DNA from: Takakia lepidozioides
Lineage: Eukaryota; Plantae; Bryophyta
NCBI GenBank assembly: GCA_030704615.1
Contig: CM060734.1
Location: 28,644,001 to 28,708,000 of the forward strand
DNA: 64,000 nt
Direction: 5' to 3'
Part shown: in pieces, positions 1 to 64,000 of the stretch
Layout: every line of letters starts with the position of its first letter
Numbering within the stretch: position 1 is the stretch's first letter
Translations under genes and position numbers: made by a program
The notes under the pieces: generated by a model
The model's input: only the letters and a program-made list of their open reading frames with translations
The model's database searches: none
Told to the model about the DNA's origin: nothing

Positions 1-484
1 AATTCAGTATTACCTTGCGTGACTTGCTGGTGGCAAGTAGCATGCAAAGGTTAGATGTTAGAAGTATCCCAGCCGCCACCTCTCGACCGAGGTTCGATGT
101 GGTGCAGATCCACCAGTTCCCCATTTTATAATGACTCTCCATAGACTATACACCGGTAATCACACCTGCGCGGTAGACTTCCTCTTTGTACGGAGATAGA
201 ATTATAAGCATTCTGCGCTTCTAATAATAGCTCTGGTCCTCGCTTAGGAGGTATGGGTCGAACCCTTGTTTCAGGGGTTTGACCATTATTGTGCCAATCA
301 CATCTTTAATTTGGGTCATGATCTTGAACTCCATGGGGTGTCCTTTCAACTAGCCTTAGCCTTAAAGGCTGGCACTTCATGTTTTAAAAAACAAAAAAGG
401 AAACCTGGGAGCGACAGCCCACAAATCAGGCCCTTGAGGAGGGGGAAAAATTAACCCCCTTTCATTTATGGGCCATGAGACCTA

Positions 485-588
485 CAGGACGATCATCGCC
501 CAGACATACCGTCACGAACAATCCCACACACGGGCAGGACGATCATCGCCCAGACATACCGTCACGAACAATCCCACACACGGGCAGG
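485..588. repeat. 50-bp tandem duplication (2 copies)
   Basis: CAGGACGATCATCGCCCAGACATACCGTCACGAACAATCCCACACACGGG repeated with period 50. Confidence 0.9.
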
Positions 589-655
589 GCAGCGGGTTTG
601 AACCACGGACCACCAAAGCGACACACTGTGCACTTACCAGCTGAGCTACCACCCG
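586..655 (-). mobile_element. tRNA-derived SINE-like head
   Basis: Minus strand has a Pol III A-box-like TAGCTCAGCTGG and a B-box-like GGTTCAAACCC at tRNA-like spacing; no convincing full cloverleaf. Confidence 0.4.
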
Positions 656-921
656 ATGTGCATGTTTTAATCAATATCGTTTTGAGTTTTATTTTTGTAA
701 TTATAATTATACCAAATAATTCCATTTTTATTTTTATTTTTATAATTTGGTATTTTTTTCAGTTCTCTCATAAAAGACCAATGGAGAGAGCACTAAGTGC
801 TACCCATTTCATTCTGGGTTCAAATCCTGCTACCTTGTTGGTTGTGTATGATATTCTCCCCCTTCGCTTGGGTGGTGTCCCATGAGCCTTGAGCTCCACT
901 ACTTGTGAAAGACGTTGACAA

Positions 922-1431
922 CCAAGTTGTAGCCCATGTGGTCATGGGCAGAGGGCACATACCACCTTGGAAGTGGTTGTGGGTTCAATCCAGGGAAAGG
1001 TATCCAGTATCCACTTACCTACTCGAAGGTACCGTACTTACCTAGCTTATTAGGCAATAATTAATTCAAAATCAAGTGCCTAATTAAATTTAGAACATTT
1101 TTGGAAAATGTGCCTAAAACTTGGAAAAATTTCCTGAGAAGTGCCTAATTGCTTGAAAAAATGTTTTTATGTTTTTTGAAAGAAAATTACCTCAACAATA
1201 GGTTTTGAGGGAGGTAAAAAACAATTGTTCATTTTTATCCAGGATAACTGTAATACATGCCTAATGTTTGGAAATTACCTAGGTGAGGTGCCTAAATAAT
1301 AAAAACGAATCTGCCTAATAATATTTCATTTTTATTAATTATTAGGCGCGGAAGTGCCTAATAAGCTAGGTAAGTACGGTAGTCACCTTTGGGGTAAAGA
1401 GACACCATAATTTACGGTTTCTTGGGGAGGC
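922..1431 (+). mobile_element. tRNA-derived SINE-like repeat, interrupted by a MITE
   Basis: A-box-like TAGCCCATGTGG, B-box-like GGTTCAATCC; homologous to the two inverted copies at 1494-1634 and 1740-1897. Confidence 0.5.
1032..1379. mobile_element. Tc1/mariner(pogo)-type MITE, 348 bp
   Basis: Perfect 25-bp TIR CCGTACTTACCTAGCTTATTAGGCA, flanked by TA at 1030-1031 and 1380-1381; AT-rich interior. Confidence 0.9.
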
Positions 1432-1493
1432 TCTATAATTTATATTTTAACTTTAGTGAGAGGAGAAAATAACCTCTTTCAGAAAAGAAGTAT

Positions 1494-1634
1494 GATGCCT
1501 CCCAAAAAGGAAGTGTAAATTATGGTGTCTCTGTGACCCCGAAGGACTGCTGCCTCCCAGGGACACCAATTGTTGGATTGAACCGACAACCACTTCCGAG
1601 GTGGTATGTGCCCGTCACCACTGGACTACAACTT
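1494..1634 (-). mobile_element. tRNA-derived SINE-like repeat copy
   Basis: Shares TAAATTATGGTGTCTCT...ACAACCACTT..GAGGTGGTATGTGCCC...CTACAACTTG with the neighbouring copies. Confidence 0.5.
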
Positions 1635-1739
1635 GTTTCTCACCTCTCACTATAATTAAGGGGCCTGATTTGTGAGCGGTCACTCCTTTGTGTATATGTG
1701 TGTTTTTTTTCCCCCAAGGAAATATATAATAATACATTT

Positions 1740-1897
1740 GATGCCTCCGGAAGGAAGCGTAAATTATGGTGTCTCTTCACCCCGAAGGATTACTGCCTTC
1801 CGCTAGAAAGGTGGACACCTTTGTGACACCAAGGGTGAATTGAACCCACAACCACTTTCGAGGTGGTATGTGCCCACAACCACTAGGCTACAACTTG
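1740..1897 (-). mobile_element. tRNA-derived SINE-like repeat copy
   Basis: Minus-strand A box TAGCCTAGTGG and B-box-like GGTTCAATTC. Confidence 0.5.
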
Positions 1898-3273
1898 GTT
1901 GTCTCCCCCAAGGAAGCCTTGTTTCCTTCTCAAGAAAAAAAAAAAAGAAACAAGTCACATTCCGTGGTTTTATGAGCCAACGAGCCGTTAAAGTTTTAAA
2001 TACCTACTACTTGCAAGTCATTCACTAGTTTTTCATGCCAAGATGTTTATGAGCTATGCGACAATGACTCGTTGGTTCGCAAACATCAATTCTTCCTCCA
2101 ACTGTCCTTCACGTTCTCAAAATTTATTTGGCTATGTATAGTCCTAGTCCGCTCCAAAATGGGTTCTTAAAAGAAGTGAATATTGGAAGAAAGAATATTC
2201 AACGTTAGAACCTGGACCCGCCAGCTAGGTCCAGAACCCGTTAAACCCGCTACTCGCGGGCCAGAGTTGGTATAGCCATCTTCCATAGTTCACTAGTTGA
2301 CTTTCTAGAGAGTTCTACTTTTTAGATAGTTCTACTATTGTCGACCTGGGTTGAAAAACAACTCACTAGTGGGTGTGGATGCTGTAGAAGTATAAGTTAT
2401 AGGAACAGTGACCAGAGAAGGTTGGAGCTTGGTGAGAGTGGGGCCAGGTGGGATCGCGTCTTGGGGCTCGTCTTCAAGGTAGAGCGCTTGGGGCTGGTGG
2501 AGGGTGGGACCAGCTGCGTGAAGTGCTTAGAGTGGGAGTGCTTGGGGTTGACGAAGTAGGGCTGGGGGAATTGGGATCGTCGTGCTTCTAAAGGGGACTC
2601 AATATTGTCGTGTTTGCCGTGTTTGGAAATTTTGCCGTGTTCACCTCTTCTTCCAAAGTATATGCTTCCACGGTAATAGGACCCCCTCTAAACCCTATCC
2701 TCGATTATAGGACTTGCTTCTCCCTCCTCTAAACCCTGGGCTCACGCTTAGAGGGCAAAGCGTGAGCCCAACTCCTGGGCTCGCATGGCTAGGCTCATGC
2801 CGTAGCTAAGCCCGATAGAACTGGATGCAGGAATTAGGCACGACGTGATGGCTGGGTGGACCGGATGTGATAACCGGTGTTGTGTATTTTAGAGTTGGTT
2901 GATCCAGAAATAATCACTGGCTTTTGTAGTTATCAGTGGCACAGACTATGGTTCCTCTTTTGCACAAAAGATGGTGTAAATTGTGTGAATATGGTTCTAT
3001 CAAGAGTTAAGCTGTAAATGAGTTGATCAGATATGATTCATGTTAGAAATGGTTGTTTTAGACGTGCTACTGTGGAGGCCTTTTGAACTGCAGCTCAGTG
3101 ATGTTGGTTGATTCGAACCTATTGTGTTTGTAAATTGTTTCTCTCCATATGATTTGATCCTGCCCACCCACAACTGCAGAGGAAGCCATGCCGTTATATA
3201 TGAGGGGGACATATACTGCTTCCTCTCTTGCAACGTATGATTCCCAAAGAGAATCAGTTTTGCATAGTGCCAT

Positions 3274-3994
3274 TGTCGCGGCCCTTTACCTTGAGGGCAG
3301 GGGGTCGGGACGTAGAGGGGCTGCCCCTATGGTGGGGGCGGTGGCAGCAATAGGTACGGGGGGCTGAAGCACCCTTTGAGTGCCAAGGCACTCAAGGAGG
3401 CGGAGGCGCTCACTAGGTGGAGCCCCGCACACCGGGTTGCGGTGGGGGTGGCTCCACAAGGGGTGGAGGTAGCTTAGTGGGACTTAGTGGGGGTGGCATA
3501 GGACTCACCATGGGGCGGAGACCTTGTGGTGGGAGTCGTGGGGAGTCTTGGGACTTATCACGGTCCAATGGGGCCATGGTGGGTGGGCCAAGACTCACCG
3601 CGACTCATCACCGGGAATTGAGGGTCTTCGTGGTGGTTCGCCATAAAATGGCATGGTTGTTTGTGAAACCCCCGCGGACAGTCACAGAAGTATATATAGG
3701 GAGTAGTAACCCCGAGAACGGTGCAAGCCCGTTGGTGACCAAAAACTAGTGAGTAAGCAAGCGAGCCGAAAAGCGACCAAGGAGTGGGGAGCTATTCCTG
3801 CCATCTACCAAAGGGAATTTCCACTAGGCCCAAATTGGTGGAGGGTCTGTTGGGGGAGAAAAGGGGGACCGTTATGTCCCGGTGAGCAGCCGAAGCTCCG
3901 AGTTGGCCCGGCGGCCAGGTTGGGAGTTAGGCGCGCGCATCAAAGCGAGTAACTATGACTTGAAGGGGAGCTTACCGAAGTGAGGTACGCGACA
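3274..3994 (+). repeat. LTR (copy 1, 5')
   Basis: TG...CA termini; homologous to the three other LTRs in the window. Confidence 0.95.
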
Positions 3995-4049
3995 CTTGGT
4001 ATCAGAGCTTAGAGTTCAGTACGCGATCGTCCTTGGGATCGGCCTCATC

Positions 4050-7000
4050 ATGGGGTCGGGCAAGCCAAAGCAAAAGCGGAACGGCCCGAAAGATGATGAT
4101 CCTGACGACGTGTCACCGAAGCGGCCATCTAAGGAAGCAATGCATGCTTTTGAAAACGAGGCCTCTCAAGAATGGGAGGAATCTGAGGAGTCGGAGCCTG
4201 AGGAATCCCTGAGAGCTCCGACAGACCAACAGATGTCTCCCATGCCAGCAGCCTTTTGGGAAGGGTTGTTGGTGCAGTTTGGCAGGACGTTGAAAAACGT
4301 GTTGAAGGCGGCTAATGCCACTTCTACTAAGGCAAAGTTTAAGGTGAAGCCTAAAGAACCCGGCACCTTCGAGGGCGTCCGAAATTGGAAGGCACTCAAC
4401 ACCTGGCTCTTGGAGCTAGAGCAGTACTTCCGGGCGGCCAAGTTGAGTGACGAGGATCGGGTGGAAGTGGCTCCCACCTATTTGAGGGGCTATGCTCAAC
4501 AATGGTGGCAGAAACGCCTTCACGACCGAGGTCCAAACCCGGAAACCTTGAACTGGAGTGGGTTCAAGGAACTGATGAAGAGACAGTTTGTGCCCCTCAA
4601 CGCGTCCTGGCTCGCCCGGGACAAGATGAGGAATCTGAAGCAAACAGATGACATTCAGGGATATGTTTAGGCTTTCAATGTGTTGTTGCTCAAAGTCGCG
4701 GACATGGCAGAACCAGAAATGGTCTTCCAACTTTGTGGCGGGACTGGCCCTATGGGCCAGACGGAAGTTGGAGGAGAAGCCACCTAAGACTTTGAACGAG
4801 GCAATTGAGAGGGTTGAATGTTTCTCAGATGTCCCTAGGGGCGAAAGACAAGGCCGTACGGAGCTGAACCACAAAAAGACCCGGCGGGAGGGTGACTCCT
4901 TTCGACCGGAAAAGAAGTGGGATAGGCCACGCGGCGACAATGGCACGTGGAAATCGAAAAGAGGGCCTTCACACGCCAAGTCGAGACCCGGTGCTCCGAA
5001 AGGAAAATTAGGTGCGACGCCTTACGGCGGACAAAAGGCGACCTTCGATGGAGTGTGCTTCAATTGTGGAGGGAGTCAGTTAATGTTTGTGAGTGGGATA
5101 ATCTCCGGAACTAACGTGTCGTTGTTGGTGGACACAGGAGCGTCACACTCCTTCATGACACCGGCAACGGCACGGAAGCTGGGACTCCCAACAAGTGATG
5201 TGGGGGCCTCTATTGAGGTGCGTTCTGCTAAAGGAGAGCCACAATTGGCGACGAGGTTGGCGTTCGATGTTCCTCTTCAGCTCGGGAGTTGGGAGGGACG
5301 TGAGAACTTCACCATTTGCGAGATCGATGGAGTGGATCTCATTTTGGGGATGACCTTTTTGAGCAGATCCGGAGCGGTCATAGATGGCCGCAAGAGAATA
5401 GTCACGCTACCGTGTGGGAACGGTGGCGAAGTTTTAAGAGTGTCGGAAACGCCCAACCCAATGGGAGGGCGAATAAACCTGTTGTCAGCAAACGAGTGGG
5501 CCGCGGAGGAGTCATACGAGCCCCAATTTTTGCTTTATATAAGACAAGTGAAGGGAGAAGGCGATGGGGAGCCGAGCCCAGATTGGATCAAGGGGATTTT
5601 GGAGAAATACCAGGATGTGATGCTGGAGGATTTACCAAGCGGCTTGCCACCGCGAAGGGGAGTTGACCACAAGATTGAGGTGATACCGGGATCGGAGCCG
5701 CCTGCCAAAGTGCCCTACCGGTTGAGCCACAAAGAGTTGGTCGAGCTGAAGACTCAGCTCAAGGATCTAATGTCAAAGGGGTACATCCGGCCGAGTAAGT
5801 CACCTTACGGAGCCCCGGTGCTATTTGCAGACAAGAAGGATGGGACGCTGTGGATGTGTGTCGACTACATGGCTCTGAATAAGGTGACTATCAAGAACCG
5901 GTACCCTTTGCCAAGAATCGACGACCTCTTCGATCGGTTGGCAGGAGCGAAGTATTTTTGCCGGATCGATTTGCGCTCCGGCTACCATCAAATCCGAGTG
6001 GCGGAAGGAGATGAGGAGAAAACCGCGTGCAAGACAAGATATGGTTTGTATGAGTTCTTGGTGATGCTTTTTGGACTCACCAACGCACCCGCGACCTTTA
6101 GCACGTTAATGAACAGCCTTTTCCAGGAGTGGCTGGATGACTTTGTGATCATGTACATCGACGAAATCTTGGTGTACTTGAAAACAAAGGAAGAGCACCT
6201 AGAGCACCTCAAAAGGGTGTTCCAGAAATTGCGGGAAGGGAAGCTGTATGCCAAAGCTTCAAAGTGCAAATTCGGGGTCACAAAAGTGGAGTTCCTGGGG
6301 CATGTGATTAGGATAGGATCAAAATGGATGACAGAAAGGTGAGGGCGATCTTGGACTGGGAGCCTCCGACTTCGGTCCCGAGAGTGCGATCCTTCCTAAG
6401 ACTCGCCTCCTATTACCGGAAGTATGTGAGAAATTTCGCCAAGATCGCGGGGCCGCTGTCAGACCTTCTGTATATTTCCAAAGTCTGGGTATGGAACACC
6501 TTTTGTGATCAAGCTTTTGCCGAGTTGAAGCAGCGGATGGCGGAAGCTCTAGTCCTCAAAATCCTGGAGTTCGACCGTCCATTTGAGATTCATACGGATG
6601 CGTTGGACTTCGCTATAGGGGGTGTACTCATGCAGGATGGACGTCCAGTGGCTTACGAAAGTAAGAAATTGAATGAAGTAGAGCGGCGGTGGCCTACGCA
6701 TGAGAAGGAAATGAAGGCGGTGGTGCATTGCCTTGAGTTTTGGCGCCACTATGTTGGTTCCAACCCGGTGAAGGTGTTCACGGACAATGTCACGGTGAAG
6801 TATTTTGCCACGCAGCCTAAGTTGTCCCCAAAACAACTTAGGTGGTAAGATACTTTGGCGGTGTTCGACGTGAATATCCAGTACAAACTGGGACGGGACA
6901 ATGTGGTGGCCGATGCTTTAAGTAGAAAACAGTAGCTCTTGTTGGTGTACAAGGGCAAGACGGCGCTCCAAAAGAAGATCCAGAAGGCTTACTAGAAGGA

Positions 7001-7429
7001 TGAGATGGCGAAGTCTGTGATGCGGGACTTGAGGATGGGGGTTAAATCGCAATTCCACTTGCAAAATGGACTGCTCCGGTATAAACAAAAGCGTCTCTAC
7101 GTGCCAAAGGGAGGGATCAGAGATAGTCTCTTAAGGGAATGCCATGATGGCCCGCTTGCGGGCCACGGCGGAGCCAAGCGCACCGTGGCACTTTTGAAGA
7201 AAGAGTATTTCTGGCCCAAACTGAGGGAGGAGGCCGAGGAGTATGTCAAGACATGCACCACATGCCAACAAAACCGGAGCGAGTACAAAAAGCAAGCGGG
7301 GCTGTTACAACCTTTGTCGATTCCAGAGGGGTCTTGGGAATGTGTCTCGATGGATTTCATGACTGCTATGCCGCTATCAAAAGGATTCGATGCAATCATG
7401 GTGGTGGTGGATAGGTTCAGGAAAATGGA
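4050..7429 (+). pseudogene. degraded gag-pol
   Basis: gag (APTYLRGYAQQWW), PR ([10 protein letters not shown]), RT (YIDE in place of YIDD), RNase H, INT HHCC; several stops and frameshifts; internal deletion of about 175 bp near 5071. Confidence 0.92.
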
Positions 7430-7597
7430 CAGGCGCCAGTTTCCTGATACAACTCACAAGAGTAGTTGCCTACCTTGCAAGTCTTGGCGACCACCGCCTC
7501 CACCAAGCGGCTGATGGAAGCTTCGGACAACTCCGTGGTTGCCCGAGTCATGTTCAATTGTCGGGGATTCGTACACTTCTTGGCCATGTGTCCGAGC
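7430..7597 (-). pseudogene. inverted gag zinc-knuckle fragment of the same Gypsy family
   Basis: Encodes GHMAKKCTNPRQLNMTRATTELSE...ELYQETGA, matching about 11418-11586 and the segment missing from copy 1. Confidence 0.9.
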
Positions 7598-8180
7598 ATG
7601 TGTATCCTTGAGTTTTAAAGAAACTCCCTTCTTGGAACAAATTGCCTATCTGCAATCTTGCCCTGTGCTCATCCACATCCACATGACCCGATGGCAAATC
7701 GAACAATTGCTGTAGGTACTGGGGAGTAATTTCTATATCTACTCCCCTCACCTGGGTTACTCCTGTCCGAGGCTCAAAGTTCTGAACAAATTGAATCATA
7801 TACTTCCGATGATGCAAGGACCAGTCCTTGCGTAGCAGCCCTTCCAATCGCAACTCCTTCAGCAGCTGCACTGCCTGTGGTGTAGCAATTGTTGGCTTCT
7901 GCAGAATTGTGGTGCTCTTCACCCTGATATCCTCCATTCCCCTAACTCTCTTCATCCCAGACAAACAAGAAGGCCTTGTTTGAAACAGCTCTAGGAAAGC
8001 TTGCAGGGCATAGAGCATAAAGGTATGGTTGGCACAGAAAGGAACGGGTAAGTGCGTGTAAGCCTGTGGGGCTTGCAGATAGTGGGTGAGAGAGAATGTC
8101 CTTTCAACCCGTCCGTCCTTGCACCACTGCGTGAGAAGTAAAGCTAATGTATAGTCTGTAATATCCGCCATAGCTACAAA
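7598..8180 (-). pseudogene. fragment resembling a plant retrotransposon accessory ORF
   Basis: FVQNF...VRGVDIEITPQYLQQLFDLP resembles 'putative plant transposon protein' sequences; recognised by eye only. Confidence 0.4.
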
Positions 8181-8237
8181 GATTGCCCTTCCCATCGAGA
8201 CGCTGGTTATTCGGAGCCACCCCGACTCTTCCGCTCA

Positions 8238-8497
8238 GGTGTGGGGACTATCGTCCTGTGAACCGTCAAACTAAATCCGATAGATATGCCATGCCAACTC
8301 CAGAGGAGATCTTTGATGCCATTGAGCATGCAAAGGTGTTTAGCACATTGGACTTGCGATCCGGTTACCACCAGTTGCCAATCAAAGAGGCTGACAAGCA
8401 AAAGACGGCATTATGGGGGATTGACCAACATAGGAAGGATTGTTTGTACCAATGGCGGTTCTTACCGTTTGGGTTGAAGAATGCTCCTGCACAGTTT
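8238..8497 (+). pseudogene. Gypsy RT fragment, N-terminal half (a different family)
   Basis: CGDYRPVN...[12 protein letters not shown]...LPFGLKNAPAQF. Confidence 0.88.
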
Positions 8498-8888
8498 CCA
8501 TTCCTGACCCACCTTGGTCAACTTGGTAAGAGCCTTTGCAATGTTGCTAAATCCCTTGACAAACCGTCGATAGTAGTTTGCCAATCCTATGAAAGCACGA
8601 ACTCTGCTCACATCCATGGGGCGTGGAATGCATGCAATGGCCTCCACCTTTGTCTGTTGAACACCCAATCCTCTAGGGTATATCATGTGGCCCAGATATT
8701 CAATCTGATTGTGGAAGAACTTGCACTTTTCGGGGTGCAGTTTCAACCCGTGCGCTCTCAAGCGCTCAAACACCACCTGAAGGTGTCTCTCATGCTCCTC
8801 AACCGTAGCACTAAAGACGATGATGTCATCAACGTAGCACCGGGCGAAGTCTTGCCCCGCGAGAATCCTATCCATGACCCTCTGCAAT
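8498..8888 (-). pseudogene. Gypsy RT fragment, C-terminal half, inverted
   Basis: QRVMDRIL...CYVDDIIVFS...YLGH...FIGLANYYRRFV continues the preceding fragment but on the opposite strand. Confidence 0.88.
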
Positions 8889-8904
8889 GGGAGGAGCAGC
8901 AGGA

Positions 8905-9185
8905 GGAATCAAAAATAATTTGAATAGCGAATGATGGGTTCACCCTTTGAATCAATTTCGATTGACCTGATACTCGACACGTACCTCTGACGAGGTATGT
9001 CCAACACACTCGCAATGTTTGAAAGCAATCAAAAATCATTTGAACAGCGAACGATGGGTTCACCCTTTGGATCAATTTTGATTGACTTGATACTTGAGAG
9101 GAGCATGTGACAAGGTATGTCCAACACACTCGCAAAGATTGAAAGCAATCGAAAATTCATTTCATCAGCGAACGATGAGTTCACC
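8905..9185. repeat. 120-bp tandem repeat (about 2.3 units)
   Basis: GATGGGTTCACC recurs at 120-121 bp spacing; the same family occurs inverted at 55311-55577. Confidence 0.85.
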
Positions 9186-9600
9186 GTGGGGGGGCTGCTA
9201 TTTCATGAGCCATGAGCCATGAGCGGCATGAGCCATGAGCAGAGTCGTAAGTGTCGAAAAAAACATGAGCAGGACTATTTTCCGGAAATGAGTGTCCGCG
9301 GGAATAGGGTTTAGGGTGTCACGGTCATAGGGGGAGAAGGACCTCCCGATGAAGGAGGTTCGGCAATGTTTTTTAGAATTACATATTGAAAGGCAATGTT
9401 TCGCGAATGGTAGGGTGGTACTGCTCTGTACAATGGGGGCCCATTTCAGCCTACCAGCCACTTGCAAAATCCACCCACACTCCCAATCCCAAACGAAATA
9501 AGGAATGATGCATTCCGGGAACGATGGATATAGAATAGAACAAAAAGAGGGCACAATGGGGTTTTTATTGATCCACATGAATTGCATTTGAAGCAAGTCT

Positions 9601-10326
9601 TGTCGCGGCCCTTTGCCTTGAGGGCAGGGGGGGTCGGGACACATGAGGGGCTGCCCCTGTGGTGGGGGCAGCGGCAGCGATAGGTGAGGGGGCTGAAGCA
9701 CCCTTGAGTGCCCAAGGCACTCAGGGAAGCGGAGGCGCTCACTAGGTGGAGCCCCGCACACCGGGTTGCGGTGGGGGTGGCTCCACAAGGGGTGGTGGTA
9801 GCTTAGTGGGACTTAGTGGGGGTGGCATAGGACTCACCATGGGGGCGGAGACCTCGTGGTGGGAGTCGTGGGGAGTCTTGGGACTCATCACGGTCCATAG
9901 GGGCCGTGGTGAGCGGGCCAAGACTCACCGCGACTCACCACCGGGAGTCGAGGGTTTTCGTGGTGGTTCGCCATAAAATGGCATGGCTGGTTGTGGAACC
10001 CCGCGGACAGCTACAGAAGTATATATAGGGAGTAGTAACCCCGAGAACGGTGCAAGCCCGTTGGTGACCAAAAACTAGTGAGTAAGCGAGCGAGCCAGAA
10101 AGCGACCAAAGAGTGGGGAGCTATTCCGGACTGCCATCTACCAAAGGGAATTCTCCTAGTCCCAATTAGGTGGAGGGTTTAGAGGGAGGCAAAGGGGGGA
10201 CCGTTATGTCCCGGTGAGCAGCCGAAGCTCCAAGTTGGCCGGGCGGCCAGGTTGGGAGTCAGGCGCGCGCATCAAAGCGAGTAACTATGACTTGAAGGGG
10301 AGCTTACCGAAGTGAGGTGCGCGACA
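9601..10326 (+). repeat. 5' LTR
   Basis: TGTCGC...GCGACA followed by a tRNA-iMet-type PBS. Confidence 0.97.
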
Positions 10327-10381
10327 CTTGGTATCAGAGCTCAGAGTTCAGTACGCGATCGTCCTTGGGATTGGCCTCATC

Positions 10382-12022
10382 ATGGGGTCGGGCAAGCCGA
10401 AGCGAAAGCGGAACGGCCCAAAAGATGATGATCCCGGTGAGCCCGATGGGGGCAGCGTGTCACCGAGGCGGCCGTTTGAGGAAGCGATGCATGTTTCCGA
10501 AAACGAGGCCGCCCAAGAGCGGGAGGAATCCGAGGAGTCGGAGCCCGAGGAATCCTTGAGAGCTCCGACAAACCAAGAGATGCCTCCCATGCCGGCAGCC
10601 TTTTGGGAAGGGTTGTTGGCGCAGTTTGGCGGGACGTTGAAAGACGTGTTGAAGGCGGCTAATGCCACTTCCACTAAGGCAAAGTTTAAGGTGAAGCCTA
10701 AGGAACCCGACACCTTCAAAGGCGTCCGAAATCGGAAGGCACTCAACACCTGGCTCTTGGAGCTAGAGCAGTACTTCCAGGCGGCCAAGTTGAGTGACGA
10801 GGATCGGGTGGAAGTGGCTCCCACCTATTTGAGGGGCTATGCTCAACAATGGTGGCAGAAACGCCTTCACGACCGAGGTCCAAGCCCGGAAACCTTGAAC
10901 TGGAGTGGGTTCAAGGAATTGATGAAGAGACAGTTTGTGCCCCTCAACGCGTCCTGGCTCGCCCGGGACAAGATGAGGAATCTGAAGCAAACAGATGACA
11001 TTCGGGGATATGTCCAGGCTTTCAATGTGCTGTTGCTCGAAGTCGCGGACATGGCAGAACCAGAAATGGTCTTCAACTTTGTGGCGGGACTGGCCCCATG
11101 GGCCAGGCGGAAGTTGGAGGAGAAGCCACCCGAGACTTTGAACGAGGCTATTGAGAGGGCTGAATGTTTCTCAGATGTCCCTAGGGGTGAAAGACAAGGC
11201 CGTATGGAGCTGAACCACAAGAAGATTCGGCGGGAAGGTGACTCCTTCTGACCGGAAAAGAAGTGGGATAGGCCACGCGGCGAAAATGGCACGTGGAAAT
11301 CAAAGGGAGGGCCTTCACACGTCAAGGCGGCACCCGGTGCTTCGAAAGGAAAAGCGGGTGGAGCGGCTTATGGCGGACAGAAGGCGACCTTTGATGGAGT
11401 GTGTTTCAATTGGGGGGAGCCCGGGCACATGGCCAAGAAGTGCACGAAGCCCCGGCAATTGAACATGACTCGGGCGACCACGGAGCTGTCGGAAGATACC
11501 ATCAGTCGCTTGGTGGAAGCGGTGGTCGGCAGGACTTGCAAGGCAGGCAAATTTTCTTGTGAGCTGTATCAGGAAACTGGCGCCTTACGAAAAGGGAGTT
11601 AGTTATTGTTCGTGGATGGGATAATATCCGGAACTAATGTGTCGTTGTTGGTGGACACAGGAGCGTCGCACTCCTTCATGACACCGGCAACGGCACAAAA
11701 GCTGGGACTCCCGACAAGTGACGTGGGGGCCTCTATTGAGGTGCATTCTGCCAAAGGAGAACCACAGTTGGCGACAAGGTTGGCGATTGATGTTCCTCTT
11801 CAACTGGGGAGTTGGGAAGGACGCGAGAACTTCACCATCTGCGAGATCGATGGAGTGGATCTCATTTTGGGGATGACCTTTTTGAGAATATCCGGAGCGG
11901 TCATAGATGGCCGCAAGAGAGTAGTCACGCTGCCATGTGGGAATGGTGGCGAGGTTTTACGAGTGTCTGAAACGCCCAAATCCGTGGGAGGGCAAATAAA
12001 CCTTCTGTCAGCAAAGGAGTAG
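10382..12022 (+). pseudogene. gag: gag, zinc knuckle and aspartic protease (in-frame stops at about 11249, 11600 and 12020)
   Basis: Retrotransposon gag motif, CFNxGEPGHMAKKC knuckle, [11 protein letters not shown]. Confidence 0.92.
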
Positions 12023-12025
12023 GCC

Positions 12026-14944
12026 GTGGAGGAGGCACACGAGCCCCAGTTTTTGCTTTACGTTAGAGAAGTGAAAGGAGAAGGCGATGGGGAGCCGAGC
12101 CCAGATTGGATCAAGGGGATTTTGGAGAAATACCAGGATGTGATGCCGGAGGATTTACCAAGCGGCTTGCCACCGCGAAGAGGAGTTGACCACAAGATTG
12201 AGGTGATACCGGGATCGGAACCGCCTGCCAAGGCGCCCTACCGGTTGAGCCACAGAGAGTTGGTCGAGCTGAAGACTCAGCTCAAGGATCTAATGTCAAA
12301 GGGGTACATCTGGCCGAGTAAGTCACCTTACGGAGCCCCGGTGCTATTTGCAGACAAGAAGGATGGGACGCTGCGGATGTGTGTCGTTTACAGGGCTCTG
12401 AATAAGGTGACTATCAAAAACCGGTACCCTTTGCCAAGGATCGACGACCTCTTCGATCGGTTGGCAGGAGCGAAGTATTTCAGCCGGATCGACTTACGCT
12501 CCGGCTATCACCAAATTCGGGTGGCGGAAGGAGATGAGGAGAAGACCGCGTGTAGGATAAGGTATGGTTCATATGAGTTCTTGGTGATGCCTTTTGGGCT
12601 CACCAATGCACCAGCGACATTTAGCACGCTGATGAACAGCCTTTTCCAGGAGTGGTTGGATGACTTTGTGATCGTGTACATCGACGACATCTTAGTGTAC
12701 TCGAAAACAAAGGAAGAGCACCTAGAGCACCTCAAAAGGGTGTTCCAGAAATTGCGGGAAGGGAAGCTGTATGCCAAAGCTTCAAAGTGCGAATTTGGGG
12801 TCACAAAAGTGGAGTTCATGGGGCATGTGATTACACAGGATGGGATCAAAATGGATGACAGAAAGGTGAGGGCGATCTTGGACTGGGAGCCTCCGATTTT
12901 GGTCCCGGGAGTGCGATCCTTCCTAGGACTCGCCTCCTATTACCGGAAGTATGTGAGAAATTTCGCCAAGATCGCGGGGCCGCTGTCGGACCTTCTGTGT
13001 AAATCCAAAGTCTGGGTATGGAACACATTTTGTGGCCAAGCTTTTGCTGAATTGAAGCAGCGGATGACGAAAGCTCCAGTCTTGAAAATCCCGGAGTTCG
13101 ATCGTCCGTTTGAGATTCATACAGATGCATCGGACTTCGCGATTGGGGGTGTTCTTATGCAAGATGGACGTCCAGTGGCTTACGAAAGTAAGAAACTGAA
13201 TGAAGTGGAGCGACAGTGGCCGACGCACGAAAAAGAGATGAAGGCGGTGGTGCATTGCCTTGAGCTCTGGCGCCACTATGTTGGTTCCAACCCAGTGAAG
13301 ATGTTCACGGACAATGTCACGGTGAAGTATTTTGCCACGCAGCCCAAGTTGTCCCCAAAACAACTTAGGTGGCAAGATACTTTGGCAGTGTTCGACGTGG
13401 ATATCCAGTACAAACCGGGACGGGACAATGTGGTGGCCGATGCTTTAAGTAGAAAGCAGCAGCTCTTGTTGGTGTACAAGGGCGAGACGGTGCTCCAAAG
13501 GAAGATCCGGAAGGCTTGCCGGAAGGATGAGCTGGCGAAGTCCGTGATGCAGGACTTGAGGATGGGGGTTAAATCGCAATTCCACTTGCAAAATGGACTG
13601 CTCCGGTATAAGCAAAAATGTCTCTACGTGCCGAAGGGAGGGATCAGAGATAGCCTCTTGAGAGAATGCCATGATAGCCCGCTTGCGGGCCACGGCGGAG
13701 CCAAGCGCACTGCGGCACTCTTGAAGAAAGAGTATTTCTGGCCCAAACTGAGGGAGGAGGCAGAGGAGTATGTCAAGACATGCACCACATGCCAACAAAA
13801 CCGGAGCGAGTACAAAAAGCAAGCGGGGCTGTTACAACCCTTGCCGATTCCAGAGGGGACTTGGGAAAGCGTCTCGATGGATTTCATGACTACTATGCCG
13901 CTGTCGAAAGGATTCGATGCAATCATGGTGGTGGTAGATAGGTTCAGTAAAATGGGCCATTTCATCCCCACCAAGGAGATGGCAACGGCGCAAGAGACAG
14001 GGCGACTTTACTTCGCCCACGTCTTAAAGCATCATGGAGTCCCGAAGGATATTGTCTCGGACCGCGATCCAAAGTTTACGAGTAAATTCTGGACGGCACT
14101 TTGGAAGAAGATGGGGACGAGGCTGAAGATGAGCACCGCCTTCCGACCTACGACGGACGGCCAAACGGAAAGAGTGAATTCCGTAGTGAAGCAATTCTTG
14201 CGGAATTATGTGTCGGCAGACCAATCAGACTGGATGGAACACTTAGACGCGGCAGAGTTCTGTTATAATAACACAGAACACTCCGCAACGGGAGTTTCCC
14301 CTTTCGTATTGGTCTATGGAAAAGCACCTCTGGTGCCGACAAGTTGGGCCACCCAGGACGTTGAGGAACCGGCAGTAGCGGCGGTACTGGAAGAACGCGA
14401 GCGTTTGTTGAAGCTCGCAAAGTACAATATTGCCAAAGCTAGGAAACGCTATGAAAGGCAGGCGAATCGGAAGCGGAGGGAAGTGAAGTTTGAGGCAGGC
14501 ACAGAGGTCTGGTTGAACATCAAGAATTTCCGACTACCTCCGGAAGTGAGTCCGAAGTTCGTACCTCCGTATGCGGGACCCTTTTGCATTCGAAAGGTTA
14601 TGAATGAGGATGTGTATGAATTGGAGCTGCCGGCAAACAGCAAGGTGCACCTAGTATTCCATGTCTCCCTTTTGAAACCTTACTTCAAAGATGAAGCGCG
14701 TCCGAATCGACATCAAGTGTTGCGTCCGCCACCTATGCTGTTGGATCATGAAAATGAACCTGAGTACGAGGTGGAGGCAATACTTAAGTCGAGGAGGTTC
14801 AGGAACCAAGAAACGGAGTATCTCGTCAAATGGAAGGGCTATCATCATGTGGAGGCATCTTGGGTGCGTGCCTCAGAAATGGGAAACGCATCCGAGGCGG
14901 TTGCAGCTTTCGAAGGGCGACCTCAAAAGCGGAAGAAGCGTTGA
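12026..14944 (+). CDS. pol: pol: RT, RNase H, integrase and C-terminal chromodomain
   Basis: [20 protein letters not shown] integrase, AGPF (GPY/F-like), YEVEAIL...YLVKWKGY chromodomain; open for 972 aa. Confidence 0.96.
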
Positions 14945-15852
14945 TGGGGACATCAACCTTGGAGCGTGGGGGAGGAAATGCATGCTTAGCCCAGTTTAGC
15001 TAGCTCAGGAATCCGATTGCAAAAACTTGTATTATACAAAAATTTGTTATAAAGGAAATGGGTTCCAAATATTGTGCGTCCTATTGTGTTTGGAAAGGTG
15101 ATGCATGGTGTGGTTGGCTAGTGTGTAGAATGCATGCTAGCTTACAAAAAGTGGGAGAGGTAAATTGGGTTAATCGTGTTTTAGCGCAGTGCCAAAATCG
15201 GGTGACTCCCATCCAAGGGGCAAGGAAACTTGCGCCTTCTTTGGGAGTTCACGTGCTAGTGCGCACCTGGCGCGTGCGCGTACTATAACTGCGCTACCGA
15301 GGGGGGTTGCCTTGTAGTGCGGGCTAACGCGGAAGCTACGTGCTTCCGTTCATATACTATAATCGTGTAGCCTCGGGACGAAGTCGTAGTGCGGCTTCGG
15401 CGTGTTCCCGTACCTCAGGCCAGCATTCCAAGGCGGACCCAATTGTAGTGATTGGGGCGCACGGTTGGTTCAAGGTTATCTTCCTAGTCAAAGAGGGTTC
15501 CAGGTGAACCCTTGCTCAAGGTGATGCCGAAAGCGGCATCATGAGCGATCGCAAGCAATGTTGTTGCAGTAAGGCGATTCGATCCTCGGGGAGGATCGTT
15601 CCTTGGCCTTGAAGTAGGCCAAGAAGAGTGCACTGGGAGGAGCTGGAGAGGCTCCACCCTTGGCCGGGACTTGGAGGAAGTCGGCCGAACTAGCTAGTGG
15701 AGAGTAGAGTCAAGTGTGGGGTTTGGTTCTTTGCCATGGGACGCCATGGTGCGGAAACAAACTCCTTGATGTGGGACGCCACAACTTGGATGTTCGTTTC
15801 TACAAAATGGACAAGTCGATGAGGACATCGACTCCCTGTTGGTAGGGGTGTG

Positions 15853-16580
15853 TGTCGCGGCCCTTTGCCTTGAGGGCAGGGGGGGTCGGGACACATAAGG
15901 GGCTGCCCCTGTGGTGGGGGCAGCGGCAGCGATAGGTGAGGGGGGCTGAAGCACCCTTGAGTGCCCAAGGCACTCAGGGAAGCGGAGGCGCTCACTAGGT
16001 GGAGCCCCGCACACCGGGTTGCGGTGGGGGTGGCTCCACAAGGGGTGGTGGTAGCTTAGTGGGACTTAGTGGGGGTGGCATAGGACTCACCATGGGGGCG
16101 GAGACCTCGTGGTGGGAGTCGTGGGGAGTCTTGGGACTCATCACGGTCCATAGGGGCCGTGGTGAGCGGGCCAAGACTCACCGCGACTCACCACCGGGAG
16201 TCGAGGGTTTTCGTGGTGGTTCGCCATAAAATGGCATGGCTAGTTGTGGAACCCCCGCGGACAGCTACAGAAGTATATATAGGGAGTAGTAACCCCGAGA
16301 ACGGTGCAAGCCCGTTGGTGACCAAAAACTAGTGAGTAAGCGAGCGAGCCGGAAAGCGACCAAAGAGTGGGGAGCTGTTCCGGACTGCCATCTACCAAAG
16401 GGAATTCTCCTAGTCCCAATTAGGTGGAGGGTTTAGAGGGAGGCGAAGGGGGGACCGTTATGTCCCGGTGAGCAGCCAAAACTCCAAGTTGGCCGGGCGG
16501 CCAGGTTGGGAGTCAGGCGCGCGCATCAAAGCGAGTAACTATGACTTGAAGGGGAGCTTACCGAAGTGAGGTGCGCGACA
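15853..16580 (+). repeat. 3' LTR
   Basis: Direct repeat of 9601-10326, preceded by a purine-rich PPT. Confidence 0.97.
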
Positions 16581-16637
16581 CGTCTACTGTGCTAATTGTG
16601 CAAACAAATCTTTAGCCCTGTGCCTTCTGAATACAAG

Positions 16638-17201
16638 TCACGTTGTCAATGGGACTTCGACTGCTCTGAAAACTAGCTCATGAGTCATCGGGCTCCTCCA
16701 GGTAAACTGGATTGCAGCCGTTGTACCGCCCCTATTGATGTTCACCACAATGTCGTGCCCTTCAAACATACCACCATCGAATATGGAAAGCTTCACGTTT
16801 TCGTCGTCCACACCAATGCAAATGTCCCCATACAATGGAGAAGAGGAGCGCACTCCTTCAGGAGTATAAGTCTCTCCGATGGAGTCCACCCACGTCCACT
16901 GGCAGCAGTTCCACCACAACAGCATAGCAGTGCGCATTCTTCTGCATGGGTGCCCGTCGTAGCTGGGAAAATCGGAATCAAGGATGCACAGGAGCCACGG
17001 ACTCCTCAGACCAAGATCGTCACCCCGCTCGAAGGCGTACTAGCCTGGGATATACTCAAAAGCGGACAATGTTTCCACATTCGAACCAGTATCTTCTGTG
17101 TAATCTGTGTACCAGATAACAATGTCTCCCGATGTGGCCGAATACATTGCATAATCGAAGCCTCCATAAGGGCAGTCATCCCGGTTCCGGAAGCACGGCA
17201 T
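16638..17201 (-). pseudogene. unknown protein of about 190 aa, paralog 1 (one internal TAG at 17040)
   Basis: MPCFRNRDDCPYGGFDYAM...WWNCCQWT...YGDI...DGGMFEGHDIVV...ELVFRAVEVP aligns with 17758-18326. Confidence 0.7.
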
Positions 17202-17757
17202 CCTTGCAAAGGAGGACCTGAGGACGTCTTTGATGCCGATGACAATGACCTTGCGGACAGCAACGAAGCCCTTAGATTTTCGAAATGATGAGAAGCGGAA
17301 GAGCAGTGCGGGCTCCAATAATGGAGCATCTGGGTCACACGTACCCACCAATCATCATGTAACGTGTTCATCACGCCAGCGGTGGATGAACCGATACCTC
17401 TTTCTCATCCACGGGGTATAGTTTGAAATCTGCCACCGAAGTCCATCCCCCGGATGGAAATTCGGCGCCGCATTTACATTGAAGGGGGGATTGACTTCGT
17501 CATCTCGAGTGGCTATAGGCCCACCTGGCACTTACTGCCCATACTTTGCATGGCAGGGAAGGAAACTGAAACGACTACATTCATGGAGCAGCCAATCTTC
17601 ATCCGTGCAGGTTCCTGTCGGGGGGACATTTAAATGTGCCCTGGAGTGTTTGTGAGGAATTGCAGCGTTTGCTTGAATTTCTTCTAGCCACCGCGCTGCT
17701 GCCTCCTCTATCCGGGAGTTGCTGTCATTGAGCGTACTCCGCTACTCTTTTTCAAGG

Positions 17758-18326
17758 ATGTCGTGCCGCCGAAATCCTGCTGACTGCCCTTATCATGGCC
17801 ACGATTATGCTATGAATCAGGAGACATCATTGTCTGGCTCTCTGTTTTCACAAACGCTTCTGGAATCAAGCGGGAGTCTTTTTGCGCAATGGAGTATCTG
17901 GAGGGCTATTACCGCTTTGAGCGGGGTGAGGGCGAGGGTCAATGCAGTCCGTGGGTCCTGAAAATTGTTGACCTCGATATACCAAGGTGGAATGGGATGC
18001 CGGACAGATCACGCACGGCCTCACTTTGGCGCTGGAACTGCTGCCAATGGACCAGGGAGGACGGCACTGGGGAAAACTATATTCGTGGAGTTCACTCCGC
18101 TTTTCCAGTGTATGGAGACATTCGGCTGAGTTGCGAAGACGAATCGCACGGGCACAGGAGGCCCACAGTGACCTTGTCAATGTATGATGGTGGTACGATT
18201 GATGGGCATGACATTGTCGTCACCTCCACCAAGGGCACCATGTCGACCGCATTGCAGTTTACCTCGAGGTACCGCATCAGTAATGAGCTTGTTTTGAGGG
18301 CTATCGAAGTTCCGTCGACTTGGTGA
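17758..18326 (+). pseudogene. unknown protein of about 190 aa, paralog 2 (frameshift before 17889)
   Basis: MSCRRNPADCPYHGHDYAM...WRWNCCQWT...YGDI...DGGTIDGHDIVV...ELVLRAIEVP. Confidence 0.7.
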
Positions 18327-18603
18327 CGCCCATATAGAAGGAGAAAGGGCTTAGATTTGTCTGGAGTTGCTAAATGTGAGACACCGTGTTCGATCAATAA
18401 AACAACCCATCGTACCTCACTTCTGTGTGCTTGTGTTTCATCGTGTTCAAGAACTGTCGTAATTGGCCCACTGTTTACAATTTGAGGTCTCATTTCTACA
18501 ATGTGTCTGTCCATATGAATGTACCGGAGTCAGCGATATCAGAGTCCTAAGGTGAAGAAAATCCATCTATGAGTAAAAGGAAACATGTACACGCCGAAGC
18601 TCA

Positions 18604-19376
18604 GAAATTCGGCACCGCATTTCATTTTTCTCCATGCAGCGATTTCTGGCAGCTCCCTTTCCTCCGTTGTCGTCGTAACGGAAATGCTGTACATCATTTC
18701 ATTTCCTGACATGGCATTACCATACTTCGAATTTGAAATGCGGCGCCGCATTTCCATATTGGACCTTGAATTGTCCGAGCATGTCCAGTCGCTAATGCTT
18801 GTCCATGTCCATACTTGAAATGCGCCACCGCATTTCCATGTCCGTCATCGAAATTTCGTACCGGCCAATGAAATGCGGCACCGCATTTCCGGAGAGCACA
18901 ATGGAATGCGGTGCCACATTTCCGTCGAAGGGTCTGGAATTGGACAAACAACGATGTCCGTTTTGGAAATGCGGCGCCGCATTTCCATGTACGTCATCGA
19001 AATTTCTTATTGGACAATGGAATGCGGTGCCGCATTCCCGTCTAGCATCATGGAATGGGGAGCCGCATTTCTGTCGATGGGTCTACAGTTGGAAAAATGT
19101 CCATCTCCAAAAGGTAAATGCGGCACCGCATTTCCATGTTCGACCTCCGCATTTCCATTTACCTCCATGGAAGGAGCTGGCAATCGGCAAAACTGCCGTG
19201 TTGGAACGGAAATGCGGCACCGCATTTCTGTTTGTCCGAACAGTTTCTGATGTCCAAACCATGAAACGGAAAATTGTTCTTGCCCCGGTTTTGGAAATGC
19301 GGTGCCGCATTTCCAAAGGAGGTTTTTGCAGTTGCCACATTTCCGTTCCGACATTGAAATGCGGTGCCGCATTTCA
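18604..19376. repeat. array of about 12 palindromes GAAATGCGGCGCCGCATTTC (MULE A, downstream of the MTase gene)
   Basis: Copies at about 18604, 18735, 18817, 18870, 18903, 18966, 19019, 19052, 19115, 19209, 19294 and 19356. Confidence 0.9.
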
Positions 19377-19512
19377 GATTTTGGGAGGGACCAGGTTTGG
19401 ACGATGTTGTCGTTGAGAAGCACATGGGAGAGGGGACATGAAGGATAGGGAGAATTTCCTTTATATACTTTGGAATAGAATTTAAATGTACAGAGAGTTC
19501 ATTAAAATTCTA

Positions 19513-22500
19513 TTAATCTTGAAAATCATCACTATCGTCGTCCTGTCCTTGAATGTCCCGCTCCGCCTCCACCCCGTCATTGTCTTTCTCATCTCCAGCG
19601 GACTGCTCGTTGGCCAGGCTTTCGAAAATCCCATCTTCACCTTGCGGAACCGACCATCTCACCTCCGTTGGCTCGTCATCCTCCCTGTCTGCATCGCTCT
19701 CATCCGCTGAATCACATATGAACTTTCGCACCCGTCTACCTGTCTCAGCTGTTGCCAACTCTTTCCTTATCCTTCTGTCCTCCCTAGCCCTCTCCAAAAT
19801 CTGCTCTACTTTACTGGGATTCTCACATCGTCTAATCGCTGTATTTGCGAGTTTAGCTGCATAACTAGGAAGGGAGTAGTCCTTCACCGGGCTTGTCGTG
19901 AAGTCGGCCCTCGCAAAGAACGGGACATTCTTCCTGGCAGGAAGTGTAGGCCCTACATGTTTCGACCCGGATCCTGGAATCCTGCACATAACAATCACCA
20001 ACGAGACCAATGAGAACCACAGTCCAGAAATGCGTTTGACAAAAAATCACCCAGAAGGCTTTGCAAACTTACAATGTTTGCACTCACTCGTATTCCGGGT
20101 TCTCCTCGGCATCAATGTCCACTGTATCTTCCTCCGACTCCGACGAATCCGAGGAGTCTTTGGCTTCGATGGGAGCCTTCACATTCCGTTGCAGCCCTTC
20201 CAGATGGGATCCCCAGACGGATGTGTCCTCCTCGTAGGCAAAGAGGTGCCGGTTGGAAAACCGCCCAGCCCACATTGAGGCACCTGTTACAATGCCATCC
20301 ACACATTATGACATGGCCCTTCAGATGTTGCGAATGAAAGCATAACGAGAATTTGCAGAACAACATACAACAAGATTATGCATACCTGTCCCACACATGA
20401 GGTCGAGCACTGTGCCCTCCACATCCGTGCATGTCTCCATAATTGTCTGAATGAAGGCAGGGCTCCGAGTGTGTGAATACCGCAGGGGTTCAGTTGAAGT
20501 GAGGCTATGAGGGAGAAGTTCCGTGGGAACGTTGTTGAACAAGACGTCGTAATCGATGGGGTCGCAGTTCGGGTCAACCAACAATCCCTCCTTCCGGAAA
20601 GCAAAGGTGGAGTTCTCCTTCACAAAGCAGTATGCATCAAACTGCTTCGTCTGCATACACAGTGGGGAACGATTAGAAATCGAATGCGGCACCGCATTTC
20701 AAAACTCCAAAGAAAATGAAAGGACAAGTGCCAATGTCGTAATTACCTTCTTCCCTTCCGACCGAAGGCCCAATGTGTTGATGCACGTCCACTTCTTCTT
20801 CAGAATTGGGACGGCGCTCTTGCGGGTCCACTTCGCAATTCCTGTCTGCGTGTTTTTGCCTCTGCTCGCCAGGACAACCACACAGCCTCTGTCGTCCAAC
20901 ACCATGCGGGCGAGCCCGAATCCTTTCTTCCAAAAGTCCTCGGAGTACCTGTTCCAAGATGGCAAAGCTTGCAGTCCTTCCACAGGCTCTCTGTCCGGAA
21001 TATCCAAGATGATCATATCGCAAGACCACTCGGTGGCATTTCCGCCCCTCCTGCAATCCTTGTCTACACACACCCTCTCAAAGAACGAGACCATCTTCAG
21101 AAACCCAGGGGTGTTGGAAGGCTCTTCGGTAGCCGCCTTCTTCAGTGCTTTGCCCTTCAGACCCTCCATGGTCTTCATGTATGCCAACTTCGCTGCCCAT
21201 CCATCCAAAGTCGCCAAGAAACTCTCATTCACACACTGGACTACTGTATCGGGATCCACTTTTGGCCTCTTCATTTCCACCGGCTCGAAAGGGTGCCCCC
21301 CCGGGGGGTTGAAGAGTGCCTTCTTTGCCGATAGTTCTCGTCCCTCTCGTGACAACGGTGGGCACAGGGGATTTCGGCTGCGTCTCGGGGGGTGGGCTGG
21401 TTGCAAAGTCTCCATCGGAGTCCTCTTCCTCACCCTCTACCTGCACTATCTGTTTTTGCTTCTTCGTTTTCTTGGGTGTCACAACTGCTACTCCTTGCTG
21501 GCGAGTCCGCTTCTTGGACCCCTTCTGTTGAGCCTGCACAGCTGCATCCACCGTCTTCTGTGCCATCTCAGCTGCCTTTCTGGATTGTTCCAGAGCAGCA
21601 GCTTCCTTTGCCGACTCTGGCCGAGCAGGGACACGTCTTTCCTTTATCTTCTCTTCTGCTTTCGCGTGCAGATCTTTCTCAGACTCGTCAACAATTCCGC
21701 CAGACATGTCCAGGTACCACGGGCATCCAACCAGATGCGCGGCATGCCATTGTTTCTGCATCTTGGGTGTGTAGACACAGCTTGGGCCCGCCACGGTCCA
21801 AGCCATGAAGAACGGGGGCTCTTGAGCCAGGGCCCCTCTCTGAAGAAGCACGTATTTCATATACCTGCAGGGCAGTCAGCATGCATGAGCAAAAGTTGAG
21901 ACCAACGTACTCGCAGAGTGCAACCGAAAACTTAAAATGCGAATGCGGTGCTGCATTTCCCAAACAAACCTCATAACCAGGCTTCGCATACAAGGACAGC
22001 TGGGCTTCACCTGTAAACAATTCGCATTGCAGCTTTTCCCGCTCCCTCTTGATATATAAACTCCACGCTCCTTCTTGCTGTCTGCAGCTCCCAAGCGAAG
22101 AGGTTGTCCTTGTACGCACATCTGAAACGTGTCACGTAGTCTTCCAATGTCTGTGTTCCATCCCATTTGACGTACAAGCCGAACGAATTTGTATGCATTA
22201 CGACTTGCTCCTTCGCATTCGTCATTACCTGCGATTCCCACATGCATTGTCACGTAGCAGTTCAGGGAATTCATTTCAGAAAAGCAAATCTGGGGAAGTA
22301 CCTTGAATTACCTGGAACCACCAAGTCATGCGGTTGAGCCACACATCCACTGCAGGGTCGGAAACTTCGAGTGGAAAAGATCACATTGTCCAGAAGAGTG
22401 GCTATTGCTAGGAAGGAACTTCAGTGCATTGAAACATCACCTTCTCTTTCGCTTCAACACATGCCGTTGAGAGGTGATGCAGTTTCTCCAACTGCATGGT

Positions 22501-24662
22501 CGGCTGCATGGTCCGAGAATAGTGTTTTGCAATCTCGGGGATGAAGTCCTTTCCAAGTGTCGGATCTGCAATGGCCACCAGCTTCACAAGCTTTGACTTG
22601 TATTTTGTTCTGGACTTGACCCCGGCTTTCTTCAAGTGCTCAGTCAATGACTGCAACGTTTTGACCTGCCCCTCACTTTCCATGAAGAAGCGTTTGGCAT
22701 GGGCCAAATCCAGCTTGATGTTTGACTGCCAACAAAAACATGCAGAAGCGTTACATTCGATTCATGTGGAAAGATTACTGAAAATTGGGGAAGGATGAGC
22801 AAAGGGAAATGAGAGGACGACTTACTTCGTATATCACCTCCACCATTCCATCCATAGTGAGACAATACCATGTCCGGTCTGTTTTTGCCACGGCTTTCTG
22901 AATGAGCTCGGGCTCCAGCATTTCCGCAAACATGTGCGGATCAGTGAGACCAGTTTTCCTCACCCTGTACAGCATATGTGCCATGTGGGTATGCACGTAC
23001 GCATTTTCAGTGACCCTGCAAGGCACACTCTCCAGTTCAGTCCACGAAAGCACGGAAATAAAACAGATTGGAAACCGAAATGCGGCATCGCATTTCGAAC
23101 GTGCTTGGGAGGGTATGAGTATCTTATGAGTTGAGGTCCGCCATGGCATTCTTGAGCAGGGAGGAGTCTGCCGCCTTCACCTTGAGGATGACACACTCCA
23201 CCATGTAATGCCAACCAATGTGCTTGGCATGGTTCTACTTGGTGTACTCCCACCAGGCGAGAAGTCGGTGATTCCCGTCCCACACAAAGAACATTTTACC
23301 TGACATATGGCCGAAGTTTGGATCACCCTTCAGCGTTGCCTCGAATTCGTCGTTGCGAGTGTGCCAGTGGGTATCCCATGTTGACAATTCATCCGCAATG
23401 GGTCCACGAGATTCGCCGTCCTCATTCTCAAGGGAAACGTAGAAGGCTGACGAACCTAGACGGTACCCTTCTCGAAATGCGAACTTGAGCTTATCCACAT
23501 CTCCGGGAAGTGCCTGCTTGACGATGGGAAGGGAGACCATGCAACAGAGTGGGATTCGAAGAGTCCGCTGGAATACCCTGCTGCCCAGAACTCTGCCAAT
23601 GCTACTATGTGTCTCCTCCAACATTGTATCCGCTGCACTTTGGAATTCCTCCGGAGACATTTCTGCTGGTGGCGGTAGGGGCTGAGCAGCTGGAGCATCC
23701 CCAACTGGAGCTGCACTATGGGGAATCTTTGTGGACAATTCTGCAATTGCAGAGGCCTCCTCCGGGCCTGCAGTATTATGAAGATCTTCCTCAACGGTGG
23801 TCAGGTCTTGCTGCAAACGTTGAGAGGTAGCACCCTCCTCCGGTACTAGATCGCCGAAATCGGTCGATCCCATTGCCTTCGCTGCAGCAGAGACGCCCCC
23901 AACATCACGAGGCTGGAAATCAAGCAGGAATTGGGCTTCAGCTCGTGGAATCGGTTTTGCGGGAGACTGCTCCGCCCTCCCCCTGATTGCCTTCTGCTTC
24001 CTCATTCTTGCAGGTGAAGGTGTCTGCTGCAATTGAATCTGCTTCATTCGCCTGGGTGGGGGGGAAACGGCCTGGTCTGGTTCAGAAACAAGTTGAAGGA
24101 CGGGCTGCTTCTTCTTCGTCTTTGTTGGAGAAGGGCTAGACCCCTGCAGGCGATTCTCCATGACCTTCGAACGCGAGTCGCTCTCTGGGGCTTTGAACTG
24201 CAAAGACTTGCCCTTCGAAGCCGCGTCCTTGAAACGCACAGGGCTAGGCCCGGCAGGAAGACCCGTGCTTGTGGATCGGCTGGGTGTGCGTGCTGCAGCT
24301 AGCTCCACGGACTTTGCATGCGGCTCTTCGGATTCCTGCGATCCCTCCAGCACGTCCACCTTTCCGGTTAGGCATGCAAACATCTTCTGCATTCAAGTCT
24401 CTTAGCATACAGTCTAAGAATTGCAGAAGAAAAATGAGGCGGGTTTCGGTGCTCGATCAGCTGGCGAATCCTGATAGCACGGAGCTCTCACTGGTGGCTG
24501 GGTTGCCTGCGTGGCCTGATGCTGCGAGATGACAATCTCCTCCTGTAGACGCATCTGCTTCCTCCCCTTCGGCATTGGCCTACGTCCGAAGTACAATTTG
24601 CAGAGCTTGCGACGATGTCTCTTCTCTGGTGCACGCACTCCCTCCCTCTCAGGTTCGAGCAT
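19513..24662 (-). pseudogene. multi-exon ParB/Srx-like plus beta-class amino-DNA-methyltransferase-like gene (MULE A)
   Basis: FFVWDGNHRLLAW (ParB-like, about 23240-23290); CDMIILDIPD (motif-IV position, about 21000); RSPAFIQTIMETC..GTVLDLMCGTG|ASMWAGRFSNRHLFAYEED (motifs X-I-II); acidic tail; GT-AG introns shared with copy B; premature TAG at 23235. Confidence 0.8.
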
Positions 24663-25002
24663 AAGAAGAACAGAGACAGGGAAAAGGGGCGATGGAAAGG
24701 GCGCGAGAGGGGTGACTGAGGAGACACGACAAAAGAAGATGAAACGGCGGTGATGCACCACTTGGGTTTGAAAGGGTTGGACGAAAGTGTCTCCTCGTGG
24801 ACTTTGCGTCATTACGAAATTCGAATCGTTCAGGGTACGCCTGCCGTCCGAAAAACAAACATCATTATCCAACGGTCAGGCCGTGCCGCCTCATGCCACT
24901 TCAGTCAGATAGAGTGCAGACATGTGCCGCAATTCCGTTGCTCCACGTGTTCACATTTCATGGCATTTCCGTCCCAGCGTCTGATGAGTTGGAGTGAAAA
25001 TG

Positions 25003-26612
25003 CAAATGCGGCGCCGCATTTCCGTTAAGTACCATCACGAAGCTACACATCCGTACTTGTTGGAAGCATTTCCGTTCCACCTTCACATACCTTAGTTGTT
25101 GAACAGAAATACGGTGCCGCATTTCCATCCCACAGCTCCATGCCTGAGATTCAAAAGGGAAATGCGGCGCCGCATTTCCGTTCTGGAATGTCGAAAGGTG
25201 CGATTTCGGACGGAAATGCGGCACAACATTTCAGTTCCAGTGGTTCATGATTTTCAATCTGAACGGAAATGTGGTACCGCATTTCCGTTCCACCTTCACA
25301 TACCTTAGTTGATGAACGGAAATGCCATGCCACATTTCCGTTCGGGAAAGTATAAAGGTCTCACCTGAACGGAAATGCGGTGCCGCATTTCCGGTCTGGA
25401 AAGTTTGAAGGTCTCACATGGATGGAACTGCGGCACCGCATTTCCGTCCCACAGCTCCAGGCCTCATATACAAAACGGAAATGCGGCGCCGCATTTCCGT
25501 TCTGGAATGTCGGAAGGTGCGACTCGGACGGAAATGCGGTGCCGCATTTCAGTTCCGATGGTTCACGATTTTCAGTCAGAACGGAAATGCGGTACCGCAT
25601 TTCTGTTCTGGAGAGTACGAAGGTCTCAAACGGACGGAAATGCGGTGCAAAATTTTTGTCCCTCCGCTCCATGCCTGAGATAGAAAATGGAAATGCGGCG
25701 CCGCATTTCCGTTCTGGTATGTCGGAAGGTGCGACTCGGACGGAAATGCGGTACCGCATTTCCGTTCTGAAGAGTATGGAGGTCTTAACCCGTCGGAAAT
25801 GCGCTGCAGCATTTCCGTCACTCGGCTCCATGCCTCAGATACAAAACGGAAATGCGGCGCCGCATTTCCGTTCTGGAATGTCGGAAGGTGCGACTTGGAC
25901 GGAAATGCGGTGCCACATTTCAGTTCCGATGGTTCACGATTTTCAGTCAGAACGGAAATGCGGTACCGCATTTCCGTTCTGGAGAGTATGAAGGTCTTAA
26001 CCGGTCGGAAATGCGCTGCAGCATTTCCGTCACTCGGCTCTATGCCTCAGATACAAAACAAAAATGAGGCGCCACATTTCCGTTCTGGAATGTCGGAAGG
26101 TGCGACTCGGACGGAAATGCGGTGCTGCATTTCAGTTCCGATGGTTCACAATTTTCAGTCAGAACGGAAATGCGGTACCGCATTTCCGTTCTGGAGAGTA
26201 TGAAGGTCTCACCCGGACAGAAATGCGGTGCAACATTTCTATCCCTCAGCTCCATGCGTCAGATACAAAACGGAAATGCGGCGCCGCATTTCCGTTCTGG
26301 TATGTCGGATGGTACGACTCGGTTGGAAATGCGGTGCCGCATTTCAGTTCCCATGGTTCATGATTCTCAATCAGAACGGAAATGCGGTACCGCATTTCCG
26401 TTCCACCTTCACATACCATGCTTGTTGGATGGAAATGCGTTACCGCATTTCCGTTCTGGAGAGTATAAAGGTTTCCTCCGGACGGAAACTCGATGCAGGT
26501 TTTCCGTCGCACTGGTGCATGACTAAGATGCAAAACGGAAATGCGGCGCCGTATTTCCGTCCAACAGCAATCGAAAGTATCACTCCGGACGGAAATGCGG
26601 AACCTCATTTCC
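25003..26612. repeat. 53-bp-period array of about 30 palindromes (CG)GAAATGCGGCGCCGCATTTC(CG), with a 212-bp higher-order unit
   Basis: Palindrome starts at 25372, 25425, 25478, 25531 ... 26220, 26273, 26326, 26379; lies between the divergent MTase and transposase genes. Confidence 0.95.
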
Positions 26613-27006
26613 GCATGCGGAACCTGAATGGGTTGCATTGTTCCGAAACAACACAATTGCGGCCTGTCTTGATGAGCACAACTTGGTTGTCTGACCGTTT
26701 TAACTAACAGTCTTGGCACTTGTCAGTGCGAACGTTCATGACTGCACCGAGAATACTGCTGGATCCACCCTCAGGAGAAACTGTCAGGAGATGTTATTTC
26801 GTCGCCGAATCGGCCATCATTGTCATACTTACTGGCTATGGAATCACACCTCCCACCTTCATGCATGTAGCTTGAAACAATACTTTCCACTTCAATGTGT
26901 GATTTCCAATCGTCGATGGACTCCGCAGATCCAGTTACATGGTGCATGTGAGCCTTGGTCTGTCGCTATACTGAACCTCGCACTTGCCAACTTCGTGCGG
27001 TCTTCG

Positions 27007-30000
27007 ATGGCTCCGAATTCCTACGCTATAGTTTGCTATCCTCCGCAACTTGGGAGAGCCTGGATCCCAAACGAGGGAGGACTTTGCAGAGTGACTGAAA
27101 CTTACCTTTGTTCCAAATTCAAGCTCAAACCGGGCACAGTTTATTTGGAAGAAGAAAGGAAGGATGTTCCTGGACAGGTTGACGAGACCATTGTCGTGCT
27201 AGGTAACGACGGAGGTTGCAGAATCCAATGGCACGTACCCCCATCAGACACCATCCTGTACCGAGTTGTGGGAATGCCCATTCCCTTTCCACATCAGTCG
27301 TTGCCCACACCATCCACAAAGGAGTCCGGAAACCGACAGGCGGCCACTGCCAACAGAGAGGTATGCAACGATAATCATTCCCGACCTGGACCGTCAAGAC
27401 CCTCCATAGCTTCTCGCGTGGACGTATTCGACATTTCCGACGAGGAAGATGAGTGCATTGAGGTCCCCATGTCCTCCACACGGTCGTTCAAATCCGACAT
27501 GGACGTCTCTGCAGGTGCTACGCATGTACCCTCGAGCATAACTCCAACCCGGTCCATTGTGCAGCTCCTACGGCAACATCACCTCGATGGTTCTCGCTCC
27601 GAGCTGGCTGCTCTCGACTATGCCAAATTTCCAGTCAGGAGGTAACGTATCTGCCTCCCGAAGTCGATGGCAATGTCATCTTTGAGTTTCCACCTGTTAC
27701 TTCGTCAAACAAAGCCTCAGGGATGTTAACAGACATGGATCGAAAGCATGACGGACACCCCTGGTGTGTGACGAAGACCAGTAGCACGAAAATTGCTGAT
27801 GGTGTTCGTGTACGATACGTCCTCTGTGCGGGGAAGCTGAGGTGCCTCAATCCCGCCTGCTTCCACTTTCTCTCCAAAGGAGGGCGGAGAAACGAGACGG
27901 ATTGGATTGGCATACCGCATCATCCATTCATTGTCTCCAGCCAAGCTCCTGTGGGTACTTTCAAGTGCGCACATTGCAAAGAACCACCGACGTGCATGTC
28001 CATATGTAGAGCCAAGCAATATTACGTAATCCATTTGCTCCCGGACTTGACTAGAGCTTGCATACACATTGGGGTCCACTGCCACCCCTTGGCGAGAGGC
28101 AACATGCGTGAGGTTGTGCAGGAAGCACACAACATCATAAAAGAGGAGGTGAAATTGAGCCCCGGAGCCAGACCAAAGCACATTCAGCTGAAGGTAGCCC
28201 ACAAGATTGCTCTTGGCAAAATCATGTCTGAAGATGGTTCAGACCGGGTGCCCTTGAACGAAGAGGAGATGCTTGACCTGTTGGAGTCCGTCTCGCACGT
28301 TTGTAGTCCGAATGTGCGGAATCACATCGTATCTTGCAGGCAGGCGTTCGGCCGGGGGTCGGACATGCACTCAATCCTGGAGGTGAAACGAATGACTAGA
28401 TATGACTACATCCAAGGTAGCAGGTTTCCAGGGCAAGACAGCAAATCCGATCGTTGTTACATTTTTAAAATGTCGACGTGTGGGCCTGGGAGTGGAGTCG
28501 ACTTGGTCACTCGCATGACAACTGGAAACTTGTCGAATGCTTGGGTGATGTTTGATCACATCAAGCAAATTACAAACCATCAGTGGGTGACTATGGGTGC
28601 GCATGTTTATGACTATCACTCCAAGAGGCTCATGACGATTGCAATCTACGAGATGAAAGGGGAGGACACACAGTCGGAGATGCATCTGTGGGAGGGCATA
28701 AACGAGCAGATGGCAAGGGCGGGATTGCCAGAGCCCAATTTCAGGGGATTCATGGCAGACAACGCTCAGGCCAACTGGGCAGCGGTGCGGCGTGTGTACG
28801 GTGAGGACCCCAATGTTCCAATGGAGGGGAAAGAGAGATCCTGTGGATTCCATTGGATGCAGAGTCTATCTCACTACACTACCAAATTTGTTACTAGCTC
28901 ATTCCAGGCTGAACACCGTGTCCTTTGTACGGCGTGGAAGGATGCACCCACATTTGATGACGCGGAGGTTAAATTTGCTATCATCGAGGCTTGGTGGAAC
29001 ACGTCAGGTGCAGTGGAGACAACCAATCTGGGAGCCTTGCACAGCTGGTTGGGGTGGTGGCATTTCCGGTATCGACAGTTCGGACAGTACATGCGGGAGG
29101 TATGATGCTGTCATTTTCGTGCAATTGTCTTTCTATTACGGACCTTTCCATTGGTTCCTCACCATTGTTTGTGTCATTGTAGGAGCGGTGCTTAGATTCC
29201 GACACGGACATGCCGAACACGAATATGGCAGAATCAGTGCACTCCTCCTGGCGAGTGTCTTCTGCCACACATCTGGTGGACGTAGTGACGGCCACAACGG
29301 AGGACATCGACAAAGCAATCATGCAGCAAGCCACGTACTACAAGTTCCTGAGCGGGAAACAATGGGGCTTTGGGCCGGACAGGGAGGAATTGTTGGTACG
29401 AACAGCTTCGAGGTCGAAGAATCCACTAAAATGGGCGACAGCATTGCGAGAGAAGATCAAAGGGACGCCTCTGCACCGCAGAGGTGAGCACCTAGAGGGG
29501 GACGTCCGTACTTGCCCTGTGAGGCGGAGGATTGAAGAGGAACCCAGGTGCGAAGAGGATTCCTGGAGATCCGACAGGAACATTCGGACAGCACCTCGAG
29601 GGCCCGTCATGTTGCCGCACAATGTGTCTTCCAGCAGTGGAAGCCTAAGAAATTCCAGATCGCCATCGCCTTCAAGCGGGGATTCCGTGCGAGAAATTCC
29701 CACCGCTCGCTTGCCCCAGATTCCGCCTGCTGTTATGCAGTATGACCAAGCCATTGTGGAGACGACTGTGTCTGCGTCACAGTGGAGAATTGCTCGCACA
29801 AAGCCGTCGTTTCGAGGCAGGTGTTCCGCAATTCGAGTGGATACATGGCAACGTTGTTTAGAGATGATAAGGAGGAATCCAGATGGTGCTATCTCTGCTC
29901 CTACTTTTACAGGAAGATTTGTCCATGCAAAGTTTGCGGAGGCGACAACCACCCAGTTCTGGTTCTGCAGGCACGACATTATAACTTGCGTGTATGGAAA

Positions 30001-30612
30001 GCCCAAGTATGGCATACAAACAATGCCAGAGGCTCCCCCGGTGTGGCCGGTGGAACCAGGCTGCGATCTGAGTCAGGTTGAGGCCGACGCCCTTACCGCC
30101 GCAGGATTTCGGATGGTGCAGCGCACTGACGTCCCCAGACAACCATTTCCGCTTCCACAGCCTCCACCACCGACCCCTATGAGAGCAAGAACAATGGACC
30201 CGACGGCTCTAAGCATCCTACACACCGTTGGGGGAAACCGAAGAGGCGGCGACCTCCCTCAAAAGTGAACGAGACAAGGATGGGGAATGCACTTCGGATG
30301 AACTGTACAATCCAGAGCTCGACAGAAGTGCCCCCACCAGGCTTCGGGCGTGTGTATTAGATGGCCACGGCAGGCTCAGCTGTTCGCAATGAGGTGTACA
30401 CCATCATTATTTCAGAATTATCCACCTGCAATTGCACCGACTTCCAGATCATGGCGAACAAGGGGGCATCATACTGCCCTTGCAAGCATCTGTACTATGT
30501 GTACCTAAAGAGACTCCGGTGTAATTCCACAACTCATCACTTCATACATGCACCAGGGTTGAGCCCCCAAGAGGTGCACACTCTTCTGAATATGGATCCA
30601 GGGGACCAGTGA
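27007..30612 (+). pseudogene. MULE transposase (GCM-like Zn domain, DDE core, SWIM finger), copy A
   Basis: CAGKLRC..C..CAHC..C..HIGVHCHP; WVMFD, FMADN, CGFHW, TNMAES; SWIM CNCTDF...CPCKH; intron 29100-29182; frameshifts near 27640 and 30230; stop at 30358. Confidence 0.88.
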
Positions 30613-31641
30613 CCTTGGCTTGCGGTCCCAACACTATGGTACGCCCATCCTTTTCGGATAGTAGAACTGTACTGCTGCAAGTAGCTCTGACTCTGGCCAC
30701 AGAAAGGTCCGACTTATGTCTTGCCTACCAGTAACCTGTTTTGCTCGAACTAAGATAATATTATGTCATTCACTCGTGTTTCCACGTGCATGTATTTTTG
30801 TGTGTTGGAGGGTTCCTGTTTTTCTGCTCTCCCAAACTTTGCTTTCCTCATTCGACCCCCGGCAAGGAAATGCGGCGCCGCATTTCCAAGTAACGTCGTA
30901 GGTACTGGTAGATGCGGCATTCACCAACACCAAACAATCCAGAAATTTCGCACGTGCGAACCCTAATGCGGCACCGCATTTCCCAGTTGAGTCGCAAACC
31001 TTTCCCGCCAAATACTCGAAGATGACAGAATTGTGCAGACTCTATTGGTTCAATCGCGGCAAAAGGGTCAGCTTCATTCCAATGTTAAGGCATGTAAAAT
31101 CGCGGAATACTCTATACAGGCCAGTATGCGACGTCATTTTGCCGTGATATACTAGATTTCTCGTTGCACGGTCATTCATTTCCATGAGCGGATCTAAAAA
31201 ACCATGAGCGGAGTTGTTACTGACGACATATCTTCGCCGCATTACAGGATCTGGAACTTCCAAAAACGGCAAGGTCAAATAAAAAACTATTATTTTAATA
31301 CTTGTTTAATCTGCCGCATTTCCAAATTTGGAGGAGTCCACTCATGAAATCCGCGTGTCTTAGACTTCGGCTCACCGCTCATGCGGCTGATGGCTCATGG
31401 CTCATGGTTTCTGTTCATGAAATAGTAAACCTCGATGCGTGGCATTCGTGGAAGAGAGTTGGCTAGGAGGGGCCCATGGAAAGGCGTCATAAAGTTTTGC
31501 CTTTGTTCCATGGAAACCGCTGGTAAACCTTTGAACCCTACAATGGGTGAAAGACCTTGTGAAGCAAGCCAAGTCTGTTGTGAAGTTCATCCGAAACCAC
31601 CACATGCCTTTGGCAATATACAGGAGGCACGAACCAAAATA

Positions 31642-32939
31642 GAGGGAAGCTAGCGTGTGAGCGCGCTCACGTTTAGCGCACTAAGTGTGAGCAGACTTCG
31701 TTAAGCGTGAGCACATAAGGGAAGTGGAGCCTATAGCCGTGGGAAAAGCAGGACCTATTGTCGTGGGGGCAATGTTGAGTGGAACGGAGGGTAACATACG
31801 ATGCCTGGGACCTAAGACGTCGAGTTCCATGCATGAAAATTTGAGAGGAATGCGTGGCGAAATTCTTAAGGATTAATGGCTATGTGGAATGGATTAATGT
31901 AGGATGAATGCAGGATGACAAAAGATGGATGAATGAACCATGGATGACAGCAACACGAGGTTAATTTTGGAGAACTTGAAATCAACCTTGTGTCAATACG
32001 AGGTTGATTTCCGAGGACTTGAAATCAACCTTGTGTCAACATGAGGTTGATTTCCGAGTGGACATTACGTTTCTTTTTTCTTTCTTTTTTTCTTTTGGAA
32101 AAAAGATGCTTTCATTCCTCAAATCAACCTTGTGTCAACGCAAGGTTGATTTGCATCCTGCGATTTTATTTTTATTTTTATTTTTTTTGTTGATTGACAC
32201 AACCTTGATTTGAGAAATGAAAGCATATTTTTTCCAAAAAAATAAATTGACGTCGCAGGATGCAAATCAACCTTGCGTTGACGCAACCTTGATTTGAGAA
32301 ATGAAAACATCTTTTTTGCACTGTTTTTGGCATTTTGTATGGGACACAATCAAGGTTGTGTTAACGCAACCTTGATTATGCTATGGATTTCAATCGCCTC
32401 TTTCGGGAAATAAATCTTCGTCTTGCTTAGTGTTTCGTGTCTTCTAGTCTTTTGGGAAGTTCAGGGATCAACCTTGCATCAACGCGACATTGATTACAAG
32501 GGGGTTTAATAGGAATTAATAAGCACCTGCTGCATCTATGTTTTCTGAATGTATAGTTCAGGTACATCTACCATATCCTCATTCCGGGGAAGTACCTGAG
32601 CGATGACCCTCGATAATACATCTAGTCTTTAACCATCCACTCATCCATTGTTCATGCATTGCGAAGCATATGTCTATCCATCAACCATCTCGCATTCAAC
32701 CATTCATGAATTGTTCATCCATCATTCATCCAATATTCATCCAATATTCATCCAGCAGTCATCCAAGTACGCATGATATGTACAGTCATTCCTGCGGAAA
32801 TAGGTCTCCTGGGGCTTCCTCATCCGCGATTGTAAGCCCATGCACCCTATTACGTGAGCATCTTTTCGCTCACGGATTGGCATCTTCCCGCTCACGCATC
32901 TTTCCGCTCACGTGAGCCGCTCACGGACTAGAAATCCCC
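31642..32939. mobile_element. non-autonomous MULE, 1298 bp
   Basis: 9-bp TSD ACCAAAATA (31633-31641 and 32940-32948); ends GAGGGAAGCTAGCGTGTGAGC and rc GGGGATTTCTAGTCCGTGAGC; subterminal GTGAGC repeats. Confidence 0.9.
31979..32496. repeat. repeated imperfect palindrome AAATCAACCTTG-YGTCAACG-CAAGGTTGATTT
   Basis: About 7 copies in both orientations inside the 1.3-kb MULE. Confidence 0.8.
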
Positions 32940-35824
32940 ACCAAAATACAGCCTAAAGAATCCAGGAGAAACTCGGTTTGCCACCAACTTCCTGATGGTG
33001 GATAGGTTGATGACTGTGAGGTCCGCGCTCGAGCACACTGTTATTGACCCACAGTGGGAAGCCCACGTACGGACGTTGTGGGACTCTCGGAAGAACAAGT
33101 CACTGAGCAAAAGTCGAAAGGTCAGAAAGACCATTCGATCAGATGATTTCTGGTCCAAATGCGAGAATTTTGTGCACATGGTGGAGCCAGCCCTTCTTGT
33201 GTTACGGGAGTTCGATGGAAAGAAACCAATTATGGGAAAGACATGGTTGCTATTGAGGAACCTTCAGCAACATGTATTTTCAATGAAAGACCCTCCATTC
33301 TCACTAGATGCAGAGTTGGCGAGAAGGGCCGAGGCGGCTTTTGTGAAACGATGGAAAATGACCACTACAGACTTGCATGGTGTTGGGGCATTGTTGAATC
33401 CATTTCTACTGCACAACAGCATGTTGAGAGATGATGTCAATATGAAAGCGGGATTGATACGGACACTCATGAAATTGGCCCCTCCAAATCAGGGGGAGAG
33501 AGCTATATCGGAGTATCAAAGTTTCTCGGATCGTCGTGACCCTTTCCACAACCTTCCGGATTCAAAAGAACTTAACATGCAGCCGCATGAATGGTGGGAT
33601 TTGATTGGCGCCGGAGCAAGGACATTGGCCCCTATCGCAAAGCGTGTTCTTGCTCAAGTGTGCTCCGCGTCTTCCTGTGAACATAATTGGAGTAGTTATT
33701 CATTCGTGCATAGCAAGATTCGGAACATGTTGCATCCGGATAGGGCCGAGAAATTGGTATATGTGTATACCAATTCACGGCTTTTACGGGCTCAAGCGGG
33801 GGATGATACTGCAGCATGGTACGAGAGGAATTTGCAATCTGAAGACTCAGCTTCTGAGGCCTATACAACAAGTGACGATGCCGATAACTCTACTAGTTCG
33901 GATAGCTCCCAAGCGGGAGATGATGCAGAGGGCAATGATGCAGAGGGCAATGAATATGATGCACATGGTTTCAACGAGGACGATGATACAATGTCTTCAA
34001 TGTTTGATGACTTACTCGCGGATGATGTGGTGCATCATGTGGCTCATATTGGAGTCACCCGCACTACAGTGCATGATACGGACCACCATCCGCATGTGCA
34101 TCCTCTTCCGACATTGCCAAGCATGCAGTCAACTTCGGCCTTCACCCAAGCGTGGATGAGGAACGGGGCTCAAGTAGTATTTTGAATGGGAACGAGACCA
34201 ATGAAAATGTGGAAGTACACATGGCGGCAACTGTTACCCTCCCGTCCACCACAACATCGCAAACAACAGAGGAAGTTGAAGAGCCTGAGTCGCACGAGAA
34301 TGTGACAAAAAACATGGCAAGCGCTCTTGTGACGCGAGGATAGGCACTTCAGTCATCCCAAATGCAGATGGATGCCTCTGGTGGATCCATCGGATGACGA
34401 TCATCTGCCATTGCAGGTCCATCTGAACCGACAGTCCACCCACGTCAATCGACTCTCATCTCATGTTGGCGGACCCTCAGCAGCGCATCACCGTGGCCCC
34501 CATTCTGGTACGAGAATACAAAATCCCCCACAAGTGGTGAAAAGGCAAAAAACTATACAAAGTTTCATTGGTGATCGCAACACACGTGGGCCAGATACTG
34601 TCGATGGAATTACTGATCACGATGGGAATAGGCCAATCCGGCAAATGAAGATCAAATGGGGTCAGATGCGCCTAAGAATGCCTGATGCAACCACAACGGC
34701 CACTGAGGACAATGAGAGCACCGACCATGGCGCTGGCGGTGAAGTGCAAGGGGACTCAGACTTCACGCTGGTGGGGCCGGCAAGATTTTCATCATAGAAA
34801 TAGAAACAATTAGGAAGATGGACATCTTCGTGGGCAAGAACTTGCAAAACGGTCCACGGTGAACGTGCCGCGGTCCACTAAACTATTGGAATACATATAG
34901 CTCGGTTTGCTTTAGTATGAAATATGAAATTGGTTCGGAACTTGCATTTATATAATTATGAAACTATGAATGTATGCAAAATGGAATGTGCATGCACCAT
35001 GATGTTCATATAAAATAATATCAATAATGCCAAATGATCTTGGGTCAATGACGAACAAGATGCGATATACAACAACCGCGGTTGTCCAGCAGAGCAAACC
35101 GCGCAATATTCACATTTTGGCATGCAACGTATTGAGAACTATTCACTCTGAAATTGAGTATCCCTATGAAATATTCATGTATGCCGGTGGACTTGATCAA
35201 AATTCCAAACCCGCAACTTGACAACAACGGTGGACTTGTTAATAACTTAGTCATCGACACTATGAAGTTATACATTAAATCCCTATCAGGTCAATCAAAA
35301 TTATTGTGGTTAACAGTTATTCAGCTCAACAAATATGACGTACAACCGTGGTCCATGCAAAATTCAAATTGAAAATTCCAGAATAATGAGAAAGAGTGCT
35401 TCAAATATAAAGGTCGTCCACAAGCATTGGGCGCCATAGTCAAATCACAAAAGACATGCCTCATGGGCAATGCTTCGAAATTCGGGCATGAAATGCTATG
35501 TTGAAATTTTACAAACCTATTAGAAGTTATAGGAATACTACCATCGACAAAAATCTATTCATTTACGGGCAGCTACGGGGCATCTAATTATAATTTGTCA
35601 CCAAGTTTGATGAATTATGGAAGTGAGATGGCATCAATTTATCAAGCCGAAGGCATTCGTGAAGGGCGATTAAATGGAGTTCTAGCTCATCCAATGGATG
35701 AAAAAAGGAATTTCGACCTGAAAGCTGGATGGATGAAAAGACAACCTAGCACCAACTGGTCATCCATTGGATGGATGAAAAAACCACATTTATCATTATC
35801 TCCAAGGTTTTCCATCCAGGGTTA

Positions 35825-36560
35825 TTAGTTTATTGTGTTCTATCGTTTTTAAATTATAGACTCATGTAGGAAATAATAGTTTAAGACTATCCTTCACTAG
35901 TTTAAGAGGCCCCAAAAATACCATAAAAGAAGAGCAAGCTCTTTTTGTTCTTCATCTAGACTCATTTCTTTGCTTTGGCCTCTTGCTTGTATAGTTAGTT
36001 TTGAGCTTAAGGGAGCTAGATGCTAGAGGGTTGAGCTTGTGGCTCTCTAGTAGTAGAAGCAAGCATAGTTGAGAGCGGGATAGTCCTAGCTCAAGGCCTT
36101 GTGGCCATATGAGGCAAGAAGTAGAGGAAGCGCTCCATGAAGTTGGAGACTTGAGGACGAGTAAGAGGCCGAAGGAGGACCAGATTTGAGTACCATTCTA
36201 CCGAGCGATTTAGTGCATCCCGAGCTCCATCACTTGTTTGAGATGGTGACTTACCATATTATCTTGACCTCTGAATTCAATTGTTCATGTGTTGTTTAAG
36301 CTTTCCCAAGAAGTGACCCTATAGCATTGCTTGCTAAAAATTGATAAAAACTAACCCTCTTTCAAAGAGGATGTGTGTGAAGCCTTGTGTGCATGTGTGA
36401 TGAGCACAGGTAAGAAGCCCCAAAGAGACAAGGCATTTAGGAATCTAACCCAATGACATCAGGGAAGTGAGGGTAGATGTCCATTATTAAGTTTAAGGAG
36501 AGCACGGCAGGACTTTGCAACATAAGTCTGCTCGCTAGCTGAACGGTATCTGGCCGATGC
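35825..36560 (-). mobile_element. possible LTR remnant of the minus-strand Gypsy
   Basis: Follows the stop at 36587 and a PPT-like AAGGGAGCGGGG..GAGGGGGG on the minus strand; no partner LTR and no clean TG start. Confidence 0.3.
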
Positions 36561-36586
36561 CCCCCTCAAGAAACCCCGCTCCCTTA

Positions 36587-37234
36587 TCAAGCTATCTCTA
36601 GCCCAGTCACATATCTCTTGCGGGCAAAATTAGTGTACTCCCACAGCTCCTTGTCTATATAGGGGAGGGGTGTGCCAATGACATTAGAACACTGTAACCA
36701 TTTCCTGGCTTCATGTCCCTTAGAAAAAATGTGGTCAAAACCCAAGTTTTCTTTGGCCAAATTGTCCAAAGCAAAATTGAACCAAGAACGAAGTTGGGGA
36801 TCCTTCTGCAGCATGATCCTCACATCATACAGATATGTATGGGATGGAACTGAAGGTAACACCCAATGATCCTCAGACTTGGAATAAGTCTGAAATCGCA
36901 TCTGCATCTTTTGCTGCTCAATGTGATAGCGTGAAATGAAACAAGCAGCATAGTATAGTCCACAACCCATGACCAAACTAGGTACCTCCTTGGTCTTGGT
37001 GTAGATGTACCCATGAACAATCTGGAAGGCAATTAACTCCTTCAGCATGATGCCTGCCTCAGCCCAGTACCTTGCAAAATGGTGATCTTCAATGGGTCGA
37101 TTATTCGGAAGAACCTTAGTCCGAGTTGCCACTGGCAACCAAATACGGATGATCTGGTAGTAGTGTGCCAAAGACTCTGGAGGGCTGAATTCTTTCCAAG
37201 CCAAATCCATAACAATGGAAATTTGGTTGAAGGG
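36587..37234 (-). pseudogene. 3' part of a retroelement accessory ORF, cut by MULE B
   Basis: Frame ...EYNWAMIMPFN (48389 onward) continues as PFNQISIVMDLAW once the element and one TSD copy are removed. Confidence 0.7.
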
Positions 37235-37467
37235 GAGGTTTGCTATTTCATGAGCATGAGCGGCATGAGCGGAGTAGTAAGACAATCGGTTTTCATGAGC
37301 AGAAGTACAAATTTCGAAAATAAAAAACAATAAAAAACAATAATTTAATGCAATGTGTCAGGAAAAACAAATATATTATTCGGCCCCTTGAAGGGAAAAT
37401 TGCAATTTTGACAGTTGTGCTCATGATATTTCATCTTCCGCTCATGCCAATTCCCAGCGACATGTAC

Positions 37468-37785
37468 AAATATGGCGCCGAATTTCGCGGTAATAGGTCT
37501 CTCTGGCGAAAAATGGTGCCGAATTCCGCGGCTATAGGTCCCCTCATGACAGGTAATTCGGCGCCATTTTTCCAGTGCATGTTCGGACTTAGCCAGTTTT
37601 CGGCGCAAAATAGGGAAATTCAGCGCCATTTTTCCAGACACTGTACCAGTGCATGTTGGGACTTAGCCAGTTTTCGGCCCAAAAAAGAGAAATTTGGCGC
37701 CATTTTCCCAGACACAGGTACCAGTGCATGTTGGGACTTAGCCAGTTTTCGGCCCCAAAAAGAGAAATTCGGCGCCATTTTTCCA
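37468..37785. repeat. 74-75-bp-period repeat with GAAATTCGGCGCCATTTT
   Basis: Motif starts at 37615, 37689 and 37764; inverted copies upstream. Confidence 0.85.
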
Positions 37786-37941
37786 TAAATGGCCCCACAA
37801 CTGCTTCTGTTGGATCTCAGTTTGAATGGAATATTGCCTCATTCCAGGAGTTTTGGGGTGCATTTCATTACACTGCAAAAAAAAATCTGATACAGCAAAA
37901 TGCAATTGAAAATATCCATATGGAGGATTCCTTTTGCCCCA

Positions 37942-40900
37942 TCAATGATTTCTGGAATCCCTAAGGAGGAGTTTGTGCAGCTCGTTCACGCTCAACGCCG
38001 GTGCATGGATAAAGTCATCAATAGTCACGTTCATCCTCAACCTCTTCAGGTAAATGTAATACAGATGCTTGCACGGATAATACTTCGAACCCTTCTTTGC
38101 TTCCATCAACGAGAAGTCCGTACAATTGCAAGTCGGCTCCACTCCAATCGTAATTGTGTATACATCGTCGCGTACAGCTGAGCCTGCCGTTGCCATCCGA
38201 TACACACGCCCAAGGCCGGGTGGGGGTACGTCCACGGAGCTCTGAATAGTGCAAGCCATCCCAAGAGCATTGGCAATCCGAGTCTCATTCAACTTGTTGG
38301 GAGGGTATCGTCTCTTCACTCTTCCGAATCGCATTGTGGGATGTGCAGAATTGTCCAATCCGTCTCTACTGGACCGAGCAGTCTGCAATGGCTGGGTCTG
38401 AGGAACCGGAAATGCGTGGGCCGGGATGTCTGTGCGTTGCACCATTCGAAATCCTGCTGCAGATAGAGCATCCGCCTCATTCTGAGAGAGGCTGCAACCC
38501 GGTGCAACAGGCTAGACGCCCGGAGGCTCCGGCATTCCCTGAATCCCGTACTTGGGCTTGCCAAATACACAGGTCATTATGTCGTGCCTACAGAACCAAA
38601 ATGTCTGCGTTGTGGCGTGAGCAAATGTGGGAGTCAAAAATCAGCCGCTGAAACAAGGTGCAGGTACAGCACCGTGTGGGTTCCTCCGAATCATCTCACC
38701 ACAGCGTGCTCTCGTATTCACCCGGATGGCGCAGCACTTCCCTCGAAATGACGGCAATGTCCTCGCAATTCTCCACTGTGACTCCGACACTCTTGTCTCC
38801 ACAATGGGAATGTTGTACTGCTTTACTACAGATGGCTCGTTATGTTGCCGGGGCACGCGCCCTGTGCTCAAAGGAGATGGCGATCTTAAACGTATAGGAC
38901 TTGCGGTGCTCGACGAGACCTCCTCGGGCAACATCACCGGACCACGAGGGAGCGTGCAAATATTCTTGTCAGCTCGCCATGAATCCTCTTCTCTGCCAGG
39001 TGCCTCGTCAAGTCTTCGTCTCACTGGACGGGTATGAACATCTCCTTCCAAATGTTGGCCTCTTCACAGCAATGGCGTGTCCCAAAGGCCCTCTCGCAAG
39101 GCCGCCGCCCACTTCCGAGGATTCTTCAATCTAGAGGTAGTCCGCATCAGCATTTCCTGCCTGTCCGGCCCCAAGCCCCACTGTTTCCCTTTCAAGAACT
39201 CGTTGTACCTGCATTGCTGCATAATTGACCTCACAATGTCCTCCGTTGTGGCAGTGAGGATGTCCACCAGATGCGCCGCAGAGGAGGCACACCAGGAAGA
39301 GTGCACTGATTTGGCCATGTTTGTCGTGGGCATGTAGGTGTCGGAGTCGAGACACATTTCCTGCACAAGCACATGTTGAGGTTACAAGCAAGTTACAAAT
39401 ATGGCCAAGAATAATATTCAACGGGACGCGAATTCGTGCAACTCACCTCCCGCATATAGTCGCCGAACTGGAGGAAACAATAATGCCACCATGCTAGCCA
39501 ACTGACCATTGCTCCCTCGTCTGATTTCCTTACAGCACCTGACGATGTCCACCAAGCCCGTATACATGCAAACTGTGTCTCTGCATCATCCAAGGTGGGA
39601 GCGCGCTTCCACGCAAGGCACATGGAACGGTGCTCCTCTCTGAAATCTGCCGCCACGAGCCTGGTCGTGTACTGCGAAAGGCTCTGCAGAAAATGGAACC
39701 CACAAGATCTCTCCTTGCCTTCCATGGGAACATTGGGGTCTTGCCCGTACACCCTTCGGATGGCAGCCCAATTTGCTTGTGCGTTGTCCGCCATGAAACC
39801 ACGGAAATTGGGAGGGGGCAATCCCGCCTTGGCCATCTGTTCGTTTATTCCCTGCCAAAGAAGCATCTCCGATTGTGTGTCCTCTCCTTTCATCTCACAA
39901 ATAGCAATTGTCATTAGCATCCTGCAGTGGGTGTCGTAGACATGTGCACCCATTGTCACCCACTGATGATTTGTAATTCGCTTGATATGGTCGAACATGA
40001 CCCAACTGTTTGACAAGTCCCCACTCGTCATCCTGTCGACCAGTTCGACGCCGCTGCCAGGTCCACACGTGGACATTTTGAATACGAAACAACGATCTGC
40101 CTCAGTCCCTTGTCCTGGAAACCTACTTCCATGAATGTAGTCATATCCAACCTCCAGAATGGAGTGCATATCCGAGCCACGCCCAATTTTCTGTTTGCAT
40201 GAGACAATGTGGTTTCGGACATTCGGTGAACATACGTGGGACACCGACTCCAGCAATGCCTCCATTTCCTTCTCATCGAGAGGAACTCTATCGGAGCCGT
40301 CTTCTGACATAATTCTGGCCAATGCCATCTTATGGGCGGCTTGGAGCTGTATCTGTTTGGGTTTGGCACCCGGTCTCAACTTAACCTCCTCCTGAACGAG
40401 CTGCTCTGCCTCGTGGGCAGCCTCCCGCGAGTTCCCCCTCGCCAATTTGTGACAATGGGAACCAACGTGTATGCAAGCTCGGGTGAGGTCAGGGAAACGG
40501 TGCAACACATAGAACTGCTTGGCATTACAAACAGACATGCAGTGTGGTGGTTCTTTGCTATGCGCACACTTAAATGTGGAGTTCGGAACCTTCTCCTGAG
40601 CTTGAAATGGTTGATGAGCTGTGCCTGTCCAATCGGTCTCGTTCCTGTGACCTCTGGATTTAAAGTGGAAGCAAGTTGGGGAGAAACACCGCAACGCGCC
40701 TGCACAAACAACGTAGCGCACCCGCACACCATCGAGCATCTTTATGCTGGTGGTTTTGGTAACGCACCAAGGATGACCGTCATGTTTTCTATCCATATCT
40801 GTCAACATTCCGGACGCCCTCGAGTAGTCCGCCCGAGGAGGGAACTCAAAGAAGATATTATCGTCGACGTCGGCGGGAAGGCATGTAACCGATTTAATTG

Positions 40901-40990
40901 CGAACTTGCTGTAGTCCAGCCCGGCCAGCTCCCCGAATGAAGTCGCCTCGGGCGTAGAGGCCGGCACGTGTTCGACAGAGAGCATCCCCT
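37942..40990 (-). pseudogene. MULE transposase copy B (N-terminus apparently deleted)
   Basis: Collinear with copy A: DRKHDGHPWC, WVMFDH, FMADN, CGFHF, TTNMAKS, SWIM CNCTDF...PCKH; intron 39361-39446 at the same position; frameshifts. Confidence 0.88.
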
Positions 40991-40995
40991 GGATT

Positions 40996-41536
40996 GAGAT
41001 TCGGCGCCGAATTTCCATCCAGCAGGTAAGTGGAATCCCGGATGGATGGAAATCCGGCGCCGAATTTCCATCCAGCAGGTAATTCGAATCCCGGATGAAT
41101 GGAAATCAGGCGCCGAATTTCCATCCATCCGGGACTCCACTTACTTGCGGGATGGAAATTCGGCGCCGGATTTCCATCCATCCGCTTCGGAATTACCTGT
41201 GTCAGGGAAATTTGGCGCGCCGCCCTACCTGCGCGGATGGAAATCCGGCGTCGGATTTCCATCCATCCGCTTCTGAATTACCTGCGTGAGGGAAATTTGG
41301 CGCGCCGCCCTACCTTCGCGGATGGAAATCCGGCGCCGGATTTCCATCCATCCGCTTCCGAATTACCTGCGTGAGGGAAATTTCGCGCGCCGCCCTACCT
41401 TGCAGGATGGAAATTCGGCGCTGAATTTCCATCCTGCTGCGCTCCGAATTACCTGCAGGATGGAAATCCGGCGCCGGATTTCCATTCTGCAGCGCTCCGA
41501 ATTACCTCTACGTTGGAAATTCCGGGCCGAGTTCCG
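40996..41536. repeat. array of palindromes GAAATYCGGCGCCGRATTTC at 53/85-bp spacing
   Basis: Starts at 40996, 41049, 41102, 41155, 41240, 41325, 41410, 41463 and 41516. Confidence 0.93.
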
Positions 41537-41743
41537 TCGATTTTCATCCGACATGGAGGGCTTCATCCGACATTTAATTGCGCAATTGGGCAATAAATGT
41601 CCACCGCCATCCGTTTTCATTCGGGCTGGCGACACATGGCTTCCTGGATACGTACCCTAAATCTGATGCTAATCTTGGCTTAACATGCTATTCGAGGCAT
41701 GTACCCCAGAAACGGAGATCTTTTTCCATTTTGGCTGGGACTT

Positions 41744-44700
41744 ATGCCGCCTGAAGGGCGTGGCTCTCCTGAGAGAGACCTCACATCCAGACCGCGGCGG
41801 AAGTTGAAAGCTCTGTACTACGGACGACGGCCGATCTCTCGCATGGCCAAACTGAAGCTCCAGCAGGAGATTCCAGTGTCTTGCTCACAACCCGCGCCAA
41901 CTGAAGCCGAGTACTCTCAGGCAATCCACTTCTGCTTTCGCTTTGTTCGATTTCTTTTTTGCTTTCGCTTTGTTGCCTCGCTTTGTTTTTGCATCTTCAT
42001 CCTGGCTTCGCTGGATGAGTGAACTTTAGATAGTTGAGTGAACCTTAGATTGTTTGCAATGCGTGTGCAAATCCGGCAGCTCTGGAGAAGGCTGCTTGTG
42101 CATGTCATTCTCAGGCAATGGTTGCATTTGTTTTCATTGTTGTTGCATGGCTCTCCATACTTCCTAAACTTGTTATGTTTTCATTTTTGTTACACGATTG
42201 TTGCTATGGTGGTTGCGCTGCTCGTTGCGATGCTGGTTTAGGGACCGATGTTGGTTTTCACGATTTTTGGGAATGACAGAGTGACGACGAGCCCGGCACG
42301 CTGGTGGTATCATCGACAGCTCCAACTCATCGCATGTTTGAATCGCCCAACTTGGGGCGAGAGGGAAAACTTAAACCTTTTGTTGGTGGACGGGAGGACT
42401 TGCAACGAGAGTACGACAGAATAGGCATTGGGGAGGTTGGTGCAGGCGGCATGGCAGGTGAAGGGCGTGAGGACATGAGGACAGCAGATCCGGCAATGGA
42501 GGTTGTTCATGCACATGCAGTAGGGCCCGCCCACGCAAAGAAAAAGAAGAAAGCTAAGCACATGCAACCCCCGGCGAGAGAACCGTCACGGGCTGCGGAG
42601 GGGGGAGTGAGCAGTGCGCGCGAGGGTGTCAGTTCGCCTCAATCAAAGGTGGTCGTCCTATAGGGCTTCCCTGCTGCTAGCCCTAGTAAGAAACCGAAAG
42701 CCCGTGAGAGGGCAAAAGAGAGGGCAAAAGAACAGACGAGACAAAATGCTAGCCAAGAGGAAAGAGAAAAGGCCACTGAAGAGGCCAGGGGTGCCCAAAT
42801 GACAGATGCCAATGTAAGCGAGGGACGCACAGAGACGGTGGATCCCTCCAAGACACCACAGAGAGGCAGTAACACACCGGTTAGACCATCGCGGGCAAGA
42901 GCAGCCCCTACAATTACCCATACGGTGGAGAGTGGAGGAGAGGAAAGAACACCAGAAAGAGCACGGATTGTGCAAGTTCGAGGCGAAGCCAGGGAGAGGG
43001 TAGTAGAGACGGGGAGAGTGCTGGAGGTGGTTTCGTAGGTGGCTGACCCTGTTGAGGAGGACGACAGGGAGCTTTCTGACCAGGATGACATCCTCCCGGA
43101 CATCCCCAGGCCCCAAACCCGGAGCATACAGGCTGGATTTGGCGGTCCTGGTGGGCTGCCAGAAAACCCCTCTGCAACAGACGTCATGTCCGAGGCGGAT
43201 ATGAAGTTGGCCGCTGCCAAGATGTTGGAGGCAACCCACAGCAACATTGGCAGGGTGCTGGGGGGCATGGTGTACCCGGTCAAGCTTTGAATTCCCCTTT
43301 GCCGCTTGGTGTCATTGCAGGTGGTGAGACCTACCCTCCCAGGCGATATCGACAAGCTGAAATTCTCTTTCCGGGATGGATATCAAATGGGGTCTGCCGC
43401 GTTTTACGTTTCCATTGAGAACGACCACGGAGCTTCCCGTGCCCACACTTCCGATGAGGTGGACAAATGGGGTCCCCATTGGCAAACGCGAAATGAGGAG
43501 TTCGAGAGATCGATTGCTAGTGATCCTCTTTTCCAACACTTGTCCGGTAAGATGTTCTACGTGTGGGACGGCAATCATCGCCTCCTGGCATGGATGGAGC
43601 ACATTGCCCAAGCCCACCCCAACGACCTCGATTGGCATTTCGCCGTGGATTGTGTTGTGCTGAAGGTTGCGGGGCCCAAAGATCGCAGTCTTCTCAAAGC
43701 TGCAATGGCCGACATCAACTCGTAAGCTACAACGCCTCTCGCTTTTGGACTTTGAATTTGGAAGTCATTTCATTGCGAATCCTCATATATGATGAAAATT
43801 CCCAATTCAGTATTGTTTGATGGAAATGTGGCACTGCAGGATGACTGAGAATGCCTTCATTGCCACCAACTTGTCCCATATGCTCTTTCGAGTGAAGGAT
43901 GTCGGGAAGCAGGGGGTGCAAGATTTTGCCAATTCCCTCAGTGCCGACCTCCTGCGCAAGTCAGAGGCAAAGGCAGACAGAACCTGGTATAGGCTGAGCG
44001 TCGACGCCATGGTGGACTACATATTTTGGGTAAAGCTCCTGACAGTTTTGTTGAGCTAATCTGTCTCTCCTCCCCCAATAGAAGAAATTGTGTTGAGCAG
44101 GATCTCTAATGTTATGTGCGCATTCTTGACAGACGAAAATACAGCAGGATTTGGCACATGCGCGGAGGTTCTACATGGAGTCAGAGGAGAAGAATCCAAC
44201 CCTCCCGGAACTCGAATCGTATGTCAAAGCTGCGGAGGTGAGGGCCCGCATAAAGTACAAGTCGCGGATGGTAAAGTACGTGGCCATAGCTGATCCCGCC
44301 CTTGGTGCCGACTTTCTGGTGGAGGTGGGGAAGCACTACTCTCGCGCTCTGAAGCCCACGATGACATTGGAGAAGCTCCATTGTCTAGCCACATCCTGTG
44401 TGGATGCAACAGAAAAGGTGATACATTCTTAACCAAATTGTGGTGGCAACAACTCCTTTTTGTGGTGTTTGGCGCTTACGAATATGCTGGGTGGTTGGAC
44501 AGACCCGGTGGCTCCAAATCTGGAATGGTTCCCAAAGTACCAGGGACATGTGGAGCTTCCCCAAACCGGACAAACTCTCTGACCCCATATTCGACATGTG
44601 GATGAACCGCATGACATGGTGGTTTCAGGTACTTCCCCACGCTTCGTTTGGGGCTTCTACTCTAGTAGGGGGTGGATTCATTGTATTTTTTCAGGAAAGC

Positions 44701-47700
44701 GATCTGATGGAGAATCTCCACAGGTGACGACGAATGCGCAAGAGCAGCTGGACACACAAGCACATCAGTTCAAGATGGAGATATCTCATGCAGCAGAGAG
44801 CCTACGTGACTATGTGACGAGGTACTTTCTACTCTACAAAACCAACCTATTCTTTCGGGAGATAGCAGATGCTCGCCGGAGCCACGAGTTCACCAACCAG
44901 CCGAATGCGGACAAAGCAGCAATGCGCCTTCTATATAGGTACATACGCGCTGCCTTTCTTTCAAGTCCTTGCATTTCAGGATGTTAGAAGCCTCATGTGG
45001 TGTTAGGGAAAATGGCGCCGAATTTCCAGCCAGGGCTCCGAAAATGGCTAAGTCCCTAGACTGGCTGGCCCTGAACTGGAAATTCGGCGCCATTTTCCAG
45101 TTGTAGGCCCTATTGCCGTTCAGGGACTTAGCCATTTTCGGGCTAAGTCCCTAGACTGGCTGGCCTTGAACTGGAAATTCTGCGCCATTTTCCAGTTGTA
45201 GGCCCTATTGCCGTTCAGGGACTTAGCCATTTTCGGGCTAAGTCCCTAGGGTGGCTGGCCCCGAAGTGGAAATTTGGCGCCATTTTCCAGTTGTAGGCCC
45301 TATTGCCGTTCAGGGACTTAGCCATTTTCGGGCTAAGTCCCTAGACTGGCTGGCCCCGAACTGGAAATTCGGCGCCATTTTCCAGTTCTAGGCCCTATTG
45401 CTGTTCAGGGACTTAGCCATTTTCGGGCTAAGTCCCTAGGGTGGCTGGCCCCGAAGTGGAAATTCGGCGCCATTTTCCAGTTCTAGGCCCTATTGCCGTT
45501 CAAGGACTTAGCCATTTTCGGGCTAAGTCCCTAGGGTGGCTGGCCCTGAACTGGAAATTCGGCGCCATTTTTCCAGTTCTAGGCCCTATTGCGGTTCTGG
45601 GACTTAGCCATCTTCGGGCCAAACCGGGACAAATGGCGCCGAATTTCCAGTTCAGGGCTCCCAAGATGGCTAAGTCCCTAGGGTGGCAGTCACCGAAAAC
45701 CGAAATTCGGTGCCATTTTTCCATTTCTAGGCCCACTCACATCCGCCCCAACCTGGGAAAATGGTGCCGAATATGCATTTCAGGGACCTCATTGTGTTTT
45801 TCATGAATGCAGGTACTGCAAGTTCTCCCTTTTGGAGAAAGGTCATCTGTCTTTCGAGCCACCGTTCTTCCTGGCATGGAGGAACCCTGGTGCTGACTCC
45901 ATGTACACTGACGATATTGTGAAGGAGTGGCATCTGGAACATTTGCGTGATTGCCCTTGGTATGTGGACCTTCCGCCCAACTCGCTCGACCCATCCGAGT
46001 TTCAATTGAAGCTGGATGCTGAATTCCGACGAAACCGGGCTCCGCTGCCTCCGTTGGGTGCAAAAGAGGCAAAAGCGCTTGCGAAATCCAGGAAAGCGGC
46101 AGAGCTTGCTCAGGCAGGAATTCAGGAGAAATTGCATGAGAAGAGTAAAGGCCAAAGGAAAAGGACAAGGAAACAGGTGAGTGCAGTAACACCCAAAAAG
46201 AAGAAAACCATCGGGGCATCGGAGGAGGCGCAGGAGGGGACCCAAGAGAGTGACTCAGACGACAACTTTGTTCAAGGTCTTGCAACTGCTGTTGCTCCTA
46301 CCCAGTCACCGGTCGTCCGGGTTCCCAAGTCAGTTCGGAGTGGGACTGGCTCTGCCAAGAAGTTGGCATTTGAGGGCGAGCCTACACGGCGGTATTCGGC
46401 GGTGACGTTTACGCACAGGCCAAAGCTAGAACCTCCAACCATCATCCAATGCGTCAATGAGAGCTTCCTTGACGCTCTCGCTGCCAGGGCGAAGAAGGTG
46501 GCACACAGCAAGTCTCTGGCGGAGCAGAAGGGGAAAGCCAAGAAGAGGGCTGCCGGTACAGAGCCTAAAGACACCCCTGGTTTTGAAGCCATGATGGAAT
46601 TCTTCACGGTTGTGAGCACGAATTGCAAGAGCACTCGGGGGGGGGGGGGTTGAGGTGGAGAGAGCTTGCGACATGATTCTCCTCGACATTCCAGATGGGT
46701 AGCTGGTGGAGGGCCTGGATGGTGTGCCCACCTGGAACAGGTTTACTGAGGACTACTGGAAAGCCGGGTTTGGGCTGGCGGGGATGCTTCTGGATGACGG
46801 TGGATGTGTGGTTGTCCTTGCCACAAGAGGGAAGACCACAGAGAATGCGGTGGCAAGGTGGACACCGAAAAGTGTCACCCCGGTCCTCCTCAGAAAATGG
46901 TTCTGCATCAGTACACAAGGGTTGCGAATAGAGGGCCAAAGTGTAAGTTATCAATCTATTGCATTCATTTCATATTGTGGTGTATGTTAAGTAGACCCTG
47001 GAGTTGATCCCTTCTTTGTTGGATGTGCAGACATTGGTGTTTGAGGCATATTGCTTTGTGAAGAGAGGGTCTACGTTCAAATTCCGCAATGACGGTCGTC
47101 TTGTTGATGCCGCTGTGGACCCTGTAACCTACGATGTCCTCTACAACTATGTGCCCCACTCCAGTATGCCGAAGGACACAAAGACAGGCAAACCGTGGCG
47201 GTACAGCCGGACCCGGAGCCCTGCTTTCATCCAAACCCTCATGGAGACGTGCTCGGATGTCCAAGGGCGGATTCTGGACCTCACATGCGGCACGGGTAAG
47301 CCTTCACGTGCTCAATTTGTCCCCTGGCCCGATTGCAATTGCATGCCGCAAGCTATTAACCGCCCGCTTTGTTCCTCAGGTGCTTCAATGTGGGCAGGGA
47401 CGTTGTCCGACAGGCATGTGTTCGCCTTCGAGCCAGATACTGCCCTCCACAACTCGGAACTTGCAGCGGCTGAACGTCTGCCGAAAGAGGAAGAGGCATC
47501 CTCAGAGGATGAGGAAAAATCCGAGAAGGAGCAGGGGGAGGAAGTTGGGATCGAGGCCGAGGAGCCCCCGGTTTACGAGTGAGTGGTGGCATTGTAAGTT
47601 GCCTCCAGATTTCGTGAGGCACCTCCCTCCGCTCTCTTATTTCATTGAAAACCCTTTCTGGTTGTGCTGGTATTGACATTCTTGAAGTGGATTTGTTCTT

Positions 47701-48167
47701 ACTGTAGGATGCCAAGTACTGCCGGAGGGACGTCTACACCGGAGTTCATGGGCAGGAGGAACGTGCCTTTTTTTGCCAGGGGGGATTTCATGCCTAGTCC
47801 AGAAAGGGAGTACATCCTTCCTACTTATGCTGCCCGGCTTGCTTCGGTGTCCATTAGGAGGTGTTCCGAACGTAGTCGTGTACAGCAGATTTTAGACGAG
47901 GCAAGCCTCAAGAAAATGAAGATGAGGGAGGAGGCAACAGCTATTAGAGCCCGTCGGGCTCGTAGATTTGTCTTGGATTCTGCTGAGGAAAGTGGGGGAG
48001 AAGACGCAGAAGATTCCCAGGAGGTGAGGTGGACAGTCCCCCAAGGAGAGGACGGGATTTTTGAGAGGCATAGTGGAACTGATGCATCACAGAGCTCGGA
48101 GGATGAGGGGGATGAGGGGGATGAGGAAGAAGGTGGGGCAAGTTCCTCGGAGGGTGTAGGAGAGTAG
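41744..48167 (+). pseudogene. multi-exon ParB/Srx-like plus amino-DNA-methyltransferase-like gene (MULE B)
   Basis: VRPTLPGDIDKLKFSFRDG...FYVWDGNHRLLAW; CDMILLDIPDG; RSPAFIQTLMETC..GRILDLTCGTG|ASMWAG..RHVFAFEPD; exon-by-exon homology to copy A; stops at 42661, 43036 and about 46700; frameshift at the G-run near 46640. Confidence 0.82.
45008..45780. repeat. intronic 95-bp tandem repeat (6+ units) bounded by inverted copies
   Basis: GAAATTCGGCGCCATTTT starts at 45079, 45174, 45269, 45364, 45459 and 45554, inside intron 44939-45812. Confidence 0.93.
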
Positions 48168-48397
48168 TGCCCATTCCAGCTATGACAGTTAGAACACACT
48201 TGTATAGACGTGGCTTGCCACAAAATTTGCAATAAAATGTTGCATTTCAAGTCCACTGGTGCCACATTCCAACTTCACATGACCCTATTTCCGTGCCTCC
48301 TAACCCTATTTCCGTGGACTCACAATGGTCTGCTCATGCTTTTTTTTTTTCCGCTCATGCTCATGCCGCTCATGAAATAGCAGCCCACGTTGAAGGG

Positions 48398-49950
48398 CAT
48401 AATCATAGCCCAATTGTACTCAAGTGCAGCATGAGTAGTAGGTGGGTTAAAAGAAACATCCCCCCAAACCTCAGATTGCTACAGTGCCATGGTATCAACA
48501 GTGTCAACCTGCTGTGGTTGTTGTGATATTGGTGCCAATGTCCCTCCTGATGTTGGCAAGTCCTACACCTCCTGTGATGAAGATTGGAAAATCAGAGTCC
48601 TTGCGTGCAAGTAAGTGGCCACCAACTGTTCCTCAGGAACAAACACCATTTTGTCAATGTTGGAGCTCAGGTCATCCACTTGAGTCTGCAACCCTTCCAC
48701 ATCCTCCTGCAACTCAGCTATCCGACTATAGACATTGTCTATAGTGGTTGTGGCAATGTTCTGCACCCGTAGCCTGAGATCATTCATCTCCTCTTGGGTG
48801 AGCTTCTTTGGTGCCTTTCTCTCCACTGGCCCTTGTGTTAACCACTTTTGCAGAAGATGATTATCCACCAAGTCCTGGGTAGCACGACGGAGATCCTGCT
48901 CCTCCTTGAGTCTATATGTTTCCAACTGCTGTTGTAAACTCTCCATGCGCTTTGCATGAGGTTCAACCAGAGCTGCATAGGTAGCAGACAGATTATTGGC
49001 TTCCTTCCAGGCCTTGTTAGCCACAAAAAGCTCATTCTTTCATGCTGTGAGTGTTTGCTGCAACTCAAGGATCTACCTGTCCTTCTGGGCATCCCTCTTA
49101 CTGTACTGTTGGAAGGTATTCTCATTGCGACAGATAGTAGCTTTCAAGTCAGCAATGAGTTTCACCTGCTCTACTGACTCAGTCTCCACCATTAAACATC
49201 TCTCAGCTTGATTCTTAACTTCTAATGCAGTCAGTTCCAGAGTAGTTGTTAGTGTGGCACACTGGATGGTCATTTTCTGATGGACTGCTTCCAACTCTGT
49301 ATGAAGCAACTTCACTTCCTGCAACTTGCCCTCATGATTCACCTGTAACTGGTGTAGCTGTTGCTTATGTTCTTCATGCAATTTTTCCTGCTCCAGACCT
49401 GCTTCAATCAAGTTTTCGTTCGCAAGCTGCAGAGCAGATTTAGTATCCTCCAACTTTTTCTGCAACTCGAGGTTGGCCTCCACATCCACTTTGTTGGCAC
49501 ACTCAGTGGCAATTCTTGCCTCAAACTCTTGCTTGAGCTCCTCCCTCAATGCTGCCAATTGTGTGGAAGGAACATGGGACTTCACATAGGTGCCCAATAG
49601 GTTGAGAGTCATGCTTATGGAACTCATAAGCATGGCCTGCTATGGGTCTTCATGGAGAACTTGCTGTTGTTCTTCCTGATTCTCCACAGTTTGATGTTTC
49701 ACAAACCAGTCAGGCCATGATCCTACAGGATCTTCTTCCTGAGCAATCTCATCCGCCACAGTTGCTGCAGTACCCTTGCCCTTCACCCCTTTAATTTCTG
49801 CCATAGGCTTGGGCATAGCCTGCACAACAGGGATTCCCTTGGGCCGACTCTGCATCTGTGGTACTATTGGTTTGTCGACCATGCCAGTGTTTTCATAGAG
49901 AAGGTGACCCTTCTCAATTTCTGCCACTACTTGCTCTGTAGTGGGAATGT
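48398..49950 (-). pseudogene. coiled-coil-rich accessory ORF downstream of Gypsy pol
   Basis: E/Q/K/L-rich ORFs 49073-49633 and 48563-49024; continues across MULE B. Confidence 0.55.
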
Positions 49951-52742
49951 CTTTTACTGGGCCCACGAAGTCTAATCCCCATTTGAGGAAGCTTGGCAAT
50001 GAGGTGTGCAACGACATGATGCCACCTGCTGCCAGAGGACCCATCTGCTGGCAATGGTCACAGCTTCGACATAATATGTGGGCATCCCTAGATAGGTGGT
50101 CACCAGTATCCCATGCCGAGTATTCTTTTGGCCGTAGAATCAGGGCCCAAGTGACCTCCTGCCGATCCATCATGCATTTGCTCGAGCAAGGTCCTCGACT
50201 CCGTGCTTGTAGCGCATCTCCCTAGGACACCATCTGGTCCTAGCTTATATAATTTTTCCTCCAAAATTGTGTAAGGCAGTGCCTTAACCGCTATCCGCCT
50301 TCTCTCCTGTTTTGACATCCTCCAGGAATCGCCCCATCCTGAGGTAGTCATAGATGGGCCCTTGCCAATCCGAACTTAATACGAATAGGGCCGCATCTCG
50401 TGTATCGTCCTTCACTCCAACAGGTGGCTCGCCATTATCGACGCGAGACAAGTGATTCGCTACGAGGTGTTGCTTCCCTGGTTTGTAGCTGGCCGTGAAG
50501 GTGAATTCCATCAGGACTAGTACCCACCACGCTATTCGTCATGAAAGGACCGGGCGATTAACCAAATAGACCAAAGCTTGGTGATCCACGTAGAAGACAA
50601 TTTTTTCGCCAACAAGTAGTGACGGAGTTTCTGTACTGCATATATCATCGCCAATGCCTCTCGTTCTATGGTCGTATAGTTCCGCTCGGCTGAGTTCATT
50701 AGACGGCTTGTGTGGTAAATGGGTTGGTCAACTTCTCCGTTCTGATTCTGAGACAGAACTGCGCCTAGTGCCGTGTTGAAGGCATCCGTATGGATGTGGA
50801 ACTCTAGACTCCAGTCCGGGGTGATCAGGATTGGTGCTTCCGCCAGTGCTTCCTTCAATACTTCAAACGCTGCCTGGCATTTCATCCCATTTGTAGTGCT
50901 CTCCCTTTTTTAACAGGTGCGTCATTGGCCCCGCTTTGTTGGCGTAATGCTCGACGAACTTCCTGTAAAATCCTAATTGCACCAATAAGCCTTTAATTTC
51001 TTTGGGTTCTCGGGTGAGGGTAATTCTTGGATCACCTTGACCTTTCGTGGATAGCCTAGCAGTCCCTGCTTGCAAACTACATGTCCTAGTAATACTCCGG
51101 AGGACACACATAATGCGCACTTTTCGGGGTTTAGACTGATCCCCATTTCCCTGCAGCGCTGAAGACATTTTCTCAGGGAGCGCACGTGTCGTCCAAGTGG
51201 TTGAACACGCTAAAGTCATCTAGGAACACCTGCATGAAATCGTTAAGAAATTCTTGGAAAGTCTCTGAGACTATCTGTTGGAAGGTCGTGGGTGTGTTGC
51301 ACAACCCAAACGACATTACCCAGTATGCGTAGGCTCCCCATTCCGTAATAAAGCAGGTCTTCCCCTGGTCCTCTTCTGCAATTTTAACCTGGTTGTACCC
51401 GCTGAACCCGTCCATGAAGCTATACATATCGTGGCCCGCGATGGTCTCCAACACCTGGTCTATGAAAGGCATCCTTCATCGTTGCGTCGTTTAACTTATG
51501 ATAATCTATGCGAATCCGTAGTTTCTCATTTTTCTTGTGGACGATTACAATTGGGGACAACCACAGAGGCGTGTCTACGGGTAGATGAACCCTGCTCCAA
51601 GGAGCTTGTCCAGATCCTCTTTTACCTTCGCAGCGTAGTTCAGGTTCATGCGGTATTGGCGTTGCTTTACTGGGAAGGCGCCTTCCTCCAGTTCGATACG
51701 ATGTTGGCACAACTCTTGGGGTATCCCTTTCAAATCCTCATAAGACCATGCAAACACATCTTTATAGCCTGTCAGCAATTCTTTTGCTTGGCAGAGGAAG
51801 TCTTCCTCAATCCCCTCTGCTGATCCTGACATTACGAGGCTTCTCCTCAGTTCCCAAGTTCAAATTTTGAAGCTGATCCTCAAATTTCATTGTCCATTCT
51901 ACCACCTCGTGCCCTCGTATGGTCTCCTGTGTCGGCGGGGGGGGGGGCTACTACTTTGGCCATACCGTCTTGTTCTTCGTAGAATGGTACTGGGTCCGGT
52001 TGGACGAACTCTCCTTCATTCGTGGGCTGCGCTCGTTGGCAGCCTATGTGATACTGCCTTCCCACCTCTAGCAGTGAAATCTTTGTGATAGACCATAGCT
52101 CAAGTAATGCCTCGAACAGGGCCTCCTCTTCTTCGTCGGAGAGGGCCGTGCTGGGGTCGTATAGTACTGCGTACAGTGGCCTTTCCGAGGCTGGAATTCT
52201 GGCCTGGCGAGTTCGTCCTAGTAGCAGAGGGTGTCCCTCTACCCTCCCCCCCATTTTCAGCACTGTCACGGAGATGTCGAATTGCTCACATGCGAGCAAG
52301 ATCGGCACCCAGTGCAGCACCCAACTGGCCGGATTCAACTATCATCGGCCATCTTTACGTGAAACGGGATAGGTTGTGGTTGAGGCAAGCCTAATTGTCT
52401 TCATAGCGCTTCTGCCATAATGTTAATACCTGTGCCCCCATCCAGTAGTACATTTGGTACCTTGATTTTCCCGATTGTAACCTGGACTACAGGCATTACG
52501 TCTTCCAGTGTATCGGCTGCAACCGACGAAGCAGGTACCCCCCGCGCGCTCTCCTGGTACGTGGTTGCTTCATGACTTGAGTATGTCCGTTGAAAGTCCA
52601 AGGTTCGTATGTGACAGGGCCCTTTCCCTTCTACCTGTCACCTTCTTCTACCTCGTCTAGATACGTTTGCACATCCCTTTGTAGCTGAGGCGATATCTGT
52701 AGTAGCTCGCCCAAGGTGATTTCTACCTTGCCGTCCATCACC
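49950..52742 (-). pseudogene. degraded Ty3/Gypsy pol (a third family)
   Basis: VLLDGGTGINIM (PR), FMDGFSGYNQ and FLDDF (RT), HTDAFNTALGAVL (RNase H), H..GGH...CDHCQ...WGLDFVGP (truncated INT). Confidence 0.88.
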
Positions 52743-52744
52743 TT

Positions 52745-55310
52745 CATAGCCAACTGTTGGGGTTCCATCGCGGATTGTTGGCACTTTCTGTCCAGCTCGT
52801 ACCCTGGTGGACAATCAGGATGGTGTGTTTCAGTTGGGTGGCCCAGCCGGGAGGAGGTTTAGGCCACTGCGGGTCTTGTTGGACTCGGGAGCACAACCAT
52901 TGATGTTGGGGAGAGCAGCAATTGTAGGCTTGGGCCTTACGGAGGCGGATTTGGAGCCTTGCCCTTTCCAAATTCAAACATCTTTGGGTGGTTCAGAGAA
53001 GGCGCGAGGGATTACACGCCATGAGCTCTTCATTCGATTGCAGCCGGATCATCCTACGGACGGCTCAGTCTTGAGAGCTAAAGCCATTGTTACGGACGCA
53101 ATGTCTTATGATGTGCTGGTTGGTGGGGCTGTGTTGTACCCCATGGGATTTACTTTGGACTTTTGGGAGGAAACGACATCCTACAGGCCGGAGTGGCAGT
53201 CAGGAGATGGCTGACGTGCACTGCTCCCAATGCGGTTTATTGGGAATGTAGCGGTGGATCATAGGAACATGATGCCTACATTGGCTGCATTCTCAGGGGT
53301 GGTGGCTTGGGGTGGTGAGCTCTTGGAGGGCAATAGCCATGCAGATGATAAGCCATCACCTGATGGGGACAAACAATTGGCATACCAGGCTGATTTGCTT
53401 CCTCATGTGACTGTGCATATTCCACTGTAGGGTACGGTTGGGAATTTGCATCGAGTAGTAGACGAGTGTGTGCACCAAGCATGGCAGGAGGCCTTTCCAT
53501 TGATGAGTGAGGGGAGTTTAGTGACATCACCTGGACCTCCCGAGTTAGCTCTTTTGGACACAATGCGCATTACCTAACAACCATCTGACTCAGGGATTTG
53601 TTTGCTAGATCCGTTTGGAGGCATGAGCACTGGGCTTGCAGGAGTGTTGCAAGCAAGGATTAAAGTACGCAAGTACTTGTATGTGGAGAAGGATGAGATA
53701 GCTCGGCGTATTTCTATGCGCCACATTGCCTTGCTCACACACCGGTATCCTAAGTTGTTGCCTCTATCAGCAATTCAACGGTATCAAAAGACCTTGCCAT
53801 CAGACATTACTTTGCTGGGTGCGGATGATTTGGAGCGGCATGGATCCATTGACTTGGTGATAGCGGGATGGCCTTGCCAAGGACACTCTCCCGCAGGTCA
53901 TGGAAATGGCTTGCATAATGCACGATCGCATTTGTTTTGGGAGATGTTGCAAGCGTTGCGGGACTTGCAGACGAGGCAAGTGCAACCTCTAGGCTATATC
54001 TTGGAGAATGTTCCTCTTATGGGGGATTCTCGGGCCAAGGTTATGGCCAGTGTGCATCAGGTGCGGTCTTGGATTGGATCGGCGGTGCTATTGGATGCAG
54101 CAGCGGTGGGATCACGCGCGCATCGACCTCGATTGCGGTGGACCAATCTTGCACCACCAGAGCTGCTCAAGAGAGCATACGATTCCATTCAACGGCCACC
54201 CAATCTCACGGTTGAGGGCATTTTGGACCAAGGGAGACAACCACAAAGGGTGCGACATGATGACCGTCCACCTCTAGCAGTGGTCAATCGAGTGGGGCAG
54301 CCACGTGCGGCCTTGCCTACGCTCATGAGCTTTCCCTCGTCTCATGCTTTTCGAGACAATGGTCCTGGATTGATTTGGGTCAGTGTGCTACAGCAATTGG
54401 TGGAGCCCAATGCGGATGAGCGAGAGTGGGCAATGGGTTTTACCGCGGGCACTACAGATGTGCCAGCTCTGTCAGAGATCACGCCGCCAAATGTTGGGTC
54501 AAGCAATGGATCTAAATTGCTTGACATGGATAATTGGCTTGTGCATGGCTGAGCAACGGAGATTGCAAGCATTGGTGGCTACTTTTGCACTCCCATTGGA
54601 TAGTGTATCCTCCCTGCCAACCGGGACAGTTGAGGCAGTGAGTGGGGGCGAGCACAGGATCGTGGGTTGCAAACACCCATGGCAGATGTGGGATGAGATG
54701 CGCAAAGAGAAAGTCATTGGATCTCTCAAGCAGCACTATGAGGAGTGGGGAGAGCCATGGACTGAGGATTAGTTGGAGGCCAAGGTGACCAAGGTTTTTG
54801 AAGAGGTTGAGAATATTTCTTGCTCAGAGGATGTTCTCAAGGTGGCTATGGTGGAGCAAGTGGAGACTACGCCACAGTCAGATCGGGTGGACAAGGCCCA
54901 AGAGGTTGCTATCTAGCAACCAAAGGATTCGTCTCCTACCTCCAAGCCTGGTGTACCCAAGGTTGCAGTCACTGAGGACAATTGGGAACCAGATGTTGGA
55001 CCTACAGTCACCGGAGGAGAGAGACGGAGGATCCAGCGATTTCTAAGGGCTTATAGAAACTGCTTTGCCTTCAGTTTGAAGGATTTGGGGAGTTTGAAAG
55101 GTCAAGAGATTCGTATTGATTTGGCAAGTGACACGCCAATCTTTCGAAGGCCCTACCGGTATAGTGACATGGAGAGGTCATTGATCCACTCACAGACTAT
55201 GGAGTTGTTCAAAGTTGGATTGGTTGAGTTGTCAGGCGGGGAGTATGCCTCGGCAACGGTGATACCAGCTAAGAAGGATATCTATGGCAATTGGACAAAA
55301 AGAAGGATGT
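52745..55310 (+). mobile_element. Gypsy pol fragment with protease - C5 DNA methyltransferase - RT order
   Basis: VLLDSGAQP (PR, 52807 onward), DNMT 53602-54560, PIFRRPYRYS...AKKDIYGNWTKRRM (RT start, 55076 onward), all on one strand. Confidence 0.85.
53602..54560 (+). pseudogene. C5 cytosine DNA methyltransferase domain (DNMT3-like)
   Basis: Motif I DPFGGMSTG, II YVEKD, IV AGWPCQG (catalytic Cys), VI ILENV, VIII RAHRPRLRWTN, IX/X EREWAMGF...RRQMLGQAM (frameshift near 54480). Confidence 0.9.
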
Positions 55311-55577
55311 TTTAAACATTGCGAGTGTGTTCGACATACCTTGTCATAAGCTCCTCTCAAGTATCAGGTCAACCAAAATTGGTTCATATGGTGAACTCAT
55401 AATTCCCCGGTGACATGATTTTGGATTGCTTTTAAACATTGCGAGTGTGTTTGACACACCTTATCAGAGAGACCTGTCGAGTATCAGGTCAATCAAAATT
55501 TATTGAAAGGGTGAACCCATCGTTCGCTGTTCGAGTGATTTTTGATTGCTTTCAATCTTTGCAAGTGTGTTGGACAG
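55311..55577. repeat. 120-bp tandem repeat, inverted relative to 8905-9185
   Basis: AAACATTGCGAGTGTGTT at 55314 and 55434. Confidence 0.85.
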
Positions 55578-55589
55578 AGAAAGATGACT

Positions 55590-57491
55590 CTGGCAAAAAG
55601 CCGGCGTAACTAAGAGCCACTTCACCTTGCGGCTACTGCGCCCTGTCGAGGGTGGGCCCTATAAGTGTAAAAGGTGTCCTATGGGACACCGAGCATCCGG
55701 GGGTTGGTGGTATCTATATAACCCGAGGGTACCCAGGGGGTACCCTGGGGTTCCTAGGGTGCCTGCGTAGGGGTAGATTCCAGTTGTCGTTTGTTGGTGA
55801 TGATAGCTGTGAGGGAGCGTAGGGCTGTGAGATGAATGACTTTGAAGCATTTGTGGATAGGAGGAATGGGGATATTGAAGTTATCGTGTAGGGCGGCGAT
55901 GCTGGCATTGTGGATGCCACCGCGGGTCCCGGCAGTGATGACAGTGAGAGGGCCAGTGGACCAACCTCGACGGCAAAGTGCAAGGATGAGGGGGGCGTAT
56001 TTTTGCCGTTTTTCTAGAGTGGAATCATGCGGGTAGCGGTCATGTCAGTATGTTAATTTGATGAAGTGAATGGTGAGTAGTGAGGATGGTGCAGTGGGGG
56101 GCAGGGCAGTAGTGGGGAGGCCTTGAACCAGTACAATGTCTGGGCATAGTCGTGTTGGACAAGTGTATGGTGACCGGGAGCACAAACATGGCAGTAGCCA
56201 TGGTAGTACAGTATGATCGGGGGGCCTTCCTTGGTAAGTGCCAGCATTGATGAGGGAGAACCAGCGAGTTTCGGCATGGCTTAGGAGAAGTTTATGGATA
56301 TGCCACACCACGTGGTTGTGGCGGGCGATGTGGAGGCCGTGGATGACTGGGTGGGAGCATTGGCTAAGGAGGCGTGGCTAGGTGTCACGTGCATGCTAGG
56401 TGTTTAAGCATAGCGGGCAGAGCGGGGATGGGAACAGGTGGGGCCAAAAAATGTGTTAACGATGGTGTCCCATGTATTGTGCGTATCGAAATTTAAGTGT
56501 TTGTCGTATTTGGGCATCTGTCACGGTTTTGGTGTGCCAGAAGTGGTTAGATAGTTTGTGGTGTAGAACTATGGAGTGAGTCCATTTTTTGATGTGTACT
56601 TTGGTGTGGCTGATGGAGGCCCTAGCTTGTTTGTTAGCTTCGCGGATGAGTGTTTTCATAAGATTTTGGATAGGTTTGGGTGTAGGAGGGTCCGGGATTG
56701 GGTGTATGAACCAAAAAGGGTATGTGTGGGCAATGTGGATGGGGTCGTTTGTGGGTAGTGCTGGGGGTTGAGAGGCCCCAGTTTGAGCGAGGAGATCTGC
56801 CGCCTCATTGCCCTAGATGCCTGTGTGTGACCTGACTTTGAGAAAGTGGATAGGGTGGCTTTTGGAGATAGCAATGTTGACAATGCCTGTAATGAGGGTG
56901 CGATCTGGGTGGTGGTGATGTGAGGACGGGCGGGCGATGTGGTTCCGGATAAGAAAGAGTGAGTTGAGGCTGTCAGTGAAGATGTAGTACGACGAAGGAA
57001 ATGCATCTAATAGGGAGAGAGCTTCAAAGATGTCCATGAGTTCGGCACGTAGGGTTAGGGTGGATTCTTTTTGTCGGAGATATTTCGGGAAGGGGGGGGT
57101 ATGCGCGTATTTAAGCTGGTTTGGTTCGATTGTGGCACCGTGTGGTAGGCGCATGAGAGGGTGGGAGTCATTAGGTAGTTGTTGTTGGGTGAGTATGAGG
57201 ATGGTGAGGTTATGGGGAGAAGAGTGAGCAGCAAACCGTGCCCATTGGAGGGCTTCGTGGGTGGGGGTGCCAGGAGTGGGGTGGGCAAGGCCCTTGCCAA
57301 TCCAAGTGTGTTGTGTGGCGAGACCTGTGGCACCAAAGGCAGTCTCAAGGGTGGGGGCTATTGAAAGTAGCTAGCTCCATAGGGGCATGTGAGCGGGCTA
57401 GAGTAGTATGAATGGGTAAGGTGGAACGAGCAAATGAGGAGGGAGAGGATGTCTTTGGGTATGGTGCTGTGGGCGCATGCAGCTTGGAGTC
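55590..57491 (-). mobile_element. non-LTR retrotransposon 3' fragment: RNase H, CCHC finger and restriction-like endonuclease
   Basis: RAEL..IFTDSLNS..KVRSHTGI*GNEAAD (RNase H); CPLC...LLSQC...RHN; PDIVLV...FIKLTY...KRQKYAPL (RLE); several stops. Confidence 0.78.
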
Positions 57492-58519
57492 CAGGGATGC
57501 CTCGGCGTGAGCCTGGTCACGTGAGCGCGTGAGCGCAACTGCGCTCACGCCACGTCACCTTGCGCAAATGCCACGTCACGGGGCTCACTCCACGTTATCA
57601 CACGTGAAGGCCGCGTCACCACGCGCCCAGAAAGAAGTGGAGTGTATTCCCGCGGATTGGCACCCTTTACCGCGGAAACAAGCTGGACTACATAATAAAA
57701 TGCATTGAATAAAGATGGATGAATGTACAGTTGGATGATAAACAGATGGATGAGTGTGAAAAATGAATGTAGATGGATGAATGAGGGATGGATAAGAGTA
57801 AAATGGATGAATGTATAATGGATGTTGAGCAATGACAAAAATTCATGACAGGAAGATGCATGACCAAATCTTTTGACGAATGCACAACGTATATGAAATG
57901 AGTGTGGAAGGTTTGTGGGGTGGATTAAAGAGTACAGAGGATGAATGTACAATGGATGTTGTACAAAGGAAAAAATTCATGAATGGAGCACGCATGAATA
58001 CAGTGTAGATGAATGCACAATGGATATGAGAAGAGTCAGGGAGGTTTGTGAGATGGATTCATACATATTGCAATTTAAACGAAAGTTGATTCTGTGATTA
58101 TTATTTGTTCTAAAGGAACAACTACGGTGGAGGAAGGGGATTCAACGTTTTCCAGATAATATGAAAATGAATATTAAAAGAATACAGTTCAGTCTGACTC
58201 AGAGTCAGTACAATGTATCCCCGCTTTCTCTGCATCTAAGTCTAAGTATTTTAGAACACCGGATCCACGCTGGATACACCTACGGCTGGCCACTAAAAAG
58301 TCAGGGGATAGGGACTCGGCCGCGTGAAGTGCCATTGCTTCGGCATAAACAGGAAGCAGAAAATTGGAAAGGGGGCTGTCGAAAACAGACTCGCCAGAAA
58401 TGACTGTATCTCCTGAAGATCCACCGCTGCCTTTCCTGAAAGACAGCCTGAAAAAGTTATTACTGTAACTTTGATGTTATTGAGAAATTGAGTATGACTC
58501 CCAAAGAGGGTTTAGCACT

Positions 58520-60381
58520 TACTCACATGAAAAGTCGTTGTCGACCTGCTTATCTTCGGGATCGTCATCATTTCAAATTTGAATCCGATCAGTCTGTGTG
58601 CCTGAAGTGGAGCCAGACAAAAGGGGGAGGAGCACTGTGTTGTAGAGGTCAGAATCACCCTCCATGCCAAAAAGGCTTCTTCCGCCTGCCTTGCATGCAT
58701 GGTAAGTTGCTCCTGCACCAGACAGGAGAACATGAACAGTTTGGAGGGGGGGATTTAAGCAGATGAAACTGTTGAAAGGAAACCAATTCGGAAGGGAAAA
58801 AAACGAACCTGTGGACACAGAAAGATCGACCACCCGTCCAGAGCAGTGGCTGCATTTTGCATGAACGCTGGTGACTTTTCCTTTGCACCTCTCCAGGGAG
58901 TGCCATCTGGTCTCTTCAGAGTCTGACTGGACTGCATGAAGTTGTACAAAATGTCATCGACATGGGGCTCATAGGGGGGGTTGACGAAACAACCCTGGTC
59001 AGAAATCTCAAAGCTGCGGATGGAGGATGGTGTCTTTGAGGTGCGAATCCTCCGCAGGCAGATCGCCTCGAACATCCTCGTCTGCCAAAGATAGCAGGTT
59101 AGTGTGGTAAACACAATCTATAGTGGAAGTGTGTACATCGGCTATTCAGAACTCAGACACCAAAAAATCATGAATCGGTGATGATCGGTGTCGATCATAA
59201 CACATTCTACTAGAGTGGAGGTGCAGAGAAAATTGAAACTCATGATCAAAGCACAAGCAGAAGGTAGACGGCATACCAGCTGACCAGGGAAACCCCCTTT
59301 CACAAGGTAGAGGCTGTTCACACAATTCCATGTGCGCAAAACTTCAAACCCTGAAGACTTGAGGTATGATGCCAATGCCCCGACGACTATCATTGTCACA
59401 TGACTGAAAAAGCAGAAGTGTCCCTGCATCAGAGAGGAAGTTGTTACAGAACCCGAACACCCAACTCCAGTAGTTGTCCTCGAATTTGTTCCAGCCTGGC
59501 GTCTTGCCCTTTGGAAGAACTTCTGGCACAGCCTGGCCATCCGGGATGTCGAGAATGACAATGTCGGCCGCATAAGTTTTCTGCACACCGCACACGAAGG
59601 TGGGACCTGTGCTCACCTGCAACAGACATGTTTTTTATAAGAACGATGGCAAGATTGTTTTCAAAGAACGAGACTGAAATACTGCCAACGAAACTTTCAG
59701 AGAAAAAGGAAAGAAACTGGATTTCTCACCAGATTGAGGAATGAGATTATATTGTCCCAGGTAGGGGATGGTACCCCAGTGTATCCTCTCTTTCGACTCT
59801 GCATCATCGAAAGCCAACCCTCATTAACAATTTTCATCTCTCCTGCTGAATCAGAACGGGAAGGGTGTGGCTTGGCATCGAACACGCACTGAAGAGTGCG
59901 GGTATATCTTCCAGCAGTAAAGTCCTGCCCACTCTCCATCTCCTTTTCATTCTCCTTCCCCTTGTCCTTTTCCTTCTCTTTGGACTTGTCTTTGTCCTTT
60001 GGCTTTGCTGGTGAGATGGCTATGACATCAACAGCCTTGTCTTTTGGTTTGCGGCCCGCCTTCTTTCCCTTCTGCGGCGTTCCCTAAGCATCAGGCTCCT
60101 TGGCAGCCAATGTTGCTATGTTTCGTTGATACTCTTCATCAGTCAAAGGCGCCAGCATCTCAGCGTTATTCTTCAAGTATTTCATATGATGTTCTTGAAA
60201 GGTCGTGTGCTCAGGTGGGTAGTCAAGGTACCACCCACAGTCTCTGAAGTGAGAAGGACTCCAGTCCTTCAATATCCCTGCAGTATACATGGTTGGATCG
60301 TTTGCAGGGTCCGACCACATGTCAAGATAGTCGGGAATTCCGCTCAGGTGATTTCCTTCCATAAGCATATATTTCGTGTAC
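58520..60381 (-). pseudogene. third, diverged copy of the amino-MTase-like gene (3' exons)
   Basis: YTKYMLMEG...HFRDCGWYLD; DIVILDIPDG...WNKFEDNYW; PWRGAKEKSPAF; VVDLSVSTG|ATYHAC..GRSLFGMEGD. Confidence 0.78.
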
Positions 60382-60523
60382 CTGAAAAAAGGAGATAAAT
60401 CCCAACCCACCAAAGCGCTCAGTGAGTAAGATGCAAGTAGAACAGAATGAAAAAAACATAGATTGAAATGGCTCTGAGAACTGCTCCAAGGACCTTTCAG
60501 GACCACACTACTGCTTCAGATAT

Positions 60524-60810
60524 GAATGTCGTCAACGCCATTCAGAACATTCCATTCAATGATACTGTAAATACACCATAATCCAGGTGAATGCAAATTA
60601 TCGTTTAGGAATGACACAGACATAGAAGTGAATGTCGTCAACGACATTCACTAATGAAGCCAAATTATTACTTAAATGAAGCAAAATCACAGGATGGAAA
60701 TCAAAAAATCGAGTAAGGAACCCTCCAGGAAAACTCAATGCACATTCATAACGAACATATCACTGAGGACCTCACAACATCACTGTATGTGAATGGCGTC
60801 AACGCCATTC
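60524..60810. repeat. three copies of the near-palindrome GAATGKCGTCAACGMCATTC
   Basis: Starts at 60524, 60630 and 60791, in the intron upstream of the YTKYML exon. Confidence 0.85.
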
Positions 60811-60895
60811 AGAAAAATACCAAAAAGAAACCAATTACTTAGCTCCCAATCCATGTAAATTCAATTTGTCGCTGTTGAATAGTACAGACACAGCA

Positions 60896-63800
60896 TGTCG
60901 CGGCCCTTTGCCTTGAGGGCAGGGGGTCGGGACACATGAGGGGCTGCCCCTGTGGTGGGGGCAGCGGCAGCGATAGGTATGGGGGGCTGAAGCACCCTTG
61001 AGTGCCCAAGGCACTGAAGGAGGCGGAGGCGCTGCCCCGCACACCGGGTTGCGGTGGGGGTGGCTCCACAAGGGGTGGTGGTAGCTTAGCGGGACTTAGT
61101 GGGGGTGGCATAGGACTCACCATGGGGGCGGAGACCTCGTGGTGGGAGTCGTGGGGAGTCTTGGGACTCAGCACGGTCCATAGGGGCCGTGGTGAGTGGG
61201 CCAAGACTCACCGCGACTCATCACCGGGAGTCGAGGGTTTTCGTGGTGGTTCGCCATAAAATGGCATGGCTGGTTATGAAACCCCCGCGGACAGCTACAG
61301 AAGTATATATAGGGAGTAGTAACCCCGAGAACGGTGCAAGCCCGTTGGTGACCAAAAACTAGTGAGTAAGCGAGCGAGCCGGAAAGCGACCAAAGAGTGG
61401 GGAGTTGTTCCGGACTGCCATCTACCAAAGGGAATTCTCCTAGTCCCAAATAGGTGGAGGGTTTAGAGGAAGCGAAGGGGGACCGTTATGTCCCGGTGAG
61501 CAGCCGAAGCTCCAAGTTGGCCGGGCGGCCAGGTTGGGAGTCAGGCGCGCGCATCAAAACGAGTAACTATGACTTGAAGGGGAGCTTACCAAATTGAGGT
61601 GCGCGACACTTGGTATCAGAGCTTAGAGTTCAGTACGCGATCGTCCTTGGGATTGGCCTCATCAAGGGGTCGGGCAAGCCGAAGCGAAAGCGGAACGGCC
61701 CAAAAGATGATGATCCCGGTGAGCCCGATGGGGCGGCGTGTCACCGAGGCGGCCATTTGAGGAAGCGATTCATGTTTCCGAAAACGAGGCTGCCCAAGAG
61801 CGGGAGGAATCCGAGGAGTTGGAGCCCGAGGAATCCTTGAGAGCTCCGACAAACCAAGAGATGCCTCCCATGCCGGCAGCCTTTTGGGAAGGGTTGTTGG
61901 CGCAGTTTGGCGGGACGTTGAAAGACGTGTTGAAGGCGGCTAATGCCACTTCCGCTAAGGCAAAGTTTAAGGTGAAGCCTAAGGAACCCGACACCTTCGA
62001 GGGCGTCCGAAATCGGAAGGCACTCAACACCAGGCTCTTGGAGCTAGAGCAGTACTTCCGGGCGGCCAAGTTGAGTGACGAGGATCGGGTGGAAGTGGCT
62101 CCCACCTATTTGAGGGGCTATGCTCAACAATGGTGGCAGAAACGCCTTCACGACGAGGTCCAAGTCCGGAAACCTTGAACTGGAGTGGGTTCAAGGAATT
62201 GATGAAGAGACAGTTTGTGCCCCTCAACGCGTCCTGGCTTGCCCAGGACAAGATGAGGAATTTGAAGCAAACAGATGACATTCGGGGGTATGTCCAGGCT
62301 TTCAATGTGCTGTTGCTCGAAGTCGCGGACATGGCAGAACCAGAAATGGTCTTCAACTTTGTGGCGAGACTGGACCCATGGGCCAGGCGGAAGTTGGAGG
62401 AGAAGCCACCCAAGACTTTGAACGAGGCAATTGAGAGGGCTGAATGTTTCTCGGATGTCCCTAGGGGTGAGAGACAAGGCCGTACGGAGCTGAACCACAA
62501 GAAGACCCGGCGGGAAGGTGACTCCTTCCGACCGGAAAGAAGTGGGATAGGCCACGCGGCGATAATGGCACGTGGAAATCGAAGGGATGGCCTTCACACG
62601 TCAAGGCGGCACCCGGTGCTTTGAAAGGAAAAGCGGGTGGAGCGGCTTATGGCGGACAGAAGGCAACCTTTGATGGAGTGTGTTTCAATTGCGGGGAGCC
62701 CGGGCACATGGCCAAGAAGTGCACAAAACCTCGACAATTGAACATGACTCGGGCAACCACGGAGCTGTCGGAAGATACATCAGTCGCTTGGTGGAAGCGG
62801 TGGTCGCCAGACTTGCAAGGTAGGCAACTATTCTTGTGAGTTGTATCAGGAAACTGGCGCCCTGCGTAAAGGGAGTCAGTTATTGTTCGTGGATGGGATA
62901 ATATCCGGAACTAACGTGTCGTTGTTGGTGGACACAGGAGCGTCGCACTCCTTCATGATGCCGGCGGCGGCGCGAAAGTTGGGACTCCCGACAAGTGACG
63001 TGGGGGCCTCTATTGAGGTGCGCTCTGCCAAAGGAGAACCTCAGTTGGCGACAAGGTTGGCGTTTGATGTTCCTCTTCAACTGGGGAGTTGGGAGGGACG
63101 TGAGAACTTCACTATCTGCGAGATCGATGGAGTGGATCTCATTTTGGGGATGACCTTTTTGAGCAAATCCGGAGCGGTCATAGATGGCCGCAAGAGAGTA
63201 GTCACGCTGCCATGTGGGATGGTGGCGAGGTTTACGAGTGTCGGAAACGCCCAAATCCGTGGGAGGGCGAATAAACCTTCTGTCAGCAAAGGAGTGGGCC
63301 GTGGAGGAGGCACACGAGTCCCAGTTTTTGCTTTACATTAGAGAAGTGAAAGGAGAAGGCGATGGGGAGCCGAGCCCAGATTGAATCAAGGGGATTTTGG
63401 AGAAATACCAGGATGTGATGCCGGAGGATTTACCAAGCGGCTTGCCACCGCGAAGAGGAGTTGACCACAAGATTGAGGTGATACCGGGATCGGAACCGCC
63501 TGCCAAGGCGCCCTACCGGTTGAGCCACGGAGAGTTGGTCGAGCTGAAGACTCAGCTCAAGGATCTAATGTCAAAGGGGTACATCCGGCCGAGTAAGTCA
63601 CCTTACGGAGCCCCGGTGCTATTCGCAGACAAGAAGGATGGGACGCTGCGGATGTGTGTCGATTACAGGGCTTTGAATAAGGTGACTATTAAAAACCGGT
63701 ACCCTTTGCCAAGGATCGACGACCTTTTCGACCGGTTGGCAGGAGCGAAGTATTTCAGCCGGATCGACTTGCGCTCCGGCTATCATCAAATTCGGGTGGC

Positions 63801-64000
63801 GGAAGGAGATGAGGAGAAGACCGCGTGCAGGACAAGGTATGGTTCATATGAGTTCTTGGTGATGCCTTTTGGCTCACTAATGCACCGGCGACCTTTAGCA
63901 CGCTGATGAACAACCTTTTTCAGGAGTGGTTGGATGACTTTGTGATCGTGTACATCGACGACATCTTGGTGTACTCGAAAACAAAGGAGGAACACCTGGA
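60896..64000 (+). mobile_element. Ty3/Gypsy copy 3 (runs off the window)
   Basis: LTR 60896-61608, PBS 61611-61622, frameshifted gag/PR/RT of the same family as 9601-16580. Confidence 0.95.

Follow-up and report, generated by a model that had tools for sequence, protein, structure and literature searches.

A predicted ParB-like/methyltransferase-fold fusion gene with an aromatic-free motif IV in Mutator-like elements of Takakia lepidozioides

Accessory proteins that act against silencing are known from plant Mutator-like elements, and, separately, bacterial amino-methyltransferases are known as host genes of seed-free plants. The targets of VANC are reported to be tandem repeats that lie in introns and upstream of the transposase gene and that differ between VANDAL elements (PMC5735166). 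Marchantia MpDN4MT1 and Adineta N4CMT are described as host genes with an intact TSPPY/SPPY motif that write 4mC (10.1101/2021.02.12.428880, PMC8885841, PMC10406627). Iyer et al. describe clades of eukaryotic N6A methyltransferases, few of them in land plants, and judge the N6A-methyltransferase domain of the DIRS1 retrotransposon likely inactive from substitutions of its catalytic residues (PMC4738411).

The window analyzed here is a 64-kb stretch of Takakia lepidozioides DNA (assembly GCA_030704615.1, contig CM060734.1, positions 28,644,001 to 28,708,000; coordinates below count from its first base), and it contains three copies, A, B, and C, of a gene for a predicted methyltransferase-fold domain. 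Element 2 (37235..48388), which carries gene B, is a complete Mutator-like element of 11.2 kb flanked by an exact 9-bp target duplication, GTTGAAGGG (37226-37234 / 48389-48397). Element 1 (9187..31433) carries gene A, and its ends match the terminal repeats of element 2; just five of the nine bases of its duplication are visible, beside another repeat, and a Ty3/gypsy element is inserted at 9601-16581. Short terminal inverted repeats are found at all four ends of the two elements. Each element has a transposase-like gene head-to-head with the fusion gene, at 27462..30600 (plus strand) in element 1, divergent from gene A, and at 37945..41105 (minus strand) in element 2, where a C-terminal SWIM finger was detected below the cut-off (PF04434, E 0.0015). 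The transposase-like proteins are 72% identical over 487 amino acids and gave no MULE match in Pfam, NCBIfam, or PDB. They have a D...D...CxxH pattern, which we take to be Mutator-type, and because of this pattern, the ends, and the 9-bp duplication, we assign the elements as Mutator-like. In one DNA sequencing run, 44,314 contigs fell within the 12-kb stretch, most of which is covered even by two very small assemblies; this points to a high-copy family. Element 1 also contains two inverted copies of a further gene (16641-17132, minus strand, and 17784-18323, plus strand; 48% identical over 170 amino acids), which has no Pfam or PHROG match and no copy in element 2. Insertion of element 2 has disrupted an unannotated frame at 36590-37357 (minus strand).

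The window is repeat-rich, and Ty3/gypsy copies, a hAT piece, and a C5 methylase are the main Pfam matches of the 93 reading frames scanned; the pieces of the methyltransferase-fold gene gave none. Three gypsy copies, 91 to 96% identical, have a common segment that is inverted or displaced (7431-7597, 11419-11585, 62698-62861), and at 8174-8920 both strands can be read as a reverse transcriptase fragment. A 120-bp tandem repeat is present twice in opposite orientation (8904-9185 and 55310-55576), one copy adjoining the left end of element 1. The hAT transposase piece (PF05699) is at 32932-34182 (plus strand). The C5 DNA methylase (PF00145, E 1e-11; 53578-54549) lies between protease-like and reverse-transcriptase-like frames in a decayed retroelement (52750-55312, plus strand), an arrangement resembling that of DNMT-bearing retrotransposons, which have been reported from streptophytes (cited in PMC12344493).

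Gene A (19513..24392, minus strand) is a multi-exon gene whose predicted product comprises a ParB-like region, a helical region, and a beta-class methyltransferase-fold domain. It has introns and is collinear with the Adiantum nelumboides protein MCO5564165.1 (P0010), which matches copy A in order at 23426-23100, 22641-22435, and 21112-20864. This collinearity places the methyltransferase domain at the end of one long gene, from about 24392 to 19513, that starts with the ParB-like exon (23127..23570, minus strand), which contains a DGNHR motif and is 59% identical to that of gene B. GT-AG introns were identified at 20746-20651 and 20385-20284. A third GT-AG intron, of 83 nt (22229..22311, minus strand), is skipped by one contig of a related copy, from a sequencing run guessed to be RNA that does not cover the methyltransferase exons. 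The initial annotation had treated 20084..21030 as one stretch and had ended copy A at 20084; the DIPD and DLMCGTG motifs of copy A sit instead in separate exons, and the stop at 20084 shares bases with a GTGAGT splice donor at 20087. One more exon, at 19981-19513, is 52% identical to that of gene B over 128 codons, so that, with this donor, protein A probably runs past 20084. Gene B (43291..48167, plus strand) extends from its ParB-like exon (43291-43722) to the last exon, and copy C (58640..60383, minus strand) is a third and more distant copy, represented by a degenerate 3' part, upstream of which a gypsy element starts at 60896. All three copies are broken: A by an in-frame stop at 23235-23237 and a frameshift near 21332, B by a frameshift just before DIPD and a TAG two codons after it, and C by several frameshifts.

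The ParB-like label of the N-terminal exon is weak and serves just as a lead. The gene B exon matched PHROG 1033 at E 0.013 and Atlas clusters at 0.93-0.94, with ParB_N in 11% or DUF3723 in 31% of members, and the ParB-like exon gave no Pfam or PDB match. The likeness of the exon at 43291-43722 (plus strand) to fungal DUF3723 clusters is by language-model features only. DUF3723 is known as an accessory gene of Starships; our paper search returned nothing connecting it in that setting with the ParB-like exon. Upstream of the ParB-like exon is a short basic frame (24417-24875, minus strand, in element 1; 41687-41890, plus strand, in element 2), 40% identical over 72 amino acids, which may be the true first exon.

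The DIPD motif and the glycine loops that had been claimed for all three copies are present as placed. DIPD is encoded at 20993-21004 (minus strand) in copy A, where it aligns to DPPY, at 46685-46696 (plus strand) in copy B, and at 59539-59550 (minus strand) in copy C. The motif I glycine loop follows about 600 nt downstream in each copy, as DLMCGTG at 20384-20404 (minus strand) in A, with the intron starting inside the last Gly codon, DLTCGTG at 47277-47297 (plus strand) in B, and DLSVSTG at 58827 (minus strand) in C. LDIPD occurs three times in the six frames of the window, compared with a mean of 0.07 and a maximum of one in 60 shuffles of the window triplets. The DIPD codons (A, GAT ATT CCG GAC; B, GAC ATT CCA GAT; C, GAC ATC CCG GAT) differ by synonymous changes alone. 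Of the motif contexts quoted in the initial annotation, DIPD itself stood in A, B, and C, and the following Gly did not extend to copy A, which reads ILDIPDR. An NPPY in copy C (58982) was considered as a relocated motif IV and rejected because it aligns to DPNC/DAAV in A and B, in the target-recognition region.

Modeling and alignment of relatives identify DIPD as the predicted motif IV of a beta-class DNA amino-methyltransferase fold, since hhalign puts the motif on the DPPY site and its first Asp ends a strand in the models, in agreement with the place originally proposed for it. The AlphaFold model of the domain of P0010, the fern relative, was built from a 25-row alignment and has a pLDDT of 78.9 and a pTM of 0.80, and the first Asp of the motif, D61, ends the strand 55-61. 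In the first model, of P0017, which includes intron-derived residues and is reliable in its N-terminal half only, the corresponding D59 ends the strand 53-59. Both models represent relatives rather than the spliced protein of the window, and the motif closes a strand in both, as its assignment to motif IV had predicted. The best Foldseek matches of the P0010 model were M1.HpyAVI (E 5e-10), CcrM, BceJIV, and MboIIA. By VIA, the same model aligned with M.BceJIV at Z 16.6 (rmsd 3.3, 201 aligned), MboIIA at 16.5, HpyAVI at 15.7, and CcrM at 15.6, and the first row that was neither beta-class nor MT-A70 was at Z 6.9. With hhalign, a phage beta-class enzyme was matched at a probability of 94.9, with D-l-P-t over DPPY and WN over WD; profile A2 against a poor four-sequence alignment gave a probability of 1.5, and profile A1 had no match among PDB sequences. 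The motif order is permuted, with IV ahead of X and I. Against PF01555, P0017 scored 29.8 bits (cut-off 26.7) and P0014 gave an E of 0.06, and there was no match for P0010 or for the single-exon methyltransferase pieces of the window. DIPD also resembles the D-x-P-x-P-W motif of tRNA m1A58 methyltransferases, a kinship that we rejected on a Z of 5.5 against 16.6 for the beta class. The ancestor was probably an N6-adenine DNA methyltransferase rather than a 4mC or RNA enzyme, to judge from the Asp that opens the motif and from the closest structures, those of BceJIV, MboIIA, HpyAVI, and CcrM.

Conservation of motif IV was tabulated from the 25 of 27 alignment rows that span it, which include copies A and C of the window; the rows, many of them decayed fragments, are not independent of one another, and P0029 is probably misaligned. 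Position 1 is D in 22 rows, N in 2, and G in 1, and position 3 is P in 18 of the 25. Position 2 is C (8 rows), V (7), L (5), I (4), or F (1), and position 4 is T (8), D (7), N (4), S (2), E (2), I (1), or L (1). No aromatic residue was found at position 4 in any of the 25 rows or in six further proteins, and neither DPPY nor DIPY occurs among them, none of these copies being demonstrably intact and active. The domain was accordingly filed as derived from the PF01555 family rather than as a canonical member. The conserved Asp with special chemistry that had been suggested does not hold at the level of the family, where two of the seven rows with Asp at position 4 are copies A and C themselves and Thr is commoner. 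Because position 4 varies across the rows, the family trait, as judged from this alignment, is the loss of the aromatic, and the terminal Asp is a trait of the window lineage and its near kin.

The residues of the SAM pocket are mostly kept, namely the first Asp, the Pro, the Trp, the glycine loop, and the ribose-binding acid. The Trp in the loop after motif IV is invariant. GxG and the motif II acid are kept in A, B, and P0010, the acid being Glu in A and B; copy C lacks the first Gly of the glycine loop, P0017 lacks the motif II acid, and the Phe of FxGxG is kept only in P0017 and absent in most copies. In M1.HpyAVI, D29 of DPPY and E216 are both reported to be needed for SAM binding (PMC5173035). 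In N4CMT, Pro109 and Trp142 are described as lining the adenine pocket, and Tyr110 is modeled as stacking on the base (PMC10406627). The invariant Trp of the transposon family is probably the counterpart of N4CMT Trp142.

A full HMMER search found 13 relatives and a profile search 16, four of which were already known. The Mutator-like family with the fusion gene is likely one of seed-free plants, given its introns and given that the only named homologues are from the fern A. nelumboides. A word-based protein search found no long relative, yet P0010 was found by the full HMMER search; viral contigs, prokaryotic genomes, and the first metagenome scan yielded no relative. Metagenome contigs contain 18 AT-rich, decayed loci, likely plant host DNA, of which six have the ParB-like exon upstream and one (L013, which also has the ParB-like exon) a divergent transposase. 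Arrays with a 116-bp period, unrelated to the palindromes of the window, lie upstream of the gene in three of three of these loci, which were picked for long flanks and a ParB-like exon, and in one (L008) also inside the gene. Within the window, the comparison of A with B shows purifying selection on the protein in six exons: pN is 0.21-0.31 and pS 0.60-0.84 in local alignments, from which the rows "B after stop" (9 codons) and "pre" (20 codons) were dropped as out of frame. Protein identity between A and B is 52-62% with synonymous sites saturated, and the transposases of elements 1 and 2 give a pN of 0.17 and a pS of 0.75.

Both elements contain arrays of short palindromes. The central array of element 1 (25002..26613), of 22-bp palindromes at 53-bp spacing, lies between the divergent genes; a second cluster is downstream of gene A (18603..19376), and single palindromes are found in introns of gene A at 20680, 21939, and 23076. 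Element 2 has another variant of the motif in its central array (40995..41536); other clusters lie at 37466-37785 and, within an intron of gene B, at 45006-45722. There are 46 sites in element 1 and 20 of the variant in element 2, and none elsewhere in the window at up to five mismatches. Array sites are not independent of one another. In element 1, 77 of 92 flanking CpGs remain intact, compared with 12 of 46 central ones, and 32 of the 34 central changes give TG, CA, or TA; element 2 differs, with 18 of 20 central and 25 of 40 flanking CpGs intact. The retention of flanking CpGs in element 1 is as expected if half-sites were selected for binding, a pattern that element 2 lacks. The observed/expected CpG ratio, an indirect measure of 5mC, is 0.63-0.81 in the element genes and 0.54-0.85 in neighboring repeats, so that CpG loss is like that of the repeats and no anti-silencing footprint is seen.

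The reading that we tentatively prefer, which falls somewhat short of an even chance and draws on motif conservation, models, and analogy, is that the domain binds SAM and is catalytically crippled, and that the protein binds the arrays of its element and keeps that element active. A ParB-like/methyltransferase fusion protein made by the spliced gene of the Mutator-like element would sit as a dimer on the palindrome half-sites of its own element and spread from the arrays through its ParB-like domain. Its methyltransferase-fold domain would still bind SAM, because the pocket residues are kept, and would have lost efficient base methylation, because the stacking aromatic is absent and position 4 varies freely. 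The outcome would be anti-silencing or activating, by analogy with VANDAL/VANC. The altered SAM motifs, the lack of CpG protection, the weak ParB label, and the CpG pattern of element 2 count against this reading, and an enzyme that is still active would account equally well for the long-term retention of the SAM-pocket residues and the catalytic Asp.

Such an enzyme, a DNA amino-methyltransferase that writes 6mA or 4mC on its own repeats with another aromatic stacking on the flipped base, is an unlikely alternative with several points in its favor: the catalytic Asp in 22 of 25 rows, the invariant Trp after motif IV, the glycine loop and motif II acid of A and B, and strong purifying selection. 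Bacterial beta-class enzymes have, moreover, become active eukaryotic 4mC writers in Marchantia and Adineta, as reported in the papers cited above. RlmJ is described as an active adenine methyltransferase with a Trp that stacks in place of the motif IV Tyr (PMC3814359), a precedent that leaves room for activity of the transposon domain. Against this, the active site is a loose one, accepting seven residues at position 4 and five at position 2; the WD to which the invariant Trp aligns already stands beside the Tyr in ordinary beta-class enzymes; and the first Asp is also reported to be needed for SAM binding alone (PMC5173035).

It is unlikely that the arrays are bound by the transposase and that the fusion protein, with no sequence-specific binding of its own, is a transposition helper acting in synapsis, target capture, or copy segregation. 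The AtMu1 transposase is reported to activate cognate copies alone (bioRxiv 10.64898/2026.08.24.746577), and if a Mutator transposase activates its own copies the arrays may serve the transposase; the ParB-like N-terminus, though weak, would also suit a helper. Palindromes do occur near the transposase-side ends (30866 and 30962 in element 1; 37466-37763 in element 2), but most lie well inside the elements, far from the termini, either in the space that separates the two genes or in introns of the fusion gene, and the terminal repeats differ from them in sequence. We also regard as improbable a phage-derived ParB-clamp/methyltransferase with a rebuilt active site, which would load on the palindromes, spread from there, and deposit 6mA or 4mC as a private mark to counter 5mC silencing by the host, giving the transposon an amino-methylation system of its own. 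An active methyltransferase that has switched to something other than a base, for instance a protein side chain, would use SAM and the Asp and dispense with a stacking residue, in line with a kept pocket and a lost aromatic; it is very unlikely, the fold and loops still being those of nucleic-acid beta-class enzymes and nothing positive speaking for it. That the gene is functionless captured cargo and DIPD a decayed DPPY is hardly tenable and already largely refuted by the selection between A and B, since, although every copy in the window and the majority of those in databases are broken or fragmentary, synonymous sites are saturated at 52-62% protein identity, the DIPD changes are all synonymous, and the same gene and layout occur in fern and AT-rich lineages, with one spliced contig.

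The preferred reading, a SAM-binding regulator that has lost efficient catalysis, would represent an independent route to a transposon regulator from a pseudo-enzyme; if the domain is active, it breaks the rule of the motif IV aromatic and could be tested as a source of 6mA or 4mC in plant transposons. In either case, the two themes with which we began are brought together by a transposon family whose domain appears to be under selection across lineages as distant as a fern and an AT-rich one. A full-text search, which covered few subscription papers, returned no description of a Mutator-borne ParB-methyltransferase gene, so a beta-class methyltransferase-fold fusion that has a degenerate motif IV and is carried by a transposon appears to be new within the literature searched. 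No clade matching the family was seen among those of PMC4738411 in the part of that paper covered here, and its supplement may list members.

The closest described systems each share part of this arrangement. VANC of Arabidopsis VANDAL is likewise an accessory gene of a Mutator-like element with element-specific motifs in tandem arrays placed, as in the window, in introns and upstream of the transposase; its motif binding and demethylation have been demonstrated (PMC5735166), whereas those of the transposon fusion protein are predicted by analogy. VANC carries DUF1985 and DUF287, for which neither the window nor the relatives gave a Pfam match. MpDN4MT1 and N4CMT, likened here by description only, are also beta-class enzymes that eukaryotes, including one seed-free plant, acquired from bacteria. 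The ordinary beta-class enzymes of PF01555 (M.BceJIV, M.MboIIA, M1.HpyAVI, CcrM) have in common with the transposon domain the fold, the order of IV before X and I, the first Asp and Pro of motif IV, the WD/WN loop, and, as kept in A, B, and P0010, the glycine loop and the motif II acid. The transposon domain differs from them in lacking the position 4 aromatic, the position 2 Pro, and mostly the Phe of FxGxG, and its gene in having an insertion before the catalytic strand, introns, a ParB-like fusion, and a transposon carrier. Phage ParB-methyltransferase loci, a plausible donor type, are described as combining a beta-class domain and a long N-terminal part in one chain (PMC4738411). The example from Wolbachia phage WO, QHJ75445.1, encoded beside the terminase, has a canonical DPPY, unlike the DIPD family. 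Its N-terminal part, presumed to be ParB-like from its motifs, gave no significant alignment with the ParB-like exon of the window (E 0.07), so descent from such a phage protein is not established. The DIRS1 domain is likewise a transposon-borne amino-methyltransferase that is likely inactive, but it belongs to group 2, is probably derived from PCIF1, and lies in a retroelement polyprotein, whereas the DIPD domain is of the permuted beta class and is carried by a DNA transposon (PMC4738411).
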